From: Rhodosorus marinus CCMP1338
Taxonomy: Eukaryota; Plantae; Rhodophyta
Reading direction: 5' to 3'
NCBI GenBank assembly: GCA_029953675.1
Contig: JAMWBK010000012.1
Coordinates: 496,001-560,000, forward strand
DNA: 64,000 nucleotides
Made by a program: the position numbers and the translations under genes. Below are positions 1 to 64,000 of this stretch, piece after piece; within the stretch, counting starts at the first letter, position 1, and the number at the start of each line of letters is the position of its first letter. The notes below the pieces were generated by a model, which worked only from the letters and a program-made list of their open reading frames with translations, did no database searches and was not told the origin of the DNA.

Positions 1-183
1 TGGACCCGTCATCAGCGCCCCACTTCGGCTCCTCAGGATCCATAGCTCCGAATAAACTGTTCATCATCACATCAACGAAGTTGCGGTTGGAGCTCGCCGG
101 GGATTTCTAGATTCACGACACTTTTTATTTATCAGTCGTGGGGAAGTTTGTGGAGTCCGAACCGGATATGCATCGACTAGTTA

Positions 184-208
184 ATTAAACCATTCGTTCG
201 TTCGTTCG
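184..208 (+). mobile_element. Family A tail-only remnant ATTAAACCATTCG(TTCG)3
   Basis: Matches the family A 3' terminus seen at 63824-63840 and (inverted) at 12341-12357; TCGACT occurs at 173-178 and 206-211 (possible TSD). Confidence 0.6.
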
Positions 209-360
209 ACTCGTATACCGGATTCCCTCCCAATTAGCCAACACGTGTACCTAGGTGCTCTAATAATCCTCCAATTTTTTCCATTCATTCAATAATCCTC
301 CAATACATGATGACCACTTTTGTCAGGAATCCTCATTGATTCTAATTCGGTTCTACTGTA

Positions 361-2780
361 CACTATCTACACACCAATTGTATTATCCCACCCACGGTTT
401 CTACTCTGTAACTTTCCAACTATCCCAAGCACAAGTTCAGTCCCGTAAAACAGACGAGGAGGGCCGTTTCCTTCGTCATTGCCGAGGAAACGGAAAAACC
501 TAGATATACGGAGAGAACATATGTAGTATATGTTCTGAGGATTTTTTTGTTTAATTAAGGTTTACATCTGTAAACAATAGGGAATATTCTAGGCTCTATT
601 GGCATTAGATATAGTACGAAGAACTATAAATATATATAGAAAGGTATAAAATTCTCGAACGTGAATTTTATATAGGGTACCCTATAAATTCCAAGTCCCT
701 CCCAGTCCGGCTCCATGCGCAGGTCTACAAGTGTCCCAATGTACAATGCCGGCGACTCTCATCCGTAAATGTACTTTCATTTCCTCGGGAACCGCATCAT
801 CTTCATTCGGGAACATAAATTCGCGTCTTGCACCCCGTTGGGTGCTACGCGCGAAGCTGTTCCTCGTCCGCAAGGTCGCGTTAGGCCTGCTCCTGCTTAG
901 GGCCAGAAGCTATGTTAGTAAAGCCACCGTCAAGAGAAGTCGACGTTCCTGAACATGGGTTGTTTGGGGTCAGTTTGCCGCGATTCGTGTAAGAGAGTGA
1001 ACTCTAATCGTCATTGGCACGCAGAGGCCGGGGGAGAGGAGACAAGACTAATTCATTATTCTTTTGGAGCGCTGGGAGTTTCTTCCGTGACCACACTGAC
1101 GCTCTCGAGAATATTATATTTCTTTTCGGATTCTCCGTCTCCGCACCGCCGTTCTTAGTTGGGAGGCCAGCTCCCGCATGTTCCCTGGGCTCCCGCACCT
1201 TCCCTAGCGTGCTACATTCCGGAATCTTACCATGCTACTAAACAGATCTTTCCGTCTGCACGGACACGAATAAATTTTGTTTCTATTCCCCTAGTAATTC
1301 CGGAGGCGCACTCCCGTGCCGCATTCCGCAACTTTAGCCTTCTATTAAACTGATCATTCCCCCTGAAATGACATGAATAAAAGCTTGTTTCTACACTGGT
1401 GGTTTTACTAATTCAATTGAAGTCTGCACCGCTCTGCACCGCTCCATACAGCCCGTTCTTGAAATTCAGAGGGGAATTGAACTGGCAGCGCTGGGTGTTT
1501 GCCTGTCGCGTGTGCACAAATTTCGGGGAAAAATCCGGTCTTTGCTCGTATTTCCCAAGCTCTTCTTCGTTGAAGACGGAGAGTCAGCCGTCGTCTCATC
1601 GCGAGTTCTCTGGATCATTCGAAGTATTTCATTCTCCATTTTTGGTGTATCTAGAGCGAAATAAGAGCCTTAATGGTGCGGCTCGGTAGATAGTTGCCAA
1701 CCAACGGCCACAAGGTCCCCCCGTTCCCGCCCAACGCGAGCTACTTCCGGAGGAATATTGCATGTCGTAGCGTTTTTTAGCGCCACTGTGAGTGGTTGCC
1801 AATGCAGCTACGGTTCTACGAACAGACTGTCTTCAAATAGAAGTTGAATAAGCTCAACTGTCGATTGTCTACGAAATCCTTGACCTCCAATTCATCTCAC
1901 TAAACTTCTGTCCCCTCTCCGTAGTTTCCCCAACCTGTAATCCCGCATTGTGTGACTAGGCAATCTATTCCTGCAACACATGATGACAATTTGGGTCAGC
2001 ACAGTATACTATCTATCATCAATTGTACTATCCCACCCACGGTTTCTAATCTGATTTTCCAAGTATGTCTATGACAAATTCAGCCGCAGAGAACAGATTT
2101 TGAGAGGGATCCTTTTCTTCGTCAATGCAAAAGGAAACAAAAAAATCTAAATGTACGAAGAGAACATAACTAGCATATGTTCTGAGGAAGCTTTTAGTTC
2201 ACTAAGATGCTCGTCTGTAAACAAACGGGTATTCTAGGCTCTATCGGCCTTGGATGTAGTACAAAGTACAAAAATCTATAAAAAGGTACAAGGAGGATAA
2301 AACTCTCCGAGGGTACCGTACAAGATCAGAATCCCTCCACTCCCGCTCCTTGCGCAGCCCCAAAAGCGTCGGAATGCACCAAATCGATACCGCAACTGGA
2401 ATTTTATCCTTTGACTAAACTGATCGTTCCGTCTGAACCGACCTGAACCTAAGTTCGTTTCTACACTGGTGGTGCACTGGTGGTGCACTGGTGGTTTTAC
2501 TGGCTCAATTAAAGTTCGCCCACTGCTCTGTCGTACCGCTCCGTACCGCCTTGAGCGTTTTCAGGTAGTTTAAATGCAGCGCTTGGTGCCCACTTGTCCT
2601 GTGTTCGCATTTCAGGAAAAGTCTGGTCACTGCTCAATTATCCCAAGCTCTTCGTTCAAAAAGGGGATTCAACCGCCTTCGTTTTTCTCAATGATTGTAC
2701 TCTGAGATCTTTCGTGGTCCTTCATTTCTCGGTTTTTGGTTACGTATGTAGCGTGCAATAAGAATGCTACTGGTGCGGTT
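361..2780. repeat. Degenerate direct duplication: 361-680 ~ 2005-2300 and 1385-1690 ~ 2455-2780
   Basis: Shared blocks such as TATCCCACCCACGGTTTCTA, GCATATGTTCTGAGG and GTTTCTACACTGGTGG. Confidence 0.75.
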
Positions 2781-3030
2781 CCGTAGATAACTGCCAAATA
2801 ACGACTGCAATGTGTTGCTTACCCCTTCGCTCTGCCTGCCCCCTCAGCCCCGAGTAACAGTTTCCCGGAAGTATAAATATCCGCTTTTCAACGTATTGAG
2901 AGAAAGGGCTATTTCGGGACACTGTAAAAAGCGTTTTAGGGGAGGTCATAAATGCAGAAAGTTTGTGATATTTAAAATGATTATCTATTTTTGGTAATTT
3001 GAGAACAAGTAGAAATCTAAATATAGGTGT

Positions 3031-3091
3031 AGCTCGACCTTCTTTCCGGGCAGAGAGGAGTCTCCTCTCTGCCCGGAAAGAAGGTCGAGCT
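3031..3091. repeat. Perfect palindrome, 30-bp arms with 1-nt spacer
   Basis: AGCTCGACCTTCTTTCCGGGCAGAGAGGAG-T-CTCCTCTCTGCCCGGAAAGAAGGTCGAGCT. Confidence 0.97.
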
Positions 3092-3796
3092 CGGAATCCT
3101 TCGCTCAGTTTTCATTCTAATCTATGCAGATTCCGAGTAGATACATTCATTCTGTCGACGCTCAGTTCAGCTCTGCTCTGCTTTTGGCTATGTTTAGCTT
3201 GGCAGCACCTTAATTCTTCGGTTCTCCCCGCGCCGGCCCCGCAAGCTTTCTCTTCATTTCCCTGGCTTTTGACATCCGCTCCCGGTTTGAGGGCGCTCTA
3301 CGTGTCTGTTTGCATTCATCAAAATTTCAGTGGGCAGGGGATCTGGTTGCCTCCAGTTAGATGCGGGTTGTATCAACCCCGCCCACCAGAGTCCCTGGAA
3401 CGGATACTGTCCGGATTGGAGAATTCGTTGCTCTGCCGTGTGAGAAGTGCGGCATTATTGATGGTAATTTGAGCGGTTTTTAGGGTACAGAGCTGACCTG
3501 TAATGGTTGCAATGGCTACCAGTTGGTTGCTTTTGGTGGTTTGCTGGTTTGGACAGCCCGGCTGAATTAAAAGAGGGAGTTAGTGTTTTTTTGTGGTTTC
3601 GAGTTCCCGATGGCCACGTTTGTGGAGGGATGATGGGGTTGTGAAAGGGTTGTTCATAGGGCAAAGGCAGAAACTAGCACCTCTGAAGAATGTCAGCGAT
3701 ATCCACCTTGGGGGGTTATAAGTAGTTCAGCTGTGATGGTTGACTTTCTTCTCCAACGGTTGGATTTGAAGTGACAACTGCTCAAAAGGGATTGAT

Positions 3797-4348
3797 ATGG
3801 CGTGCGGAATTATACGAGGTAATTATTTTGAATTTCATGGTATGCAGGGTGAGAGGTTTGAGCGAGATTTGGCGGTTCACCGCGCCAGGTTGATGTCTGA
3901 GACGAAATATCACTCGGCTGCAGCAGCCAGCGGAACTTCGAGTGGTGCTGGTGGAGGTGGTGGAGGCGATAGTAGTGGTGTTTATAGACGTGATCAGCCA
4001 GTGAGGAAGCGTTGGGCATGTCCCGATTGCGGAAAGACTTTTGCGAATAGCAGCAACTGTACAAAGCACGTTAAAGTGGTCCATATGAAGGAGAAACAGC
4101 ACCGCTGTTCGTCGTGCGGGAGGCAGTTCTCCCAGAAGACGGATGTACAGCGGCACTTCAGGAGGGTGCACCGACAGGCCATGATGTCCATCAACATGCT
4201 GTGCTCTCCCGACGATGAGAGCCGCAAGGACAGTCGCAAAGACAGCGGCGGAGAGGGTGGTGCATCGTCCAAGGCGAAGACCACGAGCAACACCTCCCCG
4301 AATTCCTCTCAGAGCGACGGAATCAACACCAGGATCGTGCTTCTTTAG
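3797..4348 (+). CDS. Two-finger C2H2 zinc-finger protein (183 aa; 5' end may be spliced or start at a later ATG)
   Basis: CPDCGKTFANSSNCTKHVKVVH and CSSCGRQFSQKTDVQRHFRRVH. Confidence 0.9.
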   Translation: MACGIIRGNYFEFHGMQGERFERDLAVHRARLMSETKYHSAAAASGTSSGAGGGGGGDSSGVYRRDQPVRKRWACPDCGKTFANSSNCTKHVKVVHMKEKQHRCSSCGRQFSQKTDVQRHFRRVHRQAMMSINMLCSPDDESRKDSRKDSGGEGGASSKAKTTSNTSPNSSQSDGINTRIVLL

Positions 4349-4803
4349 GATGTGAATAATTTTTATTTATAGACTCGGTGGCTCCTAGGAACCACTTCCA
4401 GGCCCAGATCTTTAGACCCTGAGATTGTCTAAAGGCCTTCATGGCAGAACCAAACGACTGGGACAATTCAGTGACCCGGGTACGACCGGTCACAAAGTCC
4501 CCAAAGTCTAAGTCTTTACTGGAGGTGAATAAAACACGGAGCTGGTTTTCGTTTGACTTCGGGATCAGATTCATGATTGTAGGCAGATCTTCTCGAGGAA
4601 ACAGGCCATTCAGGGTTGCCTCTGCACGTCTCATACAGAGTTCGCGCGATTACGTCGTGTAGCCGAGGGTTTGGTATCGACCGACTGCTTGGAGCCAACA
4701 CTGTCCGCTCGAACTTGTTCCTTCTTAGCCAGACTCTGCAAGAAGAGTACTGGTTCAATATGTATCTCAAAGTCGTAAAATCGTCCATGCTCACATAGGT
4801 AAC

Positions 4804-5001
4804 GGAAATGTTTTGCTGAGCATCCTACTGAATATTTGGCGCTCTTGAGGCGTTTAAGTGTCTCCCTTTGGCGATATTCCAGCGACATTCTTTCCGAGGC
4901 GCGCCATCGGCGCCTTGGGTTGCATGCTTCCCTCCCTAGTTATTAGTTCATCTTCACGCCTTGCGTAGCGCTTCAGGCTATGCTAGTAAAGTCCAGTCCA
5001 T
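4804..5001 (+). mobile_element. Family B 5'-truncated copy with 9-bp TSD ATAGGTAAC
   Basis: B 3' end and tail AGTAAAGTCCAGTCC; TSD at 4795-4803 and 5002-5010. Confidence 0.9.
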
Positions 5002-6249
5002 ATAGGTAACTAGTGAACACGGTCATCTCCTCGTCCACGAGTCAGGCCTTTCCGGATAGCAATGTCATCACTCCGCCGGGGTGAAAAGCACTTACGTCTC
5101 GAAGTATCCATCTGGTATCGCTGCTAGGAGTTCTTCATACATGGTCTTGACTAGGCTCCTCTACTGCTCGCCACATCTGGGCGCTGAGATTGCTTGCCAA
5201 GCTCAACCAGATGCTCCATGAGCTATACACTGCACGCCAGAGGAAGTATCGTTCACACAGAGACGTAAAGAGTACTTTAACGGTCGGCAGGAGTTCAGTT
5301 GGCTGTCGCACCAGCGCGGATTGTGTGGTCTTATCAGGTCGCTGTGTTAATAACAGTTCAAGTAGAGTGAGTTCCCGCTCACCCGTTCACTGCGAGATCG
5401 CCATCGTCGGGTGCCGGAGTTGTTTCTACCAAGTGCCCTGATCAATTCGTTCGGAGGATCGCCGATAGACTCGAGGTTCTACCTCCTCCGATGACTCAAC
5501 CATACGTTCCGGAAGTCAACCTGTGCCTGGAACGCACTCATGCAAATTCTCCCCCACTTGAATTTTCTAGTTCTCGACAGCGCGAACCATTGACTGATTG
5601 TTTCCAAACTTGATGATGCATTGTCCCATCGTGGCTGAAATGATCCCATCAAGTGTCCTGCCCTACTCGATCGCTTTCGCTTGCCGGTTTCCTCGTTACT
5701 CTCTTCAGGGTAGAACCCAGTTGAGGGGGCTACGCGTGAGGTTGACAGTGAAGTGCTGGATCTCCGATTGCTTTATCATCCATGTTTGGACCGCTTTTGG
5801 GAAATTCAATGGGCAGTTACGCGTTACGGTTGAATCGCCATTAAGTTCCCCGTCATGTCTCCAATGCAGCCCCTCGAAATCTCTATGATGCCCACGCGCT
5901 GAAGCCGATAAACTCTCCAGATATTGTCATGCCATCGAGGTTCACAGTGACCTGCAATTTGTGCTGTTCGACGTTGAAGATGTGCCCAGTATTCCTCAGA
6001 GAACCTAACGGAACACCTAGATTGTAAAGCTGGTGCTCTGATCGCAGTAAATGCTCAGAATTCTTGAGGGTCGCCCTCTGCCGCGTTGGGTGGCAAACGA
6101 TTTTCGCACTCTATTCAAGTGAAACCCCTCGTTTAGGAGTATCCTTCCTCTCTCCACTGATTTTGGGGCCGTTTCCTGGTCCCTCAAGTCGGCCCTTAAT
6201 AGCAAAGCTACCGAAAATTCTTCTCTGTCCCACTGATACCTGATCCCCC

Positions 6250-6635
6250 TTGGCTTCGCAAAATGTTCCGCGAGCACCCCGACCGGTTTTCCTCGTTGAC
6301 CAGTCTGAGTTTCTCGTTGCGCCGTATGAAAGCTGCTTTGATGTTGGAGACGTAATCTTCGCCCTCAGCAGTCTTTTTAACCCACCCGGTTTGCTCTTTC
6401 CTTTCTCCGTCTCCGAAGAGAAGGCGGGTTTGGAGTGGTTGCGGAAATGTTTCACTGACATCCTGTTGAATACTTGGAACGTTTGCGGCGTTTAAGTGTC
6501 TCTCTGTGGCGATATTCGAGCAGCATGCTTGCCGAGGCGCGCCATCGGCGCCTGGGTTTGCACGCTTCCCTACCTAGTTCTTAGTCGCTTTTCACGGTTT
6601 GCGTAGCGCTTTAGGCTATTCTAATAAAGCCAATA
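6250..6635 (+). mobile_element. Family A 3' fragment (about 6250-6416) fused directly to family B 3' fragment (about 6417-6635)
   Basis: A-type GCTGCTTTGATGTTGGAG...CTCCGA followed by B-type GGGTTTGGAGTGGTTGCGGAAATG...AATAAAGCC. Confidence 0.75.
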
Positions 6636-6724
6636 GAAACACGATATGACGGACGTCCCAAACAGAGCATGAAATCTGTATCAAGTTATGACCGACACTT
6701 TTTTCAGTTCCGAATGAACAGCTT

Positions 6725-6926
6725 GAGCATCCTGTTGAATACTTGGAACTGTTGCGGCGTTTAAATGTCTCTCTGTGGCGATATTCGAACAGCATGCTTG
6801 CCGAGACGCGCCATCGGCGCCTGGGTTTGCACGCTTCCCTACCTAGTTCTTAGTTGCTTTTCACGGTTTGCGTAGCGCTTTAGGCTATGCTAATATGCTA
6901 ATAAAGCCAATAAAGCCAATAAAGAC
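6725..6926 (+). mobile_element. Family B 5'-truncated copy with 12-bp TSD AATGAACAGCTT
   Basis: (AATAAAGCC)n tail; TSD at 6713-6724 and 6927-6938. Confidence 0.9.
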
Positions 6927-7142
6927 AATGAACAGCTTCATTCACCACAGAAGGCGTCATACGGAACTGTTCAAGGATTTGAGTATTGATGGTCAAGAAT
7001 TGTTGTGAAATTTAAGTCTTAATCGTATAGTAGTATAGTTTTATTTTCGCATTTCATAAATACATGACATTCTGGTTTGTTGTTTTGGGGTTGAGGCCCT
7101 AGAAGTCATTCAGAAGTCGTGTGAGAGTGTCTTCTCGGTACC

Positions 7143-7568
7143 CTACGGCTTGTATTTTGATGAGTACGAAATTTCTTCATTTTCTGGACAGCATAGAGTG
7201 GTAATAGACATGAGATCCGACCGGTGCATGCGGTTGAAGTGTCGGGACAGGTCGATTTTCTGGAAAAAGATCTTCCTGCATGAGGAGCACTGGTGGAGCC
7301 TCTCTTTCTCATGAACCACGCGTATGTGCTTGTTACAATTGCTCTTGTTAGAAAGCCCTTTACCGCAGTAGGTACAAGAGGTCCTTTTCGACTTCCGTGA
7401 GGTATCGCTCCCCTTCACCTTCACCGGCTTTCTGTGACATCTTATTCTTTCAAGCCCCTCCACATCCCCATCTACCCCGGCAGACGATAGCAGAGATTGA
7501 GTATCCTCCGAATCCATTGTACTCAAACTCAGACATTCTCCAGAACCTTTCCACTCAATACCCGCCAT
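7143..7568 (-). CDS. Two-finger C2H2 zinc-finger protein (141 aa), paralog of 3797-4348
   Basis: CTYCGKGLSNKSNCNKHIRVVH and CSSCRKIFFQKIDLSRHFNRMH; ATG at 7568. Confidence 0.88.
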   Translation of the reverse strand: MAGIEWKGSGECLSLSTMDSEDTQSLLSSAGVDGDVEGLERIRCHRKPVKVKGSDTSRKSKRTSCTYCGKGLSNKSNCNKHIRVVHEKERLHQCSSCRKIFFQKIDLSRHFNRMHRSDLMSITTLCCPENEEISYSSKYKP

Positions 7569-9001
7569 ACTTGCCTTTCTTTTCCCCTCCTCTTGTTGAC
7601 CCCTTCCGCGTCTCCCCCAGCCACCCTAGTACTGTGTCCTTCAGAACGTCAGCCTTTTAACATGGATCGATGGCTGCGATGGCTGAGGAGGAAGCCAAGA
7701 AAAAAACCAAAAAGCTTTCGTCTTTAAAAACTACGAGAAAGCTAATCTGCCCTGTGCTCATGCAAAAACCAGGGAAAAAAGGATGAAATTTTTGTTTCTT
7801 GTGAAAAGGATATGATGACGCAAAGTTTCCTCGTTTCGAAAGTCAGACCAGGCTCTCTTGACTTTTCTTTGTTTTTATCCTTCTCAGCAGCCTTTCCACC
7901 TGTATCCTTCCCACCTCTCTGAATGAATGGTTGCAATGAGGATCGCGAACGTTAGTCGACGTTAGTCGACGTTGGGCTCTTGCAAACAGGTAAACTTTTC
8001 CTTCTTTTTTGACGCTCCCTTTTTCCCCCCGCCGCTGAAACCCCACTTTCTCTTTATTTCGCTTCCCAACGGATGGTGTGGCCGCCTTCACATCTGACTA
8101 CTTTAGACAAATTACCAAAAGTCTTGTGCTTACTCTTCCTCCCTCCCCTCCCCCCCCCCCCCCCTGCTGCCTGTGCTCCCCGGACTGTTGCGATGTAACT
8201 CTCTTCCAACGCTTTTTTCTTTTTTTATCCTCTCAGGATTTGTCTTAAGCAAACTTCCTTCAAGAGGTTGACTGAACTTTCAACGGATAGGAACTCCCCT
8301 TCCATCCAAAGCTCCCTCCCTCCCTCTCCCCACTCGCCGTAACGCTCCACCTGCCCAGCAATAATGATTCCTCCGACTGAACCTTAGTGAAGAACTGCTT
8401 CCGGAACGTCTAATTCCAATAAATATTCCAAAAACGACAATGTTATTTATGTCTTACAAAACAAATTAAAATATTACTTAAATTTATATCATAAATTAAA
8501 ACTATTCAGTGGATGATGTCAATCAAATGTTGACATTCTTTCCTCGAAAATGAATCGTGTCGGTTCGTTAGGTCACTGCTACAAGCCTCTTATTGGGTGT
8601 ACGATAAGATATATATTTTTAAAATATTCTACACTTCCGCTCCGCCTAAATAGAAAAAAAAGGGCGAGGTGGATTTTGATACGTTTTCTTGGAAAGATTT
8701 GGTAACATTTTTTCAGCAAATGGAAAGATAAGAAAGCATCGGAAACGTGGTCTCATCGAATTATCCGCATCTCCTTGGGAGTTTGGTTGGCCAAGTAACT
8801 TCTACCCGCCTACAATTTACTCTACCCAACGCTCTCCAAGGCCATGCCTGGACGCCAGTATTTGTTTCCTTAAGAGCTGGTTTTACCCATCTCGCCCAAG
8901 CAAGGGAAACGTGGGCCGCAAGTCTCAACAGAAACCGGTCGCCTAAGGATGAGCCTAGAAGACAGGCTGTCTAACTTTTGGTTGTAATTTATAAAGAAAA
9001 A

Positions 9002-9247
9002 CTAATTATTGGGAAGTTCGATGAGTTGGGTCCTAATGGGAAGTGCACTTTGGGACGGAGAGCGGGTAGAGGGGTTTATTGTTTTTTTGACCGCCCGAGG
9101 TTGTTGTCGGCATCGCGAAGCATATGGCAGGAACCTCTGGCGGGGGTGTGCCACGGAGAGGTAATTAGGAGGACTTGTTTGGGTGAAAGTACTGATGAAT
9201 GTGAAGACAATTGCGAACAGGGCTGCTTTGATAGCCCGTCCTCTCAT
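9002..9247 (-). other. Possible first exon of a signal-anchor protein
   Basis: ATG start, MRGRAIKAALFAIVFTFISTF hydrophobic segment; no recognised homology. Confidence 0.2.
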
Positions 9248-9724
9248 CCCAAAGGTGGGTTACAGGGAGGGTAATCTTGCAATGCGTTCTCTTGTAAAAG
9301 CAGACCCACCACCAACCCAGCCCTTTTTCTCTTTCTCTCTCTCCATAGTGAATGGCGAGCGACGTTAGACGAGCACGAACGTATTTAGATCTGCTGAAAT
9401 TGCATCGTTTTCTTTTGCGTCGGAAGGGGGGTCGGAGGGGGATAGACTTCGGGACTTAGCACCGACGGGGGTCATGAAGGTGGTTACATTATCAAGGTTT
9501 TAAGGGGGTATACGGGAGGACAAAAAATTTCGAAACCGTTTCTGAAGCATGGTTTGGAATGTTTTCTGATGGTGGCGGATCACTTTCTATTCTTCCACCC
9601 CATCACGTCGATACGGTCTCCATCTTTAAAGGAAAAAGAAGGGGGTGGGAGGTAATTAACGTGAATCTCCTTTATTGTTATTTTATTATACGGCGACAAA
9701 TCGTCTGATAGAGATCATCCGGAA

Positions 9725-9773
9725 ACGAAGCAGATTGGCTCCTTCTTAAAAAGCAGGAGCCAATCTGCTTCGT
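9725..9773. repeat. Perfect hairpin, 19-bp stem, 11-nt loop
   Basis: ACGAAGCAGATTGGCTCCT / AGGAGCCAATCTGCTTCGT. Confidence 0.95.
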
Positions 9774-10069
9774 CACGAAATTCTACGCAAAACATAGGGA
9801 CCCTTGCTCTGATCTATTTCTGCTAATTGAGACGAGGAACCTTCGTAAAATATTTTGATTCATAATTTCTCTTGTTAATTTGTGTAAATAAGAATAAATG
9901 TGCTCGAAACTTAGTTTAGACGATTTATTTCTAGAGATTCTTACTGACAAGGTATCTGACCTTGAGCGGGATGTAGCCACTCTAAACGCAAGAAGGCGTC
10001 CAATGGCAAAGATCGGGGGGTTGACCCACTGACTCTATGCCAAAAGTAGTCCGCTTCAGACGCAGGGGT

Positions 10070-11910
10070 GAAAACCGCTATCTTAACCCGAACCCAAGAA
10101 ACCCCAGACTAACGTAACCCCTGTCCTTTTAAACTGTGTTCCCTATTTTGCTTTGCTCTTCTTCTGCTTACCCTAATATCCCTGATACTCTCTGTGGGGA
10201 AGATGTGCTTCTACCATCGGCAGATCTAGCGTTGTCTAATCCATAGTTATTGATACTCTGGTCGTTGGTGGTGGTTTTACTAACATAGCCTGATGCGCTA
10301 CGTAAGATGTAAAAGGAAACTAGGCACTAGGGAGAAGAGCATGCAAGCCCAGGCGGCGGTGGTGCGACGGCGAGCATGTTGCTTGAATACCGCCAGAGAG
10401 CGGCACTCAAACGGCGGAGGTGCACCGGATATTCTTCAGGATGTTTGGTAAAACACTTACGTAGCCACTCCAAGCTTGACTTTTCCAGATGCCCAAAGGT
10501 TTCCACAATGAAAGGCTGGAACCTGTGAGATCGGTCCTCTTCCCGGGAAAGACTGGACATGCTCTCAGCGTACCGTCGATCCTTCACACGGTGAAGTACA
10601 GAAGCTGCTCCACCCCTGCGGAGAGCGTCAAAAGGGAGATATGTACCGGACACGGGGCACGTGATAACGAGGTCCCCATATGCTGAGCGGCTGAGCTGCT
10701 GCGTCCGAAACCAGGAGATCTGCGATGCAACGAGGAGGGGTGGTTGCGGAGGATGTTCGAGGCAGTGCGGATTCTACCTCGACCATGTTGTCAACTCTTG
10801 TCAACTGTACGCTCAGGATTAATTTCAGGCGCGCGTATCTCTTCGTGCGATGACCTCGCAGCAGTCCGGAAAATGGTACCCACACCCGTCGACACAGCTC
10901 GCACAACCTTGGCAGAAGGGAGGGCGATTGGAATGCCGCGGGGTCTGTAGCAAACCCAGGTAGATGGGTGCCGCGGTCCGGAACTGGAAGGCGTCCAGTC
11001 GTTTGGCCCCGTGACGAGCGCAGAGTGGTTAGGCATAGATGGGATAAATGACCTCCAATGCACCGTAGACGAACCGTGGTGGTAGGCGGTGCCAGGGGAG
11101 AGTTGAACAAGATTGCATGAGCAGCACTGTCTTTACCCCAAGTGAGGCTATGTTGGATCACATCATCCGTTTATTCAGAGCCTAACTACCCTGAGAAGCG
11201 AGAAACGAGACGCTGATGACGCGCGTTCAACAATAAAGCAGCGTTGGAACGCCAGATCAATACTGCGGTGGAAGACTCCGCAGTCAATAGTTGAGCCGGG
11301 GACCCGCAAAAAAATTGGGAAATAGAACACGCCGATTGCAGCATACCTCCAGGAAGCGCTCAATGGTATCTCCTAACTGCCTGTGCCCGGTCAAAACTCG
11401 TTCGCACGAGGCATAGCCACCCCAAAACTCTAGCTCGCGTATACTCTCAATCATCCCGATGGGCCGAAGACGCGGGTGCTCAGGCGAGTGATCGGCATTT
11501 ACAAACAAACTGTGCCCACCGTAAGTGTGCCCACGGTGCGGACGCGCGTACAGTTCCCTGCAAAAACGCATTCTGAATCTTCACCAATGCACGTCGGCTG
11601 TCTCGCTCAGACTGCAATAATTCCGTGCGAAGGCCTGAAAGCCCAGGGGAACGTCCACGACGAGAGGTAAGGAAAGTTCCTGCAAATCGGACCCGCAGAG
11701 CGTGAAACCCTCTATCTTAACCCAAACCCGAATAAACCCTGTACTTTTACTGTGCTTCCTATTTTTCCTTGCCCTTCTTCTACTTCCCGTGAACTCTAGA
11801 ACCCTTTTGTTCACTAATATCTCCAATACTCTCTGTGGGGAAGGTCTGCTTCTGACATCGGCAGATGTAGCGTTGCCTAATCCATAGTGATTTGTCCTAT
11901 GGTCGTTAGT
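10070..11910. repeat. About 200-bp diverged direct repeats (10070-10266 and 11705-11910) flanking a B block
   Basis: Shared ATACTCTCTGTGGGGAAG and CATCGGCAGAT.TAGCGTTG.CTAATCCATAGT. Confidence 0.75.
10266..11571 (-). mobile_element. Degenerate family B copy: 3' 900 bp (knuckle and RLE) plus scrambled RT fragments at 11284-11571
   Basis: RFQPFIVETFGHLEKSSLEWLRK, CIADLLVSD, HPRLRPIGMIESIR. Confidence 0.85.
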
Positions 11911-12016
11911 TTTTTTCTCTTGGATCTTCACAGCAACCTCTGCAAGCTCTGCAAGCTAATCGCCGTTCAATTTCACTGAACAGCTCCTAATCGACACAAT
12001 TCCTATTCCTAATCAT

Positions 12017-12138
12017 TTCAACTCGTTCACTGACTTGGTCTTCAATTCGCCAACTGATTTGGGCTTCAACTTACTTGGTCTCAACTCGTTAACTGACTTG
12101 GTCTTCAACTCGTCGCTGACTGACTTAGTCTTCAACTC
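12017..12138. repeat. Degenerate 24-bp minisatellite (TTCAACTCGTTAACTGACTTGGTC)-like, about 5 units
   Basis: Recurrent TTCAACTCG...CTGACTTGGTC units with indels. Confidence 0.8.
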
Positions 12139-12183
12139 AGCGTAGCTAGATTTGAAATTCAAGTAAAACCCTCTTTGTTGTTC

Positions 12184-12231
12184 GATCAGTCAGCAAGCAG
12201 AACCTCGATCAGTTCTGCTTGCTGGCTGATC
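12184..12231. repeat. Hairpin, 20-bp stem (one G-T pair), 8-nt loop
   Basis: GATCAGTCAGCAAGCAGAAC / GTTCTGCTTGCTGGCTGATC. Confidence 0.93.
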
Positions 12232-12249
12232 TGTTTTCGTTATTGTTAG

Positions 12250-13725
12250 AGTTGAATGAATTTGGGTAATCCAGACTGAAAGAAAAACCCCGAGCGAAAA
12301 AAAAGAATATGCGAGGCGAAGATCGCGTGCCTCCAACATCGAACGAATGGTTTAATCGGAGGCTGAAAAAAAAAACCCCGAGGGGAAAAAAAGACTAAGC
12401 GCGGCGAAGTACTCGCGCCTCCAACATCAAAGCGGCATTCATGCGCCACAACAGGAAACTTAAACGGGTAAACAACGATTGAAGACGGTCAGGGCGTTCG
12501 CGGAACAACTCCCGAAGCCAGCGAGAACCAACAGAGTCCATGAACCCAAAGCACTCAATGATCAGGGGTACCAAGCGATGTGCTAGTGCCGAAGCACGAA
12601 CACCAGGGGAAGACAAAGCCCCCGCGTATTTGATCTCTTTGCGGCGTCTCATGCTGGCGGCGGCAGATCCACGGCGCTCCCCCGCAGCCGGGAGATAACG
12701 ACTAGCTTGAGGGTTAGGAACAACAAGATCAACGTATGTGGTACGGCGGCTGTCGTCACAGGTGATCACCGGTCGGCTACACGGCGTTCATCATTTTGAA
12801 AGTCCGCGACGGGTAAAGGTTTCTCACGTTCGATTTCCAGACCGGCTTGCTGGACTATAGGCCGAAGTTCCCGGTATAACAGGTTCAAGATCCGTGTATG
12901 GCGGCGGGTTCGAGCACCTTTCACCGCCGGGCAACTAGCGAGCAGGTGGGCGCCAAAATCTGCGTTGTCTTCAGTCTGAGAGCAGAGAGGGCACGACGAA
13001 CCCATCTCGTACGGCCAAGGGGGCTGATGTAAGCCGAGGTATAAGCGCAGTGAAGTACGCACTTCGAAATCCGACAGTGTGAGTGGCGGAAAGGCTGGTA
13101 CGGTCATGAGCCACTGAGAGCTAATAACTCCTCCAAGACTACGTAGGCGGGCGCGAGCGCGAGAAGATGAGACCATCTGCGCGAGGAGTCGGCCATATGC
13201 AGCACGGTGCAAGTCCCCCACCATCAAAGCATCGTTCATACGACACATCAAGAAACTTACACGGATAAACAAAAAGCAGAGACGGTCAGGGCGTTCGCGG
13301 AACACGCTAGACCCGGAGAACGAATGCCTGGGGAAAAAAAATGCCCTCGCATATTTCAACTCTTTACGAGGTCTCATACTGGCAGCGGCAAATCGACGGC
13401 GCTCTCGCGCAGCCGGCAAATAAAGACTAGGCTGAGGATTAGGAACACAAGATCAAAGTATGTCTTACGGCGGGTTCGTCACGGGTGAACACGAGGTCAG
13501 CCACTCGGTGTTCATCATTTTGGCAGTCTGCAACAGGCAGGAGCTTCTCACGCTAAATTTTAAGACCCGCTTGCTGTGTAATGTAGGCCGAAATTTGCGG
13601 TATGCAGGTCCAAGATCCGCGTATGTCGGCAGGTTCGGGGGCCTTTCACGCAGGGCAGTTGGCAAGCGGACAGGCGCCAACATGCGCGGTCGCTTCATTC
13701 CGAGAGCATAGAGGACATGGCGAAC
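12250..13725 (-). mobile_element. Old family A copy (12250-12340 and 13216-13725) interrupted by a young A copy (12341-13215)
   Basis: Young copy differs from 42906-43785 at about 8 positions including a 1-nt deletion near 12769; old copy resumes at CCA(A/C)CATCAAAGC on the right side. Confidence 0.85.
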
Positions 13726-13929
13726 GCTCGGTAAAGCACTTACGTAGCTACTCCAAGCCTGACTTTTCCAGATGCCCAAAGGTTTTCCCAATGAAAGGCT
13801 GGAACCTGTGAGACCGGCCCTCTTCCCGGCGAAGACTGGCCATGCTCTCAGCGTACCGTCGTTCCTTCACGCCGAGAAGTACAGAAGCTGCTGCCCCCCT
13901 GCGGAGAGCGGCAGAAGCGAGGCAGCATG
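13726..13929 (-). mobile_element. Family B RLE fragment
   Basis: VKERRYAESMASLRREEGRSHRFQPFIGKTFGHLEKSGLE. Confidence 0.8.
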
Positions 13930-13932
13930 TAT

Positions 13933-16900
13933 TGGGAGTGTATAACCAAGGCTTTTTGTATGCGAAGGCTTCTAGCTTTTTAGGGGTCATGCCGCGCCTG
14001 ATTCTGGCACCCACCACACATCGGAGCGCAGACGGCGCGTCCGAGAACGACTGCACATGTTCCTGAATGGGGAAATTGAGGTGTTGCAGCAAAGCTACTT
14101 GGCGTTATCGGAGTACTCTGTCCGTCGGGCTCGGACTGGGCCAGTCTCCCCCGTGACGACTCGAGTGCAGATATTGGTGGCGGTTGGCGACTTGAGTCGT
14201 GCGGCACGGGTCTTGGACAGCTAGGCGCTGGTCCTCCACTACGACGAGAGCCTCGATCAGACTGTGTCGGCTTTGTTCCCGTCGTCCGACGTGGACTTGC
14301 TCCCCGAATTCGAGGCACTTTTGGACCGTCCAGAGTTGGCTAGGTTTCGCATCGATCTGACGCTCCGTGAGTCTGATCTGGAGGATTTACTCCGGACCTC
14401 CTGTCGTGGACGCTGCCCTGGACCCTCCGGGCTACGAACGGAATCACTGCAGGCCCTGAGCAAGCCTGGCCATAGCGCACTGGTGAAGATCCTGAATACG
14501 CTGTCCTGGGTGCAGGGGGTGCGTCTGCCCTTTGGGACCATCTGCGACGGGCACAGCTTTGCTTGCTAACGAAACCCGACCACGAGCCGGCACACCCGCG
14601 TCTCCTGCCGATCGGCATGGTAGAGAGTCTACAGCAGCTCGCCGGGAGGTAGCTATGCCAGCGCCTAGAGTCACCGCTTTTATGGCGCCTTGGAGGGTAG
14701 GGGTGGGATTTCCGGGGGTTGCGAACTGACCACTCATGCGATCGAGCTCGAGCGAGCCAGTAGGCCGGATTGGGGCGTTTTGGTGGTTGAATTCCGTAAC
14801 GCGTTCAACAGCGTCTCGCGGACGCATGCTTTGGAGGTGATTCGAAGGGTATTCCGGGAGGCGTGGCCGTTTCTATCCGGTAATTACGGAAGGGGAAGCC
14901 TCCCTTACTTGGCAACGCAGAGCTCTGTTTTTGCAGCACGTGCTGGCGTTCAACAGGGTGATCCTTGTGGGTCTGTACTTCACGCCTGTGCCTTGCAGCT
15001 CGTGCTCCTGCGACTGGCGGCTGAACCCCGCCGGATCTTCGACTCTGTGCCTACCACGACGACGTGACGTTGCTGGGCACCCCTGAGACCTTGGCTCGGG
15101 GATTGACCCAGATCGAAGCAATAGCACGTGGAGTAGGTCTGACCGTGGAACCCGAAAAATGCCTTTTTCATGCCCCGCGAGAAGTTTCGACGGGCTCCCT
15201 GCCATCTAATCTCAGAGTCTTTGGTGAAATTGAGGGGTTAACGTTCACCAAAGACTCGGAGACTACCATGGCGTCGGTTTGGGGAGTGACAACTTCGTGC
15301 AAGACTCCTGCGAACGAGTTCTAGCAGGACATAAGCAGCTCACTGACGCCATTGAGAACCTACCGGACAGCATGCTACAATCTGCAAGCCTGTTTTCCCG
15401 CTTTTGTGCCGGCCCCGGGCTGAATTACAGGCTGCGAAGCCTTCCACCACTATGGGGCTCGTGGGTGGCAGCCAAGGCGGGCGAGGCGATGCTGAAGCAC
15501 TGGGGACGCTCTTGGATGAACCCCTGGATGCTAAAGCGGCTCCTGACAGGGACCTAATGCGTGCCCAGATTTTCCTACCGTTGCGATTAGGTGGATTTGG
15601 AGTGGCCGACCGTGGACTCGTATGCTCGCCTGCGGCGGTCGCCTCCTGGGCTACCGCGCTTCGCACCTTGGTGAGTTTTCGGATGCGAAGTGCCTGCCTT
15701 TTGGCTAGAGCACGGACTAGCGAAGACCCCGCGGCCCTTCCGCCACCGCCTTTGAGTATCTATGATGCTCTGGAACAGGCGTTCAGTAAGTGCAACGCCG
15801 TACCGTACCGGACGAGAATCCATCCACGTTCCAATACTGGAGAGCGCTGTTATGGGAACGTACTGAGGCCATCGAGGACTCTCCCATCCACAGAGTCCTC
15901 GCAGACGAGGGGGAAGCCAACCCCGGGTCACCTGTTCCAGATTACCCGGGTCTGAGCCGATTGTGGAGCTCGCGCACTGATGTGATTCATAGCCTCACCT
16001 GGGGCCAACGCAGTGCCGCTCACGCAATCTTGCTCAACTCTCCCCTCACACTGGACTTTACTGGACTTTACTGGACTTTACTAGCATAGCCTGAAGCGCT
16101 ACGCAAGGCGTGAAGATGAACTAATAACTAGGGAGGGAAGCATGAAACCCCAGGCGCCGATGGCGCGCCTCGGAAAGCATGTCGCTGGAATATCGCCAAA
16201 GGGACTTTACTAGCCTAGCCTGACGGCGGCGGGCGGCTGCGGTGAGGTGGGCGCTGGCCACGGGGCAGGTAATCGCAAGGTCCACATATGTTAGCGTCTG
16301 GCAGCAGCGTCGGAGACGAGGAGATCGGCTATACAACGGGGCGGTGCAGAGTCCGAGATTGATCTGGGCAGTTCCGACTGAACCTCAACCGTATGCCCTA
16401 TCCGAGTCAAAAATTCGCTGAGGATGTACTTGAGGCGAGTGTGACGCCTCGTACGGAGACCTCTCAACAGTCCGCAGGAACCCAGGAAGTGGTAGCCACA
16501 AGCGTCAATCCGGTTCTCACATCCCTGACAGAAAGACGGCCGACTAGAGTGCCACGGAACCTGTGGCAAACCGAGATAGATCCGTGCGGCAGAACGAAAC
16601 TGGAAAGCATCGAGACGATGACTCAATGACGACGGTAGAGTGGTTAACCACAAGTGCGAGAGGTGGCCTCCCATGCCGCGGAGACGAGCGGCAGTGGTAG
16701 GCGGCGTGAGAGGAGAATTGAGCATGACTGTGTGAGCGGCATTGTGTTGGCCCCAGGTGAGCCCTCACACCGCCTACCACCGCCGCTCGCCTCCGCGGCA
16801 TGGGAGGCAACCTGTCGCGCTTGTGGTTAACCACACTGCCTTCGTCACTGGGTCACCGTCTCGAAGCCTTTCAGTTCAGCTCTGTTGCAAAGATCTACCT

Positions 16901-17594
16901 GGGTTTGCCACAAGCTCCATGGCACTCTAATCGGCAGTCTTTCTGTCAGGGATGTGAGAGTCGGATCGATGTTTGTGGTTAGCACTTCTTAGGTTCATGC
17001 GGACTGTTGAGAGGTCTTCGTATGAGGCGTCACACTCGCTTCAAGTACATTCTCAGCAAATGTTTGACTCGGGTTTGGCATTCGGTTGAGGTCGAATCGG
17101 AACTACCCAGATCGGTCTCAGATAGGGCACCGCCCGGCTGTATCGCAGATCTTTTCGTCTCTGATGCTGCTGCCAGGCGCTCAGCATATGTTGACATCGC
17201 GATCACATGCCCTGTGACAAGCGCCCATCTCACGGCTGCCGCCCGCCGCCGGGGAGCAGCTGCTTCGGCCCTTCGCCGCGTGAAGGAACGACGGTATGCT
17301 GAGAGTATGGCCAGCCTGCCTCGCGCTGAGGGTCGCTCCCACCGGTTCCAGCCTTTCATTGTGGAAAGCTTTGGTCACGTGGAGAAGTCGGGTTTGGAGT
17401 GGTTGCGGAAATGTTTTACTGAGCATCCTGTTGAATACTTGGAATTTTTTGCGGCGTTTAAGTGTCTCTCTGTGGCGATATTTCGAGTAGCATGCTTGCC
17501 GAGGCGCGCCATAGGCGCCTGGGTTTGCACGCTTCCCTACCTAGTTCTTAGTTCCTTTTCACGCCTTGCGTAGAGCTTCAGGCTATGCTAATAA
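13933..17594 (+). mobile_element. Long degenerate family B copy (RT to 3' end, many frameshifts), split by a nested insertion at 16052-16761
   Basis: Translates piecewise to RLHMFLNGEIEVL, GRCPGPSGLR, GVQQGDPCGS, AYHDDVT, LPLRLGGFG and the RLE motifs; collinear with A ORF2. Confidence 0.9.
16052..16761 (-). mobile_element. Nested inverted family B insertion (two tail-bearing segments) with 9-bp TSD CCCTCACAC
   Basis: TSD at 16043-16051 and 16762-16770; tails at 16052 and 16201. Confidence 0.88.
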
Positions 17595-19986
17595 CGCTGT
17601 TCCAGGGTGCAGGGGGTGCGTCTGCCCCTTGGGACCATCTGCGACGGGCACAGCTTTGCTTGTTAACGAAACCCGACCACCAGCCGGCACACCCGCGTCT
17701 CCGGCCGATCGGCATGGTTGAGAGTCTAACGGAAACTCGCCGGGAGGTGGCTATGCCAGCGCCTACGCCAGCGAATCACCGCCTTTATGGCACCTTGGCA
17801 GGTAGGGGTGGGATTTTCCGGGGGGTGCGAACTAATCACCCATACGATCGAGCTCGAGCGAGCCAGTAGGCCTGATTGGGGCGTTTTGGTAGTTGGCTTC
17901 CGTAACGCGTTCAACAGCGTCTCGCGGACGCATGTTTTGGAGGTGATTCGCAGGGTATTCCCGTAGGCGTGGCCGTTCATATCCGGTATTTACCCTGGGG
18001 GGAGCCTCCCTTACTTGACAACGCAGGGCTCTGTTTTTGCAGCACGTACTGGCGTTCAACACGGTGATCCTTGTGGGCCGGTACTTCACGCCTGTGCCTT
18101 GCAGCTCGTGCTCCAGCGACTGGCGGCTGACGTGCCGGAGCTTCGCATCTGTGCCTACCATGACAACGTGACGTTGCTGGGCACTCCTGAGCACTTGGCT
18201 CGGGGACTGACCCAGATCGAAGCAATCGCACGTGGAGTAGGTCTAACCGTGGAACCCGAAAAATGCCGTTTTATCGGCACGCGTGAAGTTTCGAGGGCCT
18301 CCCTGCCACCTAGTCTCCGGCCCTTGGTGAACATGCGGGGCTCGAGCACCATGGCGTCGGTTTGGCCAGTGACAACTTTGTCCAAGACTCTTGCGAACGA
18401 GTTTTAGCGCGCCATAATCAGCTCACTGACGCCATTGAGCCCCTACCGGATAGCATGCTCCAATCGGCCTGCCTGCTCTCCCGCTTTTGTGCCGGCCCCC
18501 GACTGAATTACTGGCTGCGAAGCCTTCCACCGCACTGGGGCTCGTGGATGGCAGCCAAGGCGGACGAGGTGACGCTGAAGCACTGGGGAACGCTCCTGGA
18601 TGAACCCCTGGATGTGGAAGCGGCTCCTGACAGGGACCTAAAATTCGTGGCCAGATTTCCCTACCTTTACGATTAGGCGGATTTGGAGTGGCCGGCCGTG
18701 GACACGTATGCTCGACAGCGTCGGTCGCCTCCTGGGCTAGCGCCGCTTCGCACCTTGGTGAGTTTTCAGAGCGAAGTGCTTGCCTTTTGGCTAGAGCACT
18801 GGCTAGCGAAGACCCCGTGACCCTTCCGCCGCCGCTTTTGAGTATCTATGATGCTCTGCAACAGACGTTCAGCAAGTGCAATGCCGTGCCGGACGGGAGC
18901 CGATCCAGATTTCGCTCCTGGAAGGAGCTGTTATGGGGGCGAACTGAGGCGCTCGAGGACTCTCCCATCGACAGAGTACTCGCCGACGAGGGGGAAGCTA
19001 GCCCCGGGTCACCGGTTGCCGATTACCCGGGTCTGAGCCGATTGTGGAGCTCGCGCACTGATGTGATACAACATAGCCTCACCTGGGGCCAAACAGCGCC
19101 GCTCAGGCAATCTTGCTCAACTCTCCCCTCACACCGCCTACCACCGCCGCTCCCCTCCGCGGCATGGGAGGCCATCTTTAACATTTGTGGTTAACGACCC
19201 TGCCGTCATCACTGGGTCACCGTCTGGATGCCTTCCAGTTTCGCTCCGCCGCACGGATTTACCTGGGTTTGCCACAAGCTCCGTGGCACTCTAATCGGCC
19301 GTCTTTCTGTCAGGGATGTGAGAGTCGGATCGATGTTTGTGGTTACCATTTCTTAGGTTCATGCGGACTGTTGAGAGGTCTTCGTACGAGGCGTCACACT
19401 CCCTTCAAGTACATTCTCAGCGAACGTCTGACTCGGGTAGGGCATACGGTTGAGGTGGAATCGGAACTACCCAGATCGGTCTCAGATAGGGCACCGCCCC
19501 GCTGTATCGCAGATCTCCTCGTCTCCGATGCTGCGCCAGACGCTCAGCATATGTTGACCTCGCGATTACATGCCCTGTGGCAAGCGCCCATCTCACGGCT
19601 GCCGCCCGTCGCCGGGGAGTAGCTGCTTCGGCCCTTCGCCGCGTGAAGGAACGACGGTATGCTGAGAGTATGGCCAGCCTGCCTCACGCTGAGGGTCGGT
19701 CCCACCGGTTCCAGCCTTTCATTGTGGAAAGCTTTGGTCACGTGGAGAAGTCAGGTTTGGAGTGGTTGCGGAAATTTTTCACTGAGCATCCTGTTGAATA
19801 CTTGGAATTTTTTGCGGCGTTTAAGTGTCTCTCTGTGGCGATATTCGAGCAGCATGCTTGCCGAGGCGCGCCATCGGCGCCTGGGTTTGCACGCTTTCCT
19901 ACCTAGTTCTTAGGTCCTTTTCACGGTTTGTGTAGCGCTGTAGGCTATGCTAATAAAGCCAATAAAGCCCAGTAAAGCCCAAAGCT
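17595..19986 (+). mobile_element. Second long degenerate family B copy, head-to-tail with the first
   Basis: GVQHGDPCGP, AYHDNVT, CQGC...HFLGSC knuckle, RLE motifs; tail AATAAAGCCAATAAAGCCCAGTAAAGCCC. Confidence 0.9.
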
Positions 19987-20289
19987 CATGTATCCATATG
20001 TGTTTGGAAAATTCTCCTAAGCAAAAAACATACTCAAAGCGTCAAATTTGTTTTTGGAGGAGCGCAAGGCATTCGCCGGATTGAAAATCTCAACGAGTGG
20101 GTTTGAGGTTTCGGTTGGGGAAGGTCTTGTTTGTCTGAGGTAATTTTTTTGGATGAAATATCTGATTTTGATCAATGACATCTCCGCAGCACCTCGCACC
20201 CATTCCCTCCGCTCCTCATTTCTTCTTCGCTGTTCGAGGGCGTAGGAAGGCTTGGAAGAGATCCGCCAATATTAGAAACCTACTCAAAG

Positions 20290-20620
20290 CATCTTTCAGA
20301 GGGTTACTTTCCCGGAGAGTATGGCCAATCTCCCCTACGCTGTGGGGAGGGCGCAAAGGATTCAGCCTTTCGCTGAGGAAAGCTGTAGTCACCATGAAAG
20401 TTCATGCTTGGAATGGCTTCGCAAACGTTTTACCGACCATCCCGCCAAGTACCTTGATGGATTGTACTGCAACGCCAAGTATCTTACCCTCCGGTTCAGC
20501 GTCGCTTCGTGCGGATATTCTAGCAGCATGCTAGCCGAGGCTCGATACGGCCGCCTTGGCCTGCACTCTTCGCTCTTCGTGTCGGCTTTTAGAACGCCCT
20601 GCGTAGCGCGTAAGCCTCTG
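20290..20620 (+). mobile_element. Diverged family B 3' fragment
   Basis: RIQPFAEESCSHHESSCLEWLRKRFTDHP, SSSMLAEARYGRLGLH. Confidence 0.75.
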
Positions 20621-21281
20621 TTTGTAAACCCATCACCACTACCACCTTTCCCTACTGAAAGGAGTCATTGTCCGGTTTGTTTGGTCTCCTAATTTCGCGC
20701 TCGCCATGCATTGTGGATGGTGGAGGTTGCCTTGGAAGGGTTAAAATCCACGCGAAAACAGCAAGTTTTGAAGAGAGAGCGGAGATCTTTCATTCTCTGG
20801 AGACAGAGACAGAGAACCAATCCTTTTGACTAAAGAAAGTTTCGTCTCCTCTCTCACACTCCCTCTCCCCTCTCGGCACACCACAATCGAGAGGCACACC
20901 CGCCCTACTGCGGTGTGGGGGTTACTGGCATGCGCCCTTCTCAGGCTAAAACAAAACCAAAAAAAACTGGGCATTGATTTATTGGCAAATTTGTAACTAA
21001 CACGCGTCCAGATTTAACCAATTAAAACAACTGACAACTCAGAAATCGGTTGAAAATATTTCTATATTATTGCAAATAGATTTTTACTCCAGAAAACGCC
21101 AATCTGCCACTTATCGCTTTATGATTTGTTCATTATCGCCAATCAAATCATTTTCGACCAATTTAGTCACTAGTATATATACACGTGTCATTTTCAAACC
21201 AATAAAGTCCGAGCTTTAAAAGTGCTTACAAAAAGTTTTGTCCAATCATTAACACAGAAGAGAAGTTTTGGAAACCCATAG

Positions 21282-21587
21282 GAAGAGAAGAAGCATTTTC
21301 CTTTAAACCTAAAGGACACGGATGGCAACTGGGACGAGTCAGATCGGTTCGTGAAGGTGATAGCAAAGCTTAGTAGCGGACGAGTGACCATTGATTGCAC
21401 AACAATTAAGAATAAGGACCATAACCGGACTTGGAACGCGACTTTCAAGCATGTTGTGGGCGATATTGAGATCAGCGCTACGACTAGGATGGTGTTTCCA
21501 CTAGTAGGGAAACGCCCTCATGCGTACATGAATAGGAGTGCTGCTGCCGGGATGACTCAGACGTTGTTCATCGTCGATTGTGACTGA
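21282..21587 (+). other. Possible coding exon of unknown protein
   Basis: About 100 open codons after a CATAG acceptor-like site (EEKKHFPLNLKDTDGNW...LFIVDCD); no recognised family. Confidence 0.3.
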
Positions 21588-22972
21588 GAGCAGCTTTGAA
21601 AGTTCTCACGATTTGGTCATGTTCTCATACGTTGCGGAGAATTGAGAAGGCGGATTTCCAATGGTGTCCGTGCCGATATCAAAAGTAAGCAGGACAACTC
21701 GTCCATCCCCACAGAGTCCGTCCTAGTCCAACTGAACGGCTGCCAACGAAAATGGGTATTCAACCTACAACGGCATATGCAGTGCCGTTCAGAAGTACAA
21801 CCTACGGGAGCCTGCTCCTACTCGATGTGATTCAGGAAAGCTCTTGCTCGAGCCCGCAACTGTCGCTCCTCGGTACGTGTAATATCCGCACCATTTCCGG
21901 TATATGGCCTTGAGCCAACGTGTTCGCAGAAACACACCCACCACGGCCAAGCTCTCACCACGTCATCCGTTATCGACCGAAGCACACGAAAAGACGGCAA
22001 TATCCGTATTGACTTGGAGGGGTCGCTGTAGTGTAAGCGATAATTGTTTATGAAACAAACATAATGTGTGATCCAATAACAATTCAAGAAATAAAACGTT
22101 GGAGAAAATGCGGACAAAGAACGCACCAAACGCGACGTCTAATGATCGTCGCTAATAAATCCATTCAATAAATCCAAACGACATGATCGAATCTCCTAAA
22201 GATAAAATATATCGATAATATGCAATAGAAAAACTGTACAAATGCTTTTAAACAAAACTAAATTGCTTATATACAAAAATTATTGACATAACTATATAGT
22301 AAAAACAGGTCATACATGTTATTTAACGTCATGGTGCTATTTTTAGTTTCGGCGGCAGTCTTAGCAAGTGCAAGTTTTTGAAAATAAGGGTAATTAATAT
22401 AGAATCTATGATCATAAATATGGAGCAAAAAGAATAATATTCATGAATATTAATTCTGATGTCGATGTTTTAGACACAATATTCCCTAACTTAGGGGGTA
22501 AACATCGTTGGGAGGTGTGGCCAAATGCAAAGCTATTACTAGTTGATCGGGGTAGATTTCTGAATGTTTCTGGGCCTGTCCACTGGAAAATTTCAGCGGA
22601 TGCTATTTGAGCTTGATTGATACTATTCAGGATGCTCGGCAACGGCGATTCGGGACAGAACGGTATCGATAGAGTAGCATAGCACAGTTACGGCTCCAAA
22701 CATCCACTTCCACGCCTTAAGTGGATGTTCGGAGGCATTCGGAGCAAAACTCAGCTAGATTTTTTGGATCCGTTTTGGGGTGGGGAGGGAGGGGAGTGGA
22801 CGAAGACTTACGAATGAAATTTACGGGAATGTCAGATGGAAGTCTGGTAGGGATCAGAAATCCTGTGCAAATGGAGCCTGCAACACCGGACGGAGGGTGA
22901 GAAACGATGGTGAAGGTGCTGTTTAATCGGAGCCAGCGTTCATCAAAGGCGAGCGCTTAGATCTGGAGTTTG

Positions 22973-23048
22973 ACCCAAACTTCCGGCCGCTCCCTTACGA
23001 AGCTTTGAAGCTTTGAAGTCTCGTACGGGAGCGGCCGGAAGTTTGGGT
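22973..23048. repeat. Hairpin: 22 perfect bp, one mismatch, 5 more bp, 20-nt loop
   Basis: ACCCAAACTTCCGGCCGCTCCC / GGGAGCGGCCGGAAGTTTGGGT. Confidence 0.95.
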
Positions 23049-23193
23049 ATATAATGAGTTCGGGGGTGCGGGCGTTGGTGGAGAGGCCTGGGAGGGCAGA
23101 GTAGAGCAAAAGAGCCAAACTATATTTTGGAAATTATTCAGTATCGAGAAAAAGTCTTTTCCTGTGGTGATTTTGTTGAGTTCGCAAGAGAGA

Positions 23194-23421
23194 ATGAAGC
23201 TTGCGTCGATGGGTTCTTTGAGGTCTTTCCGCCTTCGCGGATCCAGCTTGAATGTGAACGACAATGACAAGCTGACGAAGAAGGATTCAAAGAAGGGCAA
23301 CGCCATGAATTCAGTTCTGGAGGACAAGGACAACTGGTTAAGTTCGATGGACGTTCTTGGGCATAGCGAGGATCTGGGTAGCGTCATGGACAGCAACGTC
23401 CAGCTATTCGATGATCTGTGA
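23194..23421 (+). CDS. Putative small protein (75 aa)
   Basis: ATG at 23194, TATATAA at 23048-23054, protein-like composition ending in acidic-hydrophobic VQLFDDL; no homology recognised. Confidence 0.35.
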   Translation: MKLASMGSLRSFRLRGSSLNVNDNDKLTKKDSKKGNAMNSVLEDKDNWLSSMDVLGHSEDLGSVMDSNVQLFDDL

Positions 23422-23738
23422 GGGGACGGCGTCGATCATATATTTGACATCAAATTTGGATTCCCAAGTTGACGGGGTAGTTTTATTCACGTGAATATTG
23501 TAAATGCGAACTGTTAATTTTGAACATAGAGAATTTCCCAGTCCAAACCAGAGACGAAGCCTAGGGAGCAGTAACAAACAGAAAACCCCCAAAAATAGGA
23601 CTTGTGCGAGGGAATTTACCTTTGGCAAGAGACTTAACACTTAGAAGAAACCCAAGCACAGGTGCAAGGCCTCTTCAATAGGCCTCTTCAATGAGAGGAC
23701 AATACAACCCCACGCAGAGTCGGTGGAGCTCAAGGTAT

Positions 23739-24640
23739 GGTGGTTTTCCAACATAGCGTTAAGCTCTACGCGGGGCGGAAATTGATATAGGTACTAGGGT
23801 CAAAAAAAAAGAAGAAAGCGTGCAAGTCCAGGCAGTGGGGGCGGGGCTCGGCGATCGTGCTGCTAGAATATCGCCAAAGAGCGTAGCTTAAACGGCGCAG
23901 GAGTACTAGATAGCAGGATGGTCAGTAAAACAATTCCGCAGTCACTCCAAGTTAGACTTTTCAAGATGGCCAGAGATCGGCCCACTGCACGGGGGAGACT
24001 GGCAATGCTCTCGGCGTACCGTCGGTCCCTCAGTCTTCGAAGAACCCGAAGCTGCTCCACCACGGCGTCGAGTTGAAGGGAGGAGACAGGTACTTGACAC
24101 AGGGCTGGTGACCGCGAGGTCCGCATATGCTGAGCGTCTGGCGGTTACGGCCGATTCCCGGAGATCTGCAGTGCAACGAGGCACGTTGTGGCAGGGACTG
24201 ATCGGGGCAGTTCCGATTCAACCTCGACTGTGTGGCCAGCCGAGCTCCAATGCTCGCTCAAGATGTACTTCAGGCGGGTGTGATGTTTCGTATGATAACC
24301 TCTCATCGGTTCCACGCGAGCCCAGAAAGTGGTAACCACAACCGTCGATACGACTCTCACCGCCGTGGCAAAAGGAAGCTCGACTAGATTAAGAAGCGGC
24401 CTGTGCCAAACCCAGGTAGATCCGTGCACTGTCCGGAACTGGAAGACGTCCAGACGATGTTGGCCAAGTGACGAGGGCAGAGTGGTTAAAGACATTGGGA
24501 TAGATAGATGACCTCCCATGCAGCGTAGACAGGCCGCGGTTTTGGGCGGTGTGAGCGCCCACAACCGCGGCCTGTCTGGTGTGAGTATAGAGCTGAGCAA
24601 GATTGCGTGTGTGCAGGATGTTTTTACGAACCTGACACTC
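23739..24640 (-). mobile_element. Diverged family B 3' 900 bp with an internal inverted templated insertion (24556-24577)
   Basis: RRYAESIASL, RHTRLKYIL-like and GHTVEVESELP motifs; GGTGGTTTT tail. Confidence 0.8.
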
Positions 24641-25582
24641 CCATTTTTACCATGATGTGCTCGACCCTCAGGCTGGCAAACGGGCCTGAGAGCATTGGGT
24701 AGGCAGTCCGTCGTGGCCTTACTGGGTAGGATAAAACTACGGATGTTGGGAGGCGCTTGACCTACGCCTCCAATTTCTCCTCAGTGTCTTTGTTTTCGTT
24801 TTTGGAAGTCACCGAAATAACACGTTCAATCTCTGGCGCTGTAATGCACGATTCGTCACGCTCTCTGCGTCCCTACTCACTACTTTTTTTATTCGATGCG
24901 CAACAACCCTGAGAGGAAGACATTCAAATCTATGCCTCTACAATCGCTGAAAAACTAGTCAGCCAATATTGTAAATGATTGACTTATGTTTCAGTCAACA
25001 TCTGCGGGGAGGCATCGAGCTGGCAGTCGCCCGGCAGTAAGTGCGGCTGCCATCCGAATGTAAGCAGATTGACCGTCACCGTCATCAAAGTGAGGATGTT
25101 TATGATGGGATAAATACGCATCGATTAGCACTGTGCTTTGCTGATCTGACTTTGGATAAATGTAAGAAGTATGACGGACTACACAAAGGATTACCTACAG
25201 CCAGAGGAAATTTTTCATCATTTGGTTTTTGACCAGGCCTCGGCCTCCGGGTATCCAGAGGAGGAAAATTTGACCACGCGACCTTGTGTTGAAAAAGGGA
25301 CTGACGATGAAAGGCCTTAAAATCAGCATCCCGAAGTTTAAACACAAGAGAACTTCCCCGCAAGAGCTCCATGATTTTAACGTCTTTCGTGATAGTCCCT
25401 CGCTTTTCAAGGATCGCTTGGTCAATCTGTCCTTACATGGGCTAAGTTGACTGAACTTAAGAATTCTCTAAAATATGGCTTTGGTGGAGGAATAGTTCTA
25501 GATTATGAAACTACTATTGGATATTTTTGAAAAAAGCGAGTAATTTATTCAATACTCCCTATATTAAGTGTAAATCGGAATC

Positions 25583-27388
25583 CTAGAACCAACCGGATAC
25601 GACGTTGTCGACGAAATCAGCGACGTCGTTTGTGTAGTCCACCGCGGCATTATATGCGTCTTCTGCACCGTCCGCGACAGCCTCTTCGGCGTCTTCTGCA
25701 GCATCGTATACGTAATCTGCCATGTCCTCGACATTATCTTCAATTCCCGAGGTCAAGTCAGCAATGGCATCTGCGGCGGCGTCTATGGCACCCTCGGAGG
25801 TGTTTATGGCGTCCTTGCAAAAGGCAGAGGTGTCGTTGGCGGCGCTTGCAATCGCAGTTCCTACTATGTCGCCCGTGGTATCGAAGAAGTCTTCGGCGTG
25901 GGAGACGATCCACGTCAGCTGACTATCGACAAAGTTCGCGACGGCGGTAAAGAACTGCGCGATGCCACCGATATTAATGCTGAATCCAAACTGGTCGTTC
26001 TCCAGGTCGAATGCTGCAGTCACGGCGAGCGATATACCTCCCCCCAGTTCAAGCCCAAAGCTTACACGTATCTCTTCGGTGTTCACCAGGAATCCCATGG
26101 ATACGCCGCTGCTGGAGGAGTCAAGACCATCCAGCAGTTCCACTGCGCTCGAAACTTCCCAGCCGGAAAGCCAGCCAAGTGCGTCAGCTGCACCATCGAT
26201 AGCCTCGAGGATCGAAGTCGCGAAGGTCACGACGGTATCCAGGATCGCGTTGCTCTCCTGCGTGTACAAGTAGACACCCGGATACACAGTCGTTCCAGTT
26301 GACAAACTGGCCGTGGCGGTGGTGAGATACGCGGTGAACTCAGCGAGCTCCATGTCCTCAAAATCTGGGAGAGCTCCGAGGGTCAAGCTGCTGAGCTCAA
26401 GGTTCCAGTCGAGCTCTCCAGTCATGAGGATTGAGATGTCGATAGAGGATAGTGCATCCAGAATGTCAGCACCAGCTTCTTCGACTGAAGCGGCGTTGAT
26501 CAGGTCATTGAACTCGGAGGCATCAGCGGTGGTGTATACGGTTCTCTGGAAGCTTCCACTGAGGGACACGCAATCCGGCAGACTGAACTTTTCGGAACTT
26601 ATGTCCACGTCAACGGCGTCAAAGTAGGTTCCGGCGAGGGCGATCTCCTCCGCTCCATTGGCTGTCATGACGGTGCCGGTGGTCTGGAAGGAATTGGTCA
26701 GGGAGACGCCGACGGCGATGGCGTCAAGGGCGAGCTCGACGGATTCTCCTACGACCGAGGACAGACCGCCGGATCCCTCAAGGGCGGCGGTGTTGGCGAA
26801 CAGGCAGTTGATCAAATTGGAGTTGACGGTGAGGGCGAAGCTAGGCAAGTCACTGCACGTGGTGAAAGCCAGGCACATTGTCAGGTATTCTCCAGACTCG
26901 ACAGTGGGACAAATCGCGGTGATTGCAGGGATGCTGAACGCCAACACTGACCACTCTCCGCTGTCCGCGACGGGGATCATGCTACAGCCCGAGGCATCGA
27001 TACCGTCGTCCTCCGGCTCCAGAATTGCCGACGCCTCAAAATCCCCCAAGCACACAGCTGAGTCCATTACCCCGGAGGTCTTCTCGTACGCACTCAGCGC
27101 ATCCACTAGAGCGCTCACCGCTCCATCCGCCACCGTCTCGATCACCGGAGAAAGGTCCCCAGCGCCTTCCAGAACAGAATCCATTGCGTTGGTCAGCAGA
27201 TCCACGAAGTCGCTCAGCGTGGCACATCCCAGGTACCCATCCGCAGCGCTGGGAAAGATCCCTGTCGGAGTACACGTCGAGCTTCTGGACGACTTGATCG
27301 AGTCCAGTTTCAGATGTCGAACTGGAACGCCGGAAACGGCAACAACAGCCGCGCACAAGACCATCAAAGTCACTCTTAAGCTAATCAT
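25583..27388 (-). CDS. Secreted hyperacidic protein of unknown function (601 aa)
   Basis: Long intronless ORF; signal peptide MISLRVTLMVLCAAVVAVSG from ATG 27388; D/E/A/S/T-rich; TATA upstream. Confidence 0.88.
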   Translation of the reverse strand: MISLRVTLMVLCAAVVAVSGVPVRHLKLDSIKSSRSSTCTPTGIFPSAADGYLGCATLSDFVDLLTNAMDSVLEGAGDLSPVIETVADGAVSALVDALSAYEKTSGVMDSAVCLGDFEASAILEPEDDGIDASGCSMIPVADSGEWSVLAFSIPAITAICPTVESGEYLTMCLAFTTCSDLPSFALTVNSNLINCLFANTAALEGSGGLSSVVGESVELALDAIAVGVSLTNSFQTTGTVMTANGAEEIALAGTYFDAVDVDISSEKFSLPDCVSLSGSFQRTVYTTADASEFNDLINAASVEEAGADILDALSSIDISILMTGELDWNLELSSLTLGALPDFEDMELAEFTAYLTTATASLSTGTTVYPGVYLYTQESNAILDTVVTFATSILEAIDGAADALGWLSGWEVSSAVELLDGLDSSSSGVSMGFLVNTEEIRVSFGLELGGGISLAVTAAFDLENDQFGFSINIGGIAQFFTAVANFVDSQLTWIVSHAEDFFDTTGDIVGTAIASAANDTSAFCKDAINTSEGAIDAAADAIADLTSGIEDNVEDMADYVYDAAEDAEEAVADGAEDAYNAAVDYTNDVADFVDNVVSGWF

Positions 27389-27492
27389 GTTCTTCTTTAC
27401 TGTTTTGCTTCTAGTAGGTTGATGCTCTTCTGAACTTCTCTTATATTTGCTTTTGACCACGGACCACTTCTTCAAGTCGAGCTTCTCGGGGG

Positions 27493-27501
27493 TTATATAT
27501 A
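27493..27501 (-). promoter_or_regulatory. TATA box (TATATATAA) of the hyperacidic protein gene
   Basis: 105 nt upstream of ATG; flanked by a TCTCGGG/CCCGAGA 7-bp inverted repeat. Confidence 0.6.
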
Positions 27502-28077
27502 CACACCCGAGATCCCTAACAACGCAGCTCGAGAATGGCGTTAGGAAGACTTCACCCTGCTCTGAGAAAGCCTGGGATCAGGAACGGAACCCTCCTGACG
27601 GTAAATGGTTGTGGTGAGTGGTCAAACCACGCTCTCGATGGTACGAGCCCTGCCTGAGCCATGTTGTGGTGTTATTAATGGAAACCACCAGGTACGATGA
27701 GAGATCGACTTCTCACGAAAAAGATGTGAACTCCATACGCTCACGATTTGGCTCAGTTCTGGTACAGCTCATTATTATCCGTCAGAGAACTACTCCAAGG
27801 ACCAAAGCGCTACTGCTCTCGATGACGGACTCGAGACGAAAACTCTAAGGCTCCAAACTACGGAGCGGATCAGTAAAGCTGAGACCAAATAAACTCCTCT
27901 TGAGGTAGCAAAGCTGGTTCAGCGCCGGCCAAATATAACAGTTTCACTATGGGCGAACTCTAGCTGCCATTCTTAGAGGGACTGCTTGCTGATTTATCGT
28001 AGATCAGATTTTTGCGCTGAAAAAAGTTTTGTACAACTTTTGTCCAAGAGCGCGACAAGTCAGGGATCGAAAGGACG

Positions 28078-28170
28078 GGTTTATCCGGAGGCTGAAAGAA
28101 TAAACCCCGAGAGAGAAAAACGGCTACTGAAGGCAAAGATCGCGCGCCTCAAAGAAGCGTTCATTAATGG
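28078..28170 (-). mobile_element. Diverged family A 3' end fragment
   Basis: CGGAGGCTGAAAG...AACCCCGAG...GAAGATCGCGCGCCTC-like match to the A 3'UTR. Confidence 0.65.
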
Positions 28171-29772
28171 CAAATGCGGCTACTGACGCAGATGGGGCGG
28201 GATAGGTGAATGTTAATTTCCTTTGTCTTTTCCGTTGTTTTTCTCATGCATCGTATAGCGTCTATACAACCCAAGGCTTGTGAACCGCAGTCCGAATATT
28301 CTTGGAAGCCTGCGCACTGCCCGCGTTCCTCCTTTCATCTACTGTTAAGCTAACATGGCAAACTACTTCTGAAGTCAAGCATTAAGCGGTCTCAATGCGC
28401 GCTACCCCAGTCGACCGCTGAAAAGGTAGAAATGCTCTACTTGAAATGCGAAGGAAAGACGCATTCGATGTTACGGCACTCAACGGAATTGAATTCATCC
28501 GCGGCTAAGGAGATAACTGATGAAGAAGTGCCTCGTTTCGGATGGCTGCGAACTCGCCACAGCAATGCATGTTTATTCCGCTTTTAGATGATAGCCGGGA
28601 AAAACCACCGGCATCATTGCGCGGCTGTTTGCTCGCGGGTTCCAATCTCACCGACGGACAGGTATTCGTCAGTATCTTCAATGGACTGGACTTTACTCTT
28701 CAATAGGGAATGACCCTAAAGGAATCGGTCAGAGAAACGATCGCATGCCCCAATTTTCACTGACCTTCTTCAAAAGCCGTGGATCCAGCTCCGAATAGTG
28801 GTCAAAAGCAATAGCAATGTCCGCACCACCACAACGAACTCAATTCTCATCGGCAAGCTACTAAGCTGTATTCATTAACTCCAATATTTGCGAACTTCGT
28901 ATTTAGTAACTTTTATGACAGATCGCTCAATAATTATTTAATTCGATTACTAGTTCAAGTAGAATAAATCAGAATATTTACAACGGTTCGAAATGTTCAT
29001 ATTATCTTTATTTTATTATTATCTTTCTGGTACAAACCATTTGTATTTTGTATATATTTATGTATTAATATTTACACAATAGTTTTTTGTTTTTAGCATA
29101 AAATATTAATTAATACGTATATGTCCATAGAATGCATAGAATGCGCGGTTTCGAGGCGAAAGCGTCGAAAATACTCGGAACGGGACGGTTTTGCTGAGGG
29201 TACCAGATCTGGAACATGTTTTGTACATAATTTAGATAGTAGTCGATAAATTTCAATAAAGTATAAATATTTGACAAACTAGTTCTATAATTCATTGATC
29301 TACGATAATAAAGGAATATATTATGGAAATTCGGCAACAACTGTAGGTTTTTTATATATATTTTACCGGAATTAGTAATCGAATTAAATAATTATAGGGG
29401 CCAAGTCACGAGATTTGCTAAAGACGAAGTTGTTCAATTCTTGCCACATAGTAAAAATTTAGTCGGTTGGTGGTGAAAGAATTGAGGTTTTTAGGAGAGC
29501 CAGCCAAAAGTCCCACACTTCACTGAGAAATACAGCGTATTGAAAGTACCATTGTGCTGACAGTTTGATCTGGTCGATCTCTGAAGAGGCAAGCACGTAT
29601 CTTCTGCCGTCTTTTTACACCAGATGGTACCTCGTGGATCGTTGTGAGTGAGACTGGGGTTAGTCGGTGTGGAATCAGCCATTGAAAAAAGGTGGGCGAT
29701 GATTTAGTAAGATGCGGAATCAACCTGGCATATGGGATATGATGCAGTAGTTGCAAGCAGTGGATGGATGGA

Positions 29773-30160
29773 TTTACTAGCATAGCCTGAAGCGCTACGC
29801 AGGGCGTGAAAGGGAACTAGGAACTAGGGAGAAAAGCATGCAAACCCAGGCGGCGTTGGCGCGGCTCGGGGAGCATGCTGCCAGAATATCGCCAGAGAAC
29901 GACACTGAACCAGCGTAGGAGTCCAAGATATTCAACAGGATGGTCAGTAAAACATTTCCGCTGCCACTCCAAACTGGAGTTTTCCAGATGCCAAAGCTTT
30001 TCACAATGAAAGGCTGGAACTTGTGAGAACGGCCCTCTGCACAGAGGAGACTGGCCATGCTCTAAGCAATACCGTCGTTCATTTAGTCGGCAAAGTACCG
30101 AAGCAGCGGCCCCTCGGCGAAGAGCGGCTGAGGGAAGACAGGTGCTTGGCCCAGGGAGTA
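29773..30160 (-). mobile_element. Family B 3' fragment
   Basis: TTTACTAGCATAGCCTGAAGCGCTACG end; EGRSHKFQPFIVKSFG. Confidence 0.8.
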
Positions 30161-30419
30161 GATATAGGCAGTAGATATAAGCGAGAAGATCTCCACCTGT
30201 TCAGGACTTCCTGAACACATCACCAGCTGTTGGAATTCTGCTCGCAGATTGAATAGTGATGATCATTTCTGAGTTCTGAGTTTGACGGAATGTCAACCTC
30301 AATTTAATGATTCTTCTGTATGCATGATAAAATTAGCAACCGTCGACTCGCGACAAGCGGATTCGGTATAGTCCGAGTAGTGATAACAGGGGAGTAGAGA
30401 AGACGTGAGAACTTTGCGG

Positions 30420-30482
30420 TGGTGGTGCGCTATGCAAGACGTAAAAGGAAACTAGGGACTAGGGAGAAGATCATCCAAGCCA
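30420..30482 (-). mobile_element. Short diverged family B 3' remnant
   Basis: GCGCTATGCAAGACGTAAAAGGAAACTAGG resembles the B 3'UTR. Confidence 0.5.
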
Positions 30483-31712
30483 GTAAACGAAAAAGTTGGA
30501 ATTCTTGAGACCGGTGAGTTCTTAATTGAATTATATCTCTTCCGTAGTGGTGTGAGCCTCACCATCGAATCGCATGGAACGGTTAGAGGGGCAAGAAGTT
30601 TCGCAAAAGCGGTATTATTCCCGCGGAACACTGTTCCTCAGGCGATCTTGGAACCAGAAAATTTCATCAAATATTGCCAAAAAAAGATTCTATCTAAAAG
30701 CTCTTAGACACTGTTGTGGTTGCGGTACTTCATGCAGTTCAGGTTTGGAAAATGGGTTGGATCAAGTCACGGCTTTAGCGACACCATCCTTCCACGGCCA
30801 GTTCCTTTCAATCGTATCCAACTAATTCAATCTTTATTGTTACCTTAGTGACTGAATACAGTCAATAAACTTTCAAGCGAGTCAGTCAATATTGACTGAA
30901 CACAGTCAAGATCTATGGGCGGCCAAGGCTGCTGGAGCGACTTCCCTTGGCCGCCTTTCTGCGTTAAGTGGGCTTGCCCTAGTGGGGTTGTAGTTCGCCG
31001 GGAATCTTTTGGGAGAGAAGCACTACGGTTACATTTCCCCTTCCAAGAACCCCCCTGAGATCTGTTTGGGACCGAGAGAAGTTGGCAGCGTTTCCCTGGA
31101 CGATAGGGTTTGGGGTTTACCTCGGGGATGATCGGTGTCGAGGTGCGACCGAATCCGCGCTTCTTGAATCCATTCTCGTTCCAACTTGAGCAGCAAACTC
31201 CCGCGACGCGTCCGAGAATACGTGGCGCCTTTGCCTATACCCTGAACTAAGGAAACAGAGGCTTGACCCTGTAAGGATTGCGTCCCTTCCGAATTCAAAA
31301 ATAGAGCTTCGAGATAGCACCGTCTTGAAGCATTGGAACTACCACGAGTGGAGTCAGAGGGATGTATCGAAGTTCATAAGCGCATCTAGCTAATCTTTGA
31401 CTACCGAGGATGGGCTACCAACGGCAAGGGCTATCGAAAATGGGAGGATTGCAATTCGGCGAAGAATCTCATCCGGGTTGGGTCTTCCCCCATTAGAGCT
31501 CCGCACATGTGGAGCACTCATTGTTCAGCTTAGCCCCAATAATGCCATATTGCCTCAGCAGATTCGCAAAGCAGCTCGGAAACTTGGCTCGGTCCTGCTC
31601 TACGTAGGCCGGCAACAGACGGTGTCTCCACGCGGACTTTTTGCTTCACTCAACGTACTACAGTTGCACGTCTTCAGCTCAGTTCAGATGACCTAGTTTT
31701 CTCACATTTGAG

Positions 31713-31720
31713 TATAAATA
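31713..31720 (+). promoter_or_regulatory. TATA box (TATAAATA) of the ShKT gene
   Basis: 101 nt upstream of ATG 31821. Confidence 0.55.
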
Positions 31721-31820
31721 TTCCCTCCAGACCGATGGTCTGGTGAGGGTGACTCACCTGTCACGTTCTCGTGAAAGATAACACTTGGTTTGCAATCGGA
31801 GAAGTGCCCGGGAATTAACG

Positions 31821-32243
31821 ATGAAGACGATTGCGATTGCTGTTGTGCTGGTGCTATTTGGGCTTGCTAGCTGCCTGCCCAACGTCCCACCAAGGCCCTG
31901 CACGGACTCCTACCCGTGGTGCAGGAAGGTACCGACTCGCTACTGCAGCTACGGCATCTTCAAGAAGATCTGCCAGAAGTCCTGTGGTGTGTGCCCCGCT
32001 CCGCCAAAGTGCAAAGACCTCTCTCACGTTTGCGAGAAGATTAGTCTCCAAGATTGTGTCGGCAACCTTGAGCTGGTCGCCATGTGCCCCCGCACCTGCC
32101 GAGCTTGTCCATGTAAGAACGCCACTCCTAATTGCTCCAAGGTGCCGATCAAAAGATGTTCGGAGAGGCGGATCCGGGAGAAGTGCCCAGAGAAGTGTGG
32201 CGATTGCTGCTTTAGTATCCACGGATTCTCAGTTTTCTGTTGA
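31821..32243 (+). CDS. Secreted protein with three ShKT (ShK toxin-like) domains (140 aa)
   Basis: Signal peptide MKTIAIAVVLVLFGLASC; three 6-Cys units ending CQKSCGVC, CPRTCRAC and CPEKCGDC. Confidence 0.85.
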   Translation: MKTIAIAVVLVLFGLASCLPNVPPRPCTDSYPWCRKVPTRYCSYGIFKKICQKSCGVCPAPPKCKDLSHVCEKISLQDCVGNLELVAMCPRTCRACPCKNATPNCSKVPIKRCSERRIREKCPEKCGDCCFSIHGFSVFC

Positions 32244-32660
32244 GGAAGCCGTGTGGTGCGCGACTGCTTCTTCACATATCACAGGGAAAAGTAAACTCGC
32301 TAAAGGCGGACGACTGGATCGTCGAGACGAGTCTGATTGATTGGACATGGGAGTCATTACTTCTCCACTTTGGTTTCACTCCGTCTGATAAACCAGATTT
32401 TTCATCTATGATTCAATCGCTTCCGCCGATGTTGTTAAGCAGTTCACTTATGAAGCGAACAGCCATCCAAGGCGATCGCCGCCTCGGCATGAACTCATCA
32501 GCTTGTAGAACTCTGTCCCTTCTCGCCCTCGAGCGCAGTTTCCGGGCTTTAGGAAACTCCCGAGAGATACCCCCGGTCTTCGTTGATGTGCACTTCAGGA
32601 TTCTTCCCCGTCCCGAACACGGCGGAGAGTGCTTCGTTCGCAAAAGGCTTCTTCTTTACT

Positions 32661-32745
32661 GGTTTCATGAGCATAGCCTGAAGCTTTACTAGCACCGGGT
32701 TTTTCTACCATAATCTTAAGCTCTACGTAGCGCGTAATACTACAT
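32661..32745 (-). mobile_element. Stacked family B terminal remnants
   Basis: GCATAGCCTGAAGC, TTTACTAGC and AAGCTCTACGTAGCGCG. Confidence 0.5.
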
Positions 32746-32829
32746 ACCCAGCCGATAAACAATCTCATACAATCTAAAGCCCCTCTAGGCCTATGGTTTT
32801 ATGTGGTAGGCTCCTCGACGACAAGTTCC

Positions 32830-33546
32830 TCAACGACGCTCCTCCACGGCAGACTTCTCGACAGCAGGCTCCTCGTCAATCGGGACCTCTGGCACAGGGA
32901 GTTTCTTATGATCTTTGCAGATCAAGGGTACGCTGCACCTGCTAAAGTAGTCGTATTCGTTTCTGTAGCAGCCGAACTGTCCGGATGGTGGGAAGGCATA
33001 CAGTTTCTCGGCACTCCAGTAGCACTTTCCACCTTTTCCGCAGTACCGCTTCTTGGCGATGACTTTGATGAAGATGCAGATGTTTGTGTTGCAACAACCT
33101 TCATGGTCTTCTCCTGGGTAGGCGTAGAACTCGTCCAGGCAGACGTAGTTGACGTGTTTCTTGTAGTGACCGTACGCCTTGGCCTGGAAGGGATGTTTGA
33201 TGTCCTTGTATGCGCAGCTTGCGTCAGCTCCGGCCTTGACGACGAGGAATTTATAATCATCAGCGGCCTGGAAAAAGAACTTGATGCACTTCTTCCCGTC
33301 GTAGTCGATGATGGTGGTGCAGACGAATCCAACTTTGGCCCATTTCCCGCCCACGAGGAGAGCAAAGCATTTCTTGTTCTCGTAGTCGCTGATCTTCACG
33401 TGATCGTATTGATCGGTATAGTAGCTACATTTATTCTCGTGGTAGAAAGGCCCTAGCGGGTGGTACTTCGGCTCCTCCACAACCCTGGCGCTCACAACCC
33501 CCAGAAGGGCGATCGCGGCGACGAAGGCAATCACTGCAGTCTTCAT
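32830..33546 (-). CDS. Secreted Tyr/Lys-rich 14-Cys protein, paralog 1 (238 aa)
   Basis: Signal peptide; shared CSYY, VGFVC, GCCN.(D/N)IC and RCSVPLIC motifs; TATATATA at 33647-33654. Confidence 0.92.
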   Translation of the reverse strand: MKTAVIAFVAAIALLGVVSARVVEEPKYHPLGPFYHENKCSYYTDQYDHVKISDYENKKCFALLVGGKWAKVGFVCTTIIDYDGKKCIKFFFQAADDYKFLVVKAGADASCAYKDIKHPFQAKAYGHYKKHVNYVCLDEFYAYPGEDHEGCCNTNICIFIKVIAKKRYCGKGGKCYWSAEKLYAFPPSGQFGCYRNEYDYFSRCSVPLICKDHKKLPVPEVPIDEEPAVEKSAVEERR

Positions 33547-36500
33547 TGTTTGTCTGCTTTCAAAGTACTCTCTTTCAGCCTAAAAAGGTTGGCTATGATC
33601 CTTGATGATCAGCTTCAAGCGTTTGAGTAGTGAGGATGCGTCGTCCTATATATACCTGTAGCGGGCAGAGCCATAGTTTCAGCTCCATCGAGTCCTCACA
33701 ACCCGATCAGGTTGGGGGGGGGGGGTGCGGCTCGGAGTTAGTCGAAGTACGTAGGAAATTGATACGACAAACCTTCATGCTCAAATGATCTTAGTCATCC
33801 TCTTGAACGACGCGCTTATTTGTTCGCAGCTTGGAAGCCGAGCGGAGGCCCCACGTCACCAGTGTCGACTGAACCCGTCCACAATTCTGTGGAGCTTCTC
33901 GTGATCAATCGGATTTTGAGGGAATCACAGCACTGAATATGGAGTGGATCATAGCTAGCAGCCACCACTGCTGGCCTCCACCGTACGAGCGGGAACACCA
34001 CATCCCCGCGGGGCGCCGTGGCACTTCGTCGGCAATCCAGTTTGTATTGAATCTACTTTTCTTCGCTGCAACTGATGATCAAACAAAAAGTCCAATAAAA
34101 AATTTTAGTATAGATTATAGTACTAATGCATCCAATAGAAAATGCTTTTACTTGAGTCTTTTGAATAATATCCTTAATACTTCTTATTATTTTGTATTAT
34201 GATGTTGTCCAGGCTATATTGATTTGTTTATCTCACAATATATTCGTATCGTCGAATAGAAGAACTTAAAATCGTATTGTTTCCAATAACAATGGACGCG
34301 AATGGCTAGCTGAAGACATATACCCGTTTCAAAGTAATTCAATATCAGGAAGCGGTCTCGTGGATGCCGTTCAACGACAAGGGTTTCGCGTCTGCTTGGT
34401 TGCTGGTTGCTCACGCATCATGGCCTCCCTCTAGTTTCACACATAGGGCGCGGAGCTCTTGAGGGCATTGGGATGGGTTGACGAAGCGATTCTCGTTCTA
34501 CAACAAACACAACTGGACTCTCCAGCCCCGATTTGTTGCAAAGTTCATCGTTGTTCACGAGAGACCTGAGATTTGTTCGACGCCCAACTCGGGACATCCC
34601 TATAGCCATGCAGTGCTCTGAACGTCAGGATATCCTTCCGCGTCACAGTGCCGTCCCAGCTCCAATTCGATTGCTTTCCCAACGCTCTTCATCATCTTTT
34701 TTTTTTTCTATAAACGAACAGTATGATGAAAATTTGAGCGCGTCGGGTGATAAAGAAACTCACACGCGTTTAAAGGACAGTACAAACCAACTACTATTCA
34801 ACCCACCCCACAGGAGGAGCTGCGTGTGTCCTCGACGACTCCTCCTTTCCATCCTGGCAGACAGGCTACAAAATTGCCAGACAGTCTACGTGCTTTACAC
34901 AGGAGGGCCATCCAATTCAGCATGAAACAGATTTTTCAGCTCCAGGCGTTGCCCCTCCAAGCTCCGACAATGACTCGTAACAGCTTCGGGGGGGATCCCC
35001 AAGATCCACGTCCATTTCGGAGCATCCCCAAAACATTCCTAATTGTCTTTATTTCTGACAGTATAGACTGAATTATTGATATTTAACGGCATAGTGCAGC
35101 ATCACTGATATTTTCTTACGATATCAAGAATATTTATATTCGTTTTAAGTTATAATGTAAGCACCAACGCCGTTTATCATCTTCGTTAGAAACAACAAGA
35201 AAGTTTTTAGTATAATTGTATTGTTCTTCTGGACCGTTTCCGGGGTCAGATTTATATTATATACAATACTCCATACAGTAAAAACTATGTGATGGTTGTT
35301 AAAATAAATAATTTACTAGTCATGTACGTAAAAATTGGTATCCATCCGATCGTAATTTCTTGGGAACAAGAATTCTCGTCCGCGGTGAAGCCCTTGTCTC
35401 AAATACAATTGTGTAATTCAACAAATTTTTGAAGCTCTGTACTAATATTGTACTGTTAGTACATCTTGAAGGTTCTGGAACACAACTCGCAAGCAAACTG
35501 GCGGTTCTCCTCGTGGACACCCGCGACGTGTCTCGTAAGGCATTGTACATCGGGTGACTTTCAGTGATCCTCAGGGAGCAAGGAGTCCGGTATGTTGTTT
35601 TAGACAAGAGATCTGAAAGACGCAGTTGACTACTTTTGCCCGTAACATCCTCTCAAAATATGAGAATGTGTTCGAAGGACTCCGCGGAGTTTGGGGTTTT
35701 GCCTAGTGCGATAACTCTCAAACGCTTTTGAAGATGCTGAGGAGTGCGACGCGGGTGCCTGAGATCCAACGCGGAGATAGGTTCTTTGGTTAGAGGCTCA
35801 TGCATGGTTCTCCGGGAGATAAATATGATTTAGAAAGCTTCTTTAATTTCATCTGCATGTTAGAGACTTCACGCATGGTTATCCGGGAGGTAATTTTGAG
35901 TTAGAAACCTTCATTAATAGATAAGACCTGAAAAACACAGCTGACGGCCTTTGTCTCTAACATCGCGTCAAGACATGAAAATGTGTTCGAAGGACCCCAA
36001 AGGTTTGGGGTCTTGCCTATAGCGGTAACTTTCGAACGCTTTTGAAGGTGCGGAGGGAGCGCCGGAGCGGGGATGTATGATATCCAAGGTGGAGATGGGT
36101 TCTTCGGTTAGATCCTTCACGCAAGGTTCTCCTGGAGATAAATACGAGTTGGAAAGTTTCATTAATTTCATGCGCAGGTTTAACCGATGTGAGGTTATCC
36201 TCATAGGTCAACGTATTGTCCACTTACTAAGACAGCGGTTCAAGGACTACCTAGTAATGGGGGAGATTGAATAAGCCCACTACATCTCCTACACAGTAGT
36301 AATCCACAAGCTATCGAAATCAAACTTGCCCGATGTGATGATGGATCTCCCGGGGATTGGAAAGCTGTAGCGCGTTTCTTGCCAAGGTCCGTTTCATCTC
36401 TCACCACGGGTGAGACGAGGATGGTGGGATCCTCTATGGTGCCTGTCGCTGTCGTCGGTTCCTGATCTTCTAGATAGATAGGTGGATTGCTCGGTTTGCA

Positions 36501-36724
36501 GGGAAAATCTGTGTCCTGACTATCAACATTTGAAAATCACGTTTTATGTTCTTTACTCAAAGATCCCGAAAAGACGAGAGCAATGAAAACGTTTTATACG
36601 AAAACAAGGCTAAAAACGCGATCTGCTAAGGTGGCGGAGGGGAAGATGAGATGAGATGCTCAAATATCTCCAAGACGTGTGGGTGATCCCTTCCGCCGGG
36701 GAGGGAGAGGTTCCCGCTGGAGAC

Positions 36725-37453
36725 TTATGCGGTCTCGTCAACCATGTCTGGCTCTTCCAGCAGCTCGGGCACTGGCAGCTCGGGCACTGGCAGCTCCGGA
36801 TCAGGCAGTTTAATGTGATCCTTGCAGATCAAAGGCACGGAGCACCTGGTGAACCAGTCGTAATCGTTCTTGCTACACCCGTAGCCGAAGGTCGGCGGGG
36901 TGGCATAGATCTTCTTGGGTGCCCAGTCGCACTTGTTCTCCTTCGCGCAGTACCACTTCTTGGCGATGACCTTGATGAACAGGCAGATGTCAGAGTTGCA
37001 GCAGCCTTCCAAATTCTCTCCTGGGTAGGCGTAGAACTCATTGAGGCAAACGTAGAGAGTGTGCTTCTTGAAGAGACCGTAGGCCTTGGCCTGGAACGGA
37101 TTCTTGATGTCCTTGTATGCACAGTTGGCATCAGCTCCTGCCTTGATGGCTGAGAACTTGTAGCCGTCAGCGGCGTAGAAGTAGAACTTGATGCACCTCT
37201 TGCCGTGGTAGTCGACGATGCTGGTGCAAACAAATCCGACCTTGCCCCATTTGCCCCCGATGAGGAGTGGGTAGCACTTCTTGTTCTCGTAGTCGTATAT
37301 CTTCACGTGGTCATACTGATCAGCATAGTAGCTGCACTTCTTCTCATGGAAATAAGGCTTCCATGGGTGGTACTCGGGTTCGTGATCGGGCTTAGCGCTC
37401 GCCATACCCATCAGGGCAAAGGCGGCGATCAATACAATAACTGTGGTCTTCAT
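36725..37453 (-). CDS. Secreted Tyr/Lys-rich 14-Cys protein, paralog 2 (242 aa)
   Basis: Intact ORF, signal peptide, C-terminal PELPV repeats; TATA-equivalent reads TACATAA (37547-37553). Confidence 0.93.
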   Translation of the reverse strand: MKTTVIVLIAAFALMGMASAKPDHEPEYHPWKPYFHEKKCSYYADQYDHVKIYDYENKKCYPLLIGGKWGKVGFVCTSIVDYHGKRCIKFYFYAADGYKFSAIKAGADANCAYKDIKNPFQAKAYGLFKKHTLYVCLNEFYAYPGENLEGCCNSDICLFIKVIAKKWYCAKENKCDWAPKKIYATPPTFGYGCSKNDYDWFTRCSVPLICKDHIKLPDPELPVPELPVPELLEEPDMVDETA

Positions 37454-38714
37454 TCTTCTCTTTATCTTCAGGTTCTCTCTCTAGGCTGCTTAACTTGATG
37501 TTCTGCGGCTTGAACCACTTTCGCTGTGAGACGCGAACCTCATCGCTTATGTAGTCTTCGTCATCATCAAGAAGACACCAATCTCTCCTTACTATGTCAT
37601 CCCAATGGACTCTGTCAAATTCTCAAAGCTCCTTATTTCGTGGGAACCTCTGGTCTTAGAAGCTTTAGCGCCATTAGACGTTACAATACGTAGAGAACTC
37701 GATCTGACACGCTGAAGTTCTTTTCTCATCGGTCTGGGAGAGAAAAAGCAAAGAAGCCATCCTCATCGTCTTCCTCGACATCACAGTGGAGGACCGCGAG
37801 GCTAGCGTCATATTACGTGGACTGCTTGTGCCGAGAACCATCAACCATTTCTCCTGAAGGTTGGATGGCAAGTCGGAGAGAAAACAGAGCGCGGCGGGTG
37901 TCTGGTGAACTGACTCCATCTTCTCACCATTTTCTGAATCGGTAATCGTGACACCCAGGTTGCATTGCTTCTCATCTCAGATCGAATTTAGTGAAAACCT
38001 GGATGCCCTGAGTACTGACTCAGAAAATGGTCTGGATATGGAGTCAGTTCACGTGACGTCCGCCGCGCTCTGCTTTCTCTCCCACCTGTCATTCAACATT
38101 TAGGCGAAACTAGTGTAGGTAGGTAGAGACGAAGACTACGAATTCATAAATTCATCGGGACAGGCAATTTCAGCACGTGGGGTGATAAAAAAAACTCACA
38201 CGAGTTCAAAGGACAGTATAAACCATCTGCAGTCAGCTCACACGTATTCAAAGGACGAACAGTACGATGAAAATTTGAGCGCGTCGGGTGATAAAGAAAA
38301 CTCACACGCGTTGAAAGGACAGCACAAACCAGCTACTATTCAACCCAACCCTCACCAGAGGAGCTCTTGTTGCCCTCGACGACTCCTCCGTTTCCATCCT
38401 CGCAGGCAGAGGGGGCTACTACAAAATTTCCAGACAGGCTACGTGTTTTTCACAGAGGGGCCATCCAATTCATCATCCAGATGTTGCCCCTCCAAATTAG
38501 GACAATGACTCGCAACAGCCCCGGGGGGATCCCCAGGATCCACGTCCATTTCGGGACATCCCCAAAAAAATTCCTACTTGTCTTTATTTCTGACAGAATA
38601 GACTGAATTATTGATATTTATCGCCATACTACAGTATCATGGATATTTTCTTACGATATCAAGGATAACTATATTTGTCTAAAGTTATACGTGGTCGGCG
38701 TTTATCATCTTCAT

Positions 38715-39463
38715 TGGTGGTTTTACAGGTTTTTACTGGTTTTTTTTAGCACAGCCTGAAACGCTACGCAAGGCGTGGACTCTAACTAAGAACTCGGGAG
38801 GGAATCATGCAAACTAAAGCGCCGATGGCGCGCCTGGGCAAGCATGCTTCTAGAATATCGCCACAGGGCGACACTGAAACGGCGAAAGAGCTCCAAGTAT
38901 TCATAGGATGCTCAGCAAAACGTTTTCGCGACCCCTCCAAACCCGACTTATCCACGTGGCCAAAGGTTTTTACTAGAACAGGTTTTAGCTCTAGGCGTTG
39001 CCCCTCCAAACTCTGACAATGACTCGCAAACCGGTTGTGGCTTTACGAAGGTAGCCTGTTGCGCCACGCGTATAAGGAAACTGGCTTTATTAGAATAGCC
39101 TACAGCGCTACGCAAACCGTTAAAAGGAACTAAGAACTAGGTAGGGAAGCGTGCAAACCCAGGCGCCGATGGCGCGCCTCGGCAAGCATGCTGCTCGAAT
39201 ATCGCCACAGAGAGACACTTAAGCGCCGCAAAATCCCCAAGTATTCAACAGGATGCTCAGTGAGACCTTTCCGATAAGGGAACTAGGGGCTAGGAAGAAC
39301 AGCATGTAAGCCCAGGCGACGGTGGCGTGCCTCGGCGAGCATGTTGCTAGAATACCACCAGAGTACGATACTTTAACAGCGGAGGAGCACCAGATATTCT
39401 TCAGGATGTTCGGTAAAACACTTATGTAGCCACTCGAGGTTTGACTTTTCTAGAGCCCAAAGA
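38715..39463 (-). mobile_element. Composite of at least 3 family B 3' fragments plus a host fragment (38976-39029), 5-bp TSD TTCAT
   Basis: TSD at 38710-38714 and 39464-39468; empty paralogous site near 35175-35195. Confidence 0.8.
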
Positions 39464-39777
39464 TTCATCAGAAACGACAAGAAAGGTTTTAGTATAATTG
39501 TATTGTTCTTCTCACGGTTTCCGGGGTTAGATTTATATTATATACAATACGTAATACAGTAAAAACTATATTATGGTTGTTAAAATAAAAAAGTTACTAG
39601 TCATGTACATAAAAATTGATATCCATCGGATCGTAATTCTTTTTGGGTCCAAGAGTTTCGTCGGGGGTTACGAGCTTCTATCAAATAAACTGATGTTATT
39701 CAATATAATTCTACGTTTCTGTACTAATATCGTACTGTTCGTACAAGACAATGGTGTAAGGTGGTAAGTGAAATAAT

Positions 39778-40520
39778 TTATTTAAACGGAGACTGAAAGA
39801 AAAAACCCAGAGGAGAAAAAAAGCCTAAGCGGCGAAGATCACGCGCCTCCAACATCAAAGCAACGTTCATACGCCACATCGAGAAACTTAAACGGATAAA
39901 CAACGAGGACAGACGGTCAGGGCGTTCTCGGAACAATTCCCGAAGCCAACGAGAGCCGACAGAATCCACAAACCCAAAGCACTCAATGACCAGAGCTACC
40001 AGGCGATGAGCTAGAACCGAAGCACGAATGCTTGGAGAAGACAAGGCCCTCGCATCAACTCTTAGACCGTCTCATATTGGCGGCGGCAACTCCACGGCGC
40101 TCTCCCGCAGCCGCCAAATAGGGACCAGCCTGAGAATTAGGAACAGCAAGATCAACGTACGTCGTACTGCGGCGGTGACCACGAGGTCAGCCACCCAGCG
40201 CTCGTCATTCTGGTAGTCTGCGACAGGCAGGGGCTTCTCACGTTCAATTTCAAGACCGACTTGCCGTACGATAGGTAGAAGTTCGCCCTTGAACCGGTAC
40301 AAGAGGTTCAAGATCTGCGTATGTCGTCGGGTTGGGGCGCCTTTCACAGCCGGGCAGCTGGCGAGCAGGCGGGCGCCAAAACCCGCGGTGTCTTCATTCT
40401 GAGAGCACATAGGGCACAGTGAACCCATCCGGGAAGGCCAGGGCGGCTGATGCAAGCCGAGGTATAAGCGCAGAGAAGTGCGCACTTCGAAATCGGTGAG
40501 TGTGAGTGGTGGAAATGTCA
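39778..40520 (-). mobile_element. Family A 3' fragment (knuckle and RLE) with internal deletion
   Basis: CPMCSQNEDTAGFGARLLASC, EREKPLPVAD, LVALVIECFG. Confidence 0.85.
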
Positions 40521-40559
40521 TACGGCAATGATTTCTCTTCATAATACGAATGCACTTCA

Positions 40560-41696
40560 GACGACGGTATGCTGAGAGTATGTCCAGTCTGCCTCGCGCT
40601 GAGGGTCGCTCCCACCGGTTCCAGCCTTTCATTGTGGAAAGCTTTGGTCACGTGGAGAAGTCGGGTTTAGAGTGGTTGCGGAAATGTTTCACTGAGCATC
40701 CTGTTGAATAATTGGAACTTTTGCGGCGTTTAAGTGTCTCTCTGTGGCGATATTCGAGCAGCATGCTTGCCGAGGCGCGCCATCGGCGCCTGGGTTTGCA
40801 CGCTTCCCTACCTAGTTATTAGTTCATCATAGGGCATACGGTTGAGGTTGAGTCGGAACTGCCCAGATCAATCTCGGACTCTGCAAAGCCCCGTTGTGTA
40901 GCCGATCTCCTCGTCTCCGACGCTGCTGCCCGACGCTCAACATATGTGGACCTTGCGATTACCTGCCCCGTGGCCAGCGCCCACCTCACCGCAGCCGCCC
41001 GCCGCCGGGGGGCCGCGGCTTCAGCCCTTCGAAGAGTTAAGGAACAACGGTATGCTGAGAGCATGGCCAGTCTGCCTTGCGCTGAGGGTCGCTCTCACCG
41101 GTTCCAGCCATTCATTGTGGAAAGCTTTGGTCACGTGGATAAGTCGGGTTTAGAGTGGTTGCGGAAATGTTGTGCTGAGCATCCTACTGAATATTTGGCG
41201 CTCTTGAGGCGTTTAAGTGTCTCCCTTTGGCGACATTCCAGCCACATGCTTTCCGAGGCGCGCCATCGGCGCCTGGGGTTGCATGCTTCCCTCCCTAGTT
41301 ATTAGTTCATCTTCACGCCTTGCGTAGCGCTTCAGGCTATGCTACTTGGACAAATCCAGGAGGAGTTGTTGTCTAGGATTGGAGTTTTGTTTCTTTTTCG
41401 GTCGCGAGCGTGTTCGTTTACGGGAAGCGCTTCCTCTGGTACGCCTTCCCCTCGATTTTCCGCGGGGCGTCGTTTGCATTTGCAACTACTTCTGTCTTCC
41501 GGGTGGGTGTGTTGCGGGGCCTTTCCTCTTTTTTTTATTATTAGGTCATCTTCACGCCTTGCGTAGCGCTTCAGGCTATGCTAGTAAAGTCCAGGCTATG
41601 CTAGTAAAGTCCAGTAAAGTCCAGTAAAGTCCAGTCCAATAAAGCCAGTAATTTCCAGTAAAGTCCAGTAAAGTCCAGTCCAGTCCAGTAAAGCCC
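40560..41696 (+). mobile_element. Concatemer B(40560-40825)+B(40826-41345)+5'UTR-like segment(41346-41535)+B 3' end with long tail; 9-bp TSD TGCACTTCA
   Basis: TSD at 40551-40559 and 41697-41705. Confidence 0.85.
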
Positions 41697-42516
41697 TGCA
41701 CTTCAAGAATAGCCTATTTTAGAAATAATAACTATACTTGTGAATGGGTACGACCCAGCACTGGTTAAACCCGCGAAAACAGGGGGGTTTGTGAAGCATG
41801 CCCGGCAATAAGTTGGTAATATAAAAAAAAAATGCGATAGGCGATTCCAGTGCGACCGTCAAGAATTTATGTTTTCTTAGGTGGGCAATGAAATTTTAAT
41901 GACTATCAAGGTTTTTTTCGTGAGCAACGGGAAATTGCATGTTTTTTTTTTTCAGAATCGCACTTTGAAGGGCCGCGCAGACCACGAACAACAGTGAGGG
42001 GAGCTTGGGCGATTAGAAACCGGTGGGGAAGCAGTTCTGAGGAGGTGATGAAACAGAGGACAAGGGATCCGCAGGGTATGAGTAGAAGAGCTACTTGAGC
42101 TCGAATCGGGCTTGGGAGGATTCAGGAGATTGCGGATAATTAAGCTTCTTCCATGGAAGTGGGATCATTATCTTTTGACAAGAGCATTGGAAGGCTGAGG
42201 AAGAGTCATGAAACAGAAGCGGAGCCAGTAAGCCCTAGCTTGCGAACATCAAGTCTTTGTGGACCCTTTTTCCATGGACAAGTTTGCGGAGTTCGTGTCT
42301 TTGGCTAGAAGGTATTTACCATCAGTTTATTCGAACGAATGGTTGTTTCAGGGTATTCAATAAGACACAACTCCTCAGCTTTTGTGTTTCAAGTTGCACA
42401 GGCTTCGGAAGCCTTTATAGGAAGTATCTGAAATAAAGAGTTCAACAAAGCCTTCATTTGTCGGAAAAAGGTTTCCGGTCCTTTCTCCTCGCCATCCGTA
42501 TATTAGTAGCTCCGCT

Positions 42517-42648
42517 AGACTGTGTGAGCGGAGCATACAATTTACTCTTTGAACTCGTGCATGTTAGCAGTAGAATATGCGAGACTGTGTGAACAGACCA
42601 TACAGTCTACTCTTTGAACTCGTGCATGCTAGCAGTAGAATATGTCAA
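42517..42648. repeat. Tandem duplication of a 66-bp unit
   Basis: AGACTGTGTGA...TACTCTTTGAACTCGTGCATG.TAGCAGTAGAATATG twice. Confidence 0.85.
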
Positions 42649-42961
42649 ACAATAGCCATCCGTCTGCGCTGCCATTTGCAAACACTATCTCAACTCCGGC
42701 CACTACAGGTATATTGAAATACGAAAGAAAACTATTTTCCGTCTGTATGACCAATAGGAGAAGCATCCGGTTCTTTTTCACCATTCATAATCCCTTAACA
42801 ACCTTAAAATACTTGTCATTGGTAGTCATTATTCTAATTAAAGAATAAAAATAGCATGTCCTTTAAAATACTAAATTATACAATTTAATCTTTTTCGCTT
42901 TATCCGAATGAATGAATGGTTTAATCGGAGGCTGAAAAAAAACCCCGAGGGGAAAAAAAGA

Positions 42962-45900
42962 CTAAGCGCGGCGAAGTACTCGCGCCTCCAACATCAAAGC
43001 GGCATTCATGCGCCACAGCAGGAAACTTAAGCGGGTAAACAACGATTGAAGACGGTCAGGGCGTTCGCGGAACAACTCCCGAAGCCAGCGAGAACCAACA
43101 GAGTCCATGAACCCAAAGCACTCAATGATCAGGGGTACCAAGCGATGTGCTAGTGCCGAAGCACGAACACCAGGGGAAGACAAAGCCCCCGCGTATTTGA
43201 TCTCTTTGCGGCGTCTCATGCTGGCGGCGGCAGATCCACGGCGCTCCCCCGCAGCCGGGAGATAACGACTAGCTTGAGGGTTAGGAACAGCAAGATCAAC
43301 GTATGTGGTACGGCGGCTGTCGTCACAGGTGATCACCAGGTCGGCTACACGGCGTTCATCATTTTGAAAGTCCGCGACGGGTAAAGGTTTCTCACGTTCG
43401 ATTTCCAGACCGGCTTGCCGGACTATAGGCCGAAGTTCCCGGTATAACAGGTTCAAGATCCGTGTGTGGCGGCGGGTTCGAGCACCTTTCACCGCCGGGC
43501 AACTAGCGAGCAGGTGGGCGCCAAAATCTGCGTTGTCTTCAGTCTGAGAGCAGAGAGGGCACGACGAACCCATCTCGTACGGCCAAGGGGGCTGATGTAA
43601 GCCGAGGTATAAGCGCAGTGAAGTACGCACTTCGAAATCCGACAGTGTGAGTGGCGGAAAGGCTGGTACGGTCATGAGCCACTGAGAGCTAATAACCCCT
43701 CCAAGACTACGTAGGCGGGCGCGAGCGCGAGAAGATGAGACCATCTGCGCGAGGAGTCGGCCATATGCAGCACGGTGCAAGTCCCAAGAAAGGATATTTT
43801 GCAGCGCATCCGTGCGTGCTTGAGCTCGGCTCCCAGCGCGCTGGGAATCATCAGGAGCATCAACTGGAACTTCTTCTTCTGCGGCAACCACTGGGTCAAT
43901 CTCCCTAGAACAGGTTCAGGCGCAGGACGAATCCCCGGGGCGGAGCCTCGAGAGCGGTCAAATACAGCTTGCCAGTCAGGAAGACGGGGTTGAACGGTTT
44001 CAGGGAGACTAGTACAGGAATTCAGGGCGGTTTGGAGCTCCAGAAACAAGTCTTGGGCGCTTTCCGGTACGCTGGGAAGCAAGACACCCCGCGAGAGGCT
44101 CGCCATCAAATTGCGGAACTTCGAGATACCCAAGCTGCTCAAAGTGGGAAGTGCGGTTCCCCAGGCCCCTACTGCAGCTGCAGGTTGGACCACAACACGA
44201 TTGCAGAGGCCCAGTCCCCCCAATCGCAATGGGAGGCCTACCTGGGCGCGCACAACATCACAGGTGGGTCGCGGCAGAGCGCTCAGCTCTTCATCGAGAA
44301 AATACCCCAGGTCACGGAAACTTTCAGCATCCGCACGAGTGGCCAACCACCGGCCCCAATGAGTTGGAAGTGAGCGAAGCCAATAGGTTAACCGCTGACT
44401 GCAACAATACCGAAACAGCAACAACGAGCACTGGAGAAAGCCCGGAGGTAGCCGTCGAAGCTCTGCAACCAGCTGTCTGTGCTTACCGAGGAGCTGCAGC
44501 AACTCGCCTTCAACGAAGGACGGCGACCCGTAGGGGATGCCTAAGTGGACAAAACCATCCGGTCTCCAAATATCCTGGAACGACGCAGGTACCTGCTGCT
44601 CTTGTGCAGCTACACCTCCCCAGTAGAACGATTTGTGATGATTAACCTCCAGGTCAACCCGCGAAGCCAAGGAGCGGAGACGATCATAAGCGAGTGCTAG
44701 AGTATCAAGGGGCCCCAGGAGGCACACGTCGTCGTGGTATGCAACTGTACGAACCTGCGGGAATTCGGAGCGAAGACGAAGCAAGACGAGTTGTAGTCCA
44801 CAGGCATGTAGGAAAGGGGACAAGGGATCACCCTGTTGTACCCCTGTGCGCGCCGCAAACGTGTGTGAGGAAGCGCCAAGGGTGTCATATGTAGCCCCAC
44901 GACCAAGCGGAGAATAAAGTCTACTAACAAAGGGAAAGCCTACAGGGAAGACTTCGCGCACCACGTGCATGAGAGCCGGACGAGAGACGCGGTTGAACGC
45001 ATTGGTAAAATCTACAGAGAGGAGCCCAGAATCTGGGGAGTACGCCATTTCCGAACGGAGTAAAACAGACAACAACTCACAGCCACCACGATAGCCCACG
45101 CCTAACTGCACGTGCCCAAAGAAACGGCGGGATTCGGGAACCAGGATTTTCACTAACCATCGCGCCGCCAATTTGCGGACCACCTCAACCAGGCCAATAG
45201 GGCGAATAGCAGGGCTCGAGGCCGTGTGGCCGGGCTTCGAAAGCAGACACAACTGAGAACGCCCGACCAAGAACCACGCACACTCACACAGGGGATCACC
45301 ATTCACAAGCGCTTCGACCACCCACGCCAACGCCTTCAAACCTTCATCACTTAAGAAACGGAGATATTCCACCCGCAGCCCCGAGGGCCCTGGGGAACGG
45401 CCCTTCGGAGCATCATGAACCAACTCACGCACCGCCTCCAGATTGACCACTAGCCGCGCACTGGGATGTGGCGCGGCGCGGTACTCTTCCAACACTGATT
45501 CAAACGAGGAGTCCCAAGGGGAGCCTTCCGAGGGAAAGAGCAAACGGAGCGGTGAAGAAAGATCATTGGAGTATGGAACCACAGGTTGCCGCTGCTGGAG
45601 GATCCCGGCTGCCCGCCGCAGATCACCGCCTGCCACCGCGTGACGCGCCCGATTCTGTCGAGAAGACCTAAAAGCTGAGGGAGCACTAGGAGAAAAGGAA
45701 GAGAGAGAAGCGAAATAAAGACGTTCGAGGTCCTCAAAGTCGCCGGAAAGGAACATTTGCAGTTTTCGGCGAGGGTGGACCCGGCGAGGATGTGGGTTGA
45801 GGGGGACGGTAGAGGAGGTGAGCACGAGGCGGGGAAAAAAGAACAAGAGTTCCCAGCGAAGAGAGCAGTGAGGGTTCGCCGCGACCTGCTGCCAGAGAAA

Positions 45901-46104
45901 ATCCAACACCAATCCTAGGGGCTTATGAAGTCGACGAGGGAGCCGTACGGCCGTGCTCTGACGACAAAGGGGAAGGGAACCGTCCGGGTAGGAGGCGACA
46001 AGGTGCGAAAACCACGAGAGAACACGCTCATGCCAGGCTGAACGGTCACTGGTAAGCAGGGGTAACCGGGACGACACGCACGCGGAGGAGGAAGACTCAG
46101 ACAT
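42962..46104 (-). pseudogene. ORF2: reverse transcriptase plus CCHC knuckle plus restriction-like endonuclease, one frameshift at about 43903-43905 (1047 aa if repaired)
   Basis: GRSPGPSGLR, IRPIG, DFTNAFN, GVQQGDPLSP, AYHDD, LGIPYG, LPLRLGGLG, CPLC-x11-H-x4-C, RRHTRI, RRVADL, YVDLAVPNP, KEIKY, PLIIECFG. Confidence 0.92.
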
Positions 46105-47509
46105 CGGGCCTCCCCTCAGTCGGGAAGGCAGATCGAATATCCGGAGGAGGTGCCTCGGAGGGAGGCTCAGGAGCCGCACGACGCTTACGTGGAGGGCGCA
46201 CGAAGGAACTAAAAGACCTGAAGAAAGTAGACACAGGGTTTTCAGCAGCGGAGTCTTGACTGAGGGTGTCCAGAGCCAGCGGATTCGGAGAGGCCGATGG
46301 TGCTTCTGCCATGTCGGTGTCACGAGCCTCGGAGACAGGGCGAGGGGAGGAAGGGTGCTCAAGAGTCGGCGGCAGAAGGTCAAACGCAGGGTGGGCTTCC
46401 AGCAGGGTGCCCTCAGTGGAGAGGAAGGCCTCTAGCGCGGTGCGGAGGACCCCGCGAGGAGGAAAACGCGCGAAGAGGCTCGCCTGTATGCGCGAGAGCC
46501 GCGCCGCATGAGTGTGTAGCGCGACAACCGAAGCCTGCGAGGCATCCAGGTTTTGCAAGGCCGACGGAGGAACCCAGCCGGCGTCAAAACGATCGAACTC
46601 GACAAACAAAGAGACATGAGGACGAGTCAGTATCATGTTGGCCAGAGCAGAGCGCTGGGGCGCGGGGGTGGTTACAAGCAATTGAAGGAACTGGTAAGCC
46701 GAGTCAGTAACAAGAAAACAGGCATGAGGGCCCGTGAAGTCCACATATAGGAATTCAGACGGGGCCACCCCAAGGGAGGAAGCCATGGTGTCGCGAAAAT
46801 CGCGTTAGTGGACGGGCGCGCGGCCCCGACCACGAGAGGGGGTCTGGGGACGCACGTTCGTCATCCAAACAAAGTGGAACGGAGATAGTTGGCGAGAAGA
46901 GTCAATAGGGATGTGTTGTGGCATCATACGCACCATTGCCGTCGTGCGTTGTTCAGAAGAGCCCCTGCGTAGGACCTGCGAATAGGTCGCACGTGGGGCA
47001 CTGGAGGGAGCAGGATTCGGGCCCGACGCGGGCCCAGGAGGCGTCTGTCCTTGAATAGGGGTAGGCCAGTCGGAATCAGGAATGGCCGGAGCGGAGCGCT
47101 CGGGTCGGGTGGAGGTAGGCCCCGCTGTACCGTGCGGATCCGCGGGGACGGGCACCGGGGGGTATAGGGCAGGCGCGGAGGCGGAGAAGCGCTCCAAATA
47201 GGCGATCAGCAGGGGCAGGCGGTGTTCCTGGGAAGCAGTCACAAGAAGACTCGTCAGTTTCGAGCAGATCCCAGGGGCTAACTCGTCAGCGCAGTCCGTG
47301 AGGGTGGCCGCGGTACTAAACCCGCCCACGCAGAGCTCCACGCGCGCTGAGAGAACGGCTCCGTCCGCCGGAATAGGTGGGGAAACCCCAACTATAACGA
47401 TTGGAAGGTGTGAAAAACCGATTCCCCCACGAAACCCCCAAAAAGAGAACTTGTTCCCAACGTTTGCAACCAAAGAAAAACCACCACGACCTCCAAGGGG
47501 CGCTAGCAA
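46097..47509 (-). pseudogene. ORF1 of the family A element (about 470 codons, one in-frame TAA at 46805-46807, no early ATG)
   Basis: Track ORFs 46805-47509 and 46097-46786 share a frame; ATYSQVLRR motif; Pro-rich linkers; the stop overlaps the ORF2 ATG. Confidence 0.7.
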
Positions 47510-47863
47510 CCCCCAGCACGCACCACACCACTAGAAGATGCGGGGGAAAGGCTGCAGAAAGAAGCGCCTCCCACCGAAGAACACAATTGCGACTCAAAAC
47601 CACCAAAAGCCAGCACCATACACCCTCACGAAACCAATAACAATTGGGTTTTAGACTTCGAATGCCGGACCAATGCATTGCCTTAAAAAAGCGGATTAGC
47701 TAATCATTAAATTGCCCACCAACTCAAAACCGCCTACCCAGAGGGTCGGCTTTGTTTTCCAATGCATAGTCGATTCTGTGCGTGCAATGAACGAGGGAGG
47801 GAAACGCGTTTTTGAGTGGGTAGGCACTAAACGCGTAATTCCACCTCCAGGTTCCGCCGAAAG

Positions 47864-47870
47864 TTTTATA
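47864..47870 (-). promoter_or_regulatory. Candidate TATA box (TATAAAA) upstream of the full-length element leader
   Basis: About 30 nt before a strongly base-paired segment starting near 47835. Confidence 0.35.
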
Positions 47871-48029
47871 TCCTACCGAGCGTGGGCAAACGCGAAATAT
47901 TGCCCACCTATACTTCCCAGCCCGGACTGGACAACTCGTTTCCTGCACAACCCTAGTATTGCGGGGTGACCAGTTGGCACCTTTTCTTGCACGCCTGTGG
48001 GCTTCAGGCCTTTTTGCTTAGCCTGCGTT

Positions 48030-48895
48030 CAGAGCTTCTTGCGCAGATGGTCTCATCGTCCCGAGATCGCGCCCGCCTGCGTAGTCTTGGAGGGTGTATC
48101 AGCTCACACTGGCTCATGAGCGTCCCCGCTTGATCACACTGACAGATTTCGAAGTGCGCGCTTCTCTACGTTTATACCTCGAATTGCATCAGCCGCCCTG
48201 GCCTTCCCAGATGGGTTCACCGTGCCCTCTATGCTCTCAGAACGAAAGTATCGCGGATTTTGGCGACCACATGCTCGCCAGCTGTCCCCGTTGTGAAAGG
48301 CGCCCCAACCGGACGACATACGCGGATTTTGAACCTGTTATACCGCGAGTTTCGACCTATCGTACGGCAAGCCGGTCTTGAAATGGAACGTGAGAAGCCC
48401 CTGCCTGTCGCAGACTACCAGAATGATGAGCGCCGCGTGGCTGACCTCGTGGTCACCTGTGACGATAGCCGCCGTATGACGTGCGTTGATCTTGCTGTTC
48501 CTAATTCTCAGACTGGTCGCTATTGGTGGCTGCGGGAGAGCGCCGTGGATTTGCCCCTGCCAATATGAGACGTCGCAAAGAGTTGAAATATGCGGGGGCC
48601 TCGTCTTCTCCAGATATGTGTGCTTCGGCTCTGCTCATCGCCTGGTACCTCGTGCCTCTGGTCATTAAGTGCTTTGAGCTTCTGGATTCCGCTGGTTCTC
48701 GCTGGTTCTCGCTGGGTTCGGGAATTGTTCCGCCAGCGCCCTGACCGTCTGTCCTCGTTGTTTAACCGTTTAAATTTCTTGCTGTGGCATATGAACGCTG
48801 CTTTGATATTGGACGCGCGTGATCTTCGCCGCGCTTAGTCTTTATCGACTTCCCCTCGGGGTTTTTTCTTTCAGCTCCCGATTATACCGATTCAT
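48030..48895 (+). mobile_element. Diverged family A 3' copy, divergent from the full-length element
   Basis: CPLCSQNESIADFGDHMLASC, EREKPLPVADYQNDERRVADL; ATTCATTC tail. Confidence 0.88.
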
Positions 48896-49967
48896 TCAGT
48901 ATTAGCATAGGCATGAATTAAAAACATATCCACTGCATAGGGCAAATAGCAAACTTGCCCCTATGGCCCGATTCAAATGCTTCAGATTCGAGGGGTACTT
49001 GTCGAGTTGTTCTCGACGTGCCTACCCAAGCCAATTCATTTATCGCAACCTACATAGGGCTTGCAATACGGCCCTATGGAACTATCACCAGCTTAAATGG
49101 TGTCGTTCAAATCACCCGGTCCGATGAGCCTTTGGACATATTCAGTGATCCCCAGGGAGCAAGGAGCCTGGTATGTTGCTTTAGGTGGGATCTGAAAAAC
49201 ACAGCTGACGGCCTTTGCCTCTAACATTGTGTCAAAACATGAAAGTGTGTTCGAAGGACCCCGCGAAGTTTCGGGTTTTGCCTATGCGGTAACTCTCGAG
49301 CGCTTTTGAAGGTGCAGAGGGAGCGCGCCGGAGCGCGGATGCCTGATATCCAAAGCGGAGATAGGTTCTTCGGTTAGAGACTTCACGCATAGTAAATTTG
49401 AGTTTGAACCCTTCATTCATTTAATGTGCGGTTTAGCCGACGTGAGGTTATCCTCATGGGTCAACGTATTGTCCAAGACCCCGGTTCAGTAGTGATCGAG
49501 CTCTCCTGCTAGAACAAGTTCACTACATCTCCCACCAAACAATAATCTATAAGCTATCGAAATCAAACTTGCCGGATGTGATGATGAATCTCCCGGGGAC
49601 TGGAAAGGTGCAGCGCGTTTCTTGCCAAGGTCCGTTTCATCTCTCACCACGGGCGAGACGAGGATGGTGGGATCCTCTATGGTGCCTGTCGCTGTCGTCG
49701 GTTCTTGATCTTCTTGATAGATAGGTGGATTGCTCGGTTTGGAGGGAAAATCTGTGTCCCGACTATCAACATTTGAAAATCACGTTTTATGTTCTTTAGT
49801 CAAAGATCCCGAAAAGACGAGAGCAATGAAAACGTTTTATACGAAAACAAGGCTAAAAACGCGATCTCCTAAGGTGGCGGAGGGGAAGATGAGATGAGAT
49901 GCTCAAATATCTCCAAGACGTGTGGGTGACCGCTTCCGCCGGGGAGGGAGAGGTTCCCGCTGGAGAC

Positions 49968-50696
49968 TTATGCGGTCTCGTCAACCATGTCTGGCTCTTC
50001 CAGCAGCTCGGGCACTGGCAGCTCGGGCACTGGCAGCTCCGGATCAGGCAGTTTAATGTGATCCTTGCAGATCAAAGGCACGGAGCACCTGGTGAACCAG
50101 TCGTAATCGTTCTTGCTACACCCGTAGCCGAAGGTCGGCGGGGTGGCATAGATCTTCTTGGGCGCCCAGTCGCACTTGTTCTCCTTCGCGCAGTACCACT
50201 TCTTGGCGATGACCTTGATGAACAGGCAGATGTCAGAGTTGCAGCAGCCTTCCAAATTCTCTCCTGGGTAGGCGTAGAACTCATTGAGGCAAACGTAGAG
50301 AGTGTGCTTCTTGAAGAGACCGTAGGCCTTGGCCTGGAACGGATTCTTGATGTCCTTGTATGCACAGTTGGCATCAGCTCCTGCCTTGATGGCTGAGAAC
50401 TTGTAGCCGTCAGCGGCGTAGAAGTAGAACTTGATGCACCTCTTGCCGTGGTAGTCGACGATGCTGGTGCAAACAAATCCGACCTTGCCCCATTTGCCCC
50501 CGATGAGGAGTGGGTAGCACTTCTTGTTCTCGTAGTCGTATATCTTCACGTGATCATACTGATCAGCATAGTAGCTGCACTTCTTCTCATGGAAGTAAGG
50601 CTTCCATGGGTGGTACTCGGGTTCGTGATCGGGTTTAGCGCTCGCCATACCCATCAGGGCAAAGGCGGCGATCAATACAATAACTGCGGTCTTCAT
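49968..50696 (-). CDS. Secreted Tyr/Lys-rich 14-Cys protein, paralog 3 (242 aa)
   Basis: Differs from paralog 2 by one residue (T4A); TATATAA at 50790-50796. Confidence 0.93.
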   Translation of the reverse strand: MKTAVIVLIAAFALMGMASAKPDHEPEYHPWKPYFHEKKCSYYADQYDHVKIYDYENKKCYPLLIGGKWGKVGFVCTSIVDYHGKRCIKFYFYAADGYKFSAIKAGADANCAYKDIKNPFQAKAYGLFKKHTLYVCLNEFYAYPGENLEGCCNSDICLFIKVIAKKWYCAKENKCDWAPKKIYATPPTFGYGCSKNDYDWFTRCSVPLICKDHIKLPDPELPVPELPVPELLEEPDMVDETA

Positions 50697-51757
50697 TCTT
50701 CTCTTTATCTTCAGGTTCTCTCTCTATACTGCTTAACTTGACGATCTGCGGCTTGAACGATTTTCGCTCTGGGCCGCAAACCTCATCGCTTATATAGTCT
50801 TCGCCATCATAAAGAGGACACCAACGTCTCCTTACTATGTCATTCCCAATGTACTCTGTCAAATTCTCAAAGCTCCTTAGTTCGTGGGGACCTCTGGTCT
50901 TAGAAGCTTTAGCGCCATTAGACGTTACAATACGTAGAGAACTCGATCTGACACACTGAAGTTCTTTTCTCATCGGTCTGGGAGAGAAAAAGCAAAGAAG
51001 CCATCCTCATCGTCTTCCTCGACATCACTGTGGAGGACCACGAGGTTAGCGTCATATTACGTGGACTGCTTGTGCCGAGAACCACCAACCGTTTATCGAG
51101 GGATTGATTAAATCGCAATGCTTGTCTATTGGAAACCATCAGCCGTTTCGCCTAAAGGTTAGCAAGTCGGAGAGAAAACAGAGCGCGGCGAACGTCTAGT
51201 GAGCTGCTTCTCATCTCACATTGAATCGAGTAAAACCTGGATGCTGACTCACGGAGTACTGACTCAGAAAGCGGCCCGGATTACTGAATCAGAAAGCGGT
51301 CCGAAGTTTCGGTCGGCTCACTAGATGTCCGCCGCGCTCTGCTTTCTCTGCGGCTTGTTATCCAACCTTTAGGTGAAACTGCTGATGGTTTCCACAGACG
51401 CACATTGCGACTTCATCACTCCTTCGCGACAGATAATTTGAGCACGCAGGGTGATAGAGAAAATAACTCACACGCGTTTAAAGGACAGCATAAGCCAGCT
51501 ACCATTCAAGCTACCCTCACGTGAGGAGCTGCTTCTGTCCTCAACGACGCCTCCGTTTCCATCAGCGTAAACAGGTTCAAAAAATTGTCAGGCAGGCTAC
51601 TTGTTCTTCATAGAAGGGATTCAGTTCAATATGAAACAAGTTTTTAGCTCCAGGTGTATGACCACCAAAGCTCTGACAATGAAAACTCGCAACAGCGGGG
51701 AGATCGTCAGCGATCCACGTGCACTTCGGAACATCCAAAATTCCTAATTGTCTTTAC

Positions 51758-51828
51758 CATTCGTTTCGTTACGAACGAACGAACGAATGGTTTAATCGTT
51801 TCGTTACAGTGTAAAACCATTCGTTCGT
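51758..51828. mobile_element. Cluster of three family A tail-only fragments (+, -, +)
   Basis: ACCATTCGTTTCGTT, CGAACGAACGAACGAATGGTTTAATCG, AAACCATTCGTTCGT; absent from paralogous sites near 35050 and 38585. Confidence 0.75.
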
Positions 51829-52021
51829 AGAATCCACGGTAGATTGAATTATTGATATTTATATGAATATTATTGTAATATGATTATTTTATTACGATAT
51901 TAAGCTTTCTTGTATTCGTTTGAAGTTATAATTTATCAATCGGGCGCTTATTTGAATGAATTTGTTTAATCGATTTTGTTAGGTTGTGTGGCGACAGCGG
52001 CCGTACGACATACGTTGATCT

Positions 52022-52965
52022 GGGCTTTACTGGTGGGCTTTACTGGTGGGCTTTACTGGTGGGTTTTACTGGGCTTTACTGGGCTTTATTGGACTTTACT
52101 AGCACTTTACTAGGGCTTTATTAGCATAGCCTGAAGCGCTACGCAAGGCGTGAAAAGAAACTAAGAACTAGGGAGGGAAGCGTGCAAACGCAGGCGCCAA
52201 TGGCGCGCCTCGGCAAGCATGCTGCTAGAGTATCGCCATAGGGCGGCACTCAAAAGCCGTAAAAGCGCCAAGTACTCAGTAGGATGCTCAGCGAAACCTT
52301 TCCGCAAACACTCTAAACCCGACATATCCACATGACCAAAGCTTTCCACAATGAAAGGCTGGAACCGGTGAGAGCGACCCTCGGCGTAGTGCAGACTGGC
52401 CATGCTCTCTGCATACCGTCGTTCCTTGGATATGTCGAAGAAAACCCTTCCAAGCTCTTTGAATCTTTTTATGAATGATCCTTCCGCAGGTTTACTGGAC
52501 TTTACTAGCATAGCCTGAAGCGCTACGCAAGGCGTGAAGATGAACTAATAACTAGGGAGGGAAGCATGCAACCCCAGGCGCCGATGGCGCGCCTCGGAAA
52601 GCATGTCGCTGGAATATCGCCAAAGGATTACTAGCATACTAGAATAGCCTGAAGCGCTACGCAAGGCGTGAAAAGGAACTAAGAACTAGGGAGGGAAGCG
52701 TGCAAAACCAGGCGCCGATAGCGCGCCTCGGCAAGCATGTTGCTAGAATATCGCCACAGGGCTGCACTAAAACGCCGAAAAAGCGCTCAGTACTCAGTAG
52801 GATGCTCAGCGAAACATTTCCGCAACCACTCTAAACCCCGACATATCCACATGACCAAGGCTTTCGACAATGAAAGGTTGGAACCGGTGGGAGCGACCTT
52901 CGGCGTAGGGCAGACTGGCCATGCTCTCGGATACCGTCGTTCTTTCACTCGTCGAAGAGCCGGAG
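52022..52965 (-). mobile_element. Trimer of family B 3' ends plus an rRNA-derived segment within an 11-bp TSD TACGTTGATCT
   Basis: Tails at 52022, about 52491 and about 52627; TSD at 52011-52021 and 52966-52976. Confidence 0.9.
52438..52492 (-). rRNA. Captured fragment: 18S rRNA 3' end (AACCTGCGGAAGGATCATT, 52474-52492) plus probable start of ITS1; not a functional rRNA gene
   Basis: 19/19 match to the conserved eukaryotic SSU rRNA 3' terminal sequence; ITS1 identity is inferred from adjacency. Confidence 0.8.
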
Positions 52966-53585
52966 TACGTTGATCTTGGTGTTTCTAATCCTCAGGCTCG
53001 TCGTTAGTTACCGGCTGCGGGAGAGCGCCGTGGAATTACCCCTGCCAGTATGAGATGTCGCAAACAGTTGAAATATGCGGGGGTTTTTCTCTTCCCCAGG
53101 CATTCGTGCTTCGTCTCTAGCTCATCGCCAGGTACACTGGCCAGTGCGTGCTTTGCGTTTCTAGATTCCGTTGGTTCTCGTTGGCTTCGGGAATTTGTTC
53201 CGCGAACGCCGTACCGCCTGTCCTCGTTGTTTACCCGTTTAAGTTTCTTGCTGTGGCGTATGAGCGCTGCTTTGATGTTGGAGGCGCGCGATCTTCGCCA
53301 TGCTTATCTTTCTTTCCCCTCTGGGTTTTTTTCTCTCGGTCTCCGATTAATGAAATTCATGCATATTGAGTGAATTTGTTGGGGTTGTGTCATTGGTAGG
53401 TATTACCGCCAATTAGCGAGCCCCCTAGTGGCAACCAAAAATCTACTTTTTTCACCTCCCAAACTGTATCAGTAGTCCACCTTTTTCTTAGAAGCTTGGA
53501 AGCGTTTTTGACGAGGATACGTGATCAGAGTCAATCTACTCTGATGAAACTGTACTCATTTACTGGAGGTGCCTTGGCACGTATC

Positions 53586-53633
53586 CTAAGGAGCCCGGGA
53601 GAGAACTGAAGTGTTCTCTCCCGGGCTCCTTAG
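53586..53633. repeat. Perfect hairpin, 21-bp stem, 6-nt loop
   Basis: CTAAGGAGCCCGGGAGAGAAC / GTTCTCTCCCGGGCTCCTTAG. Confidence 0.96.
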
Positions 53634-53999
53634 ACATGAGGGCGGACTGCTACCTTCCATCTGGGAAGCTCCTTGAGGCTGGCTCCTTGAGGAACAACTT
53701 CGGGCAGGTTTGCTTACTCGAGACGCCCCGGGTTTGTTCCAAAGAGTTTTCTTGGGATTGCTTGTGTTCGTATGGTGGTTTCATTCATATGGTTTAGATG
53801 CGCGGGGCGCTCCACTGCATGGTACCGACTGTGGACTAGGAACTTTTGACTAGTTTTTTCATTCCTTGACGGGTTTCTCACATGTATGAGTGAAAAAATT
53901 GTATGAGGTAGTTAAGGTGCTATTTGAAAGACTTCACGGCGTCTACTTCAAGAAGGCCGTCGTCGTTCTTGGTAAAATTTATGCGAGCTTGAGTCTCCT

Positions 54000-54563
54000 C
54001 CTCACCATCATCACCTATGCCTGGTCGTAGGTGTGCTCCCGCTTGTCATTGACCTCGGATCCTCCAGATTCATCAGCAGATTCATGGTCAGCTTCTTCAG
54101 ATTCAGAACGATCGTTGGCAATATTTATCGTGGGGAGAGACTCATGTTACCGAGCAACACCTCCGGACATGCTTTCCTTGGGTGACTCCTCCGATCCTTC
54201 CGCTGATGAGGTTGTCCGCTTGTAGTAAGCAGTTGGGGTCCCTGTTTCATGCTCAGGGTTGGTCGAAGTATTTACTGGGCCCAAGGATGTAAGCCTAGTC
54301 AGAATCGTTTCCAAGTCAGCCGTGTGCTTCTGCAGCTTGCTTAAGAGTCGCTTCTGCACATTATCGTCCGCTGACGTCCGTTCGCCCCATTTCAGGGCCT
54401 CCAACTTCCGAAGCTTCACGACCGTCATTCTATTGCGTAGCTTCGTATGACAGAGTCCCGTCGAAGGCCACAATCGCCCACAATCTGAGGTAAGTGGACA
54501 GAATCCTGTCAATGCACGTCCTAATATCGCGATCCTGGAGCGTTTTCTTTCGAGGAGGGACAA
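54000..54563 (-). pseudogene. Possible degenerate coding fragment (coiled-coil-like then Ser/Glu-rich)
   Basis: KLRKLEALKW...KRLLSKLQKHTADLETILTRL followed by acidic sequence past a stop; no family recognised. Confidence 0.25.
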
Positions 54564-55387
54564 AAACTTGAACGGATAACGGACTATGTGGTCCTACCAG
54601 AAGAGGTACCAGGCGATGAACTACCGTCCAAGCACGAATGCCTGCGGAAGACAAAGCCCCCAGCATATTTCAACTCTTCGCGACGTCTCATACTGGCATC
54701 GGCAAATCCACCTCGCTCTCGCAGCCGGTAAATAACGACTAACCTGAGGATTCGGAACGGCAAGATACGTCGTACGGCCGCTATCGTCCCAGAAAGAACT
54801 ACCGCACCGGAAGTAATTATAACCCGGTAAATAAACACTGCGAAGATGAGCTGGAATCGAGGATATTAAGCAAGATATTAAACGGTAATTGAATTCTGCT
54901 CTATTGTAGCGAAATCGAGGGTCACACTCTAAAGAATAAAAACAGGTGCTCTGCAACGGAATCGAGGGTCTGATTCGAACAAACACCTCGGGTTTGGCAC
55001 CTCAAAAAATGTTCTCAATCCACTCACCAACTACGCGATTCGGGTGTGGAGTTGAGGGTACAAAAAAAAACCCGAGGGGCCGAACCTGCAAGCCGAACCT
55101 GCAAGCCTTGCAAGGGCTGCGGAGAAGACCGACCAATATCGCGGCAATACCAGCTGGTCATTGAATGCTTGGGGTTTATGGATTCCGTTGGTTCTCGTTG
55201 GCTTCGGGAATTGTTCCGCGGACGCCCTGACCGACTGTCCTCGTTGTTTACCCTTTCAAGTTTCTTTCTGTGGCGTCTGAAAGCTGCTTTGATGTTGAAG
55301 GCGCGCGATCATCACCGCGCACAGCCTTTTTTTTACCCCTCGTGGTTCTTCTTCCAGCCCCCGATTGTACAAATTTCATTCATTCAT
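54560..55387. mobile_element. Family A fragments: about 54560-54792 (-) and about 55153-55387 (+, with CATT tail)
   Basis: GRTTYLAVPNPQVSRYL and LVIECLGFMDSVGSRWLREL. Confidence 0.8.
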
Positions 55388-56490
55388 ATATAAAAATTGG
55401 AGTCTACCGTGACTTTGTAGTTCTAAGAATTACGTCCCGGCTTAAGCATTTACATAAAAATACTCTCCAAGGACGCGAAGCGCTAAGCAGCCACAGACTA
55501 GATGGGTAAAAGTATGCAATGATCGCTTCCCTAGCAACAATATAAAGTTGAAGTATTGTACTAATAGTACGGTTAGTACCCGATAATGGTGGCAGTGGAC
55601 ATCGAATGACCCTCAGTGGTCCGCCGGGGGCAAGGAGCCTGGCATGTTGCTTTAGATAAGATATGAAAGACACAGCTGAAGACCATTGTCTCTAAAATCA
55701 TCTCAAAATATGAAAATGTTTTCGAAGTACCCCGCGAAGTGTTTGGTTTTGAGTTCCTGCCCCAGACCCCGGCGGGATTGCCAATCAGCTTACCTAAGCG
55801 GGAACACGCTCTCGAACACCTCTGCGGTAATGCGGTAACTCTTGAACACTTTTGAAGGTGGGGAGGCAAGCGCGCACGGGTGTCTGAGATCCAAAGCGGA
55901 GATGGGTTCTTCGGTTAGAGACTTCACGCGGTGGTAAATTTGAGTTTGAAACCTTCATTAATTTCATCTGCGGTTTAGCCGACGTGAGGGTATCCTCATA
56001 TGTGCTACTTATTGTCCACGCACCAAGACACCGGTTCAAGGTAGTAATTGAGCTCTCCTGCGAGAGCAAGCTCACTACATCTCCCACCGAACAAATATCT
56101 AGAAGCAATCGAAACCGAACTTGCCGGGGGGGATGATGAATCGCCAGCGGACTAGAAAGGTGCAGCGGGCTTCTTGCCAAGGTCTGGTTCATCTCTCACC
56201 ACAGGCGAGGCGGTGGATGGTGGGATCCTCTATGGTGCCTGTCGTTATCACCAGTTCTCGATATTTTAGGCACATGGATTGCTCAGTTTCAAAGGAATAT
56301 CTGTGTCCGGAGTAGCACTTTTTTTGACGATCACGTTTTGTGTTCTTCTTTATTGCAATACCCCGCAAAGACGAGAGCAATGAAAACGTTTTATACAAAA
56401 ACGAAGCCAAAAAACGCGGTCTGCGAAAGGGGCGGAGAGGAAGATGATATGCTAAAATATCTCGGAGATGTGTGGGTACCCCTTGGAGAC

Positions 56491-57204
56491 TTATGCGGTC
56501 TCGTCAACCATGTCTGGCTCTGCAGGCAGCTCCGGCACTGGCGGCTCCAGCTCAGGCAGTTTAATGTGATCCTTGCAGATCAAAGGCACGGAGCACCTGG
56601 TGAACCAGTCGTAATCGTTCTTGCTGCATCCGTAGCCGAAGGTCGGCGGGGTGGCATAGATCTTCTTGGGCGCCCAGTCGCATTTGCTCTCCTTCGCGCA
56701 GTACCACTTCTTGGCGATGACCTTGATGAACAGGCAGATGTCAGAGTTGCAGCAGCCTTCCAAATTCTCTCCTGGGTAGGCGTAGAACTCATTGAGGCAA
56801 ACGTAGAGAGTGTGCTTCTTGAAGAGACCGTAGGCCTTGGCCTGGAACGGATTCTTGATGTCCTTGTATGCACAGTTGGCATCAGCTCCTGCCTTGATGG
56901 CTGAGAACTTGTAGCCGTCAGCGGCGTAGAAGTAGAACTTGATGCACCTCTTGCCGTGGTAGTCGACGATGCTGGTGCAAACAAATCCGACCTTGCCCCA
57001 TTTCCCCCCAATGAGGAGTGGGTAGCACTTCTTGTTCTCGTAGTCGTATATCTTCACGTGGTCATACTGATCAGCATAGTAGCTGCACTTCTTCTCATGG
57101 AAGTAAGGCTTCCATGGGTGGTACTCGGGTTCGTGATCGGGTTTAGCGCTCGCCATACCCATCAGGGCAAAGGCGGCGATCAATACAATAACTGCGGTCT
57201 TCAT
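56491..57204 (-). CDS. Secreted Tyr/Lys-rich 14-Cys protein, paralog 4 (237 aa)
   Basis: Near-identical to paralogs 2 and 3 except the Pro/Glu tail; TATATAA at 57298-57304. Confidence 0.93.
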   Translation of the reverse strand: MKTAVIVLIAAFALMGMASAKPDHEPEYHPWKPYFHEKKCSYYADQYDHVKIYDYENKKCYPLLIGGKWGKVGFVCTSIVDYHGKRCIKFYFYAADGYKFSAIKAGADANCAYKDIKNPFQAKAYGLFKKHTLYVCLNEFYAYPGENLEGCCNSDICLFIKVIAKKWYCAKESKCDWAPKKIYATPPTFGYGCSKNDYDWFTRCSVPLICKDHIKLPELEPPVPELPAEPDMVDETA

Positions 57205-58158
57205 TCTTCTCTTTGTCTTCAGGATCTCTCTCTACACTGCTTAACTTGACGATCTGCGGCCTGAACGATTTTCGCTCTGGGCCGCAAACCTCATCGCTTA
57301 TATAGTCTTCGTCATCGTCGAGAAGCCACCAATGTCTCCTTACTATGTCATTCCCAATGGACTCTGTCAAATTCTCAAAGCTCCTTATTTCGTAGGGACC
57401 TCTGGTCTTAGAAGCTTTAGCGCCATTAGACGTTACAATACGTAGAGAACTCGATCTGACACATTGAAGTTCTTTTCTCATCGGTCTGGGAGAGAAAAAG
57501 CAAAGAAGCCGTCCTCATCGTCTTCCTCGACAGCACAGTGGGGGACCACGGGGCTAGCGTCATGGTACGTAGAGTGCTTGTGCCGAGAACCGCCAACCGT
57601 TTTCTCCAGAGGCTGGAAAACAACTCCGAGAGAAAGCAGAGCGCGGCGGATGCCTAGTGACCTGACTCCATCTCCGGAACGTTTTCTGAGTCAGTAGTCG
57701 GGGCATCCAGGTTGCACTGCTAATCATCCAAATCGAATTGAGTGAAACCTCAACGTTAGAAAATTGCGTTTGTCATGTTCGTATTCTCCACCCTGATGCG
57801 GAGTACGCAGAGACTGCATAGTTGGAGAGCAGTGGCGAGGTCGAGGTATGACCAAGCACACCGCTGCAGTTAGCCTGACATGCTCGAGTCAGTAGCCCCT
57901 CAAGGAAAGTGTTGCGGGTCAGCCGCTCAGTTTCTCTTAGCGCCACCTCGGGTGCTCTGATGACATGTTGGAAAACCTTACAAATCGTTTCCTTCATCCT
58001 CCTTGCATCTCTCTTTCCAGTAAATCTTCTGCATTGGGTTCCGTTAAAGCAGGCAGGAACAGGAAGCGTGCTGGTTGTAAGACTGTCGTGGAAGAGAAAG
58101 AATCCCCATCGCGTTCTGGACGAAAAATTATCCAACTAGCCCAGAATATCCGATCCGT

Positions 58159-58187
58159 TGCTAGTAAAGTCCAGTCCAATAAAGCCA
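58159..58187 (+). mobile_element. Family B tail-only insertion TGCTAGTAAAGTCCAGTCCAATAAAGCCA
   Basis: Matches the B terminus and tail; missing from the similar sequence near 58745-58765. Confidence 0.8.
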
Positions 58188-58785
58188 AGTAAGGGGGAAA
58201 GGGGTCCACAGCTCTCATTCTCTGAGCACGTACCGATACGAGGTGAGTCGAGAAGGAGGAAATTTTTTTTTACTTGGGACAAAATAAGAAGCGGTTTCTG
58301 AAATGTTTCAGGGTTGGCGATCTGCCTAAATCAGCTGCGTTCTTCGGTACCCGTTCCTTCTCACTGTTTTTTCCTCTCTGCACGCGATCCGTCGACCTCT
58401 ATGATCATTCACGTCTGGAAGGTCTAGCGAGCAAGTACGTACAGGTACGTAAGAGGACCCTCGTCCGCGGGAGCGTTAAATAAATGCATGCGGTTTTCAC
58501 TCAGGGAAACCGCGAGGAGCTTGATCTGCGTCCCAACACCTATCAAAGGGTTTTTTTGGCGAACTCTTTAGCGTGGGTAGGACGTCCCACTCGTCGACAC
58601 GATCGAGCAAGAGGAAACGTGTTTGTCCAAACCAACCACAGAAGAGCTTTAGCCATAAAGAAATTTGGCTCCTTTTCGCTCAAAAAGCAATTGAAAGCTG
58701 GTAATTCTAGACGAAAGTCTATCCAACCAGCCCACAATCTCCGATCGGCTGCGCTTTATCAAGGAAGGGGGGGAACAACAGTGCT

Positions 58786-59019
58786 TGTTCTCTGAGCACG
58801 CATCGATAAGCACCGACACGAAGGTAAATTAGGTTTCATTGTAAAAACTGTTCAGCAGACGTGTCATTAAGAGATCATGTGATCGCGCTTTTGTCGGCTC
58901 GCATGCGTGAACTCCTGATGGTAGTGAGCTCGAAAAAAAGATTTCAAGTTTGAATTTGTGGGCTCATCAAACCTAATTTACCTTCGTGTCGGTGCTTATC
59001 GATGCGTGCTCAGAGAACA
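58786..59019. repeat. Perfect 51-bp inverted repeats around a 132-bp core (fold-back duplication or MITE)
   Basis: 58786-58836 is the exact reverse complement of 58969-59019; no TSD seen. Confidence 0.93.
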
Positions 59020-60567
59020 GACGCGATACCTTACTAATTTCTCTTGCTGGCAGACGGTGCATTGAGATGGTGCGCGAAGGGACTAAACAGGGCTCGTTGT
59101 CTTTGTAAGGCAATTGTCGCTTGCCTTGCCACAAAGACGATGATCCTGCTTCGAAAAGTCATGTACAAAGTTTCAGAAAATTTAAAATTTTTCCCTCGAC
59201 AAGGTTGCAAAGTCGCTTCGTGCGGTTAAAAATTTGCCCCCCTTCTCCACAAACCGTGGAATCCTAAAGCTTTCGGAAACTAGTTTGTTGCTTCCTCCGC
59301 TCCTTCAACTGCCGTTACCAACCTCCCTCTCAACACGTCCTCTTCTTGCAGTTATCGTCTCGAAAACTTTTAGGGACAGTGCCTTGGCACTAAAGAAAAT
59401 TCTGGTCTATGGAAACGAATTTTCCCAATACTATTCACCTAATTTCAGTTCCAATGCATTCTTGCAGGCGTTAGGCATCTAGCCCTTCCCTCCACCCCCT
59501 TCAGCCCCTTTCTCTCCTCAGAAGCGTGGTATTTATCAGAGTTTGCGTGGGGTCTCCTCCGTCTCAAACACCACCTCGTGGAGAAACTCCACTTCAAATT
59601 CTTCCGTGCCATAAAAAAAATTGAGCAAACTCGGCAATCATCTACACTGGCAGGTGGGGGCGGGAGGCGGGGGAGGAGGCGAGGATATAGGGTCGCTCAC
59701 GTCGTGACTCTCAGATGAAGAAACCTTCACGATGCCCCGGTTGACAAAGTTTGACCTCCACTATCTCCACCGTGGCGACCTAACAATTGACATTAAAACT
59801 GATTTGTGACAACTATTCAGGAACGAGGTCGGATTCTTCCCTTGTCTTGTATTGAAAGTAAAATTTCAGTAATCCACGTTTTCCCCATCCTTTTCTTCAA
59901 ATCATTACACTATTCCATACGCATAAAACGCTCTCAAAAGTACGGTAGTTTATGATAAGTTCCTTTTGGATCCAATTTTTTACTGCTGCCACGATGGACG
60001 TTTATAGTTGACCACGATATCAATTTATATATATTTCTATTTTTAAATAATTATTGACCAGTAATATTGGTCTGACTATTTGTAATAGCCAATGAAAATA
60101 TTGTTCTCGGATTCATTGGGAAATTTCAGATACAGGATTACAGTACGTACCCAATGGATACGAGATGGGAATAGTAAAATAATTGATTATTTTAGTTTTT
60201 CTTATATGTGTTTAACTGTAAGATGAAGAAGGAATTTATTTAATGAAGAAACGCAATGAGAGTTGTCAGCTCGAGAGGGGGAGTTTGGACTTTTTGACGG
60301 TGAGTTGAGGGTTGAGTTGATGGCTACTGGGCTAGCTAGGTGTGATGTGACGAGGGTAGGCTCAGTAAATTAGGCGATGATGGGGATTTGGATTTGGATT
60401 GAGGACGTGTTTTGTGAAAATGTTTTCATTTTTTTGATGGAATTGGGTGAGTTGTCGGATGATGGTGATTGGGCGGGCGGGGTAGAAGGTATATAGGTTG
60501 TGGAGCTGAAGCGACGGAAGGAGAAAGAGAGAACTGTGGTTGCCAGGGGAAGTCCCTTCTTCGCTCC

Positions 60568-61885
60568 ATGCGGGAAAGATGCATGTGCTTGAACGTTAGC
60601 AAAGTTTGTCTCTTGGCCTCCCTCCTTTTTGGTGCTTTTTCATCCGCTCTGAGCTTTTGGCCCGCCGATGATAGTTCATGGAACCGAGCTCAAAAAACAT
60701 ACCCACGTCCAGTACCTCTTCATGATCTTTACCGTTTATAGTGGTTTGGTTTATGTGCAACCCAAGACAGTGCCCTCTGAATCTGACGAACACCGGCTTC
60801 TTCGATGAAACGCATACTAAACCAAAATCGGTATATTTAAGGTAGGTGTCTCGAATTTGATGATCTAACGAGCGCACTTTTTGGCTCGTGGGCCTGACAA
60901 AGTGAGGGCACGTCCATAGGAAACGCTAGTAAGTCGAACACGTTTCTGAAGAGCAGAAATCTTATTTTCCGGTTCAGACGCTTTAGGGAAGGAGAGGTTC
61001 TAGTCCCTATATTGACTGAAGTAATTTAATCGGTATTTGTTGTCTATGAATTCAATCCTGGATTCGTTAAAGTGCATCCAAGAACCTCCGCCTAGGGAAG
61101 CTCTAGACTGATGTAGAGCTGATACCTGGTGTATCTGAATGTTTGAAATATCTTGAGTGATTAATGGATGGAGACGGTAGCCTGTTAGCGGTACGGGAAG
61201 TCATGGGGTGGTCAGGGTTCATGCTGCTGAGCATCAGCAGAGTTTCTATCTCTGGTGGTTGTCCACGTATGTTTCACCCCAGGTCGCTCAATCGATCGAA
61301 AAACAAGACATTATGGGGGAGAAAAACGGGTTTCAATTGGTCACGATGACGTTTACCGAGCGAAGCGTGTGTTTTCGACTTTTTGAAAAGGGCTGCATGG
61401 GCACCGATCACTCTCCATTGAGCACCACGAGACCCTTCAAGATTGAAGAGGCCTCTGCACTTTTTTTAGTCAGCATAAGTAATGAGGCTTCTTTCACGTT
61501 CGTTCACACCTTTTGCGTGCAGAGCAAACGAAAGTGACCCATCAAGAAAGTTCACCAAAATAAACACAAATCCAGTGCCTTAAGAAGACAAACTTACACG
61601 CGCTAAGACTGTGCATATGATTTCGAACCAGTGCACACGGTCCCTTGTACCCTTGTAAAGAAGTGAGGAAAACTTTTTCGTCCTCTGACATGAGTTGCTT
61701 TGCCAATTCTTTTCGAATGGCTATTGAGGATGCTTATTCAAAGTCCCGAAAGATACGCCCAGGTCGTGCAGAATTACCAGCGCACGGCCCGGGTTGATGA
61801 TCCACGCATTCTCGTTTCTGAATTGGAAACAGTACTGCACGAAAATGACGGTTTTGGGGACTGCGAGCGAACTAACCCCCCCTGA
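60568..61885 (+). pseudogene. Possible spliced or degenerate gene for a signal-peptide/anchor protein
   Basis: VCLLASLLFGAFSSALSF hydrophobic start, protein-like blocks in shifting frames, GTAGGT donor-like site near 60842. Confidence 0.25.
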
Positions 61886-62303
61886 CCGCGCAATCCAAGG
61901 CTATGAACTATTCCGTCCCAATCCCCCGGACAAACGTGCACATCTCAGAGAGATCTTTGAAGCGAGCTAGAGGGGTAGATTGAGGATAGAGCGGGCGGAG
62001 GGAAGAGTGTAATGTGATCAAACCCACCAATGCTAACCCGCTTTTACGTCTGTTTCTTTTTTGAAACCTGCTCTCCTGATTTCAGGGTTTTGGAACACGA
62101 AACAGTTTTGCCTTTGATAATTACTTCCTTTTCCGGCCAATCACTTCCTCCCGTACTCTATTGTGCCCTCTAACAGTCCAGAGAGAGACAAATAGCTCGC
62201 GGTTGGATTTCGTCTCCGCAGCTGAACCGTGGTTAGCCGACAAGTTCTCTAAGAGGTTTTGTGAGTTTCAGAGAGTTTTCATCATCTCCATCAACTCGAA
62301 GGC

Positions 62304-62311
62304 TATATAAA
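62304..62311 (+). promoter_or_regulatory. TATA box (TATATAAA) of paralog 5
   Basis: 102 nt upstream of ATG 62413. Confidence 0.6.
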
Positions 62312-62412
62312 CCACCTCGCTGTGGCGGTAATTGGATGTTGAGCTGAAGTCCCAAGGCAGAGAACCCATTGAGAGGAGCAGGGCCAAAGTTTGAAAGTTG
62401 AGAGGTTTCACC

Positions 62413-63102
62413 ATGAAGACGATTGCGATCATTGCGATGTTGGCGGTTCTGGGCATGGCGGTTGCCCAGAATGAGAGCATGGAGGAGAACGTGACGGCGC
62501 GTTTGATCAATCCCCCGCCGATTGAGAAGCACTACTGCTCGTACTACGCTGACAAGTACGATGTCGTCAAGCTGTGGGGCCTCGACAAGAAGTGCTACAT
62601 TATCTACGACAGTGGAAAGTACGCCAAGCTCGGTTATGTGTGTGTCTCCATCGTGACCTACCACGGCAAGACCTGCATCGCGTTCAAATTCTACGCCGCC
62701 AAGGGCTACAAGTTCACCGGACTCTACGCTGGTGCTAGCGTGGACTGCAGCATCCCGACGAAAAACCCGTACTACGTCAAGGCCAAACACTACTATCCTG
62801 GAAAGACCCTCTACGTCTGCTTGGATACTTTCTACGCCTATGGCCCGACCGGATGCTGCAACTCCGATATCTGCCTTTACTTCAAGGTTACGGCGAAGAA
62901 GTACATCTGCAAGTACTACTACGGAAGGCTCTCCAAGAAGATCGCAAACAGACTCAGCGGGGGACACCACAAGCATCACAAATGCTACTACGGGCACAAG
63001 ACCTATTGGGGCTTCCCGGCCTACGACGTTTGCCCGAAGTACAACTTCTACAGCGCCTGCTCCGCGCCGTTCAAGTGCTACAACGAACCCGTACCCTTGT
63101 AA
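62413..63102 (+). CDS. Secreted Tyr/Lys-rich 14-Cys protein, divergent paralog 5 (229 aa)
   Basis: Signal peptide MKTIAIIAMLAVLGMAVA; same 14-Cys order; His/Lys/Tyr insertion GGHHKHHKCYYG. Confidence 0.92.
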   Translation: MKTIAIIAMLAVLGMAVAQNESMEENVTARLINPPPIEKHYCSYYADKYDVVKLWGLDKKCYIIYDSGKYAKLGYVCVSIVTYHGKTCIAFKFYAAKGYKFTGLYAGASVDCSIPTKNPYYVKAKHYYPGKTLYVCLDTFYAYGPTGCCNSDICLYFKVTAKKYICKYYYGRLSKKIANRLSGGHHKHHKCYYGHKTYWGFPAYDVCPKYNFYSACSAPFKCYNEPVPL

Positions 63103-63656
63103 TTGTAGAGGCAACCTCTCTCTCCACACGGCGTCCCCCGAGACGGCAAATACACGTGGAGCTTGCGGTTCACGACTACCTAGAGGTGTGCGCATTAACA
63201 AGGAAAAGTTTTCTTGGCACTTTTACATTAAAAAAGTAAAACGAAATTCAAGAAACGTTCTGCCCATGCCAGACTTCCGGTACACGCGCATAGATCAGTT
63301 CAATGAAAACAGATTGTTCGAAGCCTTGTGGCGTCTGCCTCTGAATACAGCTTTCGTTCCAATAGCGTTTCTAACAACTGGACTCGCTAGGTCGCGTGGG
63401 TGCGAAAATCAATTGCTCATTGCTTCCAGCTCAGGATTCAGTCGTTATGCTGATCAAATAAAGCTGGCTAGAAACATAATTACAGACATCAAGCCACGGA
63501 CCAACCTAAACGGTAGCAAAAAGTCCACGCCCGTAACGGGCCATTTCGGAAAGGCCGGCTGTCCCAAACAGTGCGGTTGTCATCTCCGTCCGATGAAACA
63601 ACCGTCCGATTGCGTCCGATAAGTATCAGACGGTCTGATAAACGACCCGCGTTTGG

Positions 63657-63838
63657 TCGACCTCTCGCTGGCTTCGGGCGCGAACGCCCTGACCGTCTTC
63701 AATCGTTGTTTACCCGCTTAAGTTTCCTGCTGTGGCGCATGAATGCCGCTTTGATGTTGGAGGCGCGAGTACTTCGCCGCGCTTAGTCATTTTTTCCCCT
63801 CGGGGTTTTTTTTTCAGCCTCCGATTAAACCATTCGTT
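63657..63838 (+). mobile_element. Young family A 3' fragment, possible 7-bp TSD CGTTTGG
   Basis: Near-identical to 42906-43085; CGTTTGG at 63650-63656 and 63839-63845. Confidence 0.85.
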
Positions 63839-63934
63839 CGTTTGGAAAAGATAAATTTCATTCACTGAGGACTTCCGCTCCGATATATAAACATATATCG
63901 GTTTATAGGACCTGAATAGAAAATATTCATCACC

Positions 63935-64000
63935 TAGTACCTCCGGTCATTGAGTGCTTTGGGTTTACGGATTCCGTTGGTTCCTGCTGGCCTCGGGATT
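63935..64000 (+). mobile_element. Family A fragment running off the window
   Basis: GTCATTGAGTGCTTTGGGTTTACGGATTCCGTTGG (VIECFGF.DSVG). Confidence 0.7.

Follow-up and report, generated by a model that had tools for sequence, protein, structure and literature searches.

The sequence analysed here (hereafter the window) is a stretch of 64,000 nt from Rhodosorus marinus CCMP1338 (GCA_029953675.1, JAMWBK010000012.1, positions 496,001 to 560,000). Within it, an 11-bp motif, TACGTTGATCT, is present on the + strand both at 52011-52021 and at 52966-52976, and the interval between the two copies (52022-52965) measures exactly 944 bp. The motif codes for YVDL in the endonuclease domain of a repeated family, termed A, and because of this membership it is found 8 times in the window at ≤1 mismatch, compared to 0.8 expected matches. 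Motif search and collinearity placed the two copies inside one A element that is 5′-truncated at ~51983-51987 and extends to ~53357: its 5′ part including the left motif copy (51983-52021, + strand) is collinear with five other A copies, and behind the right motif copy the element resumes with the C-terminal endonuclease region and the 3′ end (52977-53357, + strand). In an empty-site test, the flanks joined with a single copy of the motif gave a gap-free alignment to these five A copies (12xxx, 13xxx, 40xxx, 43xxx and 48xxx), each of which carries the motif once and at the same position. This bears out the sequence-only reading, which had proposed an 11-bp TSD around 944 bp and, as the target, a family A copy continuing past the TSD. 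The TSD is perfect (11/11), and together with the tail at one end of the insert and the 5′ truncation at the other it represents the marks of TPRT. The structure is known from one assembly and one locus. The surroundings of the locus are densely filled with fragments of A and of a second family, B.

Based on their sequences, A and B appear to be R2-like LINEs (RT + CCHC + restriction-like endonuclease) of R. marinus. An RVT_1 domain was detected in both (A, E = 1.7e-11; B, E = 3e-8), and the two share 35-43% identity across the RT. The C-terminal ORF of A aligns to the CCHC/RHN region of the solved R2 protein 9nl2 (E = 7.5e-4), and B contains the string C..C..H....C - RRHT - ADL - YVDL, which is homologous to this region of A. 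No Pfam model matched the CCHC/RLE region, the RT matches to R2 and to L1 ORF2p are equally weak, and Pfam gave no APE domain in the upstream ORFs of A, while the B copies read are all without their N-terminus. A Penelope-like tandem (pLTR) identity was also considered and ruled out, as GIY-YIG gave no match and the C-terminus is of the CCHC/RLE type. In comparison with animal R2, both elements are only distantly related and lie outside the 28S rDNA. B insertions are found in A copies, in B copies and in unrelated sequence, with differing TSDs, and B is therefore R2-like in its domains and not site-specific as R2 proper. Solo B insertions show clear TSDs of 8-13 bp (AGATCAACGTA, AATGAACAGCTT, ATAGGTAAC and TTCCCTTA), all in unrelated sequences that bear no relation to the tail unit of B.

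Structure of the insert

All B coordinates refer to the copy Bref (window 17594-20010). On the minus strand, the insert contains three co-oriented, 5′-truncated 3′ ends of B and a short piece of 18S rRNA, arranged in the order seg3, seg2, 18S piece and seg1, all in sense orientation. The segment seg3 (52640-52965; subfamily gamma; Bref 2033-2362) is joined at its 5′ end to the right TSD, carries two private frameshifting indels and is followed by a 13-nt tail (GTATGCTAGTAAT, 52627-52639) with a mini-repeat of the final 3′UTR bases. It is followed by seg2 (52506-52626; subfamily beta; Bref 2240-2365), which is identical to the beta consensus and possesses a tail of 15 nt (GTAAAGTCCAGTAAA, 52491-52505). 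Both seg2 and seg3 begin with the complete 3′UTR terminus ...CAGGCTAT(G/T)CTA, then the tail. The remaining segment, seg1 (52122-52440; gamma; Bref ~2030-2365), comprises the last ~95 ORF2 codons, open to the stop, and the 3′UTR, whereby the homology to B is beyond doubt from 52426 and likely from 52440. Its 100-nt tail (52022-52121), built of 10- and 13-nt units (CCAGTAAAGC / CCACCAGTAAAGC), abuts the left TSD, and this is the start point of TPRT.

The claim of three B segments with their own tails and differing 3′UTRs within one TSD pair thus stands, and the order gamma, beta, gamma adds that two subfamilies are involved. The segments diverge from each other by 10-12%; seg1 and seg3 are mutual closest relatives (90%) and represent a scarce subfamily, of which no further copy was found in the ~96 kb of genome read. 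Since the segments belong to two subfamilies, a local duplication is excluded. TRF reported a 134-bp period across seg2 and seg3, but a tandem duplication of seg3 into seg2 was ruled out by the beta identity of seg2, which carries the beta consensus base at 12/12 sites differing from seg3. Simple nesting, with one B copy split by another, was rejected because seg1 and seg3 span the same B coordinates. In a region packed with B and A fragments, such a period might also hint at rearrangement on the DNA level (unequal crossing-over, gene conversion or break-repair filler) or at an assembly artefact. Yet copies of different subfamilies with 10-12% divergence are neither collapsed nor duplicated, the perfect TSD, the tail at one end and the 5′ truncation are signs of TPRT, and a co-oriented 18S piece whose boundary lies at an RNA modification indicates that RNA served as the template. 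An origin of this kind is hardly credible.

Ribosomal RNA sequence within the insert

The 18S-derived fourth piece between the seg2 tail and seg1 had been overlooked in the sequence-only reading. The 17-mer CCTGCGGAAGGATCATT (52490→52474, co-oriented with B) exactly matches the last 17 nt of 18S rRNA, is unique in the window (0.01 expected) and is contained in the widely used 18S-3′-end primer GTAGGTGAACCTGCGGAAGGATCATT. Its 5′ edge is the nucleotide directly 3′ of the conserved m6,2A pair. This pair (A1781/A1782 in yeast, A1850/A1851 in human) is located 18 nt from the 18S 3′ end in both species, represents a block for reverse transcriptase and is already found on ITS1-extended precursors (PMC4472018). 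The edge of the piece at the m6,2A block is an RNA-level signature of template switching, and the modification presumably caused the RT to stop at this position.

Between the 18S 3′ end and seg1 lie 33 nt (CATAAAAAGATTCAAAGAGCTTGGAAGGGTTTT, 52441-52473, minus strand) that match neither B, A nor other sequence read. Because they directly follow the 18S 3′ end, they possibly represent the start of ITS1. The filler does not recur in the window, L001 or L004, and scans of metagenomes and genome contigs revealed no R. marinus rDNA match; one metagenome match (L003) was discarded as a chance match outside rDNA. Rfam showed no rRNA gene in the window and no match on either the window or the junction, as expected for a piece of 17 nt.

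One event or several

We consider it on balance probable that the 944-bp insert is one chimeric retrocopy produced by the B machinery in a single TPRT event. An old A copy would have been nicked on the + strand after ...GATCT, and cDNA synthesis would have begun in the tail repeats of a B-gamma RNA, of which ~320-335 nt were copied to give seg1. The RT would then have switched to an 18S precursor with a short 3′ extension, entering at its 3′ end and copying ~33 nt of the extension and the last 17 nt of 18S until it stopped at the two N6,N6-dimethyladenosines. Two further jumps would have followed, first onto the 3′ end of a B-beta RNA (15 nt of tail and 121 nt, seg2) and then onto that of another B-gamma RNA (13 nt of tail and 326 nt, seg3), before the cDNA became linked to the target end upstream and second-strand cleavage 11 bp away created the TSD. 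All junctions would then stem from the same event. Co-oriented B pieces, each with a complete 3′ terminus and tail, are what end-to-end jumping predicts. Copying of the acceptor from its 3′ terminus is seen in seg2 and seg3, the 18S piece shows a 3′ end with a short extension, and one donor was left at the m6,2A block and not at an RNA end.

The proposal that one TPRT event joined several RNAs had originally rested in part on missing inner TSDs. A repeat search revealed no direct repeats in the region beyond B homology, tail units and the outer TSD, and for non-tail sequence the absence is therefore confirmed. Short tail-derived repeats are present and provide candidate cryptic TSDs, namely AGTAA(A/T) around seg2 and CCAGTAAA around the block of 18S and seg1 (preceding the 18S piece and closing the seg1 tail). 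As insertion into a repetitive tail leaves merely tail-like TSDs, missing inner TSDs have no diagnostic value, and these repeats count against a single event. They would suit a fully serial nesting, in which seg3 came first with the outer TSD, followed by insertion of seg2 and then of 18S plus seg1 into the tail, B preferring its own tail repeats like tail- or microsatellite-targeting LINEs. TSDs derived from the tail would be invisible, CCAGTAAA stands at both ends of the presumed last insertion, and head-to-tail B-B junctions are far commoner than random insertion gives. However, the solo B TSDs in unrelated sequences give no sign of tail specificity, and the order requires seg2 before seg1, yet seg2 looks youngest. 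Serial nesting would moreover leave the 18S piece and its m6,2A boundary unexplained, so that a template switch would still be needed, and the composite at 16052-16761 described below is impossible this way. Taken together, we regard serial nesting as very improbable.

The ages of the segments bear on the number of events as well. Private substitutions amount to 0/121 nt in seg2 and to 4 each for seg1 and seg3 in the same columns (Fisher p = 0.038), and along 322 nt seg1 and seg3 show ~15-16 each (~4.5-5%). The differences between seg1 and seg3 are enriched at third codon positions (13/23, p = 0.019), which suggests that part of their divergence is older than the insertion. If all three segments are of equal age, the gamma RNAs must stem from already diverged or decayed sources, to which the two frameshifting indels of seg3 likewise point. 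Private substitutions and codon positions thus give borderline and partly opposing signals on one versus two events.

Based on these differences, the insert might have been formed in two steps: an old TPRT chimera of gamma seg1, pre-18S and gamma seg3 within the 11-bp TSD, into which a young beta seg2 inserted much later at the boundary between the seg3 tail and 18S. The consensus-identical seg2 next to two diverged segments that are each other's closest relatives would be explained in this way, as would the five to six bases of AGTAA(A/T) repeated at both seg2 ends, and B is known here to insert into or beside B with its own TSDs (39276 and 6724 copies). A mutation-free insertion, however, should have kept the 8-13-bp TSD typical of solo B insertions, and just 5 bp match at seg2, which favours the single event. 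A later insertion would also require a chance landing inside a ~10-nt tail, and the third-position excess suggests that part of the seg1/seg3 divergence predates the insertion. Furthermore, a 99.2%-identical beta piece in the 16052-16761 composite starts at the "same position" (Bref 2237 vs 2240) after a B 3′ terminus. Such a recurring beta start within a single-TSD composite argues for a recurrent switch and not for a recurrent insertion. We consider two steps unlikely.

Thus, the locus is probably a real template-switch chimera of four templates. Its formation in a single event is supported by the 18S filler at the m6,2A block, by the 16052-16761 composite and by the 3′UTR mini-duplications; a later insertion of seg2 is the point at which the claim is weakened. 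The lack of private changes in seg2 beside the diverged seg1 and seg3, the frameshifting indels of seg3 and the 33 nt unmatched to rDNA weigh against it, as does the origin of the evidence from one assembly and one locus, and the participation of two rare gamma RNAs in one recent event is somewhat unexpected.

Further B composites and transcribed arrays

A second composite B insert (16052-16761, minus strand) lies within a single 9-bp TSD (CCCTCACAC, 16043-51 and 16762-70; 16043-16770 in total). In minus-strand order, it consists of a beta piece without 3′ end (Bref 1485-2021), a mini 3′ terminus plus tail unit of 19-20 nt (16224→16205), and a further beta piece with tail (Bref 2237-2388). Serial insertion is unable to build this composite. 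In addition, the last 8-20 nt of the 3′UTR are mini-duplicated at 6886-6900, 41572-41614 and 52627-52650, which suggests that the RT re-initiated on 3′ ends repeatedly. Junctions joining B copies head to tail exceed the random expectation by far and were found at the locus under study, at 17597/17594, and on L004 (2961/2973) and L005 (1047/1057). The idea that concatemer formation is routine for B receives only partial support: in the ~96 kb of genome read, several adjacent B copies inserted separately, each with a TSD of 8-12 bp. A common 5′ start of the B pieces at window 40830 and L004 ~2973 was ruled out, as the two lie ~12 nt apart given the B sequence of L005/L006. A scan of viral contigs with the B 3′UTR revealed nothing, and a 193-nt segment X (41345-41537) showed neither an Rfam match nor a fold signal.

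The B-B junction of L005 is part of an R. marinus transcriptome contig, and B fragments are also found within the longer transcripts L002 and L006. B arrays are therefore transcribed, and a pre-formed array could have been copied. The array would in this case have been made elsewhere and copied as one RNA, either as a retrotransposed read-through transcript or after the RNAs had been joined by an RNA ligase (cf. RtcB); for U6/L1, RNA ligation before retrotransposition is documented (PMC6789731). Searches of the window, L001 and L004 (~96 kb) and of public predicted proteins recovered neither the 18S/seg1 nor the seg2/18S junction a second time: an exact look-up of the 116-aa ORF spanning tail, 18S and seg1 showed it not to be on record, and its homology search against proteins predicted from public data returned ordinary B C-termini alone. 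For ligation, moreover, the RNA would have to be cleaved precisely behind the m6,2A pair, where no processing site is known, whereas an RT stop at this position is well known, and a pre-formed array merely shifts the origin of the array elsewhere. We judge this route quite unlikely, though not to the same degree as serial nesting, and prefer the single TPRT event at the locus itself.

Discussion

Template-switch chimeric retrogenes have been described for mammalian L1 with U6, U3, 5S or 28S RNA and for WEIRD, Mg-SINE and MGL in Magnaporthe (PMC2104539, bioRxiv 10.1101/2025.02.02.635956), and other LINEs are known to form bipartite as well as tripartite chimeras within one TSD (PMC2104539). The R. 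marinus locus joins this known kind, represented by the L1/U6 and Magnaporthe MGL chimeras. As in the L1 and MGL chimeras, co-oriented RNA copies are fused directly to each other, the 3′-most of them contributes the 3′ end of the LINE with its tail, one of the partners is an abundant nucleolar or ribosomal RNA, and switch points recur. A single TSD (14 bp in Magnaporthe, 11 bp here) surrounds the whole insert, for which a collinear empty site exists. In contrast to these chimeras, the enzyme is that of an R2-like, restriction-like-endonuclease LINE and not of the APE type, the acceptors are mostly 3′ ends of the same element, resulting in a homotypic concatemer, probably four instead of two or three templates were used, and one switch lies at an RT-blocking rRNA modification.

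For R2-type RTs, template jumping has been firmly documented in vitro, and both RNA-seq library methods and gene-insertion tools exploit it. To our knowledge, natural footprints of serial jumps by such enzymes are few. End-to-end jumping of the R2 RT in vitro was reported by Bibillo and Eickbush (2002, 2004, cited by PMC12203849), and OTTR makes use of serial template jumping (10.1101/2021.04.30.442027). The likeness extends to copying of the acceptor from its very 3′ end, to the serial nature of the jumps, to the lack of any need for sequence similarity between templates and to the apparently related domain architecture (RT + CCHC + RLE). Unlike the R2 assay, the locus provides a genomic footprint and not biochemistry, and its donor ends are not established as RNA 5′ ends. 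The 16052-16761 composite is comparable to R2-derived SIDEs and R2/R1 hybrid non-autonomous elements, in which the TPRT 3′ end is kept and junctions arose partly via template jumps (PMC3414825). Those, however, are amplified families with a defined structure, whereas each composite described here is apparently a unique insertion.

Arrays of head-to-tail, 5′-truncated copies are also formed by Zepp of Chlorella and by telomere- or microsatellite-specific LINEs of the R1 clade, which insert in a nested manner into their own tails or simple repeats. Such elements are target-specific, whereas solo B insertions are located in unrelated sequences, and we know of no Zepp-type nested array with cellular RNA filler. 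It should be considered that without the rRNA piece, missing inner TSDs alone could not separate jumping from nesting in tails.

If the single event is true, the locus would represent a four-template natural example from a red alga, with independent RNA-level evidence for one junction, and it would account for the head-to-tail B fragments that hamper annotation of the region. It would further support the view that RLE-type LINE enzymes are intrinsically able to jump onto free RNA 3′ ends in vivo. We tentatively suggest that, during TPRT, the B RT may regularly concatenate RNA 3′ ends in the living cell as a by-product, leaving a genomic record of the RNAs met and of RT-blocking modifications. 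In that case, B or A would also provide an RLE-type RT from outside animals that jumps frequently by nature. The genome would then hold a DNA record of nucleolar RNA 3′ ends, in this case of a 3′-extended, dimethylated 18S precursor, and in the junctions of B chimeras across the genome, a red alga's pre-rRNA 3′ intermediates and its hard-stop modifications would be naturally mapped.

R2-like LINE families A and B

The window is eukaryotic and repeat-dense, and two LINE families, A and B, bear on what follows. RVT_1 was found in an intact 903-aa ORF of family A, and the ORF downstream of it could be aligned to a solved R2 protein at the CCHC/RHN stretch where the endonuclease region begins. B shares 35-43% identity with A over the reverse transcriptase (RT) and carries A's C-terminal motif string as well. 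Based on the RT domain, the R2 alignment of A and the motif string common to both, A and B are, as judged from sequence, R2-like LINEs with a restriction-like endonuclease (RLE); their copies are located outside the rDNA. Rhodosorus marinus is a unicellular red alga, and in a homology search near relatives of the C-terminal ORF of B were found in this species only (NDN08_000222/223 and MMETSP0011 transcripts, 62-84% identity). Both families also occur in 31.5 kb of GCA_029953675.1 (stretches L001 and L004; 85-99% identity). The nearest named relative of A is a Pyropia vietnamensis protein (37% identity). Family A looks recently active from its sequences, with copies 98.9-99.2% identical to each other (window 42908-47509 and 12341-13217; L001 15405-17995) and intact ORFs for a 903-aa RT and a 309-aa CCHC/endonuclease protein.

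Among the other features of the window, a third repeat family of ~2.3 kb has three copies (35925-38228, 49189-51500, 55830-57747; 85-89% identical), in which a 165-aa and a 242-aa ORF overlap on opposite strands. Short inverted repeats cluster at 51750-51835 (CCATTCGTTTCGTTACGAACGAACGAACGAATGG...), with a 25-nt exact match on the other strand at 184-208, and may form one end of a small DNA element. A 630-aa ORF at 25583-27475 (minus strand), in a non-repeated part of the window, gave no Pfam match.

Three B segments within one target-site duplication

The 11-mer TACGTTGATCT occurs at 52011-52021 and 52966-52976, with 944 bp between the copies. It is frequent in the window only because it is part of family A, where it encodes YVDL, so that the valid test of a target-site duplication (TSD) is to compare the joined flanks with other A copies; joined with a single TACGTTGATCT, they align without gaps to five of them. 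The insert holds three 5'-truncated B segments on the minus strand, each ending in a complete 3'UTR terminus. In coordinates of the reference B copy (Bref, 17594-20010), seg3 (52965 to 52640) covers 2033-2362 with a 13-nt tail, seg2 (52626 to 52506) 2240-2365 with a 15-nt tail, and seg1 (about 52440 to 52122) about 2030-2365 with a 100-nt tail of 10-13-nt units that reaches the TSD. Seg2 belongs to subfamily beta (97-99% identity to three other copies), and seg1 and seg3 belong together in another, gamma, with 90% identity to each other and 83-88% to all others. The sequence-only reading had described three B segments with different 3'UTR variants between one TSD pair, and this description is correct, given two subfamilies and a collinear empty A site. 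Local duplication as the origin of the segments is excluded, since their subfamilies differ. DNA rearrangement or an artefact appears very improbable for an insert of this composition at such a site.

Two small features were seen at the edges of seg1. At its 5' edge (52425-52440), seg1 contains CGACATATCCA on the sense strand, an 11-mer reverse-complementary to TGGATATGTCG, which lies ~100 nt downstream in B itself (compared at 52320-52330 and 52839-52849); the corresponding bases of seg3 are different. Either chance (E about 1) or the trace of a snap-back could account for the match. The first 10 tail nucleotides on the plus strand (52022-52031, GGGCTTTACT) match the target past the nick (52977-52986, TGGTGTTTCT) at 6/10 positions, which may reflect microhomology between RNA tail and target, or chance.

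An 18S rRNA end between seg2 and seg1

About 50 non-B nucleotides, overlooked in the sequence-only reading, separate the seg2 tail from seg1. Of these, the first 17 nt (52490 to 52474) read CCTGCGGAAGGATCATT, the 3'-terminal sequence of 18S rRNA throughout eukaryotes, which is contained in the standard 18S-3'-end primer GTAGGTGAACCTGCGGAAGGATCATT (in 86 papers). The 17-mer is oriented as B and unique in the window, where 0.01 matches are expected at ≤2 mismatches. The following 33 nt, which had no match in the window, L001 or L004, would by position be a candidate ITS1.

The 18S piece starts exactly at the C after two adjacent adenosines of helix 45. The 18S rRNA is 1800 nt long in yeast and 1869 nt in human. 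Almost all organisms carry the adenosine pair in N6,N6-dimethylated form (m6,2A; A1781/A1782 in yeast and A1850/A1851 in human; PMC4472018). From positions and lengths, the pair stands 18 nt from the 3' end in both species. The bulky m6,2A blocks reverse transcriptase, and in human cells primer extension with an ITS1 primer detected it already on ITS1-extended nuclear precursors (PMC4472018). If cDNA synthesis were primed on the 3' end of a dimethylated 18S precursor, it would stop exactly at the edge of the fragment. This boundary is RNA-level evidence, independent of the TSD argument.

Joined RNAs could also have preceded reverse transcription. U6/L1 chimeras can alternatively arise by RNA ligation (PMC6789731), which fits poorly here, as the RNA would have to be cut precisely 3' of the m6,2A pair. 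Head-to-tail B junctions occur at 17597/17594, at L004 2961/2973 and in the transcript contig L005 (1047/1057; JGI 3300016967), which over 1-1211 comprises Bref 1318-2364, 13 nt and a beta-like B starting at Bref about 2202; the last indicates that B arrays are transcribed. Two longer transcripts (L002, L006) carry B fragments inside, one fused to a copia-type RT ORF. Overall, we consider a pre-formed array or ligated RNA improbable.

One event or several

On balance, we lean towards a single event with four templates. It is favoured by the single TSD, by acceptors copied from their own 3' ends, by the rRNA piece within the insert and by a mutation-free seg2 that lacks a TSD of normal length, with only AGTAA in common. 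Fully serial nested insertion, which would have added the pieces one by one, is very unlikely. Private changes count against one event, with 0 in 121 nt of seg2 and 4 each in the same columns of seg1 and seg3 (Fisher p = 0.038), as do two frameshifting indels in seg3. The main rival is a two-step history in which a beta copy was added later to an old gamma-18S-gamma chimera, which we regard as unlikely while giving it real weight. The mutation-load objection is tempered by the seg1-seg3 coding differences, 13/23 of which fall at third codon positions (p = 0.019), suggesting that part of the divergence arose under selection before insertion.

Composites among other B copies

The sequence-only reading further proposed that a single target-primed reverse transcription event stitched several RNAs together and that concatemers are routine for family B. 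The latter is supported only in part: a second composite was found in the ~96 kb inspected, whereas some neighbouring B copies have their own TSDs. The insert 16052-16761 is bounded by one 9-bp TSD, CCCTCACAC (16043-16770 overall), and consists of beta Bref 1485-2021, a 19-20-nt 3'UTR terminus with one tail unit, and beta Bref 2237-2388 with a tail. No 3' end is present on the upstream piece, and the middle one is too short to have inserted by itself, which only template switching explains simply. The downstream piece is 99.2% identical to seg2 and starts within 3 nt of it, both being preceded by a B terminus. The composite is nested in an alpha B copy (14051-17597) with another 5'-truncated alpha copy (17594-19982) immediately following it. 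Several B 3' ends bear mini-duplications of the final 8-20 nt of the 3'UTR, which, like the head-to-tail B junctions described above, point to activity at these ends. Separate, ordinary insertions lie at 6723-6927 (TSD AATGAACAGCTT) and 4803-5003 (TSD ATAGGTAAC), and a B copy ending at 39082 (TSD TTCC(C)TTA) is nested in an older B-like 3'UTR; TSDs of 8-13 bp in unrelated targets argue that B has no tail specificity.

Another composite was observed at 40816-41551, where copies of the 13-bp repeat TTATTAG(T/G)TCATC bracket an interruption of an alpha/beta-like B copy (40551-40828, resuming at 41538). The interrupting beta segment (Bref about 1846-2359) ends in ...GCTA without a tail. After it come 193 nt of unique sequence (41345-41537), which close with T8, as Pol III transcripts do, and gave no Rfam match and no fold signal.

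Template switching is known from L1 chimeric retrocopies with U6, U3, 5S, 28S and other RNAs (bioRxiv 10.1101/2025.02.02.635956) and from MGL chimeras in Magnaporthe, where switch sites recur and a tripartite element is flanked by a 14-bp TSD (PMC2104539); R2 RT jumps end-to-end in vitro with no need for homology (PMC12203849). Whether the history was one event or two steps, the locus records one template switch or more, the enzyme having moved onto pre-rRNA and off it again. The 944-bp chimera thus belongs to an already known kind, template-switch chimeric retrocopies, but is unusual among them in coming from an RLE-type LINE in a red alga, in its mostly homotypic acceptors and in having one junction at the site of an RNA modification.
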